Shown here: positions 1 to 64,000 of the stretch, in pieces
How the letters are laid out: every line of letters begins with the position of its first letter
Numbering within the stretch: position 1 is the stretch's first letter
Source: Nemertoderma westbladi
Lineage: Eukaryota > Animalia > Xenacoelomorpha
NCBI GenBank assembly: GCA_032718475.1
Contig: JAUCBJ010007525.1
Span: 1-64,000, forward strand
Direction: 5' to 3'
DNA length: 64,000 nt
Program-made: the position numbers and the translations under genes
Notes under the pieces: generated by a model
Seen by the model: only the letters and a program-made list of their open reading frames with translations
The model's database searches: none
What the model was told of the DNA's origin: nothing

Positions 1-135
1 ATTCGGCCGACTGTTTGGTTTTTTTTAATGCTAAAATGGGGGTCTTCTGTGCTATGACAGATATAGAATTCTATAGTATTGTATAGCTTTGCAGCAATCG
101 AGATCAATCAACGAGATTCTGTAAAAATATTCCGA

Positions 136-331
136 GGGTTAGCGTTAGGTTGCCCTCCTTGGGAACTGGGGCAAAGGGCGCATACGTGTTGCTCCGATGT
201 AGTCTAAAGTTTTCCTTGCCTAGGTACACAACAGTGAGAAATCTATACAGCCTTTAGACGGATTCGAACGTACGCGCTGCAAACACTATTATGAAAGCAG
301 TTCAGGCACTACATCCACTCAGACAATGGGA
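136..331 (-). mobile_element. tRNA-derived SINE remnant
   Basis: Minus strand has a Pol III A-box-like TGTCTGAGTGG (325-315) and B-box GTTCGAATCC (269-260), followed by a SINE-core-like CTGTTGTGTACCTAGGCAAGG; boundaries approximate. Confidence 0.45.
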
Positions 332-3300
332 CATGTACCCTGATGTATTAGTGTCGAGTCTATTGCTACAAAGATTTTGGAAAAGTCCACCAGGCATTGA
401 AGTTGGTACTCGGATACTTGGATAATAATCATAAAATCATTGTCCGTTAGGGCCGAGTATTTAATATTAATTACTGTGACTTCACCCTGAGGTTAATATA
501 ATAAAATGTGATTGTTGTGTTCGTCCGTTTGCAGTTGCTGAATCTGAAAGTGCACTGATTGGGCATAAAGCGTATCATGCAACCCCGTCGTGTCGATGCC
601 ACACTTTCTACACAAATTATCCAGATCCTCGGTATTGAACAAGGTTCCCTCTTAATCTTACCGGGAGATTTATCTACAATATTCGAGCGGATATCGCGAA
701 TTACAATATCCACCGGAACCCTGTCTGTATCTGTCACATTTGGAACTCACACATTCCAGGATACTTAGATGTTATATTTATTTTATGACTATTGTGGAAT
801 CCGCACGTGGTAACCGAAATACTTGACCTTTTTTGTTCTTCAACAGTTTTTTATATAGGCTGAATATTATATATTGGCATACCATTTGTTATGTATATTC
901 CGATATTTCATCCAAATCCAATCCGATTAGACAAATACCTCGAATTGGATGAGGATTACTTGGATGAGGAGCACAAGGTGACTTTGTGAAACACTGGTCA
1001 TACCCTTCCTAGCGTTCCAGACACACAGGCGATCCGACGCAGGAGTCCTAGTCCACGTAGAACCAAATCACCAATGAGTCATTTCAGGGGGCGAGGAAGC
1101 GGTAACGAGTGAATACAAGGAGACGGAAGGCTCGCGAGCCTACCATAGCGTTATGCGCCCAGATAAAGGACTAGACCAGTAGGACGAACTCTATAGTCAT
1201 CAGGAGGACACTATATTATATTATAGTGATATATTCTATATAGTTTTATTTGGATTGATTTAATTTGGTGATTTGGTATTACGTAATTAAATGATTATTA
1301 TGTACGTTCTAAGAATATGTCTTACTTATTTGTATTATGTAATGAATATAAAGTTTTATATTTTATATTAGTTATATTTAACTTCTTATTTAACTACTTA
1401 TTTGACTTCTACACTCTACATAGCCAACTGAAGCACAATTAACAGAGTAACGTTTATATATTACATGGGATACACATTCTTACCTAGGATTGGCCTACCA
1501 ATGAATGTGCAATAATTAATGGTAAACCGCCCCATCATTGGTTGATCTGGCCAAACCCCTTTTCCCTGGCCCTATGCTAGCTTCCTCCTGAGATGGGCTA
1601 ATGTGCTGGCATCTCTCTCTCTAGCTGGCAATGCATATTTCCCTGGTGTCTTCGGTAGTGATATTATATAGGTAATATTGCATATCCAATTATGTAAATC
1701 ATACCTTTCCCCATTTTCCGCTGGGTGGTGCAGCAAATTGGATCCGCTAACACTCCCTCGCATGCTATCTTCCCGGTGAGAAGATAGCATCAACTTAAAG
1801 TGCGCTCCAATTCCGCTGGAATCCAATCTAATACTGGATGTGGCGTGGAGTTTTTTTCTTGGGGCCAGTTTTCCAGACTGGCCCCTCTGGGTCTGTTCTC
1901 ACTACCCACCCACCCTTGGTACATCTGCGAGCTAAGTTGTACCAAGGTGTTTGGCGTCTCTGTCTAGACGATCGCCCTTCTTCCTCACCAAATTTTCTTT
2001 CCCGGACACCATCGTCTAATCTCCTCACCACCTCCTTACCTTATTAGACCCATAGGACTCATCCTCCACTCCGCTAGCTCCACACATTTTCGAGCCCTTC
2101 ATCTTTCCCCAAACTATCGCACCTCATCGCCATATTACTCTCGTACCCAACCCCGTTTTACTCTCACTCTCTATACTCCTATTGGGTTTCACATAAACCT
2201 GCATACGCGCGCTGTATGTATGGTAAGTGAGCCCTCTGTCTCGTCCTCGTGTTTCAGTCAATTAGTCCCCAATCCCAGTAGCTAATTGGAAAAAGTTACA
2301 TGTGACTATAGTACATTATTTGATGGTTATATATTATCACACTACGATTGGTTCTTTTATAAATCTTATTTATATTGTTTATATTTAGGGCGAGAATATT
2401 TTACTTTAGTCTACAATTCCGGCGCTGCCTTCCAGGCATCCTGATGCTTTCTCGTCATTAAATTACATCAGTGGACAACATCTGGAGCGTCGGTCTAGAA
2501 TTCTATCCCATCCTTCCAGTTCATTGTAGTTCTTCTTTTTTATTCCCATCCTGGCTTTGACGCTACCTGCCATCCTGTTTGTTCTTAGTCATGGATGTAT
2601 TTGCCGCCATGGCTTTACTAATCCCTGGTGTCAGTTCCCTGGGCTTCGTTGTTACCATCTCTTGATAACGTTTCGCTGGTAGTCCCATCAAGTGTCCCTC
2701 CTACCCATACCCTCGGTTGCGCCCCTTGGGACATTTCTTATCTCGCAGGATATGAGCCCTCATAATAAATCCTAAACTCCGCCCTGTTGTTTAATGACCA
2801 CACATCCAGTTGTCGCTGGATATTGGTGACCCCTCCGTGTGCTACCTCCCGGCAGCCTGGTGGGCAAATGGCAATTTCTTCCCGGTTGTCCGAGGTTTTC
2901 ATTTACATGAAACATTCCACCCCTCTACGACACAGTGGAGGAGCCTGCCAAAATCGTTTTATCCTCTTTATCCAGTGTCCCATGGATCCCCACTAGCCGT
3001 TATCTTTTTCACCGTTTCTCCACCATCCCATCTTGGTAAGGTTCAGTATGACAAGAGACGACCAATTCTACCTGATTCAGTGTTAAAATTCGGGATGGCC
3101 TACCCCTTTCTCCTCTTTCTCCCTATGTGTTGATATTCTCTCTAACCCATATGGGCATTTCCACAGAAAATGGGACACGATATGAAAAAAATAAAACTTT
3201 AAAAAATAAGCAATATGTCATGATTTATTGGGTAAAATTTCATAAATTTTTCGAATTTGACAAAATTTACATTGATTTCAGGGTATAAAATATGAAATTT

Positions 3301-5559
3301 TGCGATTATATCGACCATCATCAAGGAAAAACGTAAAACACGTAAAAACGAAAAAAATACCAAAATTCAAGGCGAAATATATATAGGCTATCCTTGGTAT
3401 CATTGTAATCAACCGTAAATGCACATTCCAATGAGGTAGTTCTATGCCATAAACATAGAACGCTTCTCATACAATAAGCATTGAAAGCTACCTGTACCCA
3501 ATTGTAACGTCCAATACTTTTTTTTACATTTTTTCTCAATTACTTCTATTGTTTGGCAAACCATATCGAAATTAAAATGACTCAATGCCGACGTCGGGAG
3601 CTCCGGTTCACTTAACTCACCTTGCGCATTTCCGCTCATTAGTGGGGTGCCCGTAGCCCCCCCCCCCCCACCCGTCACTTCTCATCTCACCCCTTTCCCC
3701 ACGCTCCCTTCTAGTCGACACGTCGCTTCTGTTCTCCCTGGGTTCATTCGCCTGCGTCTCCTGCCACATTTTCGCACGGCCTTGTAGGCCTCCGTCAGGC
3801 GAATTATTTACTCCGCGGTCATTTATATTAATTATACCGTTACATTTTCACCACCATTATTTTTATTATATTATTACTTAGCCCTTCATCATTATTATTT
3901 AGATTATTTTGTTCACCGTTGTTATTTATTACGTTATTATTATATTTGAATTATTTATCGCACCAATATTAAGATTATTATTACTTACCAAAACATTATT
4001 TCCTGTAAGAAAAGTGCCCTCATTATTATTAGAATTATCAACTACGGTATTGTTATTATTAACGTTCCCACTAAACATATTGTCATTGTCACATCAGTTC
4101 TGTGTTTGTCGTCCAGTACCTCTAAGTGGAGTATTAACAAAAGTTTCCATCATCCCTGGTTCCTCATAAATACTTACCGTGCTACTTACATAATATAAAT
4201 ACAAATCAGCTTCGCTCTCTTATAAACCCAGTTTTGGCAGTTCAACCCGGCGTTTCTGTTTCGCCTGCTACAGCATCAACCCCTTCAACCGGGTGTGCAG
4301 TGCATATCATCCCTCATTCTCTTACCCACTCTCCTCTCCTCTCTAATCTTTACGCTCGTTCATCTCTCTTTCCTCCCTCGTGTCTCGCTCTTTGCACTCA
4401 CTCTTTTCTTTACCCTCCCTCTCTTTATTTATTATTTAATCCCCCGCGCATCCACCAGATAAAGGCCCTATGTACACTACACCATACGGCATTACCCCAG
4501 ATCACCACAATTCAAACAGTTATGTGGCGACCCCTCTCGCCCTTTCATTCGCCAATTCCCCCTGCCCAAATTGGACTATGTAGTGAAAATGTTTATTACA
4601 CTCACCGAGTCTGCTGCTCAACTTGGGCTCGTCTACCTTTCCTCCTGTCTTGGCGTCTTGAGGATCCTTCTCGTGGCATTGGATCCGCATCGTAGGCGAT
4701 CGCTCGTCTCGACATCCTCCTAGCTGTAAAAATAATAACAATACATTGAAACTAAAAAAATAAAAATCAACAATATATAAATCTCGGGTCCTAATAAAAA
4801 CTCCCAAAATAACCCAATAGAACCCAAAAAAAACCACCCAAAAGAAACCAATAAAAGACCCAAGAAACCGAGAAACACCAATAAACCAAAAGAACCCCTA
4901 AACACCTAAAAGAACCCAAAATAACCTAGATTTGTTATAAACATTAGATTTTTACCTCCAAATCTGCTGGCAGATGTCTTTTTCCGCAGATTTTCTGCCA
5001 CTTGTTCTTGAAACTATACTTCGAATTACATAACCTGACTGATCTTAACCCGACCTAATTAATACTTACGTTCTACTGTAAGTTACTTGCAAGTCACACA
5101 GAAAACTCAAACACAGAGTAGTGGTCAGTGGAAGGCTACAAATAACTACAGCTTTACAAACTTGCAGCGTTTCAGGGGGAAAAAGTAGCTTAGCTAGTGT
5201 TGTTCTATTTTACCGTTGTGGCGCGAAGATATAAAGAGAAGGGTTCATGCCATCATAAAATTCGTTATTTATAATTTCGGGTTAAATTGAGTTCTGTTTT
5301 TTCCCATTTATGTCTATTGTAAATATTTATAAAACTAATAATAATTATTGTAATGTCTACTTCCTTAAGAGAGTCCCATAACTTCCTTAAGAAAGTCATA
5401 GTTACTCCCGCGGTGCCTAGTATTATGCATACAGATAGCAACGTGTGGGCACACCGTTATACAAAATTAATTAATAAACTTTCATATTATTTTACTGATG
5501 GAAGAGAGAGGATACTGACAAGACAAGATTATTCATTGATGAAGATGAGGTTATTTCGT

Positions 5560-7850
5560 GTGTGTTAATTTATTAATATTAATATTCAAATTTATTCAAA
5601 TTCCATATTTTTGTGCCGCTATATTTTAGTTAGTTTTGTGTTGATATAGTAACCGAGTTCGAGGGAGAAAGAAATTTAAGGAAGCTACTGATCTAGTATT
5701 ATATTGTTGTATATTTATTGTGAGTATTGCCCCATAGTATTATACCGTATTGTATGTATGGATGAATAAGTGAAAAATAAAGTAATTTTAGTATATTCTG
5801 TGGTAAGATATAACGTAGTTTAAAAAATATACCGCATGATTTTGATATTTTTTTGTGTATGTATGCGCAATGGTATTTCCAAGATAATTTGTTGTCAATC
5901 CAGATACCCAGAAATTTTGTTTCGTTTTTAATTTTGATTACAGTATAGTTTATTTTAATGGTTGAGCTAAGTTTTGAGTTTTATTTGAATTTGAGAATAA
6001 TAATTATTCAGTTTTCTTTAGATTGAGTGATAACTTGTTGTCTAATTTTTGGAGTTCAATATTAACTGTTGATATTAAAGAGTTTGTATTAGAATGTGTG
6101 TGCAGTAGGTTAGTGTCGTCAGCAAAAAGCGTAGTGATTAGGGATGTGCGTGCAGTTTGGTAAGTCTTTTATATAAAGTAAAAAGAGTGTACTGCTTAGT
6201 GTAGCGCCTTGTGGAGTACCACAGAGGGGTGTTAAAGGGTCGGATTGTATATTACTTAGAACGACTGTGTGTGATCTGTCAGTAAGAAAGCTCTTGAGTA
6301 GATCGTGTGGGAGGCCTCTTATTCCGTAACTGTTTAGTTTTTTTAATAATATCCCGTGGTCTAAAGTGTCAAATGCCTTCTTCAAGTCAATAGAGACTAT
6401 ACAACCAGTATTCTGTGAGTCTAGTGCTTCTTGTAGGCGTTCTGTTATTGATAGTATGGCATCTGTCGTAATTAATTTTTTTCTAAATCCGTATTCAGTC
6501 GCATAATATAGAGTATTTGTTTAGGTAGCTCAGTAGTTGTGTATTAATTATCCGTTTATATAATTTACTAAATAGTGGTAGAATAGATATGGGACGGTAA
6601 TTATTTTTGTCAGTAGGATCTCCGGTTTTGTAAATGGGTGTAATTTTCGCACGTTTTAATATTTTGGGGAAGAAGCCATGTTGTATTGATAAATTAATTA
6701 AATATGTTAAATGGGGGTCTAGATCGTAAGCGGCTATTTTAATTAATTTAATTGGAAATTTGTCATTGGTGGCACAGTTGTTGTCTAAGTCTAATATATT
6801 ATATATTACTTCCATTTCAGTAGTTTCAGATAAGTAAAATGAATTTGCTTTGCGGTGCGTTATAAAACGAGTTGGATTTCTATTACTTTTTGGAATATAT
6901 TCAGATAATTTTGAACCAACGGTGGCAAAGTGTTCATTAAATATATTAGCAATTTCGTTGGAATTAGTTACTTCTTGTGGACCTTTTGATGTAGTGATTA
7001 TAAATTTTTTGGGTGCATTTAGATTTTTTCGCTTATTTATTGCTTGATTAATGGTTTCCCAGGTTTTTTCATGTTACATTTATTTATTATTATTTATACT
7101 TTTTAAATTTTGATGCATAATATTGTTTTTCAGCTGATCTAAGGATTTTTGTCAATTGATTACGGTATGTTTTATATTGTTGTTGATTTTGTAGTTTAGG
7201 ATTCTTAGATTGAGTGGCGTAAAGAAGAAGAGTTGGATTCAAGTATTTTTATGTAATTATTGGATGGGTTTGATGGCTTTTTTTTCCTCGTGAAGGTAGC
7301 CCATGTAGACTCGCAGTTTGGTAACATTAAATATTTTCTTTCAGATACAGTTAATTCGTTTTTTATATAAATACTGTAGCTGTGCCTCCGCGGTTTCTTT
7401 TACCGTATGCTCGGTTGGTAGTTAGTGGCCGTGAGTAACCTGGTATTTGTAAGTAATCTAGGTCAGAATCATCAGTGAGGAATGTTTCAGTAAATGTTAG
7501 TATGTCAAATTGGGTGTTAAGTGAAGATAGTTAGTCAATAATAGCGGAAAAGTTTAGTTTTAGGCTCCTACAGTTTATATTAAAAATGGATAAGTTGTTG
7601 TTATTTATATTATTAAATGTATTATTAAATTTAAGTTCATCGTAGTATTGACAATTTGAGATGTTATTTTTTAAATTTGTATCTGGATCAATATAGTTAA
7701 AAGTGCTATTATAATCAGTATAATTTTCAAGTAATAGAATATCATCTTCAGCATCATCATTAAGGAAAAAAATTTTTCCTTAGCATCAGTTGAAACATCA
7801 TTAAATGGAAATACCCCTTCGTTTCTCAAACAGATAATTCCTATGAGTTC
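5560..7850 (-). pseudogene. Decayed CR1-group (CR1/L2/Crack-like) LINE ORF2: APE endonuclease plus reverse transcriptase
   Basis: Fragments FPFN..IDPDTN..CQYY, FNINCRSL, FDILTFTETFL (APE); KRAKITPIYKTGD..NNYRPISILP, DLKKAFDTLDH, GTPQG, ADDT, KFLGIWID (RT); many frameshifts, stops and deletions. Confidence 0.85.
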
Positions 7851-8801
7851 AATTTTGACCTCAGGTAAATGAGAGGGTTGGGGTGGTCCAAAAAAACTTT
7901 TCGTCGAATTTAAACTGAGTTTGCACATCAGATGTCATCAAATGAGCCCAAACTTCGATAGATACCAAAATTTTGATTTGGGGATGACAGTAAATATTTC
8001 CACAGGCACATGGCCAGTTCCCGCCCTTGGCACAAGTGAGTCATATTCCCCATTTTTGTGATGATCAACTTCTATTATTCCTACTGCATTGATATTACGC
8101 TCATTTAGAACCGCACCCAATGACCGATTTAGTTGGTGTAGAGTTGGTCCTTCAAAACAAGCATAGAGTGAATAGTTTTTGAGATATTGCAGATAATGTG
8201 AAGTCCGGCACAAGACAAAATTAGCGCCTTGATGCGATATTGACAAATACCTGACAAATATCTCAAAAACTATTCGCTTTACTGTATGCTTGTTTTGAAG
8301 GTGTCTACAACAACTAAATCGGTCATTGCGGTTCTAAATGAGCATAATATCAATGCAGTAGGAATACTAGAAGTGGATCATCACAAAATGGGGAATATGA
8401 CTCACTTGTGCCAAGGGCAGGAACTGGCCATGTGCCTGTGGGAATATTTACTGTCCTCCCCAAATCAAAATTTTGGTATCTTTCTAAGTTTGGGCCCATT
8501 TGATGACATCTGATTTGCGAACTGAGTTGAAATCAAATAAAGTTTTTGTTGATATTGAATGGTACAGGTACAAAACACGATGAGATGAAATTTGACCTCA
8601 AAGTCAATATGTGTAGGCCCCTATAAATTGTAAAATGGAATAGACCCCCTTGCAAATATTTACATTTTTGTTTTTCTAATTGAGAAGTACTATAAAATAA
8701 TAAATGTCACAAAATTTCGAGATTAAATATCAATATGTGATAAATTTGTGTAAGTTTAAATCTTCGATAGGTCAAAAATGACACCAAAGAGAGCACAAGG
8801 G
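7850..8801. mobile_element. Non-autonomous piggyBac-like element fragment with long internal inverted repeat
   Basis: ~275-bp imperfect inverted arms 7912-8188 / 8257-8529; right end GCACAAGGG followed by TTAA (8802-8805); matching left end not found. Confidence 0.5.
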
Positions 8802-9148
8802 TTAAATCGACTGCAGTTTTCAAGCCCGCCTCTAGGCTGGTGTAAAGTGATCAAGGGCATCATCTGCTTAGATTTTGCTTATTTTTCTTTCAAGATTACA
8901 CTTGCATAAATTTATGTCACCTGCTGCGCGAAGGACACTAAGTTAAACAAATTATAGCTATGGATAGCAGCGCAAGCAACCCGCAGCGCCAAGCCTTTTA
9001 GCTCTAAGCTGGCTCCCAAACTACAAGCAAATAGACAATGGGTCAACGGTCAACAACAAACAACCCCTCTACCCTGGTAGCCAATGAGAGAACCTAGAGC
9101 TTTCGAGTATTTTTAGTAATTATTACAGGTAGGTAGGTATATTAATGC

Positions 9149-10340
9149 TGTAAAAGCTTTTGTGGGATAACTGATTCGTTTGCCTTGCTAACCAGTTCCC
9201 CCCCAGTCGCTAGAATACTCTAAAAAGGGATCTATAACTCGAATAGCACAAGCTACCGGCTGATTGGCTGATTCGCTGTGCGAAGGGATCTGGGCTACGT
9301 TTGATTGTCCAACTAGCTTGGGAAAGTATCTCCCAATAGAATTTGAGTTGATTTTGATTTCGACCTATCACAGATCTACTGAACTGAATTTTCCTATCTT
9401 TATGCTCTTTCTCTGTGTTGGGTGGAAGCCTTTGTAAATAAGGTTATTCTTATCAGTTTTCAGTGTTGTTGGTCTTCTTATCAGTTTTCAGTGTTGTTGG
9501 TCTTTCTTTCCTGAGCCAGGAGAGAACGGCTTGTAAATATTTTGTGCTTTTCTGTTTTAGTCTAACACTAGTAGGCTTAATTATAAAGGGCATATATCCG
9601 TTATCACAACAACAAACATATCAAAACAAACCAAACAATCCACACTGAATTACTGTGCATACCTTTATATTGTTATACTGCTATTTACTGTCAGTTCTTC
9701 ATAATATGGTTGATGAATTATTATATTTGGAATAACGATAAATAACCCCGAAACCCAATATTCTTGATATACCGAAGGTAAGAGAGAAAGGTTACATATA
9801 ACGATTGTGACTTATGTTAAAGTGGTTTGAAGTGAATCTAATGTTATTTGATAGACCCTACATGAGTCAGTCCGTGTTCCTTTTATATATAACTAAAATC
9901 AGTGAAGATCGGCAGATCAGTGTGCAGTATTGTGCAGCATTGTGTATGGGTGAACCTGATAACGAAGCATTTCCTAAAGAATGCGCCATATAAGTGAATT
10001 ATAACTAAGCCATATCATTGTGAGTAGTTTAAGTCATAACTCTGTTTGTATAAATAGAGCGCCACGTCCTAAAGGAACTGTTAATATTCCCCGAAGGTGA
10101 ATAATATTGTCAGAGATTATATAATACTGTCAGTCGAATAATACATTAGGCTTACATAGCAATAAGATTAAGCCGTCGAACCCAATCTCCCGGGTATATC
10201 CAGCGGGTGAATGATCGCGCACAGATTGGTTTCGACTAGTGTAGTGAATTAAATACTTGTCATAGACTAAAAGTGATTTATTATCTAGAAGACATCATAA
10301 TTTGGCGGGTTAAACTGCCAAAGGTCTAAAAGCGCGAACA
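9149..10340 (+). repeat. 5' LTR of BEL element (1192 bp)
   Basis: TGTAAAAGCTTTTG...AAGCGCGAACA, repeated at 26763-29501; has an extra ~28-bp tandem copy near 9447-9501. Confidence 0.95.
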
Positions 10341-10351
10341 ATAACGGATAT
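10341..10351 (+). promoter_or_regulatory. Putative self-priming primer-binding site ATAACGGATAT
   Basis: Abuts the LTR end, lacks the TGG of tRNA PBSs, and is the exact reverse complement of LTR 9594-9604 (ATATCCGTTAT). Confidence 0.55.
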
Positions 10352-10420
10352 CGCTTCTTTATTGCAGTAAGCAATAAAGTTGGGAGTACTGGTCAACCGG
10401 TAAACCTGAACGGTGTATCT

Positions 10421-10534
10421 GTAGGTCAGTAGGCCCAACTGCCAGAACCGGTACTGCTGTAGGCCCGTAGGTCCAACTGCCAGAACCGGTACTTCTGTAG
10501 GTCCGTAGGCCTAACTGTCCTAACCGGTACTTCC
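10421..10534 (+). repeat. 38-bp tandem repeat x3 in BEL leader
   Basis: GTAGG(T/C)C(A/C)GTAGG..AACTG..AACCGGTACT units at 10421, 10459, 10497. Confidence 0.8.
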
Positions 10535-10709
10535 CGTATAAGTACAGCAGTATTATTCGATTTGATTATATATGCCGGTAGGTCTTAATAATTAATCGGG
10601 GACGCCTGGTTTTTATTGGGATTTTACTTAGGCCTATTTCTGTCAGTTTTATTTATTTGTAGGCCAGTATTGAGCAGAAGGCGTGTAAGCCTGATCAGAT
10701 TGTGCAGAC

Positions 10710-11280
10710 AATTTGTAGGCTGGACTGTTGTCTGATTGCTGTTAGGTCTGAACGGATTGCAGTGTGTGTAGATCACCTGTCCGATAAAGAACGGTTAGGA
10801 AGTAGGGGCAGCGAATGCTGTAAGGTAAACCCCCAAATAAAGAATAAGTCGTACTACTGGGTTAGAACGCATACTACCTAATTATTTCGGAGTCTGCATG
10901 TCCTGTAGTTTATTTAGGCTTGAGAGTAGTCTGCCATCGTTGAGTCTGTACTTTGTTTGTGTAAGTCTGTACGGGTAGCGTATAATATTTATTTAGATAA
11001 TTTGTAGGCTGGATAGTTGTCTGGCTGTTATTAGGTCTGAACGGATTGCAGCGTGTGTAGATCACTTGTCCGATAAAGAACGGTTAGGAAGTAGGGGCAG
11101 CGAATGCTGTAAGGTAAACCCCCAAATAAAGAATAAGTCGTACTACTGGGTTAGAACGCATACTACCTAATTATTTCGGAGTCTGCATATACCGTAGTTT
11201 GTTTAGGCTTGATAGTAGTCTGTCAGTGTTCGGTCTGCATTTTGTTTGAGTAGTTTGTACGCGCAGCGTAATATTTATTA
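10710..11280 (+). repeat. ~289-bp tandem duplication in BEL leader
   Basis: AATTTGTAGGCTGGA...GTCCGATAAAGAACGGTTAGGAAGTAGGGGCAGCG... at 10710 and 10999. Confidence 0.9.
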
Positions 11281-12595
11281 TTCAGAGTTTATGCGATTAT
11301 TCGCAACATTCATTCCCCAAGTTTGTTCCTACAGTAATTGTGTTTGTTATACATACCGCTATAGTTAAATTAACCCCGGTACTACACGGGCTGCTTGGCG
11401 TAGGTAAAGACTGGTGATTTTGTGCATCGGTCACTCCAGCAGATGCCGTGGTTCTTTTAGCTGTTCAAGTATATTTAACTACAGATTACATGTTATACAA
11501 GTACTCGTACCTAATTTAGGGTTTAGTGTACAGTGCTTTCTGAAAGTAATTAGTAGGCATTATATTTGTGTTGTAAAGTGGTTGATAGGCACGTTCGATT
11601 AGCTCTATTAACTTCTAGGTAGGAACACTCCGTGATACATAACGTAGTACCTGTAGCGATACGGCTATAGGTCGTCAGGCGGTGGTATTTTCCTATCTGG
11701 ACAACGCAGTGTACTTACTACTACTTATTATTTCAAATACCGTAGTACCCTGTCCGTTGTAATAACCAGATTTCTAACCCTTTGTTAGGCTGGTTTGTAG
11801 ACTTCTTGTAAAATTACCCTAAAAATTTCGTATTTGTGTTTTTTGTAAATTTTTGTGTTTATTTAGAGATTGTAATCTCACCCGAATTGTACGTAATTTG
11901 TAGTATTAAGTAACTTAGGTAAATTAGAATTATTTGTTTTAGTGTCCTATAAGTAACACTTCACTGAAAGCGCACCGCTTTGTGTAGTGATTGCTCCTCA
12001 GAAATAATAACATTTATTTCAAACATTGACAAAACCCATTAAAACGGGTATATATATATTATAAATCAAATCTAACGATTTATAAATAGTAGGCCTACCA
12101 TACAACCATTAGGTCTCCATATCAGTTGGTCTACTGCTCAAATAGCGGTAATAAAGTAAGTAAAGTAACCAAGTAACCCTAAAAATTCAGAAATTCAATT
12201 ATTTAAAGTAATTGATATACCGGTATTTACGATAGGCCTATTATCTTTATTTCTATAAATTTAGGCTGAAACTATACCGGTACTTTATAATTAATTCTAG
12301 TCCAGAATTATAATTATATATACTACAAAACTGTAAGCTGTATACCGGTATTCCCGATAGGCCTATTATATATTTATATATATTTGCTAAAATTATACCG
12401 GTATTCTGTGATAAACCTAGTCTGTAATAATAGTTATATATACTATAAGCATACCGGTATTCTAATATATTATATATATCACGCTACACTGAGTAGCAGT
12501 ACCGGTAATTAATTACTAGGCTAGCAGTTAATACTGAGTTACTAGACTTGCTCAGACTGTAATACAGCAGTAGACATTCAACTGTATACATAAAC

Positions 12596-15500
12596 ATGTC
12601 TGATACTAAGCAGAACCTGTCAGACAGTTTATTAGATGTAACTATCTGCGACTCAGATAGAGATGTAGAACCATCTAGTCGTAAGTTCAGTTCACCTCCC
12701 ACTGTGAGGAAGGTCATCCCTCCAGTAGTAATAACAGAACCTAGGCTGGTCCAACATCGTAGGTCTATCATAGGCACTCGAGCTCAAGTCAAGCGGGACC
12801 AAGAAGCAGCGGAACAGCAACAACCCGCGAGCCAAGAATTTATTTCTCAGCGGCCCGACAGCTCCAGTAGCGAAGATACGGTAGAACTGACACCCGAGCG
12901 CGGAGCAAAGATGATGGATGCGGTTTATACGGATCCCCTTCTCATCCTTCCTGCAGCCGTACTCGCTAGGTTATTGATTGCGGTGGAAGAACACCAGATC
13001 GATTGGACGAGAAGTCAGCGATCAACTAGAGATAGCTATGCGGGATACACGAGGGAAGAACTGAAGTCTATTGTCGAGTCGCAATGGAACTTCCCCGGAC
13101 CCGGACTCCCGTTTGATTTATCAGAAGCTGCCTGGGAAGACATACACCGGATGGGAGTAGCCAAGGAAACCATCGATCCAGCTGTATGGAAGAGGTCCGC
13201 AGCCGGATACGCACAAGGATTCTTCAGCTCTATGGAGCGAGTAGAAAAACAACTGTTTAAACAACCTCAAGGACCTCAAGAGCAGGGACAACTGCTTTAT
13301 CAAGTTAGAGAAAGAATTCTGCGAATTAGGCTAATCTTATCAGCCTTTGAGGAGGCTTCTAAAAGAAGACAAGACACGTCGTTGCAAGTTGCCGTAAAGA
13401 CTTGGTTTCAACGGGTGAGTCGCCAGGTTCAAGGAGCAGCTCAGTGGAAAGCTCAATTGGAGGAGCGCTCAACCCATGGAGAATCAACGGACGCTATTTC
13501 TTCCCAAGTGGAAAGTGAAGCGACGGCAGAGAAACCGCATAAGAAGGATGCCATTGACATCTATCTGTCAGACTATCAGCGTTTTTTGGGAGATGAAGAG
13601 TTGAGGAGAAGGCTAGATGGACTTAGCCCTAATAGTGAAGGAGCCCAGCGTGTGTTGGATGCAATAGATGTAGATAGGTTAGCGGCGAATCAAGCTAAAT
13701 TCGATGAACAACTCCGCATCGCGAGAGAAAAGGAAGAACAAGTAAGGAAAAAACGTATAGAAGACAGAAAGATAGCAGCCGTGGCAGAGGCAGAAAGAAA
13801 AGCGACCTTAGCAGAAGCAGTGGCAGAGGCAAAAGCGGCAGCAGCAGAAGCCGAGGCAAAGGCAAAAGCGGCAGCAGCAGAAGCCGAGGCAAAGGCAAAA
13901 GCGGCAAAAGCAGAAGCCGAGGCAAAGGCAAAAGTGGCAGCGGCAGAGGCAAAAGCGGCAGCGGCAGAGGCAAAAGCGGCAGCGGCAGAGGCAAAAGCGG
14001 CAGCGGTAGCGGAAGCAGAACGGAGAGCGGCTGAAGAGATCACCCAACTGGAGTTGGAAAATCTTCAAGAGAATCAAGACTGCATAAATAAACAGTTAAC
14101 AGCTAGTAATATGCAGATGATGAATCGATCTACTCCCAAAAGACAGGGATATACATCAACTGAGGAAGGCGATACCACCGATACTGAAGGCAAAGGAAAT
14201 AGATCTCGTCTAAGCAGACGTAAAAGAACATTCCACCGTCAGAAATTGCCTGATTTGCCTCCAGCTGTTAGAAGGCAACTAAATAACACCAACTTAGGTA
14301 GTACAGAGCCCACAGACCAAATAATTAAAATAGAAAGACTCCCTACTATAGTAGATGAGCCTGAAATAATTAGGCCTGTTCTTGAAATCACCCCTTCGGT
14401 GATAGACACACCTGTGCTCCCTGAAACTACCTCTAAATTCCCTCTGCATAGCACTAAGCTACCTGTGCCCCGTAGAACTGCCCGGGAGACAGTTCAGGTC
14501 CTAGACCCCGAGCGAAATATTCCTGATTTGTCGCCCGTGGTCCCTTGTCCGCTCGCTACAACGTTGGCGACTCCCGCTTTGGCGGTCGAATGGGTGGACG
14601 AGAGACGGCGGGGGATGGATATCCTGCTCGGGCAGATGCAGGAGACTGTCCAGCAATTCAAGGGCACAGTAAGGGAAAGTAGACTAGAGTTGCAAGAAGT
14701 GCAGCAAAGTATCGCGCTAGAGCGCGATAAATTAGTAAATACTCAAAAGGGTATACTGCCACCCTCTGTAACAATGTGTCAACCTGTTAGGTCTGAAGTA
14801 TCTCATGCGCAAGGTGTGGAGCCTACACGCATATATACTGCTAGCGAAGTAGAAACTCCTATAGTGAACCCTATTAAGGGTAATTATAGACCTGTTGATA
14901 ATGACATTCCCTATAGAACTGATCATAATCCGAGAAATTTATATACCGATAACTCGATATTAAACAACACGATGGCCCAAGAAAGTTTTACGCGTCAAAT
15001 GGCTAGAACCGAAGCCCGGCAAGCAGTAAAGGTGGGAGAGATCGTCAAGTTCAATGGAGATGAGATGAAATGGTTACCTTTTAATGAATATTACAAAGAT
15101 AACATACAGAACTCTGTACTATCTAATGGAGAAAAACTTAGATACCTCATCGAGTGCTTGGAAGGATCTCCCAAGTTAATGGCGTTAAAGTTTATTGGAC
15201 ATCCAGACGGATTAAGACAAGTTTGGGACACACTAAACATCAGGTATGGTAATAGGAATAATATCGCTAAGTATTTATATGCAAAATTAGTAGCGCCCAG
15301 AAAGTTCATCAGCAGTGGGATAATAGAGTTTTCCGATGAGATTCAAGAGATCTGTAGACAATTAGATTGGTTAGGTAAGTCTCATGAATACCAAAGTTCT
15401 ATGGTCATTGGAGCTGTGGCTTCTACTTTACCGAAAGGTGGGGTAGGCACACGCTGGGATAAGAAAGTACTATATATGATGGAACAACAACGACGAGACC

Positions 15501-18500
15501 CTACCATGACTGATCTCATGTCATTCTTGGATGGAGAAGTGAAATTGCAACTCCTCAAGCAGTCCCGAGAGAAGACACCGGAAAACAAGGTAAGTGAAAA
15601 ACCCGTCTCTAGGAGAAAGGTAACACCAGTGTGTTATACAGACGACGGCGAAAGCCAGACTTCTCAAGGAGAAGATAGCGGGAAAGACACTGATAGATCT
15701 TATTATGTCAATAAGATGCCTAAAGATCAGGTAAGTAAATTCAAGTCTCTAGCAAATGACAGGAGGGAACAGGTAAGAAAAACTCCTCCCACGTCTCCCA
15801 AGAGAATTCAGGTGAGAAAGCCCGAAGAAAGGGCAAGTGTACACAATGTGACTCAGAATAAAGTAAGTAACATCAAACCGAAATGTGCGCTGTGTGACGG
15901 GACCCACCATTTGAATAGGTGTGATGAATTTCTAAAGAAATCATTAACGGAGAGACGCGAAGTCATGTGGGATAAGCGGTTATGTTATAATTGCCTCAGA
16001 CAAGGACACCAACGGCGAACCTGTTTCTCTGACATAAGGTGTGCAAAGTGTGGTGCGAAACATCATATCTTGTTGCACGCTGAATTCGATCGAAATAGTC
16101 AGAATCAGGTAAGTGATTCCGAGCTACATGTCCAATTCAGTGATGTGAACGACACTGATCAATCTGAGATGGAAGGATTCTATACAGACGAGTTCTCCAA
16201 TGAAAACGAATCCTGTTACATGATAAATACCGCAGTGTATCGAGCACTCACATATGAAAAGGATACAGACAACGACTTCACTCTAACTACTTCTGAGCGA
16301 CAACCATCTTGGAAAGAACCATCTTCCAATGTAGGGATCCGAGAGTTTCCTGTGGTGCAAGTAAGGGTTCACGGACCTAAGAGGAGTTATGTAGTGAACG
16401 CCCTCCTTGACTCCGGTAGTACAGGAACATTCATCGACAAAGAGCTAGCCGAAGATATATTTGCCGGACAACCCAAGTTCCAAACTAAGCTCAACATGTC
16501 CGGCATTATGCAAGTTTGGAAATCTACAATAATAGCTGATTATTATGTAGGCGCGTTGTCCACCCCACAAGACGAACTAGGAGAACATAGCATAAGGTCA
16601 GTGAAAATGGTAGCTATAAAGAACTTCGCTACTACTCAAGCAGACCTTTATAATTGGGACGAGGATGAGAGCATCCAACATCTTAACATACCTCGATTCC
16701 AGACTGATTATCCTGGAGTGCAAATACTCATCGGCCAAAACGCGCATGAGGCGCTGGAGACATTAGAGAAACGGCCTGCTCAACCGCAGCCCCTACAGAC
16801 CTATGCGGTAAGAACTAGAGTAGGTTGGTACTTTACTGGCCCTTCCCGTAGAACACTCAGAGAAAGACTACCGCCAGAGAGCGTATGCCAGTTGAGTGAA
16901 TGGGAAGATGATACCAGTGAGGGAGACAACTTAACTGAGGGAACTCCATACTCCTCAGATAATGACGACGTTCACCAGCTTTTTGATGAGGAGAATACCA
17001 TCGATCTCCTTAAGGAAAACGAGGCTTGGCAAAACCAAGTTAACTTATGTCAACTTCTCTATCCATCTGAACGAGAAGTTTATAACGACGAGTTAAATGA
17101 CGTCATTGAGCGTTGCAATGCCAAGACTCGAGATGAACATGCTGTACGATTCTTTACGCAAGAGGCGGTAGAGCCCAATTCCTACGATAAAGCCTTATCG
17201 GTGGAAGAGGAAAGGGCCAAGCAGATCCAAGAGACAACTACACGTTTCCTCAAAGATCAAGGCAGGTATGAAGTCGGTTTACCTTTTCGCAAGAGAGAAC
17301 CGAAGTTCATCAATAACAGACCTTTGGCGGAAAAAAGAATCGCGCAACTCCATCGACACCTTACGGCTAATTCTTCAGCTAAAGCAATGTATCAAACACA
17401 GCTGGAGAAATTTATTAGTAAGGGATACGCGGAGAGAGTACCGGAAGAAACACCTGTGACTGAAAGAACGTATTACTTAACTCACCATTACGTTCCTAAA
17501 CCCGGTAAGCCACATGAAGTGAGAGTAGTGTTTGATGGTTCCGCTCTTTACATGGGTCAATCCCTTAACTCTGAATTGTTACCCGGACCCAACTTGCTTC
17601 AATCTTTGTTGGGAATTCTTTTAAGGTTGAGACAATATTCGATTGCTTTCGCCTCCGATATAGAAGGCATGTTCTTACAAGTCAAGGTGCTAGATAGGGA
17701 TCGAGATAGTCTACGATTTCTGTGGTGGCCCGAAGGAGATCTCAACCAGAAACCGGTGGAGTACTGGATGACCATCCAGGCCTTCGGGATAATCTCAAGC
17801 CCTTCCAACGCCTGTTCGGTAGTGCGTACCACTGCAGAGGACAACCGAGAGGCATTCTCTAAGGAAGTGATCGACAACATCAAGAGAGACATATATATGG
17901 ACGACAATCTGAAGTCCCTTCCATCAGTTGAGGAAGCCATTGAGGTCGCTAAAGGAACGGTAGAGTGCTTAAAAAGAGGTGGATTTCGATTAACCAAATT
18001 CACCAGCAACTCCCGTGAGTTTCTGGAGTCGATCCCTGCGGAGGATCGAGGAGCGAAAGATCTCGATTTGATCAAAGATGATCTGCCAGAAACCAAGACA
18101 CTCGGCTTGAAATGGGACACAGAGCGAGATATCCTGTTTTTCCAGCTAAAACAGCGAGATAATCCAGTTCGAACCAAACGGATTTGCTTAAGTATACTGA
18201 GCACTTATTTCGATCCATTGGGATTTATTAGCCCAGTTATATTGATTGCTCGTAGTTTGGTACAACAAATGTGGCTTGAAAACCACTCATGGGACGATCC
18301 ACTTAAGGGAGAATTATTAAAGAAGTGGATGAAATGGGAAGATTCTCTGCCGGCTATCGAGGATTTTATAATTTCCCGTTCATATTTTGGTCATGTTCTC
18401 CCTACGTATTCCTATCAACTCCATGTGTTTGGAGACGCCAGCGATATGGGAATAGGTATAGTAGCCTATCTAAGGGTGGAAACTCCGGATGGAATCAAAG

Positions 18501-20779
18501 TCACCTTGGTTACTTCTAAGGCATTAATCAACAACAAGTTGAAAGTTCCTCGAGCGGAGTTAAAAGCGGCTCTATACGCTACAGCCATCGGCCGGAATGT
18601 AACCGAACAGATTGACTATCCATTAGAGAAAACTGTCTATTGGACCGACGCTTTACTCGTGTTAGAGTATATAACCAATGAAGTCTGTCAGTTCAGCGTC
18701 TTCGTTACCAACAGGGTAGCCATCATACTTAGTCGCACGACGATGGACCAATGGAGACATTGCCCCGGAACGATTAATCCAGCAGACATCGCGTCCCGAG
18801 GAGCGACTCCAAAGGAATTGGTAAATACTCCCGAATGGTTAGGAGGACCCGACTTTCTCTACAGAGAAGAAGAAGAATGGCCTCCTCATCTCACCACAGC
18901 AGAGATCAGACAGGCCAAGGGAGCGGAGAAAGTTAAACCCAAAACTCGAGCGAGTAAATCGAAGTTGTTTAAACCTGCGGTTGATCTATCTGTATTAGTT
19001 ACTTCCGGAGAGGATGCTTTGGATCAGAAACCCACCGCCACGACTAGAGAAGTCTTGGAAATCCGTGACAAGGATTGGAAATCTGGAATACCAGATATTT
19101 CGCAAGGACTCTCGCCTCTCTTGCAGAGAGCGATACGTCACTACAGTTCCTGGAATCGGCTCTGTAAAGCTGTCACCTATCTGAAACGATGTTTTCATCA
19201 TCGTTACTCCGGGACAAAGACCCATAGTGATGATGCTCCATCAACATCTGCACGAGTCCATGTTGTTAAAGATCTTCCCCAATACAAGGTATCCGACAGG
19301 TTTCTAAAGGAGAAGATCAGTTACCAGGAGCATGATGAAACCAACAAACAGATGCTGAGACTCCTACAATGCTATGAGGATTCCGATAAGTATTTCCTGT
19401 TATTAAGAAATCCACAGATGCGCTTAAGGGATCGCTTCTCTAGTACCATGATAGATGGGTTAATATGTGTTGGAGGCAGGCTAACCAATGCCCCATTATC
19501 CTTTGACACTAAGTTTCCCATCCTCATTAGAAATCTTGACATACAAATCAAGATAATTGTAGATGTTCATAGCAAACTGTATCATGCTGGTAGAGAACGA
19601 GTTCTGAGCGAAATTCGAACTCGCTACTATTTTTATAAACCCCGTAGGGCTCTGAACCAAGTTCTTAGGAACTGCATACCCTGTAGGAAAGCATTCAGTA
19701 GGCCTTTAACACAGCGAGAGGCAGAATTACCTAGGGAAAGAGTAAGCTTCTATGAACCACCCTTTACTAATACCGGTGTGGATTTATTTGGCCCTATTGA
19801 AGTATATCGTGCCCGGACTATAGTCAAGAGATGGTGTGTCATCTTCGTTTGTATGACTTGTAGAGCTATCCATCTCGATATGGTAAACGATCTATCCACC
19901 AACAGCTTCGTGTTGAGTTTACGACGACAGATCGCTCGCTTCGGAACCAGTAACACGATGAGATCGGATAAGGGAACGAACTTCATTGGCGCCAACAACG
20001 AAATTCAAGCTTACGTAAAGGACTGGAACAAAAGACAGGTGGACGATCAGCTAAGGATAACAGCGTCTAGCTGGACCTTCAACGCCGCCGACGCCCCTTG
20101 GTGGGGAGGAAGTTGGGAGAGATTGATTAGGAGCGTGAAGACTGCGTTCCACTTTATTGTGCCTTGTCGCGCTTATCTCACCGACGAACTATTGCGGACG
20201 TTAATGGAGGAAATCGCCGCCTATCTCAACGAAAGACCGCTTATGCCAGTCTCTTCAAATCCGGATTCCCTGGAAGCGCTAACACCCGCGCACTTTCTAC
20301 TGAAGAAACCCGTAGCCATGCTCCCACGATCGGAGATCACAGACGGAGACGAGTACTGCCGTCGAACCTGGCAACTTATGCAGTTGCTATCCCGTCGTTT
20401 CGCTGACCATTTCGAGAAACATTACCTGCCCACTCTACAACTTCGAACTAAGTGGTTTGCGCAGCAAGAAAACGTCAGCGCTGGAGACATGGTGCTTATT
20501 GTGGACCCCGATCTCCCACGTAAGCGATGGCAAACAGGACGTATCATCGAGACTTATATCTCGAGCGATGGTTTGGTGCGATCAGTAGAGCTCGTCGTCA
20601 TGCGGCGGAACTTTAAGAAACCAGGGATAGTCTTTGAGACTCAACAGCTCAATCGCCCAGTGGGACGTTTATGTTTACTGGAAAGAGACAGAGAGCTCTC
20701 CGGAAACTATGGAAGGCAAGAAACTCTTCCCACGACCACTTCCCTAATCCAACCGACATCTAGGGACTCCCCAACTTAA
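12596..20779 (+). CDS. gag-pol: BEL/Pao Gag-Pol polyprotein, 2727 aa
   Basis: BEL triple Cys/His cluster (CALCDGTHHLNRC, CYNCLRQGHQRRTC, CAKCGAKHHILLH), protease LLDSGS, RT IYMDD, Pao RNase H FGDAS, integrase GVDLFGP..RSDKGTNF..WGGSWERL; uninterrupted. Confidence 0.97.
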   Translation: MSDTKQNLSDSLLDVTICDSDRDVEPSSRKFSSPPTVRKVIPPVVITEPRLVQHRRSIIGTRAQVKRDQEAAEQQQPASQEFISQRPDSSSSEDTVELTPERGAKMMDAVYTDPLLILPAAVLARLLIAVEEHQIDWTRSQRSTRDSYAGYTREELKSIVESQWNFPGPGLPFDLSEAAWEDIHRMGVAKETIDPAVWKRSAAGYAQGFFSSMERVEKQLFKQPQGPQEQGQLLYQVRERILRIRLILSAFEEASKRRQDTSLQVAVKTWFQRVSRQVQGAAQWKAQLEERSTHGESTDAISSQVESEATAEKPHKKDAIDIYLSDYQRFLGDEELRRRLDGLSPNSEGAQRVLDAIDVDRLAANQAKFDEQLRIAREKEEQVRKKRIEDRKIAAVAEAERKATLAEAVAEAKAAAAEAEAKAKAAAAEAEAKAKAAKAEAEAKAKVAAAEAKAAAAEAKAAAAEAKAAAVAEAERRAAEEITQLELENLQENQDCINKQLTASNMQMMNRSTPKRQGYTSTEEGDTTDTEGKGNRSRLSRRKRTFHRQKLPDLPPAVRRQLNNTNLGSTEPTDQIIKIERLPTIVDEPEIIRPVLEITPSVIDTPVLPETTSKFPLHSTKLPVPRRTARETVQVLDPERNIPDLSPVVPCPLATTLATPALAVEWVDERRRGMDILLGQMQETVQQFKGTVRESRLELQEVQQSIALERDKLVNTQKGILPPSVTMCQPVRSEVSHAQGVEPTRIYTASEVETPIVNPIKGNYRPVDNDIPYRTDHNPRNLYTDNSILNNTMAQESFTRQMARTEARQAVKVGEIVKFNGDEMKWLPFNEYYKDNIQNSVLSNGEKLRYLIECLEGSPKLMALKFIGHPDGLRQVWDTLNIRYGNRNNIAKYLYAKLVAPRKFISSGIIEFSDEIQEICRQLDWLGKSHEYQSSMVIGAVASTLPKGGVGTRWDKKVLYMMEQQRRDPTMTDLMSFLDGEVKLQLLKQSREKTPENKVSEKPVSRRKVTPVCYTDDGESQTSQGEDSGKDTDRSYYVNKMPKDQVSKFKSLANDRREQVRKTPPTSPKRIQVRKPEERASVHNVTQNKVSNIKPKCALCDGTHHLNRCDEFLKKSLTERREVMWDKRLCYNCLRQGHQRRTCFSDIRCAKCGAKHHILLHAEFDRNSQNQVSDSELHVQFSDVNDTDQSEMEGFYTDEFSNENESCYMINTAVYRALTYEKDTDNDFTLTTSERQPSWKEPSSNVGIREFPVVQVRVHGPKRSYVVNALLDSGSTGTFIDKELAEDIFAGQPKFQTKLNMSGIMQVWKSTIIADYYVGALSTPQDELGEHSIRSVKMVAIKNFATTQADLYNWDEDESIQHLNIPRFQTDYPGVQILIGQNAHEALETLEKRPAQPQPLQTYAVRTRVGWYFTGPSRRTLRERLPPESVCQLSEWEDDTSEGDNLTEGTPYSSDNDDVHQLFDEENTIDLLKENEAWQNQVNLCQLLYPSEREVYNDELNDVIERCNAKTRDEHAVRFFTQEAVEPNSYDKALSVEEERAKQIQETTTRFLKDQGRYEVGLPFRKREPKFINNRPLAEKRIAQLHRHLTANSSAKAMYQTQLEKFISKGYAERVPEETPVTERTYYLTHHYVPKPGKPHEVRVVFDGSALYMGQSLNSELLPGPNLLQSLLGILLRLRQYSIAFASDIEGMFLQVKVLDRDRDSLRFLWWPEGDLNQKPVEYWMTIQAFGIISSPSNACSVVRTTAEDNREAFSKEVIDNIKRDIYMDDNLKSLPSVEEAIEVAKGTVECLKRGGFRLTKFTSNSREFLESIPAEDRGAKDLDLIKDDLPETKTLGLKWDTERDILFFQLKQRDNPVRTKRICLSILSTYFDPLGFISPVILIARSLVQQMWLENHSWDDPLKGELLKKWMKWEDSLPAIEDFIISRSYFGHVLPTYSYQLHVFGDASDMGIGIVAYLRVETPDGIKVTLVTSKALINNKLKVPRAELKAALYATAIGRNVTEQIDYPLEKTVYWTDALLVLEYITNEVCQFSVFVTNRVAIILSRTTMDQWRHCPGTINPADIASRGATPKELVNTPEWLGGPDFLYREEEEWPPHLTTAEIRQAKGAEKVKPKTRASKSKLFKPAVDLSVLVTSGEDALDQKPTATTREVLEIRDKDWKSGIPDISQGLSPLLQRAIRHYSSWNRLCKAVTYLKRCFHHRYSGTKTHSDDAPSTSARVHVVKDLPQYKVSDRFLKEKISYQEHDETNKQMLRLLQCYEDSDKYFLLLRNPQMRLRDRFSSTMIDGLICVGGRLTNAPLSFDTKFPILIRNLDIQIKIIVDVHSKLYHAGRERVLSEIRTRYYFYKPRRALNQVLRNCIPCRKAFSRPLTQREAELPRERVSFYEPPFTNTGVDLFGPIEVYRARTIVKRWCVIFVCMTCRAIHLDMVNDLSTNSFVLSLRRQIARFGTSNTMRSDKGTNFIGANNEIQAYVKDWNKRQVDDQLRITASSWTFNAADAPWWGGSWERLIRSVKTAFHFIVPCRAYLTDELLRTLMEEIAAYLNERPLMPVSSNPDSLEALTPAHFLLKKPVAMLPRSEITDGDEYCRRTWQLMQLLSRRFADHFEKHYLPTLQLRTKWFAQQENVSAGDMVLIVDPDLPRKRWQTGRIIETYISSDGLVRSVELVVMRRNFKKPGIVFETQQLNRPVGRLCLLERDRELSGNYGRQETLPTTTSLIQPTSRDSPT

Positions 20780-21106
20780 TATCGTTCGGAGTGGGCGTGT
20801 GACTCTATTATTTTATATTATTTTATTATTTTTATATTTATGTATGTATTACTATGTAATTTTATTATAATCGTTTTATTTAATTTAGTAGAATATTATT
20901 TAGCGATTATTTTGTAGAATAGTGCAATATATTCGTGTTTATTACGTACGTAATTACTTATATTATATTTAGTGAGACGGCGAAGAAATAATTATTTTTC
21001 TCTTTCCTTACTGTCCGTATTATATTATAAATACGTAACTACAGTAAGATGAAATGTCTGTACTTATTAAAGTACAATAAAGCCACTACTATATTTAAGT
21101 ATTATT

Positions 21107-22060
21107 GGTAGGCAGAGTATTAGGAATTCAAAGTTCAGATCCTCGTGTCTCGGCTAAACCAAGCTCTGGGTAGACCTTGGAAACGACTTGCCTCTTCACA
21201 CTGACATTGCTTCGTGCGATATTGCTCTCATACCGTATATTAAATAATACATATAGTAGCGTGATGTCCCTTTAACAGTAGCGTATAACGCAAAATAAAT
21301 CTGTTAAACCCTTTGACCATCTGTAATTCTAGTCGATTAAGATATCGCGGCACCCACCGATATACTTGAAAGACAAATTCTAGAATCAGTGGTTAACGTC
21401 CCCAGACAAGTTCTGGAATAAATCGGTGCCCATCTCAAATATTAATTATTTAATATTTGCAAATCTAATAAATCAGAATCTGTAAAATTCAGATCCTTCA
21501 ACAATTCTAGTCAATTAAGATATCGTAGCATTTACCGATATTCTTAAAAAAGACAATTGTCATAGAATTAAGGATCTTGTGTCCCTAGACATGTTCTAGA
21601 ATCAAAATATGTCCATTTAATTATCAAATAATAAAATTTCAGGGAATAAATTTAAATTCATGCCTTTTAATGAATTTAATAAATTGCCATTTTTACGCAA
21701 TTTATAACATTCCCAAAATTCCATTAATTAATAGATCAAGGGAGCGGAGATTTATCTTATTATGCATATGAGTGTGCGAAAGTCTCCCAAACATAGTCAA
21801 TAGCCGATAAAATTCATAAAGTCATGTATAAAACAGAACATTGACTATTAAAGAATACTATTAAATAACATCCCAAATCTGTATGCATTGGAATTACCCT
21901 AATTCTACCGCTAGCTTTGCATAATGTCACCATAGCAACAACCACGCTAGAATTAGAATGGAGTTAAAAGAACAATAGAAAGCTTGTCCCATTGAATAGC
22001 ATAGGGAATAAATAGCGCACTACTAGTATCCAAGGATACATAATAATACAGTGACATTCT
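21107..22060 (+). other. Array of predicted RNA hairpins between pol and ORF2 (candidate cis-acting RNA)
   Basis: Two paralogous multi-stem units (21313-21432, 21491-21617) with compensatory changes; further stems TTTAACAG/CTGTTAAA, ATAGTCAAT/ATTGACTAT, CTAATTCTA/TAGAATTAG. Confidence 0.55.
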
Positions 22061-22430
22061 GGAAGGCATTGACTAACGGACAAATGGCCCGAATGTGCGT
22101 AGTTATGACCAGTTGTGTGGTATTTGTGAGTTTATAGGTGAATGTTACTGCTAAAGTGTGTTTACAGTAGCTAGTCGCAATCGTAAAAGTAACCTAACTC
22201 TCCAAGGAAAACCTGAAGTACATCTAAGCCTTTGGGACGGACAGTTGAGTGACTTGTGCCGGTTATCGTTGTCGTTGTACGGCTACGTCGTTGGCGAAAG
22301 TATAGCGACAGCGGTACATCGGCGCTGAGAATCTCATACTGTCCGGGGGCAAGGGAGAAATAGGCAGCGACGCCCGCTCGCCTAACAATATATAAACTCA
22401 TTATAATATTGGTGAACTTGTATAGCAGAT

Positions 22431-25400
22431 GTGACTGAATTAATAGAAGATGATCTTGGTATCAGGGAGAGATATATTCTACCTTTACAAGCGTTTGTCG
22501 ATAGCTTGATACGCGGCGACGCTGATCCAACTACTACGGAGGACGATGGTCGTTATATTGAACCGCCAATGTCCCAGGAGCAACTTACGCGTGAATTGGA
22601 CTATAGAAAATTCACTGCTCGCTATACGCATCGTAATGGTATGTATATGGACTTCTTAACTACCGGCCATCCTATTGATTTACACGACACCGACGATGTC
22701 GATACCGAAAGGGAAATGGTTTTATTTAAATATCATACCCAGCGGAGTCGAAACGATAAATCGAGAATAGAACACGAGAACTCTATTCGAAATAAGCTCG
22801 AAAGAGAAGACGTTGAAGAACCTGATAAACATAGCGGCTTCAACGAATATCTAGAATTTCTAAGAGAAACCTATCTCAATGTTGCCAGTCAACAAAACCT
22901 CGAAACTCGATATCCCCAAGGTATACATCCAGATCCGATAATGGAACTCAAACGGCTCTATTTTACGATGATGTATCTTACCGCCGATCGACCACTCCCT
23001 GTCGTTCCAGATAGCTTCGAACAGATGGAGGAATATTGTAAAACTGGAGAGCGATCACCCGCGTTTCCCCTTCAAGACGTGCGTCTTTGGTATTACTGTG
23101 ACGAATGCCCTAGACCTAACCAGCAAATCGAAAGGCATAAGCATCCGCGGAGACGTTGCGCTAAACACAGTTTTACACGATATACTTATGGGAGTTTCGA
23201 GCGTAACCTTTTCGACGTATCACCTACGGTCGCGCGCCTTAAGCGATCATTGAATAAACCCATGATCAGAGTTCCGGAATACTCGGTCAGACCTCCCCAT
23301 TCCCAAGTGATACCTCAAACTCTAGATCCTAATAGTATTACGGATCCTCCCGAACTGTACTCACTGTTCAAAGATCTAGTGTTACCTGAACAGTTGATTG
23401 GTGGCACTCTGGTAGTGGGTTCGTTGGATATTCGCCAACCTTACCTTGCTGGACTAGGACGCGGTCATCTAATATCACCGTTTAACCCCTACAACCGTCC
23501 TGGCCTTCCCCTGATCCAACCTGTTACAGAAGTCGAAGAGAGCGTGATACGAAATGCATTAGACGCTATTCGGCAGAAAATCGGAAAAGGAACTTACGAT
23601 TGCTTGGAGAAACGTAAATTGCAACAACAAGTCCAAGCGGTGAAAGAACTAGCTTTACCCCAGTTCGATAGAGAAATACAAAATCTAGAGGAGGACATCG
23701 AACGTGGACGAACCTACTCTTTACAGGAATTCCTGGACGAGCGCTTGCAACAACAAGCGGAGGAAAATCAGCTCGAGGAGAGACATATAGAGCTGACTGA
23801 GAGGGAAGAAGCAGCTTTAGCCCAACCAGAAGCTCAAATTCTCGTGACAGATCTCTATTCCAAAACGATTCTCCACCCCTCGATGGTTCCCCATTTTAAA
23901 GACAAGCTCTTTGCTACGGTACAGCCTCAACCGGTTAACACCGATCTCAGATCTCAAGAGCTCGTTGCTGACGCTCCCATGCTACAACGTCCACCCGTCG
24001 AGGCTGCTCGTGTCGATGGCGTACTTGTTGAGCCTCCGGACAATAGAGCGGATCTTGTCCGTCGCATGGTGCACGATGTTAACATACGTGCTAGACCTTT
24101 GCCGGACTCATTTTATGGAATTAAGGATCATCCTTATTACGTCAATTTAAAGCAATATTACATGGTAAAACCAGAAGATCCTACGCATAGTCTGAAGTTT
24201 CTACCATTGATCAATCCTCTCGACCTCGTCGAACTCGAACAACTACAAAAACATCTAGATCAGCTAGTTAAACTAAACTCATTTCGAAAACCATATAATA
24301 TTTCCCGAATAGAGAAAGAAATATCACCCCCGTACAATCTTGATGGATTCATTAAAACTCGATTGGTACACTGGAATCTTGACGTGTTATTCGAGGAAGA
24401 AAGAATAAAACGATATGGAGATGTGGAAACCTATACTACACAATGCTTAAAGTATAGAGATTTACCCAATGCTAGCGAATGCGCTACTTTGTGGCATCCA
24501 GTGGGAATGACTCTCGAAAACGCCACTAAAGAATGGAACGAGACTCTTAACGTTATCGAGATGTATGGCGTTGTTACTTATGACAACGAAGGTAGCGTTC
24601 CGGTGGGAGAACTAGGAACTACGCGAATGATACATATACGAGGACTCGCTGGTTCTACCCACGTATTCACTCGAGCGTGTTCCGACGTGATCGATTATTC
24701 TTTTGAAACCCTTACGGAGACACAAAAGAAACTTCGACATGGACAATTCGAGCTCGCGCAGCGTTACGTCACTGATACCGAGCGCAAACCGGCCATGGGT
24801 ATCGACGGATCAATGTTACCCCAACCCGTGCTCGAAATGTTGTTTAACGAAAGAATCCTAAAAATCGGTTCAGCTGTTTATGGAGATCTCCAAAACGACT
24901 TCCGGAATATGGAAAACATTCCATACCCTTTCGTTGATACTCAGCTGATTGCTCCTTGGGCCGAAGGCCGAGGTTTCTTTCGCACTATACACCCCTATAC
25001 ACCCAGCGACATTACTAAGGTACAACGGACATCCATCGGACATCTTGCCTTTCAAGAATATGGATGGAACTTCAAAGTTGGAAATCCTATCAATTACCAG
25101 CAGGTATATGGAGATCATTACTACCGTTTATATTTTGAAGGACCATTAACTGCGCCTGGTGCAGTATATAGCTTTATGAGTGTTCCACTTCGCCCTTCCT
25201 TAGCTATATACACGATCTTTGAAAACGCAGCACTTGCCGGTTGGTTAGCCGATGTGTGCAGTCGTACCATACGCGCTCACCCGTTAATACTTGGAACTAA
25301 ACTCGCCAAGTTAGACGAACACAATAAGTTCATACGTTTCGAATGTTTCCGGCGCTTTCTGACTCCGTTCCGTAACGTCGATAGTCAGTTCAAAGACCGC

Positions 25401-26684
25401 GCGCTGACCAAGCTCAGTCTTAGAGACTCAGCTGCGGAGAAACTGAGTAGCGCTGGATTTGCCGTCTTTCAAGACGTTTGTATACAGAACCTACATTCAT
25501 CCGTTATACAAAGACCCCGAATATCTACAGGTTATTCTGTCATGGAAATACAGACAGTGGGTCCACTTACGGAAACCGACGCACCCACTTCGTCTATGCA
25601 GCTGGAGGATGAACCAGTATGCTTGGAATCAGAAGCGATTCAACCTACGGCTTCCCGGAGCAGTGACAATGATTATGTCATAGAGTGGTATCAAGGTCCA
25701 CAGCGTCTCACAGCGTACGATTATCGACACGCCAACTACGTTTCCCGAAAACGTTGTCGATTATGCGCATCGAGAGACCACTTCACTCCTCTAGACTCGA
25801 GCGTACCTTGTTCCTATTTCCTCGAACAACCGATGATGGAAATATATTGTGCTTATTGCCGGCTTAATAACTCTCATATATTTGCCGTCTGCCCACAATT
25901 TATGACTCAATGTCACTACTGCCAACTTAAAGGACATGAAAGTTACAATTGTCCCTTTAATCGCGATTTAGAGAGCGTAGACGAGATGATCACCCTGCGA
26001 TACATCCGAGCTTGGGAAGCGAACGCCGATTTACATTGCGAATCCCGACATCGCTATTACCCTGGACGAGCTTACGAGGGAGTTTACGCGTTCCATCCTT
26101 ATCTATTCGCGTCGATTGAACAGAAAACACGCGTACCAAGTTACGAGTTAATGAAGCGTGTTGGTGAGTGTATTTCCACCAAGTTTGTCAGGAAATACCT
26201 TAGAAACGTTAACCCTAATGATATAACCACATATCACCTGATCAATTTTATCCGTCAGGACCCTGAGTATGGCGACATCTTTGTGAACTCGCATCCTGAA
26301 CTACAGGAAATATCTCGGCGACCATATGAATATCGAACCCGAGAACGCGAGCTGGAGAGAACCATTAAACCGAGAAAGTTCCTCACCACTCACGGTCCAC
26401 CCACCGCTAGTGTCCAGACGACCCGTCAAGGACCCGTAGGAGCTGCTGTCCTGAGACGCGCTCTAAAGGCCGTTAGACCTCACTCCACTGAGGTTGATAT
26501 TAATCAACCAGGTACTTCGACCGGCGGGTATACCGATCGTAACCCTGCACCTTCTGATGCAATTATATTGCACCCTTCACCTAGGAGCTACAGCCCTCCT
26601 CGTAAAGTGGCTCGCCCCAAAGAGAAAATGACTCTTGCTAGCTTTAAAAAACTGCGTAAACGCCGTCCGCGCAAGAAAGACTAA
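22431..26684 (+). CDS. BEL accessory ORF2: DEDD (WRN/EXD-like) 3'-5' exonuclease-like domain, three CCHC zinc knuckles, basic C-terminus
   Basis: 1417 open codons (GTG start called; first ATG at 22569 in CCGCCAATG); VVTYDNEG, LPQPVLEMLFNERILKIGSAVYGD, PFVDTQ, SIGHLA..YG; CCHC array 25755-25955; KKLRKRRPRKKD tail; no obvious signal peptide or TM anchor. Confidence 0.85.
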   Translation: MTELIEDDLGIRERYILPLQAFVDSLIRGDADPTTTEDDGRYIEPPMSQEQLTRELDYRKFTARYTHRNGMYMDFLTTGHPIDLHDTDDVDTEREMVLFKYHTQRSRNDKSRIEHENSIRNKLEREDVEEPDKHSGFNEYLEFLRETYLNVASQQNLETRYPQGIHPDPIMELKRLYFTMMYLTADRPLPVVPDSFEQMEEYCKTGERSPAFPLQDVRLWYYCDECPRPNQQIERHKHPRRRCAKHSFTRYTYGSFERNLFDVSPTVARLKRSLNKPMIRVPEYSVRPPHSQVIPQTLDPNSITDPPELYSLFKDLVLPEQLIGGTLVVGSLDIRQPYLAGLGRGHLISPFNPYNRPGLPLIQPVTEVEESVIRNALDAIRQKIGKGTYDCLEKRKLQQQVQAVKELALPQFDREIQNLEEDIERGRTYSLQEFLDERLQQQAEENQLEERHIELTEREEAALAQPEAQILVTDLYSKTILHPSMVPHFKDKLFATVQPQPVNTDLRSQELVADAPMLQRPPVEAARVDGVLVEPPDNRADLVRRMVHDVNIRARPLPDSFYGIKDHPYYVNLKQYYMVKPEDPTHSLKFLPLINPLDLVELEQLQKHLDQLVKLNSFRKPYNISRIEKEISPPYNLDGFIKTRLVHWNLDVLFEEERIKRYGDVETYTTQCLKYRDLPNASECATLWHPVGMTLENATKEWNETLNVIEMYGVVTYDNEGSVPVGELGTTRMIHIRGLAGSTHVFTRACSDVIDYSFETLTETQKKLRHGQFELAQRYVTDTERKPAMGIDGSMLPQPVLEMLFNERILKIGSAVYGDLQNDFRNMENIPYPFVDTQLIAPWAEGRGFFRTIHPYTPSDITKVQRTSIGHLAFQEYGWNFKVGNPINYQQVYGDHYYRLYFEGPLTAPGAVYSFMSVPLRPSLAIYTIFENAALAGWLADVCSRTIRAHPLILGTKLAKLDEHNKFIRFECFRRFLTPFRNVDSQFKDRALTKLSLRDSAAEKLSSAGFAVFQDVCIQNLHSSVIQRPRISTGYSVMEIQTVGPLTETDAPTSSMQLEDEPVCLESEAIQPTASRSSDNDYVIEWYQGPQRLTAYDYRHANYVSRKRCRLCASRDHFTPLDSSVPCSYFLEQPMMEIYCAYCRLNNSHIFAVCPQFMTQCHYCQLKGHESYNCPFNRDLESVDEMITLRYIRAWEANADLHCESRHRYYPGRAYEGVYAFHPYLFASIEQKTRVPSYELMKRVGECISTKFVRKYLRNVNPNDITTYHLINFIRQDPEYGDIFVNSHPELQEISRRPYEYRTRERELERTIKPRKFLTTHGPPTASVQTTRQGPVGAAVLRRALKAVRPHSTEVDINQPGTSTGGYTDRNPAPSDAIILHPSPRSYSPPRKVARPKEKMTLASFKKLRKRRPRKKD

Positions 26685-26762
26685 CTGTTTAGAGTATTTA
26701 TGTATATTAGAAATTGTGATTTTGTATATTTTATAGACTTAAATCCCATTTTCTGGGAGCGG

Positions 26763-29501
26763 TGTAAAAGCTTTTGTGGGATAACTGATTCGTTTGCCTT
26801 GCTAACCAGTTCCCCCCCAGTCGCTAGAATACTCTAAAAAGGGATCTATAACTCGAATAGCACAAGCTACCGGCTGATTGGCTGATTCGCTGTGCGAAGG
26901 GATCTGGGCTACGTTTGATTGTCCAACTAGCTTGGGAAAGTATCTCCCAATAGAATTTGAGTTGATTTTGATTTCGACCTATCACAGATCTACTGAACTG
27001 AATTTTCCTATCTTTATGCTCTTTCTCTGTGTTGGGTGGAAGCCTTTGTAAATAAGGTTATTCTTATCAGTTTTCAGTGTTGTTGGTCTTTCTTTCCTGA
27101 GCCAGGAGAGAACGGCTTGTAAATATTTTGTGCTTTTCTGTTTTAGTCTAACACTAGTTAGTAGGCTTTAATTATAAAGGGCATATATCCGTTATCACAA
27201 CAACAAACATATCAAAACAAACCAAACAATCCACACTGAATTACTGTGCATACCTTTATATTGTTATACTGCTATTTACTGTCAGTTCTTCATAATATGG
27301 TTGATGAATTATTATATTTGGAATAACGATAAATAACCCCGAAACCCAATATTCTTGATATACCGAAGGTAAGAGAGAAAGGTTACATATAACGATTGTG
27401 ACTTATGTTAAAGTGGTTTGAAGTGAATCTAATGTTATTTGATAGACCCTACATGAGTCAGTCCGTGTTCCTTTTATATATAACTAAAATCAGTGAAGAT
27501 CGGCAGATCAGTGTGCAGTATTGTGCAGCATTGTGTATGGGTGAACCTGATAACGAAGCATTTCCTAAAGAATGCGCCATATATGTGAATTATAACTAAG
27601 CCACCCCTGGTTTTAAAAACTTTTAGTGTCATGAAAAATACCGTAAAATCTGTGACTGCGAGCTCTTATATAATGATCTGCATAGCAAAAAAAAATATTT
27701 TTTAAAATATTTTATCGAGCTCCTTTTTTTTAGCACCTAAAAATGTGTTCTAGAACATTTCTTCGGTGGTGTGCGGAGTTGTCGAATTTAGGTAACTTGA
27801 ATACTGATTCCTTATATTAGCCATTATATGCCAAATTCGCTAAGGATTTCAAATCTGCAAACAGTTTCATCATATCTTGTTTAGTTTTCGAGATATCGTG
27901 AAAAATGTGATGCGCACCCAAAAAGTGCGTGCGGCACCAAATTTTCAATTTTCAGTAAATTGAAATATTCACTAAAAAATGAAAATTATCGATTTCTATA
28001 GGTTTTTTGCGATGCTGAATGCAATGGTAATATTTTCCAGAAGGCTGGGTGAATTGTCATACTACTTTTCATTGGGTGCTGAAATTTGGAAAATGAAAAT
28101 CAAATTTTCAACCATTGGAAATTTTCAATATAAAGCTCTGATTTACGATTTATTAAGGTTCTGTGTATTGCTGAGTGTAACAGTAATGTTTTCTCAATAA
28201 GAGGTTTACTGTGTATACAATTTTTACTAAACTGTCTAAAAAATGTGATGAGATATATTTAATTTCTAATTCATACGTTTGTATTACTGTCATCCTACTT
28301 ATATATTCTAAAATGTTTCAAAACACAATACTTCGATTAATTATCTTTATGTATTTTTATTAAACTTTTATGAATATTTATATAACTTTTACAAAGTTTT
28401 GAATAACTTTTAGAACTTTTCTATGACTTTTTTCGGATTTTTCTATAACTTTTAGAAAATTTTATACATGTTTTGGAAATTATTATATAACTTTTGGTAA
28501 TTTTTATACAGCTTTTGCTAACGAATATGATGCTTTGGGAAACATTATATACATAGTAAACCAGTTATCCAGAAAATAATACTGTAGCATTCAAAACCAT
28601 ACAAAACCTAAAAAAAATAGCTAATCATAGGTTTAAACGGGATATTACAAAACTTATAAAATTTGTCATTTTTGATTTTAAAATTTCAGCACCCAATGAA
28701 AAGTAGCACAACAATTCACTCAGACTTTTGGAAAATATTACCATTGCATTCAGCATGGCAGAAAACCTATAGAAATCGATAATTTTCATTTTTTAGTGAA
28801 TATTTCAATTTACTGAAAATTGAAAATTTGGCGGCGCACGCACTTTTTGGGTGCGCATCACATTTTTCACGATATCTCGAAAACTAAACAAGATATGATG
28901 AAACTGTTTTCAGATTTGAAATCCTGAGCGAATTTCGCATATAATGGCTAATATAAGGAATCAGTTATCAGGTTACCTAAATTCGACAACTCCGCACACA
29001 ACCAAAAAAATGTTCTAGAACACATTTTTAGGTGCTAAAAAAAAGGAGCTTGATAAAATATTTTAAAAAATATTTTTTTTTGCTATGCAGACCATTATAT
29101 AAGAGCTGGCAGTCACAGATTTTACGGTATTTTTTATGACACTAAAAGTTTTTAAAACCAGGGGTGTAAGCCATATCGTTGTGAGTAGTTTAAGTCATAA
29201 CTCTGTTTGTATAAATAGAGCGCCACGTCCTAAAGGAACTGTTAATATTCCCCGAAGGTGAATAATATTGTCAGAGATTATATAATACTGTCAGTCGAAT
29301 AATACATTAGGCTTACATAGCAATAAGATTAAGCCGTCGAACCCAATCTCCCGGGTATATCCAGCGGGTGAATGATCGCGCACAGATTGGTTTCGACTAG
29401 TGTAGTGAATTAAATACTTGTCATAGACTAAAAGTGATTTATTATCTAGAAGACATCATAATTTGGCGGGTTAAACTGCCAAAGGTCTAAAAGCGCGAAC
29501 A
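26763..29501 (+). repeat. 3' LTR of BEL element, interrupted by a DNA transposon
   Basis: Matches the 5' LTR in two pieces, 26763-27601 and 29167-29501. Confidence 0.95.
27602..29166. mobile_element. Non-autonomous foldback DNA transposon (CAC termini, ~490-bp TIRs, 5-bp TSD; possibly Transib-like)
   Basis: CACCCCTGGTTTTAAAAAC...GTTTTTAAAACCAGGGGTG; TSD TAAGC at 27597-27601 and 29167-29171; absent from the 5' LTR. Confidence 0.9.
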
Positions 29502-29984
29502 AATGTCATGTAGTATTATAGGAATTGGACCAAATGGAATGGTGGGGAGTCAGGTCAGGTCAGTGGGCAGGAGTATGTGAATCCAATAATATTGATTACC
29601 AACAATATTATTATTAATTAATTGTGAACAAGACGAGTGAACAATACATGTCTGGGGGCAGTGGGACTTCTCTGGGGGAGCAGTGCCCCCAAAGCCCCCC
29701 CCCCCCCCAAAGCCCCCCCCCCCCCCCACACGATACGGGCCTGCAGGTAGTGCTTTATTTAAAATCTTCTGAATTACTTATTCAGAAGTTATGGAATACA
29801 GAAAACTCCGGTTCTATTGAAAAAAATGTATTTCAACCGTATTTATTAGAAATTATCATTGCATTCTATATAAAACAAAACCAACATCTTATCTTACTTC
29901 CATTTAGCTAACAGTTTTTGAGGACCTACAGTGGTAATTGCAGTGGGATTAGATGATCAGTAAACAGAGTAACTAAATGCGCCA

Positions 29985-30705
29985 TCACTCATCTGCCCTC
30001 GATTTGTCTTGCAATTCGTAATATAGGTTTCCAAGAACGTGAACTGGTGTTCGACATCGGTTGACTGTGTGATCGTGATGCGTTTTGAGCCCGGGATGCT
30101 GAGCCGATGCTGTGGCTGCCTTGAACTGAAAAATCGTCTTGTTGCGACTGGTTCGGCGGCGCGCGAAGTGAATGTTTTCCAGTGGGCGGGGATACAGACT
30201 TAGTAAGGGATTGGATATCGAGCTCCGTGATGATGTGGATTGGGTTACCTGCATCCTTAACTCTGACGTATAGTTAGCCGTTTCTCGAATATGCTGAGTG
30301 AATTAGTTTCTTTTCACGTAGCCTTTGTAGGTCACGTAAGAGCGATGAACGGCGAGTAGTGAGAAATTCGGTGACATAATATGATAGGTTTTTCTTCTTG
30401 TTTCGAAGTGCCATTATACGAGTGGCGTGAGTGGTAAAGCGTATGAGGATAGGTCGAACTTTCGGTTTAATGTTACTGGATGTTACTGTTGAGGTTTCTT
30501 TGGTCCGATTCTATGGAAGACATCGACGTTGGTGAATTGGATGTCTAGCGAAAAGAGAATATCTTTTACTGAGGAAGATTCTTTGGTAGAGGAAGTGGTC
30601 TCCGGAACGGCATGTAAAAGTATACAAGAACGTCGTGTATACTGTGCCAGATTATCGTTTGCAAGTTTAAGGGATTCGATTTCATTACGTAGAGTGTCGA
30701 TTTGT
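29985..30705 (-). pseudogene. LINE ORF1 (coiled coil plus RRM type), 3' part
   Basis: DNLAQYTRRSCILLHAVPE..VDVFHRIG..RPILIRF..VTEFLT motifs of CR1/L2-group ORF1p; continues at 34840 beyond the insertion. Confidence 0.75.
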
Positions 30706-32288
30706 TTAACCCTCCCCCGGTATGGTAAAAAATTACCCTTCACCAGTAACGTGGGGTATTTTTATACCCCAAATTGATAAAAACATTTTTAGTAATATTA
30801 AATAGAAAAACACTTGCAACCCCCCTCCCAGAATTTGCCAAATGGTGAAAAAATAAGTTGTGAACTTTTTTTTCAATTTGGTTGAAGTCTACCCAGCGCT
30901 CAATGCCACCAAAGTTATGCCACTACAATCACGATCAGCGTTAACGTCGCGATGGGGTGTTTTGCAACAAGATACTTATGATAGCGAAGCAATCTGTGAG
31001 AGCGTTTCTCATTGTAGGTTTTTTAGAGGTGTTATGGGTCTAAGTCTCTGAGTAGACCATTGCAGTTCCAATAACAGAATAAGCATAAAATGAGTCAAAT
31101 ACCACCACTAAAAGTCAACAACAAAACTTGGTGATAGACTATATATATACATACAGTATATATCACCTCGCAATAGCACAAGATCTTGAATTGTAACATG
31201 AAATATACACCATGACTGCAAAAGTACTGATGATTTGGTCATAAAATGTGATTATTGTCCAACTAAATTATATATTGCAGTTATAATGAACCCAAAATGA
31301 GACCCAAAAGGCCAGAACACCACCTGACCACTAAGAAAGCCTACAATAAGAGTTATTCACATATACTTAGCAATCTATCGCATTGTGATTAGGCCGAAGA
31401 AATACAGGCCAAACATCAATACAGTAGCTTCATAATACTGATAATTTGGTCTTAAAAGTCAAAGTTAAAGCATTCCTCTAGTACAACTAAATCGACCGTT
31501 GTGGTTCCAATGAAACCAAAATGAGTCACAAAGCACCACTAAACGAGCACCATAACGTTATTCAATACAGCAAAAAATTGGGTATTTACATACCCCATCT
31601 TACCTAACTAAGTTATTTTCAAATTAAGGGGCCATAACATTTTTCATAAACAAAATTTTATGGGTTTGACCCACACAATCGGTAGATTACATGTTTTTTG
31701 GAAGATACTATGAAGCTGGACATACATAATATCCTTGCAAACAATTTAACGTTCAAATGGCGTTGAAAAACGAAAAATTTATAACAAATAAACGCTAGAA
31801 TCTGACGTTAGTAAAAGTAGATCGAACGTTCGTTTGGCCGCTTTTGTGACGTTAAAATTACCCCAAAATCAACGTTGAATTTTACGTCAAATATATATAT
31901 TCCAACGTTATCTTTAACCGTTGAATTTGCAGTATATTAATCGTTAAAACAACTTCAGTTAATCAACAAAACTGACGTTAGATATCCATATTCCAACGTT
32001 TATTTAATCAGGGATTTTCAGTTTTTCAGGCCACTAGGTAAATCTCACGTTACCTTACGTTGTACATTGCACATTTTAATTATCTCATCAGCATATTAAT
32101 ACAACATAGGCCTATAATATGTTATGTGAATTATAAATAAATGGAAACTTTATGTTTGAAACTGTAAACTTATTAATTGATTTATTTACATTATAAATGA
32201 AATTATTACAAAATAATCAGATAGTTAGTTGACAGCACAGATACAGTCTATAGTTCGCATTGGCAAAAATAAGTCTTACTGAAACGAA

Positions 32289-33999
32289 TTACGAGTCCAC
32301 ATCCGCATCGCCCTCATTATCGCTAATTGTCGATCCCGCATCGTCTTTGCTGCATCGTTCTTTCGGTTTTCCGCGAGCCACACTAAAAAAACAAAATAAT
32401 TAATTAATCAACTAATTTACTGTAAACGAATTCCTGTATGTAATGTAATAACGTAATAATGTAATGTAATGTAATAATGTAATAACGTAAGTAAGTACTG
32501 TATGTATGTACTCAGCACCGCAAATTTATTAATTACTTGCAATTTAATGCAATGGCGATAAACAGTTTCAGAGCGTAATATTGTAGCAGAATGGATGCCA
32601 TAATGTAGACCTACAGTACTAACCCAATCCTAACACATCTCAACCCTGCAGAATAGATGCCATAATGTAGGCCTACAGTACTAACCCAATCCCCCATGAT
32701 GTAGGCCTACAGTACTAACCCAATCCCCCATAATGTAGGCCTACAGTACTAACCCAATCCCCCATAATGTAGGCCTACAGTACTAACCCAATCCCCCATA
32801 ATGTAGGCCTACAGTACTAACCCAATCCCCCATAATGTAGGCCTACAGTACTAACCCAATCCCCCATAATGTAGGCCTACAGTACTAACCCAATCCCCCA
32901 TAATGTAGGCCTACAGTACTAACCGAATCCCCCATAATGTAGGCCTACAGTACTAACCCAATCCCCCATAATGTAGACCTACAGTACTAACCCAATCCCC
33001 CATAATGTAGGCCTACAGTACTAACCCAATCCCCCATAATGTAGACCTACAGTACTAACCCAATCCCCCGTAATGTAGGCCGACAGTACTAACCCAATCC
33101 CCCATAATGTAGGCCAAATGTTTACAATTATTTATACAGCAACTAATATAATTTGTGCAGTTTCTATCACTTATAATATATGTACAATCATTTCGTAATG
33201 TTACAATTTTGGAATAAAACTACATACATACTTGTTGCAAAGTACTTTACAGTGTTCTGATCATCGTGGCTTTATTTTCACTCACTAACGTTCGTTCGTG
33301 TAACAAAGCCACTCGGATCATCTCACTGTAAAGTGCTACTTTACACACAAGTATGTAAATAGTTATTACATAATAATTCTAATGTACTGTACTAATTATT
33401 GGTAATGAGAACAATAATAAGATATAAATTTTACCTGCTGCTGCTAGTGCACTGAATGTCCTGTCGAACTCCAGCTGTTTCTTCATCCATAATATCACTC
33501 TCATTTCCAACCGCAACCCGTTTCTTTCCTCTGAATCGTGTTGCGATACCAATGGAATACCCATCTTGATCGCTAGCACTTGCAATGTCCGAACCCTCAC
33601 AGACAACGCGCTCCTCTATTGCCTTAGCTGCCAATAGATCATCTGAAAAATATTATTAACATTGAAATTTAGTCTACAGTACTGTAATAATTTAATTATT
33701 ATTTGATTTAATAATTATTAGATTGTTAGATATTCATATGCGATGATCCTATCTAATTATCAGTATACTACCGTTAAAATACCTTTGCATGAGTTTCGAA
33801 TAAATGTGCAAGGCCAAGATCCCCATTGCCCAACTGCAGTGTCACCAGCACGTAACGACTCCCTCAGCGCCTTGGATGCAAGTTTAGTGTTTATGGGATA
33901 TGCTGATGTAAGTCCATCGGCCGACAACCATCCACTACATATTGTTGCAACTTCCTCAAAGCCATCCGGGCCCGTGAAGATGACAACACAATAAGCCAT
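32289..33999 (-). CDS. Predicted 4-exon gene (197 aa) resembling the accessory-protein N-terminus of animal EnSpm/CMC elements
   Basis: Exons 33999-33783, 33642-33435, 33325-33251, 32382-32289 (217+208+75+94=594 nt), all GT-AG and in frame; MAYCVVIF..EEV..ICSGWL..AYP..WGSWPC; AATAAA downstream near 32186. Confidence 0.6.
32597..33115. repeat. 34-bp minisatellite (~14 copies)
   Basis: Unit CATAATGTAGGCCTACAGTACTAACCCAATCCCC containing palindrome TGTAGGCCTACA; lies in predicted intron 3. Confidence 0.95.
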
Positions 34000-34839
34000 A
34001 TGTACAGAATATATACAGAATATCGTATATAAACAGAATATCGAAATATTACAGTTAGTTCAGGTTTACCAATCAGACAGCAATTTAATTAATGTATTAC
34101 AAAAATTTAAGGTAATAAAAAAAACAATAAAACTGTTAATGCAATAATATCCATCACAGTATTGCATGCATATATGTTCTTTAGGTAAGTACAGTAGATG
34201 CATTTACTAATAATGTGAATAATAATAATAGTGTGAATACAGTAAACATTATACTAGTAATATGCAACTTTACTCAAAACCTATAATATAATAATACACA
34301 ATGAGATGGCAGTGTGAATCAGAATAATACTGACAAATATAGTGTAAGTAACCAATCAGAAGCAATATATTATAACACCATAGGCAGGTATTGTGTTGTT
34401 GGGCAGTGTGTCTACTGTAATATCCATCCACATGGGAATGTATCATGGCGTCTGTCTGGCACATTGTAGAACTACAATATGAACGTTATTTCACTTAAAA
34501 ATAACGTTGAAAATTAACGTTTATAATTAAACTCGGAATTAACGTTACTATCGAACGTCATCACACATTGAGAGATCGATGAAAATTAACGTTCGAATTT
34601 TACGCTGAATTAACGATTATGATTGGTTTATTTTAAACATGCAATTTTTCTAGCATAGTGGAACGTTAATCAAACGTTGAACAATATGTTATTTATTCAT
34701 GTGATTTTCCAACTTAATCCACACCTATATTAACGTAAATTTAACGTACCATGTTTGCAGGGATGAGAGATTGTCGAAAAATATCAAAATTTATCCCCTT
34801 GGGGTATTATTTTACCCCACGTTACCAGGGGAGGGTTAA

Positions 34840-35455
34840 TAAGGAATGGGATATTTTCAGTGTCCCGACGTATTGATGCATTTTCTTCGCGTAGTTCTCG
34901 GAGTTCCTCTTTTATAGTAGGGCCTACAGAGCGATTCCAGGATAGAATCACCTACTGTACTCCACTTTGTTTTTCCTGTCATTGTCTTTGAGAACTCCAG
35001 ATAGATTTAGTTAAACTTAAAGTAGTAAATTGTTCTGGCGGATTGCAGAATTGAGTTTGCAGGTAGTTTGGTACCGGTACAGTAGTAACGGTAGGTATGT
35101 TAGTAAATACTGAAAGTCAGACTTTGTTATTTGGCACACTTTCTAGCTATCCATACCGGTATCCCGGTATCATGATAATTATTATAACGACAAGGAGTTT
35201 CATCGCCCAAAGAACACTTCAATATAATCTATAACAGTGGATTAATTTCTCCCCTTTGGGGCATCATCAGCACAAAAACACACTACTGCACTACAGGTAG
35301 GCCTACCAAACAAAAACCTGAAATAGACTGCCGATCACTCACAAACAAACGATGTATATCTACGGTACAAATAACATTCCCCCTACGGTTGTTTTGTGGT
35401 TAGAAAAGCCGTGCAGCCACGGTCCGCAGAGCTGACAAAATAGACAACTGAACTC
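34840..35455 (-). pseudogene. 5' part of the LINE (ORF1 N-terminus and probable 5' UTR)
   Basis: GPTIKEELRELREENASIRRDTENIPFL coiled coil joins in frame to the 30705 fragment; 5' limit approximate. Confidence 0.55.
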
Positions 35456-36014
35456 TTAACGCCCTAAAGTCGGCATGTCACTTTACGAATAATTTCAATG
35501 GTATCCCGGTATGGCTGAATTGCTCCGTTTACTCATTATTATTATACTAACTTGAATAGTACTACTGTATATACTAACTTGAATTACATCCTACAGTATC
35601 CTTAAAATATGTGTGATTTGTTAAGATTGCAGGCGGAGGTCTTGAGAGAGAGTTTTGTAGCGCGGACAAATCAGCGGAGGCGAATTCAGAGGTGTGATTT
35701 CAGTAGAGGATAATATTGTGCGTCCAATCACATTCATTTTCCATTTCCTCATTAGGCCTACTACTGATTTACAAACAAACAGAGACTAACAGTTGGTAAA
35801 GAGATCTAGTGGTGAGACCATATAGTCGCCAATAAGTCAAACTATATGGTAAGCGCCAAAAAATCGTTTTTTTTTTTACTTTTTCGTTTTACCTGGGTAA
35901 AAAGGACCCGCTCTTTCCAATGGCCGCATTCTTATTGGTTAAATATTTAGGCAAATAGCCTAAATATAGAATCGGAAAACTATTGTATCTACCAGGCCCA
36001 AATTAGTCAAACTA

Positions 36015-36425
36015 TGGCATAGAATTAATGAAATAAACCATTATCGTCAAAGTATCATAAACGCCATTTGTGCTATTACTATAGTATGAAGTATGACGTT
36101 ACAATAATGAGAAATTGTCATACATATTGTTAAAGTATTTGTTAAAAATTGGTTAAAACAATGTTGCCATAGAATTAATGAAATAAACCATTATCGTCAA
36201 AGTATCGTAAACGCCATTTGTGCTATTACTATAGTATGACAATTTGTAACGTCATACTATAGTAATAGCAATATTGAAATAAACCATTATCGTCAAAGTA
36301 TCGTAAATGCCATTTGTGCTATAGTAATAGCACAAATGGCATTTACGATACTTTGACGATAATGGTTTATTTCAATAATTCAAGGCAACATTGTTTTAAC
36401 CAATTTTTAACAAATACTTTAACGA
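36015..36425. repeat. Direct plus inverted repeat cluster (foldback-like)
   Basis: AAATAAACCATTATCGTCAAAGTATC..GCCATTTGTGCTAT three times direct, once inverted; 36127-36168 inverted at 36384-36423. Confidence 0.75.
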
Positions 36426-36739
36426 ATTAAATTAGTTTTCTTAACATGGCAACATTCTTGCAGTCAATTATACGTTTGCAAAATAGGGCGGGAATTTTTG
36501 TCAATGCATTATTCTTGGAATTTTCCGTATTTCATTGGTAACAATTAGCTACAAGCATAGCGCCTGCAGTACTTTTGTACAAAATAAGTAACCGTAAAAA
36601 GTATCCACTCAGCAAGTGCATTTTTTAGAACAAAAATAACTGATTCCATTATTATTCTTACATCACTACATTAGGATGCTCGCTTATGGGAACCTGATAA
36701 AGTTGTACCCATTGCACCTATGGGAATCACCACGAACCA

Positions 36740-38097
36740 TGTGGATGTGGAAGTCTTAGCCAGGGACGTGTGGAAGTCGTAGCAGTGGACCCTGTGGAAG
36801 TCCTAGCTGGAGACCTAATGGAAGTCGTAGTTGGAGACCCAATGTAAGTCGTAGCTGAGAACCATGTGGAAGTAGTAGCTGGGGACCATGTGTAAGTCGT
36901 AGCTGGGGACCATGTGTAAGTTGTAGCTGGGAACCTAATGAAAGTCGTAGCTGGAGACCTAATGAAAGTCGTAGCAGGGAACCTTGTGGAAGTCGTAACT
37001 GGGGACCCAATGAAAGTCGTAGCAGGGAACCTTGTGGAAGTCGTAACTGGGGACCCAATGAAAGTCGTAGCAGGGAACCTTGTGGAAGTCGTAACTGGGG
37101 ACCCAATGAAAGTCGTAGCAGGGAACCTTGTGGAAGTCGTAACTGGGGACCCAATGAAAGTCGTAGCAGGGAACCTTGTGGAAGTCGTAACTGGGGACCC
37201 AATGAAAGTCGTAGCAGGGAACCTTGTGGAAGTCGTAACTGGGGACCCAATGAAAGTCGTAGCGGGAAACCTTGTGGAAGTCTCAGCTGAGAACCATAAG
37301 GAAGTTGTAGCAGGGAACCATGTGTAAGTCGTAGCTGTGAACCTAATTGAAAGTCGTAGCTGGAGACCTAATGAAAGTCGTGGAACCATATTTAAGTCGT
37401 AGTCATGGACCAAGTGGAAGACGTAGAAGGGGACCATGTTGAACTCGTAACAGGAGAGCATGTGGAAGTTGTAGATGGGTACCATGTGGAAGTTGTAGCA
37501 GGGGACCTTATGGAAGTCATATCGGAGAGCCATGAGGAAGTCGTAGCTGGGGACCATGTGGAAGTCGAAGCTGTGGACCTAATGAAAGTCGTAGCGGGGA
37601 ACCTTGTGGAAGTCATATCGTAGCGGGGAACCATAAGGAAGTCTTAGTCAGGGACCCTGTGGAATTCGTAGCTGGGGGCCTAATGAAAGTCGTAGCTGGA
37701 GACCTAATCAATATCGTGAAACCATATTTAAGTCGTAGTCAGGGACCATATGGAAGTCGTAGCAGGGGACCATGTGGAAGTCGTAGCTGAGAACCATGTG
37801 GAAGTCGTAGCTGGGGACCCAAGGAAAGTCGTAGCGGGGAACCTTGTGGAAGTCGTAGATGAGAACGATGTGGAAGCCGAAGCTGTGGACCTAATGAAAG
37901 TCGTAGCTGAAACCTTATGGAAATCGTAGCTGAGAAGCATAAGGAAGTCATAGTAGGGGACCATGTGTAAGTCGTAGCTGTAGACCTAATTGAAAGTCGT
38001 AGCAGGGGACCATGTGAAAGTCCTAACAGGGGACCATGTGAAAGTCGTAACAGGGGACCATGTGGAAGTCGAAGCTGTGGACCTAATGAAAGTCGAA
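36740..38097. repeat. 21-bp tandem repeat with homogenised 42-bp dimer core
   Basis: GAAGTCGTAGCTGGGGACCATGTG-like monomers; exact 42-mer AATGAAAGTCGTAGCAGGGAACCTTGTGGAAGTCGTAACTGGGGACCC-type array about 36960-37280. Confidence 0.9.
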
Positions 38098-38201
38098 AGA
38101 GGCTTATTATGAGGCATAATGAGATACGCATTGCGTATCTTCTTCAGTCAACCAATAATGGCCGATCAACAAATAAAAACTGATAATCACTACTATAATG
38201 G

Positions 38202-38630
38202 CAAATCCCAAATTCCATATTCCCAAATCCCAAATACCTTAATCCCAAATACCTTAATCTCAAATACCTTATTCCCAAATCCCAAATACCTTATTCCAAA
38301 ATCCCAAATACCTTATTGCAAAATCCCAAATAACTTATTCCCAAATACCTTAAATTCCAAATCCCAAATACCTTATTCCCAAATCTCAAATACCTTATTC
38401 CCAAATCCCAAATACCTTATTCCCAAATCCCAAATACCCTATTCCCAAATCCCAAATACTTTATTCCCAAATCCCAACTACCTTATTCCCAAATCCCAAA
38501 TACCTTATTCCCAAATCCCAAATACCTTATTCCCAAATCCCTTATTCCCAAATCCCAAATACCTTATTCTCAAATACCTTATTCCCAGATCCCAAATACC
38601 TTATTCCCAAATCCATTATTCCCAAATCCC
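38202..38630. repeat. 22-bp tandem repeat
   Basis: ATTCCCAAATCCCAAATACCTT units. Confidence 0.9.
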
Positions 38631-38694
38631 ACATGGTATTTGCGTCCAGTTTCCCCCCTGTCTCTCATTTGTATAGTTCTATGAAATGACCATA

Positions 38695-41539
38695 TTAGTA
38701 GCAGTAATAAGATTTGGTAAAAATTTTACCCAAATATTATTTCCGCGTTGTGTGAAAATTTTGAACATATTTGTCTTTAATGTTCTATTAAATCGACTAT
38801 AGCAGCCTTATTCACCAAGTACATTACGTAATACTGTACACCGACAGTATCGAAAATATCATCTTATGCCCGCTTAACCTTTTCTGGGCTTGAGATAGTT
38901 TGATGTTTGCTTGTTTTGCTAATTTTACGATACTTGCAAAGCCTGAAGGTGACGAAGGATCTGAATAAATTCTTAACAGTTTTTTGTCTAAGCTCCGGCT
39001 TAAAATCGGCTTCATCTTGCGAGGCATCTTTTCGACAACCGCAAGTAATATGTATTTTCAAATCCCTTATAAAGGGCATCACCGTAAAAACAACTGAAAT
39101 TTTTTTATTTTCATTGAAGTTGATGATGATATTTTTTTTGCTTTTTGTATTTACTCTAGGTATATATTGAGGTTTTAAGACAGTAGCTAACGGTTTACTC
39201 AATACTAAGTATAATTTTCTTAATGTTACTTCCATTTTAACCATTATTATTACCAACCCCGGTTAATTATTTTCGCAATAGCCACCCCGGCGGCTGTGGC
39301 GCCAGCTCCCGCAGCAAGTTTCGCGCCAATGCCGAGCAGGGGTATTAGAAATGGGAGTATACCTCCAGATTGATTGGTTAACTTTTTTCTGTAACTTGAT
39401 ATATTTTTGTTTTCCTATTGAATGATTTTAATACCTATTTATAACGGCGAATATTTCTAAATGAAATGTGGGTCAATTGTACGTTACCTTTTAGAACATT
39501 TAAAGCTGTATTTACAATGAGGCATATTAATTCGTTACTCGCGGTGTGGTAATAAAATAAGTTCTTTGTTGAAGGGTAGCGCTGCGTAAAAATTCAAATT
39601 CATTACGATATTTCTGCACAAGTCTATTCATTGTTGCAACATTATTTAACAATTTTACAAAATTTGAATATTAATTATTATTATTATTATCGCTACGTTT
39701 ATTGTCAATGTGATTTTTAATATAACAATTATGATTACGAAATATATCCAATCTAAATCTTAAATGTTCGGGTTTTTCCTGACATAAATCAATTAAGAAA
39801 TGTGAAAACGGGGCAATAGTTGCATCTTGATAGGAATCTACTAAGAATTTTGTCTGCCCAGGTAACATCTGCTTTGCGAAATTAAAAACCGAAAAACTAT
39901 TGCGTGGATTTTTTATTAATACTAACGTATGGCTATTAATTGACCTTGTACGGTTATGCTTCCCACCATAAAACATGTTTTGCATTATGAAACAAATAAA
40001 TATATTGGAATGATGAGCAACCTTAGTAAATAATACAGTTAAGGCTGTACTGGACTCTGCTTCTGTTAATAAATCATCTATAATTAATAAATCTCGACTA
40101 TTTACTAAACTATCTAAATTTTCGGGTATACCTTTGTAAAGGTAGGTAATACTGGGAATAGTCGGAGGATTGCTCCCGTAACAATGCAATACTCGCAAGG
40201 GGGATTCGTTGAAGCGGCCATTCTTGTGTTTGATTAAGTCACCGATAAAGGTAGATTTACCCGAACCGGATGGTCCTGAAATAATCATGCTTGTTCCCAT
40301 ACGAAAAATTAAATTATATGGCCCTGAATGAAAGCCAGCCATTTAATATTATTAAGATATATCAATATGTACCGGTAATATAACATAATATAAAGAACCA
40401 ACACCTTTACTATGTATATATGTAACAATTCACAAAAAAGCGCAATTTACAACAAAAAGTATGTACAACTGGAGTATTAATATATTTATCATGGCATTCT
40501 TTCATTCTGCTTTTTTACCTTACTTGATAAGATTGTGTAATCGTATACCAGCAATCAACAGACATTGTTTTCGATTTAAATAATGTCCATACCAAGTGAG
40601 ATGGCAGTGACATCTTATAAATTCATTATACTTGTTAGTTTGAAATTTACGTTCTATACCACGCCCATAGCATTTAGTACTGGAAATATATCTTAGAGTA
40701 TGTTCCGTCGAAGTGCGAATTACTCTCATACACAAATCATTGCAAAGAATACCTTAATCAAGTTTCAAATAGTACTTTTTTTGTTTTTATACCTCTCGAT
40801 GATTCCTCTTTATATGTCTTAAAGTAAATGTCAAAATTAATTTCATTAAATTAAATAAATTAAATTAAAATTAATTTCCACATATTGATCAATACATGTC
40901 ACACAAATCCCATGCTTATTAACGCATATGTAACAATCAAGATGTTTTAAATTAGAATAACAAATACTACAATTTGTGTTTATTAAAATATCAATTTTTC
41001 TTAAATATCCAAACCAAAATCGTTAAAATGTTGATAAAATATTTATAATATAGCTGAAAAAGTCAAGAATCATCTTCATTGTCATCGGATTCATCAGTGG
41101 TTACAAGGGTTTCTTTCGAAATAATAACTATAAACAAAGCCATAATTTCATAAGAATTTTGACGATCTAATTTGATCTCAAACTTTTCACCTTTATTGAG
41201 CACGATATTCCCACTATATTGACTAAAAACAATTAAGTTATCTGACATTGATAAAATTGTGATTGATTCTAAATTTCCATCATCTTCTACATTGCATTGT
41301 AATCTAATAGGTAATTAGTAGAATCTACCTCGCCAAAAAGATCAATAGAACGTAGTTCTTTTCTTGCTTGTTCAGAAATATCTATTTTAAAATTAGGTTG
41401 TGAAGGATAATAAATAGTGTTACCAATAACAATAAAAGTAAGATTATCAACAGTATTAAATGTATGTCTTATTTACAGGTGTATCAGAAGACATTATTAT
41501 TACTATTATTTTATATAATAACAATTAAATAACAACGAC
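38695..41539 (-). mobile_element. Decayed Polinton/Maverick remnant, inverted paralog of 47859-51100
   Basis: Same gene order: ORF matching 47859 (GEKFEIKLDRQNSYEIM), ATPase, frameshifted QSGG protein, KLYLV ORF, and integrase N-terminus MPRKMKPILSRSLDKK with an internal deletion. Confidence 0.9.
39671..40342 (-). CDS. Polinton packaging ATPase (older copy, ORF still open)
   Basis: Walker A GPSGSGKS, Walker B LLIIDD; closely similar to 49172-49810. Confidence 0.85.
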   Translation of the reverse strand: MAGFHSGPYNLIFRMGTSMIISGPSGSGKSTFIGDLIKHKNGRFNESPLRVLHCYGSNPPTIPSITYLYKGIPENLDSLVNSRDLLIIDDLLTEAESSTALTVLFTKVAHHSNIFICFIMQNMFYGGKHNRTRSINSHTLVLIKNPRNSFSVFNFAKQMLPGQTKFLVDSYQDATIAPFSHFLIDLCQEKPEHLRFRLDIFRNHNCYIKNHIDNKRSDNNNNN

Positions 41540-41565
41540 TGGTATGTATCGTACCGCATGGTTAA

Positions 41566-42047
41566 CCCTATCCATACCGGGGGGGGGGGACTTTTGGAGA
41601 CGCACTTTATTTGATTGCTTGGTTCAAAGCCAAACCACATTTATTGCAAGTGAAATTCCGTTACTTTTCCTAAAATTTATTATTCTTTATCTTAAAACAA
41701 AAATTTATTTTCATATTATTATTTATGACCATGAAAATGACTCGTAAACTGACCTGTCTCTGAAACTGTCATATTATTGCTGAACTATTATAGGCGGGAA
41801 ATTTAAAATTCAATCAATTTAATATCAATTTAAAATCAATTTAAACATAATTATAGTATATAAATATTATATTTGAGCATTAGTGTGTGGCATATTTGGA
41901 TAGAGGAATAAATTTTGTATCTAAAACTTTTTACTTTAAAGTAATATCATCACACCACACAAAGTTATATGCTTCCAAACTTTACGTCCCCAAAAGTCCC
42001 CCCCCCCCGGTAGTTTGAGCGTCTAAAATACCCCGGTATGGATAGGG
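41566..42047. mobile_element. piggyBac-type MITE inside the Gypsy 3' LTR
   Basis: TTAA TSD (41562-41565, 42048-42051); 17-bp TIR CCCTATCCATACCGGGG; absent from the other LTR. Confidence 0.92.
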
Positions 42048-42368
42048 TTAAGCAAATGTATAATTAATCAGATATTGTATAATGTTCTGATACACAGTCA
42101 GACAGTGTCGTGTAAACCAAGTACGGGTACGGTACTCATAACTGGTACTTAATAATCCCACCACCGTGACAAGATATATACTGTATATCCAAAGTCTCAG
42201 TCTACACCAACTCCCCCGTTTTCTGAGATTTTTAGGACGTTAAAAATCTATGCGCTAGTAAAGCGAACCACTGGTTTATGTAAACGCGTACTTCTGCGTA
42301 AACAAGATTTCAAACAACTTTCAGTTTCGTGGTTGTCCGTTGTACAGGGGTGTATGTCCTGAAGGTCA

Positions 42369-45155
42369 TTACTTATTGTAAGTATCGTATGGTATTGTTT
42401 CTACTGGTTCATGGAAGCGGCGAATAAATCTTCTGTTTCGCCACCACGTTCGACCAGAGGGAAGTTTGATCCGGTAGTCCCGTTTAATTCCCACCCCCAC
42501 GATTACACCTACCCGTTCCCACCGTTTGGTTGAGCGGTTTTGAACGCGTACTTTAGCGCCGACTGGCAGTGAGTTCAGATCTCGAGCAGATCGGTTATAG
42601 TACTCCACTGCCTTGTCGCGAATGGCCTGGTATTTTGAGTCTGTTATATCGGCTGATTGTGTCCATTTGGTATCGAACGCCGTATGGTGTGCCGGGACTC
42701 GTGAGCGCAAATTGTGTCCGAACACAATCTGGTTGGATGAGCGCCCATCGATCCTCGGTGTATTCCGAAGTTCCAATAGAGCCTCTTGGAATACTTCGGA
42801 GTTTATGTCGCTGGTTGGTAGCTTTGATAGCATAGATTTAACCAGCTTCACTCCGGCCTCTGCGTGGCCATTACTTTGTGGATACCCAAGTGTACTAGGT
42901 GTCCACCGCACCCCCCATCTGTCCAAGAATTTGGTGAAACAGTTCGCTGCGAATTGGGGACCCCCTTCCGTACGTATTTGGGTTGGATTTCCAAGTTGAA
43001 CAAAGAATTCACGAGTAGCATATGCCACTTGTTGAGAGGTGGGGTCATTGTGACATTGGGCAACTAGTGGATATCCCGACAGTCTATCAATGTAGGTTAG
43101 ATAGTGTTTTCCAGCGAGTGTAAACAAGTCGCTGGAGATGTGTTCGAACGGGCGTTTAGGGAGAGGATCTGCTAGTAGAGTCTCCTTTGCCAGGCTAGGC
43201 AGCTGTTCCTGGCATGAGGTACAACGTTGAACTGTGTTGACAATGTCGCTGTTCATACCCGGCCAGTATAACACCATGCGCGCCCTCCGTTTAGTGCACA
43301 GCATGCCTTGGTGTGAGGCATGTAGGCATTCTAGAACGTCTTTCCGTTTAGCGTGTGGGATAACCAACCGGTGTCCGTATAGGACTAATCCGTTGTCAAC
43401 CGAAAGTTCATTACGAATAGATTTATATTGCCACACCGATGGGGAACAATTATCAAGGTTTTTGAAGTCGTTAAGGATTTCCCCAATTAACGCTTGATAG
43501 TCACTATCGTTTAGTACGGTTTCACGGAGTTCCTCCACTACCGGGTCCGTGGAACTCTTATTATCAGTCTCGTTATCGTTAGTATTTGTTAAAATTTTAT
43601 GGATCGTTGCCATAATGGGGACCGGCGGTTCGATGTCCTCGTCGGTCGGGTCGTTCATCGGGGAGGCAGTCGGCAATGGGTGTTTTTTACCTGCCTGCCA
43701 TTCTACCGTGAACTGGTATGTGGATTGCAACGCCGCCTTGATTTTTTGTATCTTGATATTTTCAACTTCTGTAAGAGAAAACCGATTAAATATTGACGTT
43801 AACGGCCGATGGTCGGTTATGACTGTGAAGTGGTCCAACCCGGCTAAGTAAAGCCGGCACTTCTCAATTGCATATTTAATGGCGACAGTTTCTAATTCGA
43901 TTATCGCGTATCGGGATTCTTGATCCATTACAAAGCGGACCAGTTTCCAATTTTCTCCGTGCTTTCGACGCAAACTGAACCCGAACCCATGCAACCTGCT
44001 GGCATCGGTTTCAAGGCGAGTTTCCAAGTTTAACTCGAAGGGTGCCAGTACGGGTGGTTTAGTAAGGGCGGCTTTAACCGCTGAAAATGCGTGGCTATGG
44101 ATTTCATTCCACACAAATTCATTTCTCGTACATAGAGGTTCGCGTAACAGAGCAGCATTCATGCTGATATCCGAGGAAAAGCACCCGAGTTGGTTCACCA
44201 TCCCCATAAATCCTCTAAGATCTGTAATATTCGATGGGGTTGGAAACTCGGAAATTGCGTTAATTTTCTCGGGGTCGGCTTCTATACAGCCGTGGGACAT
44301 AATAAATCCAGCAAACTTTGCCTCATTCTTGGCAAAGTGGAACTTTGCGGGGTTTAAAGTCATCCCGTGTTCCCTGTACCTCTCCAGGATGTTGCGAACA
44401 CGGTCGACATGTTGCTGAAGGTTGACATCCTCCACTAGGACATCGTCAACTATTTTCTTTACATTGGACAGTCCTTCCAAAGCCATGTCGCCGCGAAAGT
44501 TGTAAGAATCTCCCGTGGATATAAACCCCATTGGGGCGCGGCAGTATCTAAACCGCCCCCATGGTGTTAGAAAGGTTGTTAAGTCGCAGGATTCCTCGGC
44601 CAGTTCTACTTGCCAGTAGCCCGATTTCGCATCCAAGGTAGTACAAACCTTGGCGCCCGGAGTGCGATCCGACTCTACATCGAAAGGTGTGTGAGAGTTA
44701 TGGGTGGGCCGTTTAACCTGGCAGTTTAATTTAGTTAAGTCGACTGTCATCCGGATTTCATCTGGATTATGCGGTTTATTACAGACGACAATCGGGTGAC
44801 ACCACTCCGTGGGTCTGTCACCGATACGCTCTATAATCCCTTTACTGAGCATATCATCCAACTCCGCTCGAACCTTCTCACGATTCGCAAAAGGAATAGG
44901 TCGCGCCGCGTATATACGAAAAGGAATCGCCCCTTCCTTCAACTCTATAACCATTGGTTTACCAAACATTGGTTTTAGTTCTCCTTTGGTTGCAAAAACG
45001 TCCGAGAAATCCTCCATTAAATTCGATTTAATTTTCTCGAGTTCCTTTAAGTTTGGTTTACTCGCAGCTTCTGTATTCCGCCGAGTATTGGAAACGTTTT
45101 TGTCAATTTTATTGCAGCGCAACGTATGTAATGGAGTTGGGAATTCTTCGTGCAC
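42369..45155 (-). CDS. pol: Gypsy Pol (RT, RNase H, integrase), probably defective
   Basis: LDAKSGYWQV, TPWGRFRY, IVDD; ETDASRLHG; HASHQG..C..C; ISSDLF, IRTEGGPQF (second catalytic D replaced by E), QSNGHAE; protease remnant IADTG near 45400 is cut off by stop/frameshift. Confidence 0.9.
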   Translation of the reverse strand: MHEEFPTPLHTLRCNKIDKNVSNTRRNTEAASKPNLKELEKIKSNLMEDFSDVFATKGELKPMFGKPMVIELKEGAIPFRIYAARPIPFANREKVRAELDDMLSKGIIERIGDRPTEWCHPIVVCNKPHNPDEIRMTVDLTKLNCQVKRPTHNSHTPFDVESDRTPGAKVCTTLDAKSGYWQVELAEESCDLTTFLTPWGRFRYCRAPMGFISTGDSYNFRGDMALEGLSNVKKIVDDVLVEDVNLQQHVDRVRNILERYREHGMTLNPAKFHFAKNEAKFAGFIMSHGCIEADPEKINAISEFPTPSNITDLRGFMGMVNQLGCFSSDISMNAALLREPLCTRNEFVWNEIHSHAFSAVKAALTKPPVLAPFELNLETRLETDASRLHGFGFSLRRKHGENWKLVRFVMDQESRYAIIELETVAIKYAIEKCRLYLAGLDHFTVITDHRPLTSIFNRFSLTEVENIKIQKIKAALQSTYQFTVEWQAGKKHPLPTASPMNDPTDEDIEPPVPIMATIHKILTNTNDNETDNKSSTDPVVEELRETVLNDSDYQALIGEILNDFKNLDNCSPSVWQYKSIRNELSVDNGLVLYGHRLVIPHAKRKDVLECLHASHQGMLCTKRRARMVLYWPGMNSDIVNTVQRCTSCQEQLPSLAKETLLADPLPKRPFEHISSDLFTLAGKHYLTYIDRLSGYPLVAQCHNDPTSQQVAYATREFFVQLGNPTQIRTEGGPQFAANCFTKFLDRWGVRWTPSTLGYPQSNGHAEAGVKLVKSMLSKLPTSDINSEVFQEALLELRNTPRIDGRSSNQIVFGHNLRSRVPAHHTAFDTKWTQSADITDSKYQAIRDKAVEYYNRSARDLNSLPVGAKVRVQNRSTKRWERVGVIVGVGIKRDYRIKLPSGRTWWRNRRFIRRFHEPVETIPYDTYNK

Positions 45156-45472
45156 AACGTGTAACCCGAGGCGGCGCTAAGGGAAAGGTAAACTTCTTCC
45201 TTTGGAATATCTCTACAGATATATACCCACTCGTTATGGGAATGCCCTGCAACCCTCATGGACAGTTTAATTCGGCCCTGGCAGTGCATTCAGGATCCGT
45301 TGGCACTCTCAAGAGGCGCATCTGGCGTCTCGAGGTCGCGGCGCGATATATCTAGTCGTTTTAACGTGCCAATGCCGGCAGCTGTAACTTGCACTCCGGT
45401 ATCTGCTATGGAAGAGATATTTCCGAGGTGCTCATCCTGACAACCGTAGTAGTCCACTGCTAACAGGGGTCG

Positions 45473-46759
45473 TCATTGTCGGTGTTCCTCGATGTCCGCG
45501 ATAATTATAGCCCGAGTTTTTTTTGGTTGCGCTTTTGATTTTGAAAGGCATTTCTTGGAGAAATGTCCGGATCGACCACAATTATGACAGGCTACTCCAA
45601 TTGCTTTGCACGGGTTGCTGTCATCGTGTGGCCATTCTTTGCCACATTTAATACACTCGGGTTTCTTAGGTGTCTCCTTTTCCCGCTGTTGTGAGCGGGA
45701 CTTTCCTTTATATTTTTTTGAATATTTTCTACCTCGAGTTCCACTTCCATCAGATTCGCGGCCCCAGTTTATCGAGTCCACCACGTTTACTTTGTGCCGT
45801 AGGCGTTCCTCATCCCGAGCCGCGAGTTCCTCGGTACGGCAAAAGTCGACCGTCGCTTCGCGCGACAGTTCTGGTTTCTTGGCGAGGAGTTTTTGACGAG
45901 TTTCATCGTCCCGAATCCCACAAATGATAAGTGTGGCGATCCACTCATCTTTCGTCATGGCCTCGATGTTGGCGTCATCGGCCATTTCGCAAAGTTGAAT
46001 GTAATAGTCATTGAATGACTCCTTGTCACCCTGACGTTGTCGAATGAGTTTGTATCGATTGACAGTTACGATTTGTTGAGTGCGGAGGTGTTCGTGTATT
46101 GCAGCCAGAACCTCCCCCATCATTTTATCTGTATCCTGGGGAATATTGATGGCGTAGTAGACCCGATTTAAAAAGTCGGGACTGCAATACGTGAAGAAGG
46201 TGGCAACCTGATCCTGCCTAGGTTTACTCTCCAGTTTCGTTATTCTCGCGTAATTTCGCCACCCGACCTCCCACCTTTTAAACGCTTTAAATTCAATCTC
46301 GTCTTCAATGAGACTGGGAGGACGTACTGTAAGTTTAGTACCGTCTCTCCCACCAGAATTGGATGCCGTAAATTCCTGGTTGTTTCTGCCGGAATATAAA
46401 GTTGTATCGGCGATGTGATCGGTATGGAGAGCTTCTAAAAGTCGAGCCTGTTGTTCCTCGTGGCGGGTTTGGAGCATGTCCATTTGGGCGAACAATGCCT
46501 GCTGTTGCTGTGCTAGCAATGCGGCAATGGTATCGGATCCAATTCCAGTTATAGTTGCCTTCGCCGCTTCGGGCGAATCCCCCTCGAGGAAGTTTACCAG
46601 GTGTTTTTTAAGGACTTTAGAGGACGTGCGATCATTGAATGGTAGACCTGCGTTTCTGAGGTGTATCTTTAATGTCTCGCGAGGTATATCCGCAACCTCG
46701 TCTGGGTCGAGGTTTAGTGTATCGTCCTCGGTAGGCGGGTCCATATTTGTTCCGATCAC
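45473..46759 (-). CDS. gag: Gypsy Gag
   Basis: RQRQGDKESFNDY, ICGIRD, knuckles CIKCGKEWPH..C and CHNCGRSGHFSKKC. Confidence 0.9.
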   Translation of the reverse strand: MIGTNMDPPTEDDTLNLDPDEVADIPRETLKIHLRNAGLPFNDRTSSKVLKKHLVNFLEGDSPEAAKATITGIGSDTIAALLAQQQQALFAQMDMLQTRHEEQQARLLEALHTDHIADTTLYSGRNNQEFTASNSGGRDGTKLTVRPPSLIEDEIEFKAFKRWEVGWRNYARITKLESKPRQDQVATFFTYCSPDFLNRVYYAINIPQDTDKMMGEVLAAIHEHLRTQQIVTVNRYKLIRQRQGDKESFNDYYIQLCEMADDANIEAMTKDEWIATLIICGIRDDETRQKLLAKKPELSREATVDFCRTEELAARDEERLRHKVNVVDSINWGRESDGSGTRGRKYSKKYKGKSRSQQREKETPKKPECIKCGKEWPHDDSNPCKAIGVACHNCGRSGHFSKKCLSKSKAQPKKTRAIIIADIEEHRQ

Positions 46760-47858
46760 AAGTTAAAATTCCAAATTCCTTTGAATACGCTAATGCTGTA
46801 ATATCCGGTTATAAATTATAAATTGCTACCTCAAACTGTGCCATGGTATGTATCGTACCGCGTGGTTAAGCAAATGCATAATTAATCAGATATTGTATAA
46901 TGTTCTGATACACAGTCAGACAGTGTTGTGTCAACCAAGTACGGGTACGGTACTCATAACTAGTAGTAGTATACATTACATGGTTCCTCAACCAAGGTCA
47001 CCCGTAGTCCATCATTACCATCCATTTCTGGTACTGCAGCCAATCAGAAGCCACCATTTCAACCTTTTGCAGTGGTCGTTATTATTTCAACCAATCAGAT
47101 GTCAGCATTTCATCCGTAACCATGGTAACTTCTCAAGTTCCCGCTTATTCCGCTAGAGGCGTTATTAGTCACCCAACGCTAGTACTGCATCCAATCACCA
47201 ACCTTTATTTTACAGGTGTTCGGGTGTCTACACTTAGCATCAGGTAACTTCTATTATTTTTCAAATCGCAATTTTTCACCAAACATTGCATATTCATCTT
47301 CACATAGCCTAACCTCACGATGTATGGCTAGCCCCCATCCCATCGCTACTCAATCCACAGCTGTTACCCACCCAACCAACCAATCAACAGCGATGTTTGC
47401 CTAACCCTACGGTTATTCACCTTTTCACCACGTTACCGCCACTACCACGTTACCACCACCACTGTATACTGTATATGGTGACGACGTGGCCACCAACTAC
47501 TCGCATCGTGCATATATTATATTATATCGATTGCTAACTCCACGACACCCGTCGCCAAACCAACAAACCAACCACTCAGTATGATACATGAGATTCCGTC
47601 ACGTTCCAGCTATGCGTATACGAGTATTAGTGATTATTATTACGCAATAATTTTTTTTGATTATACAGTAGTTCCCTACCAGCTAATCAACCAATCAATA
47701 AACCAAATTTAGGCTATTTTTCAGTTGAAGACCTGTATTATTTTTGAAAATATCTTATATATAATCTCTTGCTTTAATCGCAATTAATCATTTGTAATGG
47801 TTTTAGTTTAAAAAGTTTTTACTTTGTTTGTTTGATTTACAATAAAATTAATTAAATA

Positions 47859-48302
47859 ATGTCTTCTGATTCCAATATGGTTATGCCAATAGTAAGGCAT
47901 TCATTTTTCGCAGAAGATGGTGAAGCCTATATTGTTATTGATCATACAATTTACCGTCAAGGAGATGATAAATATAAAATTGAATTTTCTGAAAAAGCCA
48001 GGAAAGTTTTAAGCTCAATTGATATTGATGCTTCTGATAATAGTATTCATCTTTTAGATTACAACCTGAAAGCTGAGCATGGGGGAAAATTAACCAACAT
48101 CTTACTATTATCCATGATAGAGGGGTTTATTGTTATTACACAATACAACGAAGCTGGTGAAAAGTTTGAAATACGGCTAAATCGGCATAGCCCCTACGAA
48201 ATTATGTCTTTCTTTATTGTAATGATTTCAAAAGAATCCTTTGTCGAACCTGAAGAATCAGCGGATAATGTTGAATATGTTGATAATATCATTGATTCTT
48301 GA
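47859..48302 (+). CDS. Polinton hypothetical protein (147 aa)
   Basis: Open ORF with a homologous decayed copy at 41063-41500. Confidence 0.7.
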   Translation: MSSDSNMVMPIVRHSFFAEDGEAYIVIDHTIYRQGDDKYKIEFSEKARKVLSSIDIDASDNSIHLLDYNLKAEHGGKLTNILLLSMIEGFIVITQYNEAGEKFEIRLNRHSPYEIMSFFIVMISKESFVEPEESADNVEYVDNIIDS

Positions 48303-48467
48303 CTTTTCCCCCTATATTATAAATATTTTATGATTATATATAAAATTTTGTTGTTTTTAAATAATCGAAAATTGTAGTAGTATTTGTATATACAGTATAA
48401 CAGTTTTGTTTGTTGTTGTTGTTGTGTATTGTGGTAATTATTTTCAATTTACTTTAAAATTTGGAAA

Positions 48468-48920
48468 ATGGATATTTTAAATGAAAAATGTCCAGTTTGC
48501 TATTCTAAGTTATTGCAACAACATCGAGATTATTATAAATGTGAAAATAAACATGCAACTTGCGTACAATGTATTGTACAATATTCCGAAATGAATAATT
48601 ATTGTTCTAAAATTTGTCCTATTTGTCGCGCACCCATATCTAAGTTTAATATAAAGTTGGCAAGATACCAACCCTATTATTGGAAAGAGCTTCGCAATAT
48701 AACTTATATTTCTGCGAAAAGTAATGATCCGGGAGATTTATTTACAATCTTGGAGAATATTTTTTATAGAAACGTAGTACGACGCTGTTGCTACTATATT
48801 CCTTATTTTTTTAGCAGCGAACATAAAAAAATCATTAGCGCGAAATTTTCGGGAAGTGATTTCCAAACCGCCGATGTTACCTATCATTATTTCGTGTATA
48901 AAGATGCTCACCATGCTTGA
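48468..48920 (+). CDS. RING-finger (C3HC4-like) protein
   Basis: CPVC..CENKHATCVQC..CPICR. Confidence 0.75.
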   Translation: MDILNEKCPVCYSKLLQQHRDYYKCENKHATCVQCIVQYSEMNNYCSKICPICRAPISKFNIKLARYQPYYWKELRNITYISAKSNDPGDLFTILENIFYRNVVRRCCYYIPYFFSSEHKKIISAKFSGSDFQTADVTYHYFVYKDAHHA

Positions 48921-49171
48921 AATTACATCAGTCTATACTATAATTGGAAATAGCACCTTTTGCTGCAGCGAGCGTCACATACTGTAGTGGCGTCATATGT
49001 TAATTAAATATACAGTACTCTAATATTGTAGTTGCATCAATTATTGTTATATACATAGTAATGGTGTTGGTTTATTGATATTGATATTATATTATATTGT
49101 ATTGTTGATATATCTTAATAATAATAATAAATGGCTGACTTTAATTCAGGTCCATATAATTTAAACTTTCA

Positions 49172-49810
49172 ATGGGCACAAGTATGATAATTTCAGGGCC
49201 ATCTGGTTCCGGAAAGTCAACCTTTGTAAGCAATTTAATTAAACACAAGAATGGTTGTTTCAACGAAGCCCCCTTGCGAGTATTGTATTGTTACGGGAGC
49301 AATCCCCCGACTATTCCCGGTATTACTCACCTTTACAAAGGCTTGCCTGAAAATATAGATAGTTTAGTGAATAGTCGAGATTTATTAATTATAGATGATT
49401 TGTTAACAGAAACTGAGTCCAGTACAGCTTTAACTGTATTGTTTACTAAGGTAGCTCATCATTCCAATATATTTATTTGTTTTATAACGCAAAACATGTT
49501 TTACGGTGGGAAGCATAACCGCACAAGATCAATTAATAGCCATACTTTAGTATTAATGAAAAATCCGAGAGACAGTCTATCGGTTTTAAATTTCGCGAAG
49601 CAGATGTTACCAGGGCAGACCAAATTTTTAGTTGATTCCTATCAAGATGCGTCAATTCAACCATTTTCACATTTCTTAATTGATTTACGACAGGAAACAC
49701 CCGAACATTTAAGATTTAGATCTGATATATTTCGTAATCATAATTGTTACATTAAAAATTACACTGACTATAAACGTAGCGAAAATAATAATAATAATAA
49801 TGATAAATAA
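49172..49810 (+). CDS. A32/FtsK-like DNA packaging ATPase
   Basis: GPSGSGKS, LLIIDD, ITQN, KNPRD; the upstream ATG at 49131 is out of frame by 1 nt relative to the paralog at 40342. Confidence 0.92.
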   Translation: MGTSMIISGPSGSGKSTFVSNLIKHKNGCFNEAPLRVLYCYGSNPPTIPGITHLYKGLPENIDSLVNSRDLLIIDDLLTETESSTALTVLFTKVAHHSNIFICFITQNMFYGGKHNRTRSINSHTLVLMKNPRDSLSVLNFAKQMLPGQTKFLVDSYQDASIQPFSHFLIDLRQETPEHLRFRSDIFRNHNCYIKNYTDYKRSENNNNNNDK

Positions 49811-49847
49811 TTAATATTTTGTAACAATTTTCAATAATGTTGCAACA

Positions 49848-50231
49848 ATGAATAGACTTGTGCAGAAATATCGTAACGAACTGGAATTTCTACGCAGCGC
49901 TACCCCTCAACAAAGAACTTATTTTATTAACCATACCGCCAGTAACGAATTAATACGGCTCATTGTAAATACTGCATTAAATGTTCTAAAAGGTAATGTA
50001 CAATTGACCCCTCATTCATTTAGAAATATTCGCCACTATAAGAAGGTATTGAAATCACTCAACCGTAAAACAAAAAATATATCAAGTTACAGAAAAAAGT
50101 TAAGCAATCAATCTGGAGGCATACTACCGTTTCTAATACCCTTACTCGGCATTGGTGCGAAACTCGCAGCGAGTGCCGGTGCCGCTGCCGCGGGGGCTGC
50201 TATTGCGAAAAAAATTAACCGTGGACGGTAA
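49848..50231 (+). CDS. Small basic virion-type protein with QSGG site and hydrophobic tail
   Basis: NVLKGNVQLT..LSNQSGG-ILPFLIPLLGIG; xGG resembles adenain cleavage sites. Confidence 0.7.
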   Translation: MNRLVQKYRNELEFLRSATPQQRTYFINHTASNELIRLIVNTALNVLKGNVQLTPHSFRNIRHYKKVLKSLNRKTKNISSYRKKLSNQSGGILPFLIPLLGIGAKLAASAGAAAAGAAIAKKINRGR

Positions 50232-50233
50232 TA

Positions 50234-50404
50234 ATGGTTAAAACGGGAGTAACATTTAGAAAATTATATTTAGTATCGAGTAAACCGTTAGCTGCTGATT
50301 TAAAACCACAAGATATACCTAGAGTAAATACTACAAAAAGAAAACCCTTTAAAACATCAACTTCGAAGAAAATAATTAAAAAATTTCAGTTGTTCTTACG
50401 GTGA
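50234..50404 (+). CDS. Small basic ORF (56 aa, RKLYLV motif)
   Basis: MVKTGVTFRKLYLVSSKPL..; conserved in the older copy (MVKMEVTLRKLYLVLSKPL); below the ORF-track cutoff. Confidence 0.5.
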   Translation: MVKTGVTFRKLYLVSSKPLAADLKPQDIPRVNTTKRKPFKTSTSKKIIKKFQLFLR

Positions 50405-50455
50405 TGCCCTTTATAAGAGATTTGAATATACATATTACTTGCGGTTGTCGAAAAG

Positions 50456-51547
50456 ATGCCTCGCAAGATGAAACCGATTCTAAGCCGAAGCTTAGACAAA
50501 AAACTGTTAAGAATTTATTTAGATCCTTCATCCCCCGCGGGATTTGCAAGTGTTGCAAAATTAGCAAAAGCTGCAAACATCAAACCAGCGCAAGCCCAGA
50601 AATGGTTGAGCGGACAAAAGGCATACACCCTTCACGCTCCACGTAGACAACATTATCCAACATCTAAAATATTTACGGGAGGCATAAAAGATATATATAT
50701 GATAGATCTGGTGGATATGCAGCAATATAAATCGCAAAATAATCATTATAACTATATATTAACGTGCATTGATGCCTTCAGTCGGCTTGCTTTTGCCTAT
50801 GCTATGAAAACAAAAAAGGGTGTTGAAATTATTAGTATATTGCAAAAAATATTCCAGAAAGGAAAACCAAACAGAATCGCCACAGATCAAGGTTCTGAGT
50901 TTCTAAATAAATCTGTAAGGAAATATTTAGATACGTTAGGTATACAGTATTACGTAATGTATTCTGTGAATAAGGCGGCTATTGTCGAGAGATTCAACAG
51001 AACCTTAAAAACAAAGATGTTCAAAATTTTCACGCAAAGGGGAAATAATATTTGGATAAAAATTTTACCTAAGCTTATCTCGGCTTATAATAGGTCGTAT
51101 CATAGGACAATAAAAATGACACCTATTGAAGTTAATAAATTTAATGAAACTGAATTAATGAATAGATTATATGGGAAATATAGACAGATAAATCACAAGA
51201 AAATAAAATTTAAAGTTGGAGATACAGTACGATTATCTATTGCTCGTACTGCTTTTGCTAAAGGCTATCGAGAACAATGGACACGTGAATTATTTATTAT
51301 TCATCGTGTCAGGTTGGATAGAGTACCAGCGGTAATGTTCGATATTAAGGACAGCGCCGTAGCTATAATAAAGGGCTCATTTTATTCTCACGAACTCCAA
51401 AAGATCCACCCGAATAGTAATATTTATCTAGCAATTGACAAAAAAAATATTGGCAAACTTAAAGAACGTGTACGCAATGGGAAGAAAGAATATTTAGTCC
51501 GATTCATCGGATCCAAGAAACAGTCCTGGGTACAGCATATTCAATAA
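50456..51547 (+). CDS. int: Retroviral-like DDE integrase with chromodomain-like C-terminus
   Basis: IDLVDM, IDAFSR, TDQGSEF, VERFNRTLK, FKVGDTVR, KKEYLVRFIG..SWV. Confidence 0.95.
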   Translation: MPRKMKPILSRSLDKKLLRIYLDPSSPAGFASVAKLAKAANIKPAQAQKWLSGQKAYTLHAPRRQHYPTSKIFTGGIKDIYMIDLVDMQQYKSQNNHYNYILTCIDAFSRLAFAYAMKTKKGVEIISILQKIFQKGKPNRIATDQGSEFLNKSVRKYLDTLGIQYYVMYSVNKAAIVERFNRTLKTKMFKIFTQRGNNIWIKILPKLISAYNRSYHRTIKMTPIEVNKFNETELMNRLYGKYRQINHKKIKFKVGDTVRLSIARTAFAKGYREQWTRELFIIHRVRLDRVPAVMFDIKDSAVAIIKGSFYSHELQKIHPNSNIYLAIDKKNIGKLKERVRNGKKEYLVRFIGSKKQSWVQHIQ

Positions 51548-51795
51548 GCTTAGGTTTATACTGTATATTAATTCATTTTGGTCGCATATGACCGTAATTA
51601 ATCAATAATATTAACTCGAATGATATTACTATATCTATAGTTCATCCGCTTTAAATAAAGCCAGTAAAATATTGATCCCTCGCATATACTGTAGAAGATG
51701 AGGCAATGAACGTGGTCACAGATGTCTATAATTTAACATTATACTGTATGTACAAAGGAGTCAAGTAGAGAGAGCGAGCTTAAATAATAATAATA

Positions 51796-52668
51796 ATGGG
51801 CACAGATACATATATCACTCTACTTTCAGATAGTTCATTAAACACTTACCCCAATAATAATCCTAGCGAGTTTACTGTTGATTTAGCTGAAGAATTATAT
51901 ATTGGTCCAAACGCCAAAATTGGGCTTGCTGAACTTCAATATCAAGCAACATACAGTAATATTACGCTGCAAACTCAAATTTCGCTGTCAATCGGGGTAG
52001 ATGCAAAAGATGCCAAATTATATAGTTTATTTCCTGGTATGCATAACTCTATTCAAGTCATTATTGATGATATAAATAAACTGTTTAATTCTGAAGCGAA
52101 ATATAGAGATTTCGAATTCATTTTTAATACAAATAATTCTAGAATTAAATTTAAATTTCCTAAAAAGTTGAAAAAAATACAATTAAGTCTACGTGGTGAT
52201 TTAATACAAATTCTAGGCTTAAAACCGTTATTGGATCGGAATCATCCGGATATTCCGAATTGGGATATATACAGTACCACTACAGTAGATGAATTAAGCA
52301 ATATAGAACAGCCAATATTAATTTTAAATTATAGCGGGCCAAAAATTTCGGAAATTGGTAATTTAGATTTTCCAGCTCCCACGAATATAACTCATAATAA
52401 AGACACTATCTTTATATACACAGATATTATTAAGAGCTCATTTGTTGGCGACGCTTTAGCACCGCTCTTAAGAACCTGTCCTTTAACGCAATTAAATCGA
52501 AAATATATTAATCACGAATACGAGAGCATTTGCTATTACCCGTTGTTGAATAAAAAACTAAAAACAATCTTAATTACTTTACGTGACGGCCAAGGCCAAT
52601 TAATTAACTTCAGCGGAGGTCGCACTGTTATAACACTTAAGTTAATACGGGGTGGCGGTGATGGATGA
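51796..52668 (+). CDS. Minor capsid (penton-like) protein 1
   Basis: YITLLSDSS..YPNN..F.V.L, IYTDII..VGD..PLLR, YYPL, ITLRD..G.LINF. Confidence 0.8.
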   Translation: MGTDTYITLLSDSSLNTYPNNNPSEFTVDLAEELYIGPNAKIGLAELQYQATYSNITLQTQISLSIGVDAKDAKLYSLFPGMHNSIQVIIDDINKLFNSEAKYRDFEFIFNTNNSRIKFKFPKKLKKIQLSLRGDLIQILGLKPLLDRNHPDIPNWDIYSTTTVDELSNIEQPILILNYSGPKISEIGNLDFPAPTNITHNKDTIFIYTDIIKSSFVGDALAPLLRTCPLTQLNRKYINHEYESICYYPLLNKKLKTILITLRDGQGQLINFSGGRTVITLKLIRGGGDG

Positions 52669-53506
52669 GTTCTACGTTAGACTACCAAGTAATTCCTGTC
52701 CAATTGATTTTCCCCGCAATAGCGCTAGTAATTATCAGATAAATTTCCACGGCGCCTTACCTATAAATCCAAACGAAAACTGGGTGGTAGGTATAAAAAG
52801 TATATTTTACTTAGCAACGTTACCGTCCATGTATAACAATGTAGAGAATGTTATTTTATTAAAAAAAGGAAAAAAAAATTTTGAGGATACACTTCCATCC
52901 GGTTTGTTCTACAGTATCAATGACATTATAGATTATTTTAACACGGGGGCATTGAAAGATAAATTACAAATAGTTGAAAATACTCAGCAAAATAGGTTGC
53001 AATTTATTTTAGGGAAAACTGTGCAAGAGTTATTTATAGGTCAACAATTAGCCTATTATTTTGGAATTACTGAAAATAATCTCGGCGCGAATTTAAATCC
53101 AAATTTTAAAATTATTTTGAAGACGAAAAATAATATAAAGGGTTATTTAATAAAGGTTATCGGAAATGGAGAAAAAGCTTACCAGATGGTATTTTTATGC
53201 CCTCAACCACCCAATTCTATTCCAGAACCTAAGTCGAACATGTACGTGACTACTAATATAATTGAAAATCAATATATTAATGACTTTGGTTTAGCTTTAC
53301 TTCGTCGTGTTGCGATACCTGATGATGTGAAATATGGTAGCGTAATAAATAAAGAATTTGTCAAGGATACAATTCATTATATCCCTGTAAAAAAATCATA
53401 TAAGATAACATACATTCATATTGAAGTAACAGACAAAGAAGGAAAAGATTTGAATTTTGAATACGGCACAACTTCTATTATATTACACTTTAAACGTATA
53501 AATTAA
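52661..53506 (+). CDS. Minor capsid (penton-like) protein 2
   Basis: FYVRLPSNS..FPRN, WVVGI, YVTTNII..LLRRV, YIPV, IEVTD..G..LNF..LHFKR; ATG at 52661 overlaps the previous ORF end. Confidence 0.8.
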   Translation: MDEFYVRLPSNSCPIDFPRNSASNYQINFHGALPINPNENWVVGIKSIFYLATLPSMYNNVENVILLKKGKKNFEDTLPSGLFYSINDIIDYFNTGALKDKLQIVENTQQNRLQFILGKTVQELFIGQQLAYYFGITENNLGANLNPNFKIILKTKNNIKGYLIKVIGNGEKAYQMVFLCPQPPNSIPEPKSNMYVTTNIIENQYINDFGLALLRRVAIPDDVKYGSVINKEFVKDTIHYIPVKKSYKITYIHIEVTDKEGKDLNFEYGTTSIILHFKRIN

Positions 53507-53507
53507 A

Positions 53508-54068
53508 ATGGATTCTGATTTATTTCAAAGATACAGTAAACCTCAATATGGGGGTTCAGACTCGAATCTTGCTGTTTTTAAAGGCGGAAGAAGTACCAGA
53601 GGTTCGACGCAAGTTCCTCTTTTTCGAGGTGGTTCATATATTGACCCTTACGGTCAACAAATTGGCACATTTGGTCCAAACTTAAAACAACGTCGTTTTC
53701 AGCGTTATCGTAGAGGTATGCAGGCAAATCAACACGGAGAAGGTATATTTACAGACGCTTTATCGACATTGAAAAAATTTGGTAAGCCATTAGCTAAAAA
53801 AGTTTTACAGAAAGCTTTACCATTTACCACAAAATTTATGAGACAACACGTAATACCAAAAGGTAAGCGGGTCTTACATCAGCAGGCTAATACGGTTATT
53901 AATAAAGCATTAAATAAAATGAAACCGTCAACAAGATCGGTTGTAGAAAAAGTTTATAGAGATTTAAAGCGACCCGCTAGACCAATGTCTATGAACATAC
54001 ATCATCGACGTAGTAAAAAGAGAAATATAAAGGGCAAACTGAAACACTGCGAAAAAAGTATTTTTTAA
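53508..54068 (+). CDS. Basic core-like virion protein precursor
   Basis: Repeated xGG/GxG sites (QYGG, FKGG, FRGG, QHGEG), K/R-rich, lies between penton and major capsid genes. Confidence 0.7.
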   Translation: MDSDLFQRYSKPQYGGSDSNLAVFKGGRSTRGSTQVPLFRGGSYIDPYGQQIGTFGPNLKQRRFQRYRRGMQANQHGEGIFTDALSTLKKFGKPLAKKVLQKALPFTTKFMRQHVIPKGKRVLHQQANTVINKALNKMKPSTRSVVEKVYRDLKRPARPMSMNIHHRRSKKRNIKGKLKHCEKSIF

Positions 54069-54070
54069 TA

Positions 54071-55330
54071 ATGTCAATTATTAAGGAATTAGATTTATTT
54101 TCTACACAGCCAATACAGACTGAATTTAAAGCAAAGCATTATGAAACAATTTACCCCGTATCTAATCTCAGAAGTGAATCTAGGGAGGTCACCTTCCTTG
54201 TACCCAGATCCAATGAATTCTATACGAAACTGCAAGACGCGTTATTAATTACAAAATGTACTGTACGCTGGGATAGACGACTTGAAAACTCTCATATATA
54301 TATGCTGAATTACCCCGCTGAAACTATGTGGAGTGATATTAAAATAGACCTTAATGAGAAGCAGGTTGAAAATAGCAATAACCATTATTTCCACAAGTCG
54401 TACTTATCCAATTTATTATTTACAACTTACGAGGATAAAAATGGGCTACTGGGTGCGGGTGGCTTTCATCAACCTTTATCTGAGCATGGAAATGAAATTG
54501 ATCCCGGCGCGCATCCTATTGCCGATGCCTTTAGTAAACAAATGCAATTTGTAAGTGGATTGACGATTGATTTTGATACTGAAACTAAAATAATACAACC
54601 CGGGTATGATTTAAGAATGCATTTTAGAAAAGTATCAAATTCGTTTATTTTTAAAATCACTCCAAACGCAAACGCCGTGACAAATCTTCGACTAGAATTA
54701 GATGAAATAAAGATTCTAATCCCTAGAATAGAGGTTAATCCTGTAATAGAAAGCAGTCACCTAAAAGGTTTAGAGAGTTACGATATTGAATATCAATTCC
54801 AAAAAAAGGAGGTGACAACATTTACTATTCCCGCACAAACCACCAATTACACCCAAACAAACATATTTGATGGTAAAAAACCCAAATTAGTTATTATCGG
54901 CTTCATAACAAATAACTCTTATTCGGGAGAATTAATTAGCAATCCCTTGAAATTTGAACATTTTAACCTTAGACGCGCGGAACTGATTGTAGACGGTCTT
55001 CCAGTAGGGGGTGTAATATACGAGCCTAATTTTACAGATGGAACATATATTTTTGAGTATACTCAATTAATGAAAAACATTAATACATATATTAACGGTT
55101 ATGGAGGTAATAATATAGACCATGAAACCTACTTAGGTAATTGCCCCCTCTTATCCTGGGACCTAACTGCCGACGGCTATGTTAGAGATCCGCAACCCTC
55201 GATATATACTAACGGCCAATTAAAATTAAGATTTGCCGAACCGTTGGTTGAAACCATAAATGTAATCGTTTTTAATATTTATGATCAATCATTAAGTTTA
55301 AATAGCAGGAAAGAAATACATATCGATTAA
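54071..55330 (+). CDS. Major capsid protein (double jelly-roll, PY-like)
   Basis: ELDLFS..PIQT, YPVS, KPKLVIIGF, NPLKFEHFNL, WDLTAD, LRFAEPL motifs. Confidence 0.88.
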   Translation: MSIIKELDLFSTQPIQTEFKAKHYETIYPVSNLRSESREVTFLVPRSNEFYTKLQDALLITKCTVRWDRRLENSHIYMLNYPAETMWSDIKIDLNEKQVENSNNHYFHKSYLSNLLFTTYEDKNGLLGAGGFHQPLSEHGNEIDPGAHPIADAFSKQMQFVSGLTIDFDTETKIIQPGYDLRMHFRKVSNSFIFKITPNANAVTNLRLELDEIKILIPRIEVNPVIESSHLKGLESYDIEYQFQKKEVTTFTIPAQTTNYTQTNIFDGKKPKLVIIGFITNNSYSGELISNPLKFEHFNLRRAELIVDGLPVGGVIYEPNFTDGTYIFEYTQLMKNINTYINGYGGNNIDHETYLGNCPLLSWDLTADGYVRDPQPSIYTNGQLKLRFAEPLVETINVIVFNIYDQSLSLNSRKEIHID

Positions 55331-55332
55331 GT

Positions 55333-55788
55333 ATGTTATCTACAGAGGACCTTGATATGTTTCCAGTGGGTGGTCACTATTTGGGAGCGTTTCCAGCTAA
55401 CAAATTACCTAAATTAGATAATAATAATAAGCGGCAGGATTATGGCTTGATAGTAAATACCGATAAAGAGCATCTGCCTGGGATTCATTGGATCGCGATA
55501 TATATACGAGATAATGAGGCCGAAGTATTTGACTTGTTTGGACCAAAATATCCAAACAGATGCATCGAAAAATGGCTTGAGAAAAATTCCGCGAGGTGGC
55601 GTACTACTCGCAAACAATTTCAAGACCCCCGGAGGACCACATGCGGTCTGTACTGTCTGTATTATTTGGTAAATCGTATTCACACAATCTATCCAATGAG
55701 TGCATTTACAAATAATGTGGAAATAAATGAAATTATATTATATAAATGGCTTGTTAATTATTATAAATTAAACCAACAAACTTTGTAA
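55333..55788 (+). CDS. Adenain-like cysteine maturation protease
   Basis: IVNTD..PGIHWIAI, EVFD, QFQ..TTCGLYC (His/Asp/Gln/Cys). Confidence 0.92.
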   Translation: MLSTEDLDMFPVGGHYLGAFPANKLPKLDNNNKRQDYGLIVNTDKEHLPGIHWIAIYIRDNEAEVFDLFGPKYPNRCIEKWLEKNSARWRTTRKQFQDPRRTTCGLYCLYYLVNRIHTIYPMSAFTNNVEINEIILYKWLVNYYKLNQQTL

Positions 55789-55819
55789 TTAATTATTTAA
55801 CTTTTGTTTATCAGATAAA

Positions 55820-56419
55820 ATGGATAATATTATTTTTGTTGATTTTCAATATTATAAGATAGACAATAAAGAGTATCCGGTAGTATTTAAAGAATTTGCT
55901 ATTTTCGATTCTAATTACACCAAAACTAATATAAAGACGTTTTTAATTAAAGGCCCACCTAATATTAAATTATCAGCATTAGATGCAGCCCACGTAAACA
56001 ATTTACGGGATATGACTTCTCACTTGCCCTGGAACTATGGAGACATTTCGCAAGACGACTTTAAAAAATATATGAAGAGACATTTAAAATATAAAAAAAA
56101 TATTCATGTATTTGGGTTGATGAAGCGGGCAATATTAGTTTCCCAACTCGATGTTCTCGAGCCAAATTCGGTGGAGAAATTGGGAATATATAAGCAATAT
56201 CATGATTATTTAACGCCTTGTCGATTTCACGACCGATTCACTACAGTGGAAAGTAAATGCACGTTCCACTTAAACATAAGGGATAACTGTCTGCGATACT
56301 GCTCAGCAAAACACGTTGGGGGGTTTGAGGCTCTACACTTTTTCATGAGAAAGCGTTTAACTGCGACTGATGATGATGATAAACAGAAAGAAATAACTGC
56401 GGTGGAAGATGTACTGTAG
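55820..56419 (+). CDS. DnaQ/Maelstrom-like fold protein (tentative)
   Basis: FVDFQ..FKEFAI, HLPWNYGDI, IHVFG, C-terminal C.FH..CSAKHV. Confidence 0.5.
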   Translation: MDNIIFVDFQYYKIDNKEYPVVFKEFAIFDSNYTKTNIKTFLIKGPPNIKLSALDAAHVNNLRDMTSHLPWNYGDISQDDFKKYMKRHLKYKKNIHVFGLMKRAILVSQLDVLEPNSVEKLGIYKQYHDYLTPCRFHDRFTTVESKCTFHLNIRDNCLRYCSAKHVGGFEALHFFMRKRLTATDDDDKQKEITAVEDVL

Positions 56420-56788
56420 GTTTACTCTAAGCATGTAATGTGATGGGATAATATAATTTTATTTTGGTGATGATCTTGATGTTAATATAAAAATATAATA
56501 AAATATAATTTTTTTTACAACAAGTTCTCTAAAAGAGTCAATCGTGGTAGGTTAACCATGCACATTTAACAATATGACGTAGACGTAACATGTACAGTAA
56601 GTATTCTCGATATCGTTCTAATATAGATATACTGGTATTGCGAAACATCCTATACATCGCAAACTAATAACACATACAGTAGTTGACTAGTAATATTAGT
56701 CAGAAATGCAACATAAACTGTATAGGATGTAGTGTTAACCTGTTGGTACCGGTACTGATAAATTCAATAATTTATTATAAGCCTAACC

Positions 56789-57570
56789 ACAACTGTCATC
56801 CGCTTTATCAGTACCGGTAGTGTTTTACTCTTCCAACACTGTAGTCACAGTCTACTGGTATCAGTACAGCAGTAATCTGAAGCAATAGCATACTGCTGAC
56901 ATGATCTGGATTACACGCAGGAGTCTCTCATATAGGGATTAGATCACCTATCCAAACAATACAGTACTGCAGTACTGTCGTTGTTCTTGATGTAACAGCA
57001 TAATCAGATAGAGCATACTGATTTCCTTTGATTAGCATTGTACCGCAGTACCAGTACTACAGTATTAATGTAACAGTACCCGCAGTAACAAACTAGGCTA
57101 ATGTATACAATATCGTGAGTCAGTTACAATCAGATGTGTACGCAGTCAGCCACACTGCGAGGGATGTGGTCAACCTCGCAACTCCTATCCACAACTGTCA
57201 TCCATTTTATCAGTAGAGCAGTAATCTGATGTAATAACATTTGTTTTTTTTTTCAACTATAAGGATACTGCTGTCTACCCAACCTTGATTAGCATACTGC
57301 TGTCATAACCTAGAAGGGACGCGTAGCTCTCACATATAGGGATTAGATCACCTACCCAAACAATATAGTACTGCAGTACTGTCGCTGTTCTTGATGTAAC
57401 AGTATAGTCAGATAGAGCATGCTGATTTCCTTTAATTAGCATTGTACTGCAGTACGGTACCGGTACCACAGTATTAATGTAACAGTACCCGCAGTAACAA
57501 ACTGAGTCAATGTATACATTATCGTGAGCCAGTTACAATCGGATGTGCGCGCAGTCAGCCACACTGCTGG
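56789..57570. repeat. ~400-bp dispersed duplication in the Polinton central non-coding region
   Basis: CACAACTGTCATCC..ATAGGGATTAGATCACC..GTAACAGTACCCGCAGTAACAAACT..GCAGTCAGCCACACTGC present twice. Confidence 0.8.
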
Positions 57571-57606
57571 GAAACGATCCACCTTGCAGCTGTCTAGCCA
57601 CCCTCA

Positions 57607-57745
57607 CAGTCAGCCTCGCGGCACGCAGTCAACCTCGCAGTCAGCCTCGCGGCATGCAGTCAGCCTCGCGGCACGCAGTCAGCCTCGTGGTCAGTCATGT
57701 AGTCAGCCTCGCGGCACGCAGCCAGCCACGCAGCTAGGCACGTAG
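57607..57745. repeat. GC-rich ~19-bp tandem repeat
   Basis: GCAGTCAGCCTCGCGGCAC units. Confidence 0.8.
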
Positions 57746-57843
57746 TCAACCCGTGAGAGTCATGCTTATTCAAACGAGGTTAGTTTTCCCTAACTATTGA
57801 TTGATTGATTGATTGAAAAATAATAATGTTTAATTTTCACCTT

Positions 57844-58389
57844 CTAATCACCAACACCTAAAGTCACAACACCAAACATTAATAAATAATTAACAAGTTT
57901 ACTAAATATAGGGTAATAAATGTGAAATTTGCTAGGTGAACACATTAAAGTACATTTACCGGTATGAAAGCAGCAAATGACTACGGTATTATTTATTCTT
58001 ATTTTGCAATTATTAAAAATTTCAGGTTCATATATAACTTGAAGTTGCACATTATCAAAGACAACATAAAACCCTGTATTGTTTATCAATAACCTATAGA
58101 CTACAGACTTAATACTAAAAATATAAGTACATAAATTAACAGATTTTAAAATCAAATTAATACTAGTTTTATCAAATATATGTTTTTTTACTTTTTGGAA
58201 ATTATACTTACTGCCTAATAATGTAATACGACCATTTTTAAATATTAATAATGTGGCACCAAATATCTTATATATAAACTGATTTGGTTTGAGTATGTGT
58301 TTACCAGATAATTGATTTTTTAATTCTTTCAAATTAATTGCTGACACTTGCTGGCAACTTACATTCTTATTGACTATCTGATAGTTCAT
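57844..58389 (-). CDS. TATA-binding-protein-like protein (181 aa)
   Basis: Two TBP-like repeats: IVN..S..INL..L / LLIFKNGRITLLG and YEPEIF / CFHTGKCTL; overlaps the pPolB stop. Confidence 0.7.
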   Translation of the reverse strand: MNYQIVNKNVSCQQVSAINLKELKNQLSGKHILKPNQFIYKIFGATLLIFKNGRITLLGSKYNFQKVKKHIFDKTSINLILKSVNLCTYIFSIKSVVYRLLINNTGFYVVFDNVQLQVIYEPEIFNNCKIRINNTVVICCFHTGKCTLMCSPSKFHIYYPIFSKLVNYLLMFGVVTLGVGD

Positions 58390-61300
58390 TGTTTGGTTCC
58401 CGATAAATTGGTATATTGTTTTTTTTCATAGGTTTTTCGACCTTTGTTTGATAGTGACCCCAGGGAAGCGAATGATTATTATTAACCCAATAAAGTTTAT
58501 CATCAAATGCGCTGAGAGCAAACTTGTCTCGTGCTATAGTATACACTTTGTGAAATTTACTCTGAAATTGATGTGTTTCCTTGGAAATTTCTTCGTTATC
58601 GTAATATGCCCTCAAATAATCTTCGTGACAAATATTTTTATCCACGACAGCTCTTGTTATTCCTTTTGCCCGTTGTATATTGGAATCATTCCATTCTAAA
58701 ATTGAATATAATTTTGGTCTTAAAAATACCGCTTGTTTAATATCTCGTGAGGCTAGTTCGTCTTTACAGTAATAGAGCCTGGATTTATTTTTATCGCTGT
58801 AGAGAGGGTGATCCTTGGGGTAATTGGATGTATCTAGAATATTATTTTTAATTAAGGCTTTTAAAAAATTATTCTGCGATGTATTATAGTAACAACCCAT
58901 TAAAGAGTCCGTGTCTGATGCTACAATTTCAATTCGGCAGTTTAATTCTTTCTCAATAGGTAGCAATTTATCGTAATACAGCTGATACATATCCAATTTA
59001 GCCAAGTCCAAGACAGTACTACCTATATAGACCGGCTTATCGAGAGTTACAGAGTCTTTTACTAATAAATGTCCCGATAAGGAATCGTTATAAATCATGA
59101 AATTTTCATGATTTATTCGTTTGACTAATTGGTCACATTTTTCTTTACTATTAGCGATACGAAAGTTGCATCGGTCCCTTATCTTCTCTATCGTTTTTCC
59201 AAATAAAGAATTGTTCAGCAATTTCGCGACAGCTGTTTCAATATAACTTTTTGCTAGCCGCCTTTGATTAATATTAAAATCTATATAGGGTTTAAATACA
59301 AAGTCTTGATGGAAAGAATATAATTTATGGAGCTTAGTAACAATTAAACCTTGTTTTATATAAAATTTTAACAGTTTTAAATTTACATGATAGAATTCTT
59401 TATCGAATTGTGTCAACATAAGTTTCGGTGCACACATCTTATACTTGCTATTAGTGCCTCTTTGTTTACAAACATTGTTAAATTGTTCCCTCATATAAGG
59501 TGAAAGCATTGTCTCATTTATACTTAAATGTTCTGGAGCTAAGGGTAGTTCTAATGTACGATCGTGAATATCTTTGGGATATTTCAAATCGCAAATTAAG
59601 AAAAACCCAATATCACCTTCAGTATCAAGATTTGTTAAATATTTTATCAGTTCTTCTGGAGCAGCATTCTCTAAATATGTAACGTTGACTTGTTCAAAAC
59701 CTGAAACAGGTAGCTTTTTACTTAAATTACCAGAATACAAGGAATTAAAATCTATATTGAAAATATGACACTCTTCCTTGCTTGGATCATAATTATCAGT
59801 ATCTGGTATATTTGATTCTATGTAATGCTTTCGACAGAATGAAACCCCTCCTCTAATAGATGCTTCAAAATCTCTATATGATTGGTAATCTTTTATTAAT
59901 GTTAACTTACATTTATTGTATTTCAGGGCGCAATCATAAGTGAAAGCTGCGATACTGCAATAATAAACTACTTCTAATTCGTAGTTTTGTCTACACACTC
60001 TCCTAAAGTTCTCAAATATATCAGCGAGGAGACAAAAATCGAGTTTTAAGTATGCTAAAAGATAATCCTTGAGATTCACACAGTCAAACTGACTCCATGA
60101 TGCGTTGGCAAAACTATATTCCTCGGGTGTACAGGTATTTTGTGTTAATTTACTATAAAATTTGTCTATTGATGGTAATTTCGAATCATTGAATTTATTT
60201 AAATCTGTCAGATACTCGTAGGGAAATATACCTTTTCGTTTAATTGTTGCATTATTTAAATTTGGATAAAAATATTTCATTTGCTGTTCAGTAATTGGTA
60301 GAACTGATGTTATATCCTCGCTGTCTATATCCTTTGTTGAACAATCAACTAAAGTACTTAGGGAAAAGGATAAAAATTGATATGTGTCTAAGACACGTAG
60401 CTCGATCTTAGTTTTTTCATCTTTCACTGGTATATGCATGCTTAGTGAAATATACCTTTCAGAATTTTTAGGGATTACCTTTATATCCCAATCGGAATAT
60501 TTATTATTGCTAAAACCAACTTGCAAAAGAAAATGCAAATCGTAGAGATTGCAGTTGTGTGCAGCGAGTATATACATGTGTCGTTTCAACGATAAAGAGC
60601 GGTTACATGCGTTACAAGCGGCCGCTATATAGTTACCAGTAATATGTGAGTGATGTTTGTTTTTCTCAGACTTATCCTTAAATAAAACATTGCAATAAAA
60701 GCAAGTTTTAGCTTTCCAAAAACTTAACTTATCTGCATCATTAAGTATCATTCTCTCTCTTGTGTGGTCTTCCGACCACTTATACTACTACTACTACTAG
60801 GATCGGCATGCTGCATTGCAGCTGCATTTTTAAGAATGCTGTGCCGGCTTGTCAACAAAATTGCACCCCCACAACTCCCTATCACCCATGACATTTGCTA
60901 GATCATCCGCATCTTTAAGGCCAGTGTCCTTTAAGATGCGTCTCAAGAAAGTCATGGGCTGTCCACCATGCTTATTCACTCCATGAGGCTGCCAAAGTAC
61001 AAGATTATGCACTGGCTGGTCCTCACGGCGAAAGCAATGTCCTGCAAAGCAGACCACTTATATAATTGGGTGATGTCATTATATACAGAGTCTAAAAAGT
61101 CTTGAATACAGTTGTTGTCGATTGTTTTTGTAAAGGTCTTCAAATAAAATTTTGGTGGATTAATTCGGCACTAGGAACAATTAAATAACTTACAGCGCAT
61201 GGAATATGATTCTGAATAAATTTACTGTTGGTGGCTGGCTCCAAAATAGATTCTATATCAAAATATATTACAAACAATGCTGGTAATGTTCTGTCTAAAT

Positions 61301-62663
61301 TTCTAAAGCTAATGTGAGTTCTTTTTTCAGATGGTAGCTTCTCAACTTGACTTTTTCCTCGATAACAAACAAGACGGTGACGTTCTAGAACATCATTGGT
61401 GTAGAAAGGCGCCAAACACCGTTCACAATATTTCCTACCACAAGTATGAAGAGCTCTCGTATTCATCAAACGATTCAAGTTAGTTATGCAAACATAATGT
61501 GATTGTTTACTCGTATTCTTATTTTTTACAAGTAATATATTCAATAACTCTTTATCTGGAGTGATTTTACTAAATGGTGCCTGTCTTAATATAGATACTC
61601 GATTGTTGTTGTAGAGTAATAAATTAATTATATATGCTGAATTCTGTTTTTCAAAAAGTTTAATTGCAAGCTGCCATTCTGTTGGATAATCTTTGTTCCC
61701 ATTGTCAAAAATAAAATGACACATATAATTTTTGTACTGCGAAGTACGATATTTGTTGTTCTTCACTTTGCTACTAAATTTTGTAGCTATAATTGCCCAT
61801 TTAAAACAATCATTATCAGCCGTTTGTATATTTATAACACATTTTTTAACTGATAGAGCCTTAGGTAACTCCATATAACCGTGTCCCTTATATAGTAACG
61901 ACCTACACTTGGATTCAGCTACTTTAATTTCAACCCTTAATAAAGATTTAACACGCCACCCTGAGCCACGAGTGTTAAACATGGCTATTTTTTGCATTAA
62001 TTTTTCTAATACATACTCAAACCATGTGTCAAAACTTTCATGTGAATCTACGGTATTAACTGCACCACCTGAAGAACTAAAATAGAAAGCTTCTTCTTGA
62101 TCACCCTCTGAAAAATGTGATCGATACATGAGTATATTCACACCTAGCCAGGGTCTAAGTACATTCATTTCGCTAAGTTTTCCTAATAATAAAGTTTGGA
62201 TGTGAGGTAGAATTTTAATTAATGATGAATGAATATCAGGAAAATCTTCATCATTTGGAAGATTGTAAACATAGATTTCTAAACGGTTATCGTGTGCGGC
62301 TCGTTCAATGTTAAAAATTGATGAACCTTGACCAGATTTCAGTCTTTTTCTAGATACGATAGTATTGTTTTGGTTCCGTTGTGGTGGTGGTCTAACATGA
62401 TAATAACGTTGGTGACAGTCGTGACGTAAGTAATTCTCATATAAATACTCTTTATTACAAGTAGGGCAAGTTTTTTCATACACGCAAAACTTCATTTCTT
62501 TACATCCTGTAGTCGTTTCATGTCGTTTACATATTTCTTCACGTGAACATTTCACTCGACAATTAAAACAATTGTATTCTTCAAAATGAGATTTCACATG
62601 TGTTAAATAATTTCGTTTAGAAATTTGAAGAGGACAAAATGGACATTTCAATTGTTTATCCAT
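58367..62663 (-). pseudogene. pPolB: Protein-primed family B DNA polymerase, broken by a frameshift (~61140) and a LINE insertion
   Basis: N-part: C2H2 fingers, RGSGW, DCFKWAI, YFDIES. C-part: endonuclease VII-like C..C/HSHITG..CN, AHN..YD, KGIFPYEY, DFNSLY, KLLNNSLFGK, SDTDS, RAKG. Confidence 0.93.
60785..61051 (-). mobile_element. 5'-truncated RTE-group LINE insertion
   Basis: 11-bp TSD GACCACTTATA (60774-60784, 61052-61062); (TAG)n tail; encodes FAGHCFR..LWQPHG..DTG..M.DR.LW C-terminus. Confidence 0.88.
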
Positions 62664-63221
62664 CTCTTTATTATCCTAAAAACAATTTAAAATTAATATG
62701 AATATTGTTATATATATAATCAAAAAAATTCATAAGCTACTCAACACAAATAAAATATAATATCTAAACTTTAATTAATTTAATATTTTCAGAATGAGCT
62801 CGAATGAATCAGTTGAGCTCTTTATATATATATATATATTTCAAGTTTCTACTTATACCAACCAATCATAAATAACAGTTACATTGGAAACTAATATCAT
62901 AAATAAAGTTGCTTTTACAACTGAATTCTTTATAATAAAATCAAGTCTAAACCAAGATGTGTATAATGCGTTTTTAATTTTCATTGATAAAGTAGGTTTT
63001 ACATGCAAATGTTTTATTATGGTGGTGTAAACTCATGCATTTACATGCGAATGTTTTATTCCTAATCCCGTGCTCACATTAAATATAAACTATCACCAAT
63101 ATTTACTCAATAAAGTCACCTTTACATGCAAATACTTAATAATAATCACGCTTTGTGATAAAAAGTTACCTTTACAAGTCAGTGTGAAACTGAAAAAGAA
63201 AAGTCTCTAGTTAATAATAAA

Positions 63222-63932
63222 TCAATCTGATACTGTTTTTATATGTTCCTTATTGTAATCTGCTACCTCTTCACTTGCTTTTGTAACTTTTATTTTCTTT
63301 GTAGGTATAGAATCATTGTTGGGAATGGAAGATGTTTGAGATGTAGATCTGCGCTTTCTATCACTCGAGGTCTCTTCGATGTATGTCTTTGGATTAAATG
63401 TGGATGAAACTACTTCTGGAAATGACTTATTAACCTTAAACTTCCAAGTTGGTGGATATAGAATCGCGAAACCGTCTGCTATATCAGTTGATGAAACATT
63501 TAACATCATATCGTAGAGAAACTCTATATATGGTATGTCTTTATCGTAATGTAACTGTAAATATTTGCTTTCCTTGTCTGTAATAATTACTTTTTTTTCT
63601 TGTACATTTATTTTTACTTTAAGTCGGTCAGATAAAGCTTTATCGTCCGTATCTAGCTCTGAAAAGACACCTTCGTTACTAATTTCATAATTCCATTCAT
63701 ACCACAATGAATTTACTTCCGATGCTGTTAAGTTAAACCCATTATAATACCTAAGACCAATAGCATCAGAATATCTAGCTGAAATCTCCCATAGTCCCAT
63801 ATAAGTCGCTCCTTTATATTTGCTTACAAAACCAACAAAAGATGGGTTGGTTAAATTAACAACAGAACACTGATTTATTATTTCGAGTGGTGGTGATAAC
63901 AATTCTAATATTTCTGTCTTACTCTGAAGCAA
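63222..63932 (-). CDS. Polinton hypothetical protein, possible PC4-like ssDNA-binding domain
   Basis: 236 open codons (TTG start, true start uncertain); VSKYKGATYMGLWE..GFNLTASEVNSL resembles the PC4 pattern. Confidence 0.45.
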   Translation of the reverse strand: MLQSKTEILELLSPPLEIINQCSVVNLTNPSFVGFVSKYKGATYMGLWEISARYSDAIGLRYYNGFNLTASEVNSLWYEWNYEISNEGVFSELDTDDKALSDRLKVKINVQEKKVIITDKESKYLQLHYDKDIPYIEFLYDMMLNVSSTDIADGFAILYPPTWKFKVNKSFPEVVSSTFNPKTYIEETSSDRKRRSTSQTSSIPNNDSIPTKKIKVTKASEEVADYNKEHIKTVSD

Positions 63933-64000
63933 TAAATTAATGAGTGATTTGTTTAGAATTTGACATTTGCCTTGCTTCTGAATATATACGTTTTCAGTAA

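Follow-up and report, generated by a model that had tools for sequence, protein, structure and literature searches.

Probable self-priming of reverse transcription in a BEL/Pao retrotransposon of Nemertoderma westbladi

BEL/Pao elements form the least studied superfamily of LTR retrotransposons, and one member, located in contig JAUCBJ010007525.1 of Nemertoderma westbladi, raises the question of how minus-strand DNA synthesis can begin when no tRNA site follows the 5′ LTR. The 64,000 nucleotides analysed here are called the window. In the ICTV description, Belpaoviridae are primed by host tRNA-Arg or tRNA-Gly at an 18-nt site, with replication assumed by analogy to Metaviridae (PMC8742986). 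Self-priming has been shown for Tf1 (PMC7175516), where the RNA's initial 11 bases anneal to the site and cleavage by RNase H falls between bases 11 and 12 (PMC7175516, PMC4600332), proposed for Tj1 of S. japonicus (PMC4600332) and, for Tcn1 and the TAR lineage of Copia, predicted (PMC6317226). An earlier note on this DNA proposed Tf1-style self-priming for the BEL/Pao element, and the evidence below makes it probable that minus-strand DNA is primed by a piece of the element's own RNA rather than by a tRNA. The features on which the argument depends, all on the forward strand, are as follows.

9149–29501, forward strand: BEL/Pao LTR element, 20.3 kb including a 1.6-kb insertion
9144–9148, forward strand: left target-site duplication AATGC; right copy AATGT at 29502–29506 (5 bp, one mismatch)
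9149–10340, forward strand: 5′ LTR, 1,192 bp, TG...CA, from comparison of the LTR pair
9594–9604, forward strand: predicted self-primer 11-mer ATATCCGTTAT; second copy at 27185–27195 in the 3′ LTR
10248–10253, forward strand: ATTAAA, the sole poly(A) hexamer of the LTR, with a putative role
10341–10351, forward strand: primer-binding position ATAACGGATAT, adjoining the 5′ LTR and the exact complement of 9594–9604
12596–20779, forward strand: single gag-pol frame, open from 12563, with matches to Pao peptidase A17, DUF1759, integrase H2C2 and DUF5641
22416–26684, forward strand: second open frame between pol and the 3′ LTR, spanning 1,422 aa from stop to stop
26755–26762, forward strand: purine-rich tract GGGAGCGG, adjoining the 3′ LTR, with a putative role
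26763–29501, forward strand: 3′ LTR, broken at 27602–29166 by an inverted-repeat insertion

The coding content agrees with the classification given in the earlier note, with Pao-type Gag and Pol families in the order PR-RT-RH-IN. The gag-pol frame yields a Peptidase_A17 match at 7e-36, contains the YMDD motif of RT and carries acidic motifs that we take to be of the RNase H type, with predicted activity. There are 677 homologues of the RT-RNase H region; the 120 listed share 32–45% identity with it, PF05380 is present in the top homologues among these, and cnidarians and echinoderms account for most of their named sources. The LTR end at 10340 is set by the LTR pair (TG...CA) together with the 5-bp target duplication. 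Because the two LTRs are only 2 substitutions, 3 indels and one inverted-repeat insertion apart, this is a young copy. That insertion (27602–29166) is non-coding and ends in long inverted repeats (CAC...GTG); it comes with a duplication of 5 bp, TAAGC, and by its features is presumably Transib-like.

Like the ICTV Belpaoviridae, the element has LTRs within 0.2–1.2 kb, gag-pol in the order PR-RT-RH-IN and a purine tract (PMC8742986), along with TG..CA ends and a target duplication. Unlike them, it spans 20.3 kb with its 1.6-kb insertion, against a stated genome size of 4.2–10 kb, includes a leader of 2.2 kb and a second frame of 1,422 aa, and lacks an 18-nt tRNA-Arg or tRNA-Gly site, there being no TGG start in the first 40 nt after the 5′ LTR. 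The element is thus assigned to BEL/Pao by its proteins, and its priming, as predicted from the sequence, departs from the ICTV description. Membership of the Tf1/Sushi group is defined by a Ty3/gypsy (chromovirus-related) Pol, and the Pol found here consists of Pao-type families.

Several other features accompany this architecture. The second frame matches neither a Pfam family nor, in two homologue searches, any homologue; it has a Cys/His-rich stretch near residues 1125–1195 and, being intact in a young copy, is possibly a captured accessory gene. The leader (10341–12595) is unusually long at 2.2 kb and contains a 289-bp duplication (10706–11279) and repeated ACCGGT motifs, and Gag (13751–14041) has a long N-terminal extension with Ala/Glu/Lys repeats. 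Elsewhere in the window, Gypsy-type frames (RT, RNase H, integrase) lie on the reverse strand at 42046–46965 between 102-bp direct repeats with unclear TG..CA ends. In regions 39671–40342 and 49160–62675, an rve integrase frame is accompanied by weak matches to P-loop families and by several long frames that lack a family, a layout that we take to be Polinton-like, and tandem arrays with units of 34, 24 and 22 bp occupy 32558–33217, 36699–38086 and 38183–38704.

The complementarity on which the proposal was founded is exact. The 5′ LTR ends at 10340 and is followed directly by an 11-mer without a TGG start, which is the perfect reverse complement of 9594–9604 and of 27185–27195; each motif occurs only at these places, and the element contains no copy of the 11-mer with one mismatch. 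The self-match is exactly 11 nt long and begins at offset 0 from the LTR end, so that the primer 3′ end would lie opposite the LTR-abutting base, as the earlier note had described. Dinucleotide shuffles of the LTR reached 11 nt at offset 0 in 3 of 5,000 trials and at least 11 nt at offsets 0–5 in 9 of 5,000, and 46 of 60,038 window positions outside the LTRs, the 10341 site included, have an 11-mer complement in the LTR. A published rule for predicting self-priming (PMC6317226) calls for at least 10 bp starting 0–5 bp after the LTR, and here 11 bp start at offset 0. The predicted primer 3′ end is AT, compared with AC in 16 of 21 matched relatives described below.

Family copies of the element in sequencing runs indicate that this part of the LTR is preserved. 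Six of seven listed runs contain part of the stretch, and four runs from four studies (X1, X3, X4 and X5) were compared by contigs fitted at 80% likeness; X1 may be the source of the window, X4 carries another organism label, and all four consist of contigs. The comparison delimits one further feature.

9555–9605, forward strand: block common to diverged family copies, containing TTTTAG (G at 9560), TATAAAG (9582–9588) and the 11-mer

Among the contigs listed, the fit begins at 9555, with loose ends there in at least 10, 4, 2 and 3 contigs of X1, X3, X4 and X5, respectively. It is lost behind 9603 in at least 8, 2 and 1 contigs of X1, X3 and X4, and behind 9605 in at least 4, 1 and 1 contigs of X1, X4 and X5. 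Two X4 contigs (370 and 609 nt) fit 9555–9605 and 9555–9603 only. Among the differences listed, no substitution reaches 1% in 9565–9603, and the block shows three substitutions (9561, 9563 and 9564), one insertion directly after 9554 and, inside TATAAAG, the loss of 1 nt at 9585, which recurs in all four runs. The sequence directly after 9605 varies between copies, and uncovered bins at 9628–9639 in three of the four runs were not counted as evidence. Diverged copies thus retain a block of roughly 50 nt that ends at the 3′ end of the 11-mer, an outcome that a chance match does not predict. At least 11 contigs stop after 9603, so some family copies carry a different final base in the 11-mer; this counts against the self-primer reading, the partner base in the site being unobserved.

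We used a 45-sequence RT-RNase H alignment as a query for distant relatives and obtained 97 loci: metagenome contigs supplied 80, the best of 440, and genome contigs all 17 of theirs. LTR and post-LTR sequence were both readable in 20 of the 97, and the other 77 lacked one part or were unresolved. For the 20, LTR ends were taken from direct repeats (15), from a sister copy (one) or by eye in collapsed contigs (four). These relatives are distant, with roughly 40% RT identity to the window element, and the nearest group by identity (L001, L006, L051/L060, L061) falls outside the set with readable primer sites. No relative came to light when viral and metagenome contigs were scanned with a single sequence or viral contigs with an alignment, and the 32 places in viral contigs that match a 16-nt motif are none of them LTR-like by blastn.

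Co-variation between primer site and LTR, a matter raised in the earlier note, is evident in this set. A self-match of at least 10 nt is present in 13 of the 20 relatives and in 0 of 412 swapped LTR/site pairs. The 13 correspond to about nine groups (L030/L092, L034/L056, L082/L084 and L003/L007 are sisters); their matches begin 0–5 nt from the LTR end and differ in sequence. Four are contiguous and nine exist only across a GTRAG..AG LTR intron; when any GT..AG intron is permitted, the counts become 14 of 20 relatives and 14 of 412 swapped pairs. Compensatory changes occur at two positions in L082/L084, where the site ends GTG or TTA and the exon part reads CAC or TAA, and the sister pair L023/L026 likewise has changes on both sides at two positions. 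Three relatives (L021, L071, L093) have a TGG-type site without a self-match, and three (L073, L081, L089) have self-matches of 5–8 nt and are unexplained. A candidate-end scan of nine further loci gave matches of 10–12 nt in seven, and is weaker since ends were picked by the match and a rival end scored higher in two loci.

Each relative's site follows its own LTR while the letters differ from one relative to the next, a pattern that a fixed host tRNA would not yield. Because the primer itself is copied into the new primer site during plus-strand synthesis, letter-for-letter agreement of a site with its own LTR records a primer derived from that LTR. Self-matches found only across an intron-like GT..AG segment occur in L003, L007, L012, L013, L023, L026, L030, L034, L035, L064, L082, L084, L088, L090 and L048/L019, with donors and acceptors that are mostly textbook. 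In the selected set of 21 matched relatives, 16 have the match split by an intron with 3–7 nt upstream of it. The window element is an intron-less form, and in most matched relatives the primer would have to be assembled by splicing out an LTR intron. Splice-built primers in the window element itself were rejected: the best one measures 8 nt when YAG acceptors are used, 5 nt when donors must be GTRAG and 10 nt with any GT..AG intron, none of which beats the contiguous 11. Of 19 relatives, 14 carry a poly(A) hexamer downstream of the match, and in L082/L084 AATAAA is directly 3′ of it.

The survey also returned some records of separate interest. A Wolbachia chromosome record contains, at L093:7827-13438, a BEL/Pao element whose site is of the TGG type and whose LTRs are 98% identical, as either host contamination or a true insertion. 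BEL/Pao matches L081–L092 and L094–L097 come from contigs of genomes labelled bacterial MAGs, and are probably host DNA in bins. At L090:1581-6300, a second LTR pair (331 bp, 99.7% identical) is nested in the leader of a self-matching BEL/Pao element.

The earlier note also described three stems framing the site, which we located at 10301/10315, 10330/10352 and 10357/10371. Two of these fold, and a further pairing is a candidate.

10301–10322, forward strand: U5 hairpin, 8 pairs including one G-U, fold probability 1.00
10357–10379, forward strand: leader hairpin CTTTATTGC/GCAATAAAG, predicted fold of -8.5 kcal/mol
9583–9590, forward strand: candidate second helix arm, 8 pairs with 10355–10362, using TATAAAG

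Both hairpins are in the local minimum-energy fold (z -2.88). The 5-bp U5-leader stem AAGCG/CGCTT is present in the letters but was rejected as a structure: its pair probability is 0.00 in four of four co-folds with the LTR arm, it is not above chance (p 0.085) and the 15 relatives give a Fisher p of 0.91. A long duplex of the block at 9561–9604 with the leader was likewise set aside. It appeared in one co-fold, its partners shifted with a slightly different window, six nulls gave p values of 0.03–0.43, and most family sequence differs at its base 10390 with no change listed at the partner 9570.

When the RNA is taken from 9594 to 10400, at least nine core pairs between primer and site form at probability 0.84–1.00. 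The core helix has probability 0.00 in whole-RNA folds starting at 9149 or 9265, and at most 0.05 whatever the start when folds are extended to 10600. This modelled loss counts against self-priming, though whole-RNA folds over 1 kb are unreliable. The second helix, which joins bases upstream of the match to the leader after the site, is enriched across 17 non-redundant relatives, with Fisher p values of 0.01 (duplex energy), 8e-5 (tight gaps, set post hoc) and 0.006 (loose gaps). In the window element it is suggestive only: p is 0.019 with tight gaps, 0.058 with loose gaps and 0.17–0.25 in another test, the co-fold probability is 0.00, 0.03 or 0.90 depending on arm length, and the helix competes with the leader hairpin.

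One difficulty concerns where the RNA begins. The earlier note had cautioned that TATAAA at 9582 is too near 9594 for canonical spacing, and that caution stands. The usual distance from TATA to start is about 30 nt, which from TATAAAG would put the start near 9610, past the 11-mer; a start beyond 9604 would contradict the self-primer reading. In the strict geometry of Tf1, which would be one form of self-priming, the RNA would start exactly at 9594 and its first 11 nt would be the primer. This agrees with the helix being most stable in folds beginning at 9594, with relatives' matches of 10–15 nt (mostly 11), which fit a short primer copied to its end, and with a conserved block starting 39 nt upstream of the 11-mer, about the size of a core promoter. 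Yet no TATA lies at -30 here, a TATA-like motif is absent 25–35 nt upstream of the match in all 19 relatives, the spliced relatives would require first exons of 3–7 nt, the enriched second helix draws on bases upstream of the match, and an acceptor-like TTTTAG (G 9560) opens the block 33 nt upstream of the 11-mer, with no strong splice donor upstream of it. We consider a start precisely at 9594 unlikely, and to describe the primer as the RNA's initial 11 nt, on the pattern of Tf1, is probably not exact. A start upstream of 9594 is likelier, given the intron-split matches, the lack of an upstream TATA and the second helix enriched in relatives, and on this sequence evidence we regard its chances as about even. 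In Tf2 of fission yeast, a downstream start gives RNA unable to be reverse transcribed (PMC5341516), so a downstream start could coexist here with a productive one.

That precedent also lends something to a reading in which two starts are used, TATA 9582 driving a messenger without the primer, which would then be supplied solely in trans, either by another RNA or by a second genome copy's 3′ LTR. Retention of TATAAAG within the family block fits, but the sequence right after 9605, where such a start would fall, differs between copies, the TATA itself bears the 9585 deletion in all four runs, and a second, upstream start is compatible with self-priming; we judge this reading very improbable. 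The pairing might instead be structural, serving to mask the site or to allow 5′–3′ circularization by way of the copy in the 3′ LTR, with a host tRNA fragment or other small RNA as the true primer. With a start set by TATA 9582, the 11-mer would be confined to that portion of the RNA which derives from the 3′ LTR; priming by half-tRNAs is known in Copia lineages (PMC6317226), and TGG-type sites occur in 3 of 20 relatives. Against this, the exact primer position is matched in 13 of 20 relatives with differing letters, so each family would need its own host fragment; ARAGORN found no tRNA gene in the window, and no Rfam match lies within 9000–30000, results on which a self-encoded tRNA-like primer was also rejected. 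Structural pairing is accordingly an improbable explanation, if less so than two starts. Least probable of all is a chance match in an AT-rich 1.2-kb LTR picked from many windows. A p value near 1e-3 can arise in a large scan, and the clade that bears the signature does not include the window element, which has a long branch of its own, but chance accounts neither for a family block that ends at the 11-mer in four runs, nor for the missing TGG site, nor for the relatives' pattern set against 0 of 412 controls.

Self-priming from an LTR-derived primer is thus the reading that we favour, and the proposal of a Tf1-style mechanism in BEL/Pao holds in its main part, through family conservation ending at the 11-mer and the self-complementarity of relatives with compensatory changes. 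The U5-leader stem is not supported. The further suggestion that such priming is convergent applies with respect to Tf1, from which it would be independent because the superfamilies differ. Within BEL/Pao the matter stands otherwise. RT-RNase H and Pol trees place the window element on a long branch outside the group with all self-matching relatives, with a FastTree support of 0.36 (103 rows; loci with fewer than 400 aligned residues dropped) and an SH-aLRT of 99.6 (query-anchored alignment, 45 rows). Forcing it into that group gives an AU p of 0.119 (quick tree, no mixture model), so a shared origin is not rejected.

As in the Ty3/gypsy groups Tf1/Tf2 (Schizosaccharomyces pombe), Tj1, Tf1/Sushi and Tcn1, the site complements 11 nt of the element's own LTR and there is no tRNA site. 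Unlike Tf1, the element has a Pao-type Pol of another superfamily, its primer, 736 nt ahead of the LTR end, probably does not sit at the RNA 5′ end, most of its matched relatives would build the primer across an intron, and cleavage is predicted. By this analogy the element is likely to work as Tf1 does in priming from its own RNA, while not being a Tf1/Sushi member. It also resembles the plant Ty1/copia TAR lineage (Houba, Osr-1), for which self-priming is predicted by the LTR-site rule (PMC6317226), and differs from it in being a metazoan-type BEL/Pao element with integrase last. No report of BEL/Pao self-priming was found in the literature searched, subscription papers, Repbase, GyDB and supplements aside; priming terms are absent from the main text of two main BEL/Pao papers (PMC554778, PMC3118150), and the accessible parts of PMC3601003, PMC13524379, PMC6934838 and PMC3286476 hold nothing on BEL/Pao priming.

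The proposed mechanism would run as follows. Genomic RNA would begin at or upstream of 9594, and the 11-mer would pair with 10341–10351, possibly aided by the second helix just upstream. A cut after 9604, probably made by the element's RNase H by analogy with Tf1, would leave a 3′-OH paired to the LTR-abutting base. RT would then copy U5 and R back to the cut and jump to the 3′ R, which would extend to ATTAAA at 10248; this hexamer would place R downstream of the primer, as strand transfer requires. Finally, the new primer site would be a copy of the primer made during plus-strand synthesis, and this would account for the joint change of site and LTR.

A broader scenario can be offered tentatively, at somewhat less than an even chance. 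Much of BEL/Pao may have dropped tRNA priming and may cut its primer from inside its own 5′ RNA. In most families a host-spliced LTR intron would build the primer, such that only spliced 5′ ends start replication, and the window element would be an intron-less, possibly separately evolved form whose TATA-like motif serves as an RNA pairing arm. If self-priming is confirmed here, it would occur in all three LTR superfamilies, would bear on whether tRNA priming or self-priming came first, and would explain elements missed by annotation tools for want of a tRNA site. Were the primer cut from the RNA interior or assembled by splicing, host RNA processing would be tied to transposition at a new control point.

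Follow-up and report, generated by a model that had tools for sequence, protein, structure and literature searches.

What does an animal LTR retrotransposon carry between pol and its 3' LTR, in the position of env, when the open frame found there resembles an exonuclease followed by zinc knuckles? An earlier note had described such a gene at this locus of the window (the whole 64,000-nt stretch of DNA that was analyzed). The element in which it lies is composed as follows.

9149..10340, + strand: 5' LTR, 1192 nt, with TG...CA termini
9594..9604, + strand: candidate self-primer inside the LTR, an exact complement of 10341..10351
10341..10351, + strand: primer-binding position, lacking the TGG that a tRNA site would have
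12563..20779, + strand: gag-pol, a single frame of 2738 codons, first ATG at 12596
22416..26684, + strand: accessory ORF, 1422 codons from stop to stop, in the env position
26755..26762, + strand: short purine-rich tract, immediately 5' of the 3' LTR
26763..29501, + strand: 3' LTR, split by a 1565-nt inverted-repeat DNA element

The two LTRs differ by 2 mismatches over 1164 aligned nt and by a 28-nt tandem duplication that is present in the 5' copy and missing from the 3' one. The flanks of the element, AATGC and AATGT, form a target-site duplication matching at 4 of 5 positions, and the DNA element inserted in the 3' LTR (27602-29166) has TAAGC on either side. Without this insertion the BEL/Pao-type element measures 18,783 nt (~18.8 kb); it is large and young, with near-identical LTRs. 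Its leader and its spacer are AT-rich and very long.

The gag-pol frame encodes a Gag with three Cys-His motifs, followed by protease, RT and RNase H, then integrase (PR-RT-RH-IN order), and a Pfam scan of this frame found PF05380, PF03564, PF18701 and PF17921 above the cut-off. PF05380 is present in all of the 120 best listed gag-pol matches, 119 of them at 39-44% identity, and among these 120 the RT/RNase H region is nearest to BEL/Pao polyproteins, so that the BEL/Pao identity first assigned to this LTR-flanked gag-pol with Pao-type domains holds. Like the Belpaoviridae of the ICTV profile (PMC8742986), the element has LTRs, a single Gag-Pol with the same domain order and Pao-specific Pfam domains. 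On the other hand, genomes are 4-10 kb long there and 18.8 kb here, the 18-nt site that pairs with tRNA-Arg or tRNA-Gly as primer is absent here, and the extra gene, env-like there, is that of a predicted nuclease here. By its Pol, the element is of BEL/Pao type, and its size and primer site are not those of a typical semotivirus. Among the 120 best listed BEL polyproteins, none showed similarity to the accessory ORF and none carried a PF01612 annotation.

The open length of the accessory ORF has a chance of ~4e-36. It had been read as 1417 codons from 22431; the frame is indeed open inside the LTRs and downstream of pol, but the codon at 22431 is GTG and the first in-frame ATG stands at 22569, giving 1371 aa (residue numbers are counted here from 22431). 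The stop lies 78 nt 5' of the 3' LTR, and three out-of-frame ATGs stand upstream of 22569. Candidates for the splice acceptor proposed near 22425 exist at 22425 and 22428, but they have a weak pyrimidine tract and failed the acceptor scan. A search of the first 400 gag codons for a phase-1 donor found none, and none of the 15 joints listed, out of 152 in run X4, is a splice joint; this run was guessed to be RNA and also covers non-coding parts. A TATA-like word heads the features of this region and is possibly an internal promoter.

22389..22395, + strand: TATA-like word, 3' of a CpG-rich stretch (22201-22400)
22569..24500, + strand: N-terminal region, ~640 residues from the ATG (~690 from 22431), no recognised family
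24510..25265, + strand: 3'-5' exonuclease-like domain of RNase D/WRN/EXD (PF01612) type, residues ~695-945, with three insertions
25755..25952, + strand: three tandem CCHC-type zinc knuckles
26646..26678, + strand: basic C-terminal tail

The reading as an envelope gene was rejected. Although published extra ORFs of BEL/Pao elements are env-like (PMC8742986, PMC13524379), hydropathy analysis and family-profile scans (including Pfam and NCBIfam) revealed no signal peptide, TM anchor or similarity to an env or fusogen family in the accessory ORF. The best 19-residue Kyte-Doolittle mean is 1.36, in agreement with the absence of an anchor stated in the earlier note, and 13 of the 23 cysteines lie within the knuckles and an N-terminal cluster.

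The exonuclease motifs were located as described before. VVTYDNEG (24570-24593) provides the D-x-E of ExoI, its D718 and E720 falling on invariant PF01612 columns, and KIGSAVYGD (24861-24887) places the ExoII D819 after the K-x-G strand, this block being the strongest, rank 1 in the protein. FVDTQ and SIGHLAF were likewise found at 24930 and 25032. As for ExoIII, Y927 and E931 of YTIFE are there, but a Glu takes the place of the Asp of Y-x3-D, and the register is ambiguous from the protein's own sequence. MAFFT aligned the Tyr and Asp columns of the family to Y913 and S917 (1 of 200 shuffles was equal in invariant columns), an alternative register whose Ser would mean the loss of one metal ligand.

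Both of the only two matches among 18,950 NCBIfam models are RNase D (E 0.003 and 0.018), and 25 of the 30 ESM Atlas matches fall into the group of PF01612, with a score of 0.93, 170 features in common and the family present on 50% of the members. Residues 792-884, compared by tblastn with 72,556 plasmid records, gave three weak matches, two of which, at E 0.4 and 1, fall on RNase D domains. A profile of seven blocks, built from 10 WRN-like exonucleases of bacteria, scored 72.8 versus 38.9 +/- 5.5, and none of 500 shuffles reached 72.8; the ExoII segment carries most of this score, and the last three blocks were misplaced on its best path. With hhalign, the comparison with 28 PF01612 domains gave E 1.6e-4, and 7.4e-6 when the homologue P0123 was added. 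Pfam and PDB sequence searches returned no match for the domain, and local HMMER profiles reached only E 0.7 and 2.2, not significant, within the 64,000-nt window. A single-sequence structure model had a pLDDT of 33.7; an alignment-guided one reached 58 and matches the DnaQ-like fold, a match that depends on the PF01612 alignment on which the model was built. The kinship with EXD1, Egalitarian and MUT-7 proposed earlier is thus retained as a PF01612-type fold, but no special link over RNase D/WRN emerged, as the structural scores tie.

A sole match to the protein, P0123, was found in 1.84 billion representative proteins (E 4e-8; 30% identity over 150 aa). It displays the same D-E-D-Y-E set (D62/E64/D130/Y229/E233-N), then three knuckles in the same order that resemble retroviral nucleocapsid and Air2 fingers; the N-terminal region is absent from it. 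A word-indexed search at near and shorter lengths, and searches of metagenome contigs, viral contigs, phages and PDB sequences, found no relatives. Only P0123 favours Y927/E931 over Y913/S917 and, since it has the same set, we take the fourth acid to be a Glu and not the canonical Asp. The domain would then be a DEDE variant, at best a DEDDy-like enzyme and not a canonical DEDDy member.

All three knuckles announced in the earlier note are present, but only the third has the canonical CX2CX4HX4C spacing, the first and second being CX2CX4HX9C and CX2CX5HX4C; their best Pfam match, zf-CCHC_3 (E 0.005), is below its cut-off. The N-terminal Cys/His cluster (C223-H246, 23097-23168) and the KKLRKRRPRKK tail were also recovered, and the latter is possibly a nuclear or nucleolar signal. 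The N-terminal region, which contains a Glu/Gln-rich, helical-looking stretch at about 23540-23840, had no usable match in Pfam, PHROGs, NCBIfam, PADLOC or ESM Atlas. Altogether, we hold with high confidence that an exonuclease-like fold is combined here with knuckles. Catalytic activity is, on balance, the prediction we favour, and a pseudo-nuclease is the less likely reading because P0123 keeps the same five active-site positions. Against activity, replacing the fourth-acid Asp by Ala leaves only trace activity in trypanosome RNase D (PMC7797062), and Egalitarian retains putative catalytic residues that are dispensable (PMC13186709).

Is this frame maintained by selection? In related copies, 32 of the 40 listed differences within 24560-25240 are synonymous versus 23-32% expected, these 40 being drawn from 118 tool-chosen places and not independent events; none of them creates a stop codon, and the rough dN/dS of the nuclease region is 0.08-0.12. 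Across the whole accessory ORF, 9 of 13 differences are synonymous, versus 15 of 26 in gag-pol. Neutral evolution, which the earlier note had set against its own reading, is thus not what the sister copies display and, judged by these substitutions, the accessory ORF is a genuine gene kept by purifying selection. In runs X1 and X3 there are contigs whose sequence jumps over the entire nuclease-knuckle part (e.g. from 23788 to 26550), and some family copies therefore lack it.

What could be the function of this gene? The reading that we tentatively prefer is that its product, a 3'-5' exonuclease with knuckles, attacks the silencing RNAs that the host directs against the element, trimming or destroying them; the counter-silencing substrate itself, proposed by analogy, is slightly more doubtful. 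The predicted product would be a metal-dependent enzyme with three zinc knuckles, translated from an mRNA of its own, internal or spliced, and directed to the nucleus by its basic tail. As suggested by trypanosome RNase D, the knuckles could grip single-stranded RNA and pass the 3' end on to the active site, where the Glu at the fourth position would support catalysis, and the substrate could be a small antisense RNA, a precursor of it or a product of its cleavage. The gene forms a frame of its own, and how its product would enter the Gag-Pol particle is not evident, a point in favour of a role in conflict. Related nucleases have also been acquired repeatedly by unrelated elements (PMC5408684, PMC3706591), and an arenavirus exonuclease suppresses innate immune signalling (PMC7968707). 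However, Rodriguez et al. (PMC5408684) prefer a role in which RNA ends of the element itself are processed, and for the rotifer ORF3s they suggest that 3' ends are the target.

One would thus also wonder whether the nuclease acts on the element's own nucleic acids, trimming the 3' end of a self-primer to the 11-nt duplex or tidying the ends of genomic RNA or cDNA, which we regard as unlikely. Trimming of 3' ends is what RNase D-type enzymes do, and the knuckles are similar to nucleocapsid fingers. No TGG of a tRNA primer site was found in the first 6 nt after the 5' LTR, and the 11-nt perfect complement between LTR and primer position was equalled in 6 of 5000 shuffled LTRs and at 2 of 1630 internal positions; in the folded leader, 10 of its 11 pairs have a predicted pairing probability of 0.84-1.0. 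It is this absence of a tRNA site, together with the self-priming match, that makes primer trimming a rival role. In Tf1-type self-priming the primer site pairs with the transcript's own 5' end, a relation that would hold here if transcription started near 9594, but the closest TATA word (9582) lies only 12 nt upstream of 9594. Moreover, the accessory protein is not part of Gag-Pol, and the Tf1 self-primer is reportedly made by RNase H (a reference cited in PMC4600332), an enzyme that this element encodes.

A nuclease fold without catalysis could, on the other hand, serve as an Egalitarian/EXD1-like RNA-binding adaptor that exports, transports or shields the full-length 17-kb RNA, an improbable reading in our opinion. 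The localisation signals that Egalitarian recognises are bound not at its putative active site but away from it (PMC13186709). The non-canonical fourth acid, the large insertions, the 640 extra N-terminal residues with the basic tail and the very long AT-rich leader and spacer would suit such an adaptor, and EXD1 is the top row of VIA-align (Z 11.2, rmsd 4.1, 180 aligned). However, EXD1, diDNase, Pol I, RICE and trypanosome RNase D all fall within 1 Z unit, the model submitted was built on the PF01612 alignment, and P0123, at only 30% identity, retains each of D, E, D, Y and E. LTR elements do capture host sequences and the middle of the frame is lost in some copies, but a captured passenger without benefit, or a divergent envelope gene, is very improbable and already largely refuted by the strong synonymous excess, by a codon usage nearest, among 7 frames compared, to that of the element's own gag-pol (r 0.49), by the lack of any close host-type relative in 1.84 billion proteins and by the lack of a hydrophobic segment.

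Returning to an active nuclease, a broader but doubtful hypothesis would be that of a deep, giant, self-priming BEL/Pao lineage, in which a DEDE exonuclease and a knuckle clamp form an undescribed mobile module common to P0123, a module that would degrade RNAs of the piRNA pathway or process the self-primer. If true, an animal LTR retrotransposon would encode an enzymatic counter-defence or a priming factor. The case bears on the way in which animal retrotransposons withstand small-RNA silencing and on the role that nuclease cargo, as in the rotifer report, may have.

DEDDy exonuclease ORF3s are known from the gypsy-like Juno and Vesta of bdelloid rotifers and from Terminons (Rodriguez et al. 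2017, PMC5408684). There as here, an RNase D-like gene lies downstream of pol in the env position, lacks a membrane segment and keeps its acidic residues. The rotifer genes are carried by gypsy-like and Penelope-like elements, whereas ours belongs to a BEL/Pao element; their motif is DEED and ours DEDE (third acid Asp, fourth Glu), and our protein differs from them with its ~1370 aa. No tandem CCHC knuckles are described in the available part of that report, whereas three are found here, and intragenomic variation was tested there for env-like/GDSL ORFs only, whereas the nuclease here is under purifying selection.

The RNase D of Trypanosoma brucei (TbRND, PDB 7C42, PMC7797062) shares with the accessory protein a DEDD-type exonuclease followed by tandem CCHC fingers, which in TbRND bind RNA and increase activity; an HRDC domain is neither reported there nor detected here. 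TbRND is however an enzyme of host mitochondria, 390 aa long, with four fingers after a 28-residue linker and a canonical Asp230, whereas the mobile-element gene has three knuckles ~165 residues after the domain and a Glu at that position. The PDB sequence search gave no match between them, and the common layout is probably convergent. WRN, EXD1, EXD2, Egalitarian and MUT-7/Nibbler, all among the fold matches, share the motif order and the ExoII segment, but at 9-17% identity and without our three insertions. The Dada transposons of Laccaria and Ectocarpus (PMC3706591) are also mobile elements with a DEDDy exonuclease domain; they are DNA transposons in which this domain, with all four canonical DEDD residues, is inserted in the transposase.

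The novelty first claimed for this architecture was overstated, given the DEDDy ORF3s of rotifers and Terminons (PMC5408684) and the trypanosome layout (PMC7797062), but our literature search found no report of the BEL/Pao context, the size or the DEDE variant. Nuclease cargo is now extended to a further retroelement group, with evidence of purifying selection, in a BEL/Pao-type element that has roughly double the published size range and lacks a tRNA primer site. Nuclease and knuckles, with five predicted active-site residues, form a compact testable unit, and for their layout trypanosome RNase D offers a solved counterpart.

The extra frame between pol and the 3' LTR of the BEL/Pao-type LTR retrotransposon contained in the window is a real, selected accessory gene, and in its predicted product three knuckles accompany an RNase D/WRN-type domain of the DEDE variant. 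The gene belongs to a giant BEL/Pao-type element, which is probably self-priming.

Features of the element and of the rest of the window
9149-10340: 5' LTR, TG...CA ends; positions 9777 and 10096 look like strong donors
10341-12595: leader, very long (2.25 kb), AT-rich, with internal repeats
12563-20779 (+): gag-pol, a single frame of 2738 codons; unusually long Gag N-terminal extension, about 800 residues ahead of DUF1759 (12596-15050), with an Ala/Glu/Lys repeat at 13751-14041
20780-22415: very long AT-rich spacer (1.6 kb) between pol and the extra frame
22416-26684 (+): extra frame
26763-29501: 3' LTR, TG...CA ends, split by an inverted-repeat element
27602-29166: this 1565-nt non-coding insert, with inverted ends of about 630 nt (CAC...GTG, which we take to be reminiscent of Transib elements) and a 5-nt duplication
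42046-46965 (-): gypsy-type element; its open frames are gag (429 aa, with a zinc knuckle) and pol (935 aa); terminal repeats of about 100 nt, 96% alike
48400-64000 and 38863-40420: AT-rich frame cluster, similar to Polinton remnants, with an rve integrase (50426-51547) and 805-aa and 511-aa frames of no assigned family; 49048-50620 is repeated in inverted orientation at 38863-40420

Over 1164 aligned positions the LTRs show 2 mismatches, and AATGC and AATGT flank them; the insertion is therefore young. Without its insert the element measures 18,783 nt, whereas the ICTV profile of Belpaoviridae gives genomes of 4-10 kb (PMC8742986). Gag-Pol matches Pao peptidase A17, DUF1759, DUF5641 and the integrase zinc domain above the Pfam cut-off. 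Its RT region matched 971 proteins with E values no higher than 1e-30; the 120 listed all contain PF05380, are at most 44% identical to it and come, where named, from echinoderms, cnidarians, molluscs, a tunicate, a nemertean, fish and a spider. These 120 matches thus point to a BEL/Pao-type lineage without close recorded relatives. No TGG, and hence no tRNA primer site, directly follows the 5' LTR. At 10341-10351, the initial 11 nt of the leader are the exact complement of LTR stretch 9594-9604, a match equalled in 6 of 5000 shuffles and, among 1630 internal positions, at 2. The pairing probability predicted for the folded leader is 0.84-1.0 at 10 of the 11 positions. This arrangement resembles Tf1 self-priming (PMC4600332), and the element would probably prime itself likewise.

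The extra frame is open across 1422 codons, in line with the uninterrupted ORF of 1417 codons that the earlier note had described inside the LTRs. Its first in-frame ATG, at 22569, gives 1371 aa and is preceded by three out-of-frame ATGs; a TATA-like word lies at 22389, downstream of a CpG-rich stretch, and a scan of the first 400 codons of gag gave no suitable splice donor. Four public runs yielded contigs that span the element from end to end, this frame included. In the nuclease region (24560-25240), 118 places have a difference in 35% or more of a run's depth, and 40 of these were listed; 33 of the 40 fall at third codon positions and 32 are synonymous, for an expected share of 23-32% (binomial P at most 5e-10), these being tool-selected differences relative to the window copy and not independent events. 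The same 40 give a rough dN/dS of 0.08-0.12 and include no stop-making change, insertion or deletion. Across the element, among 40 listed of 3802 differences (one of them non-coding and omitted), 9 of 13 are synonymous in the extra frame; for gag-pol the figure is 15 of 26. These, too, were picked by the tool and count differences from the window copy, not separate events. Selection is thus seen among sister copies, but not all of them keep the gene entire: contigs from two DNA runs, X1 and X3, pass directly from one side of the nuclease and knuckles to the other, as from 23788 to 26550, so some copies are without that part. The joins over 23781-26550, to which loose ends in a further run (X5) are related, represent a derivative or sister family lacking nuclease and knuckles.

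The nuclease domain was missed by Pfam and PDB sequence searches. Three unbiased scans each weakly suggest kinship with RNase D/PF01612: NCBIfam returned two models only, with E 0.003 and 0.018, each of them for RNase D, 25 of 30 ESM Atlas matches belong to the PF01612 set (0.93, 170 features), and tblastn of residues 792-884 against a plasmid collection gave three matches, two on RNase D domains. We compared the protein with bacterial PF01612 domains, ten of which are stand-alone and WRN-like (best PDB matches WRN, MUT-7 and EXD2). A seven-block profile of these ten scored 72.8, versus 38.9 +/- 5.5 in shuffles (0 of 500 reached it), 45.9 for gag-pol and -12.8 to 96.9 for 29 held-out family domains; ExoII supplied most of the signal, and the later blocks went astray. 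ExoI and ExoII were placed correctly, as the earlier note had read them, and hhalign gave E 0.005 with 10 sequences and 1.6e-4 with 28; HMMER with custom profiles reached no significance.

A phmmer search of 1.84 billion representative proteins matched one protein only (P0123, E 4.2e-8), an unnamed 648-aa product of a 9.4-kb contig for which a contig search found no genomic locus. It aligns to residues 796-942 at 30% identity, with two insertions in common and three matching CCHC knuckles; P0123 also has an Arg-rich linker, and its knuckles resemble retroviral nucleocapsid and Air2 fingers. Its Pfam matches are weak (PF01612, E 0.2; zf-CCHC, E 0.046), and it has no counterpart of the N-terminal 690 residues, which found no usable match in Pfam, PHROGs, NCBIfam, PADLOC or ESM Atlas either. 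Its ExoIII, W-x2-P-L-x3-Q-x2-Y-x3-E-N, aligns to Y927/E931/N932, and both proteins would therefore read D-E-D-Y-E; its tyrosine ranked first of 450 positions in the core window, and second and outside the top four in two wider ones. The placing of YTIFE at ExoIII is thus favoured by this alignment, with Glu as the fourth acid, but MAFFT chose Y913/S917 and ungapped scoring was divided between the two registers.

Single-sequence prediction gave no usable model of the domain. Modelling with 29 bacterial PF01612 domains as a guide reached pLDDT 58 overall and 75-88 around ExoI and ExoII, and fold matches of the resulting model are for that reason not independent evidence. In this model one long helix from residue 920 bears Y927 and E931, despite the other register in the input alignment. 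Foldseek matched it to RNase D, WRN, EXD2, Nibbler (which functions in piRNA trimming), Egalitarian and trypanosome RNase D, one match being at E <=0.001. The model also matched giant-virus exonucleases. VIA-align placed EXD1 first (Z 11.2, rmsd 4.1, 180 aligned), with diDNase, Pol I, a plant RICE-type protein and trypanosome RNase D within 1 Z. EXD1, Egalitarian and MUT-7, named in the earlier note, are not set apart by these scores, and the modelled matches single out no subfamily.

Tentatively and by analogy, we rank host silencing RNA first as substrate, for these reasons: the gene lies outside Gag-Pol, described BEL/Pao elements lack it, and nucleases related to it have appeared repeatedly in unrelated mobile elements and serve arenavirus immune evasion (PMC7968707). 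A close rival, itself rather unlikely, is that the nuclease processes the primer or nucleic-acid ends of the element, whose 11-nt self-complement offers a candidate substrate. Equally doubtful, and as close, is a non-catalytic adaptor role like that of Egalitarian (PMC13186709); EXD1 is described as an inactive piRNA factor (PMC5408684). An envelope can be dismissed, since profile scans, Pfam and NCBIfam among them, gave no envelope-type match and there is no hydrophobic segment (best 19-residue Kyte-Doolittle mean 1.36). On the model of trypanosome RNase D, the knuckles would grip single-stranded RNA and pass its 3' end into a two-metal site, with Glu standing in for the last Asp.

The earlier interpretation is partly supported: a selected, non-env gene with a nuclease-type domain and knuckles stands. 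Its claim of novelty holds for BEL/Pao elements in the literature searched, where no exonuclease gene was found and extra genes are env-like only (PMC8742986, PMC3118150 and PMC13524379); Repbase, subscription journals and supplements, outside that scope, may hold an annotated case. However, DEDDy ORF3s with a DEED motif were reported for Juno, Vesta and Terminons by Rodriguez, Kenefick and Arkhipova in 2017 (PMC5408684), as restated in reviews (PMC6338049, PMC6431247 and PMC5718144), and a DEDDy domain also occurs in Dada DNA transposons (PMC3706591). The extra frame differs from these ORF3s in its putative D-E-D-Y-E motif. In layout, its predicted nuclease and three knuckles recall trypanosome RNase D, where a DEDD domain precedes four CCHC fingers, which bind RNA and increase activity (PMC7797062), a combination that the authors of that study call very unusual.
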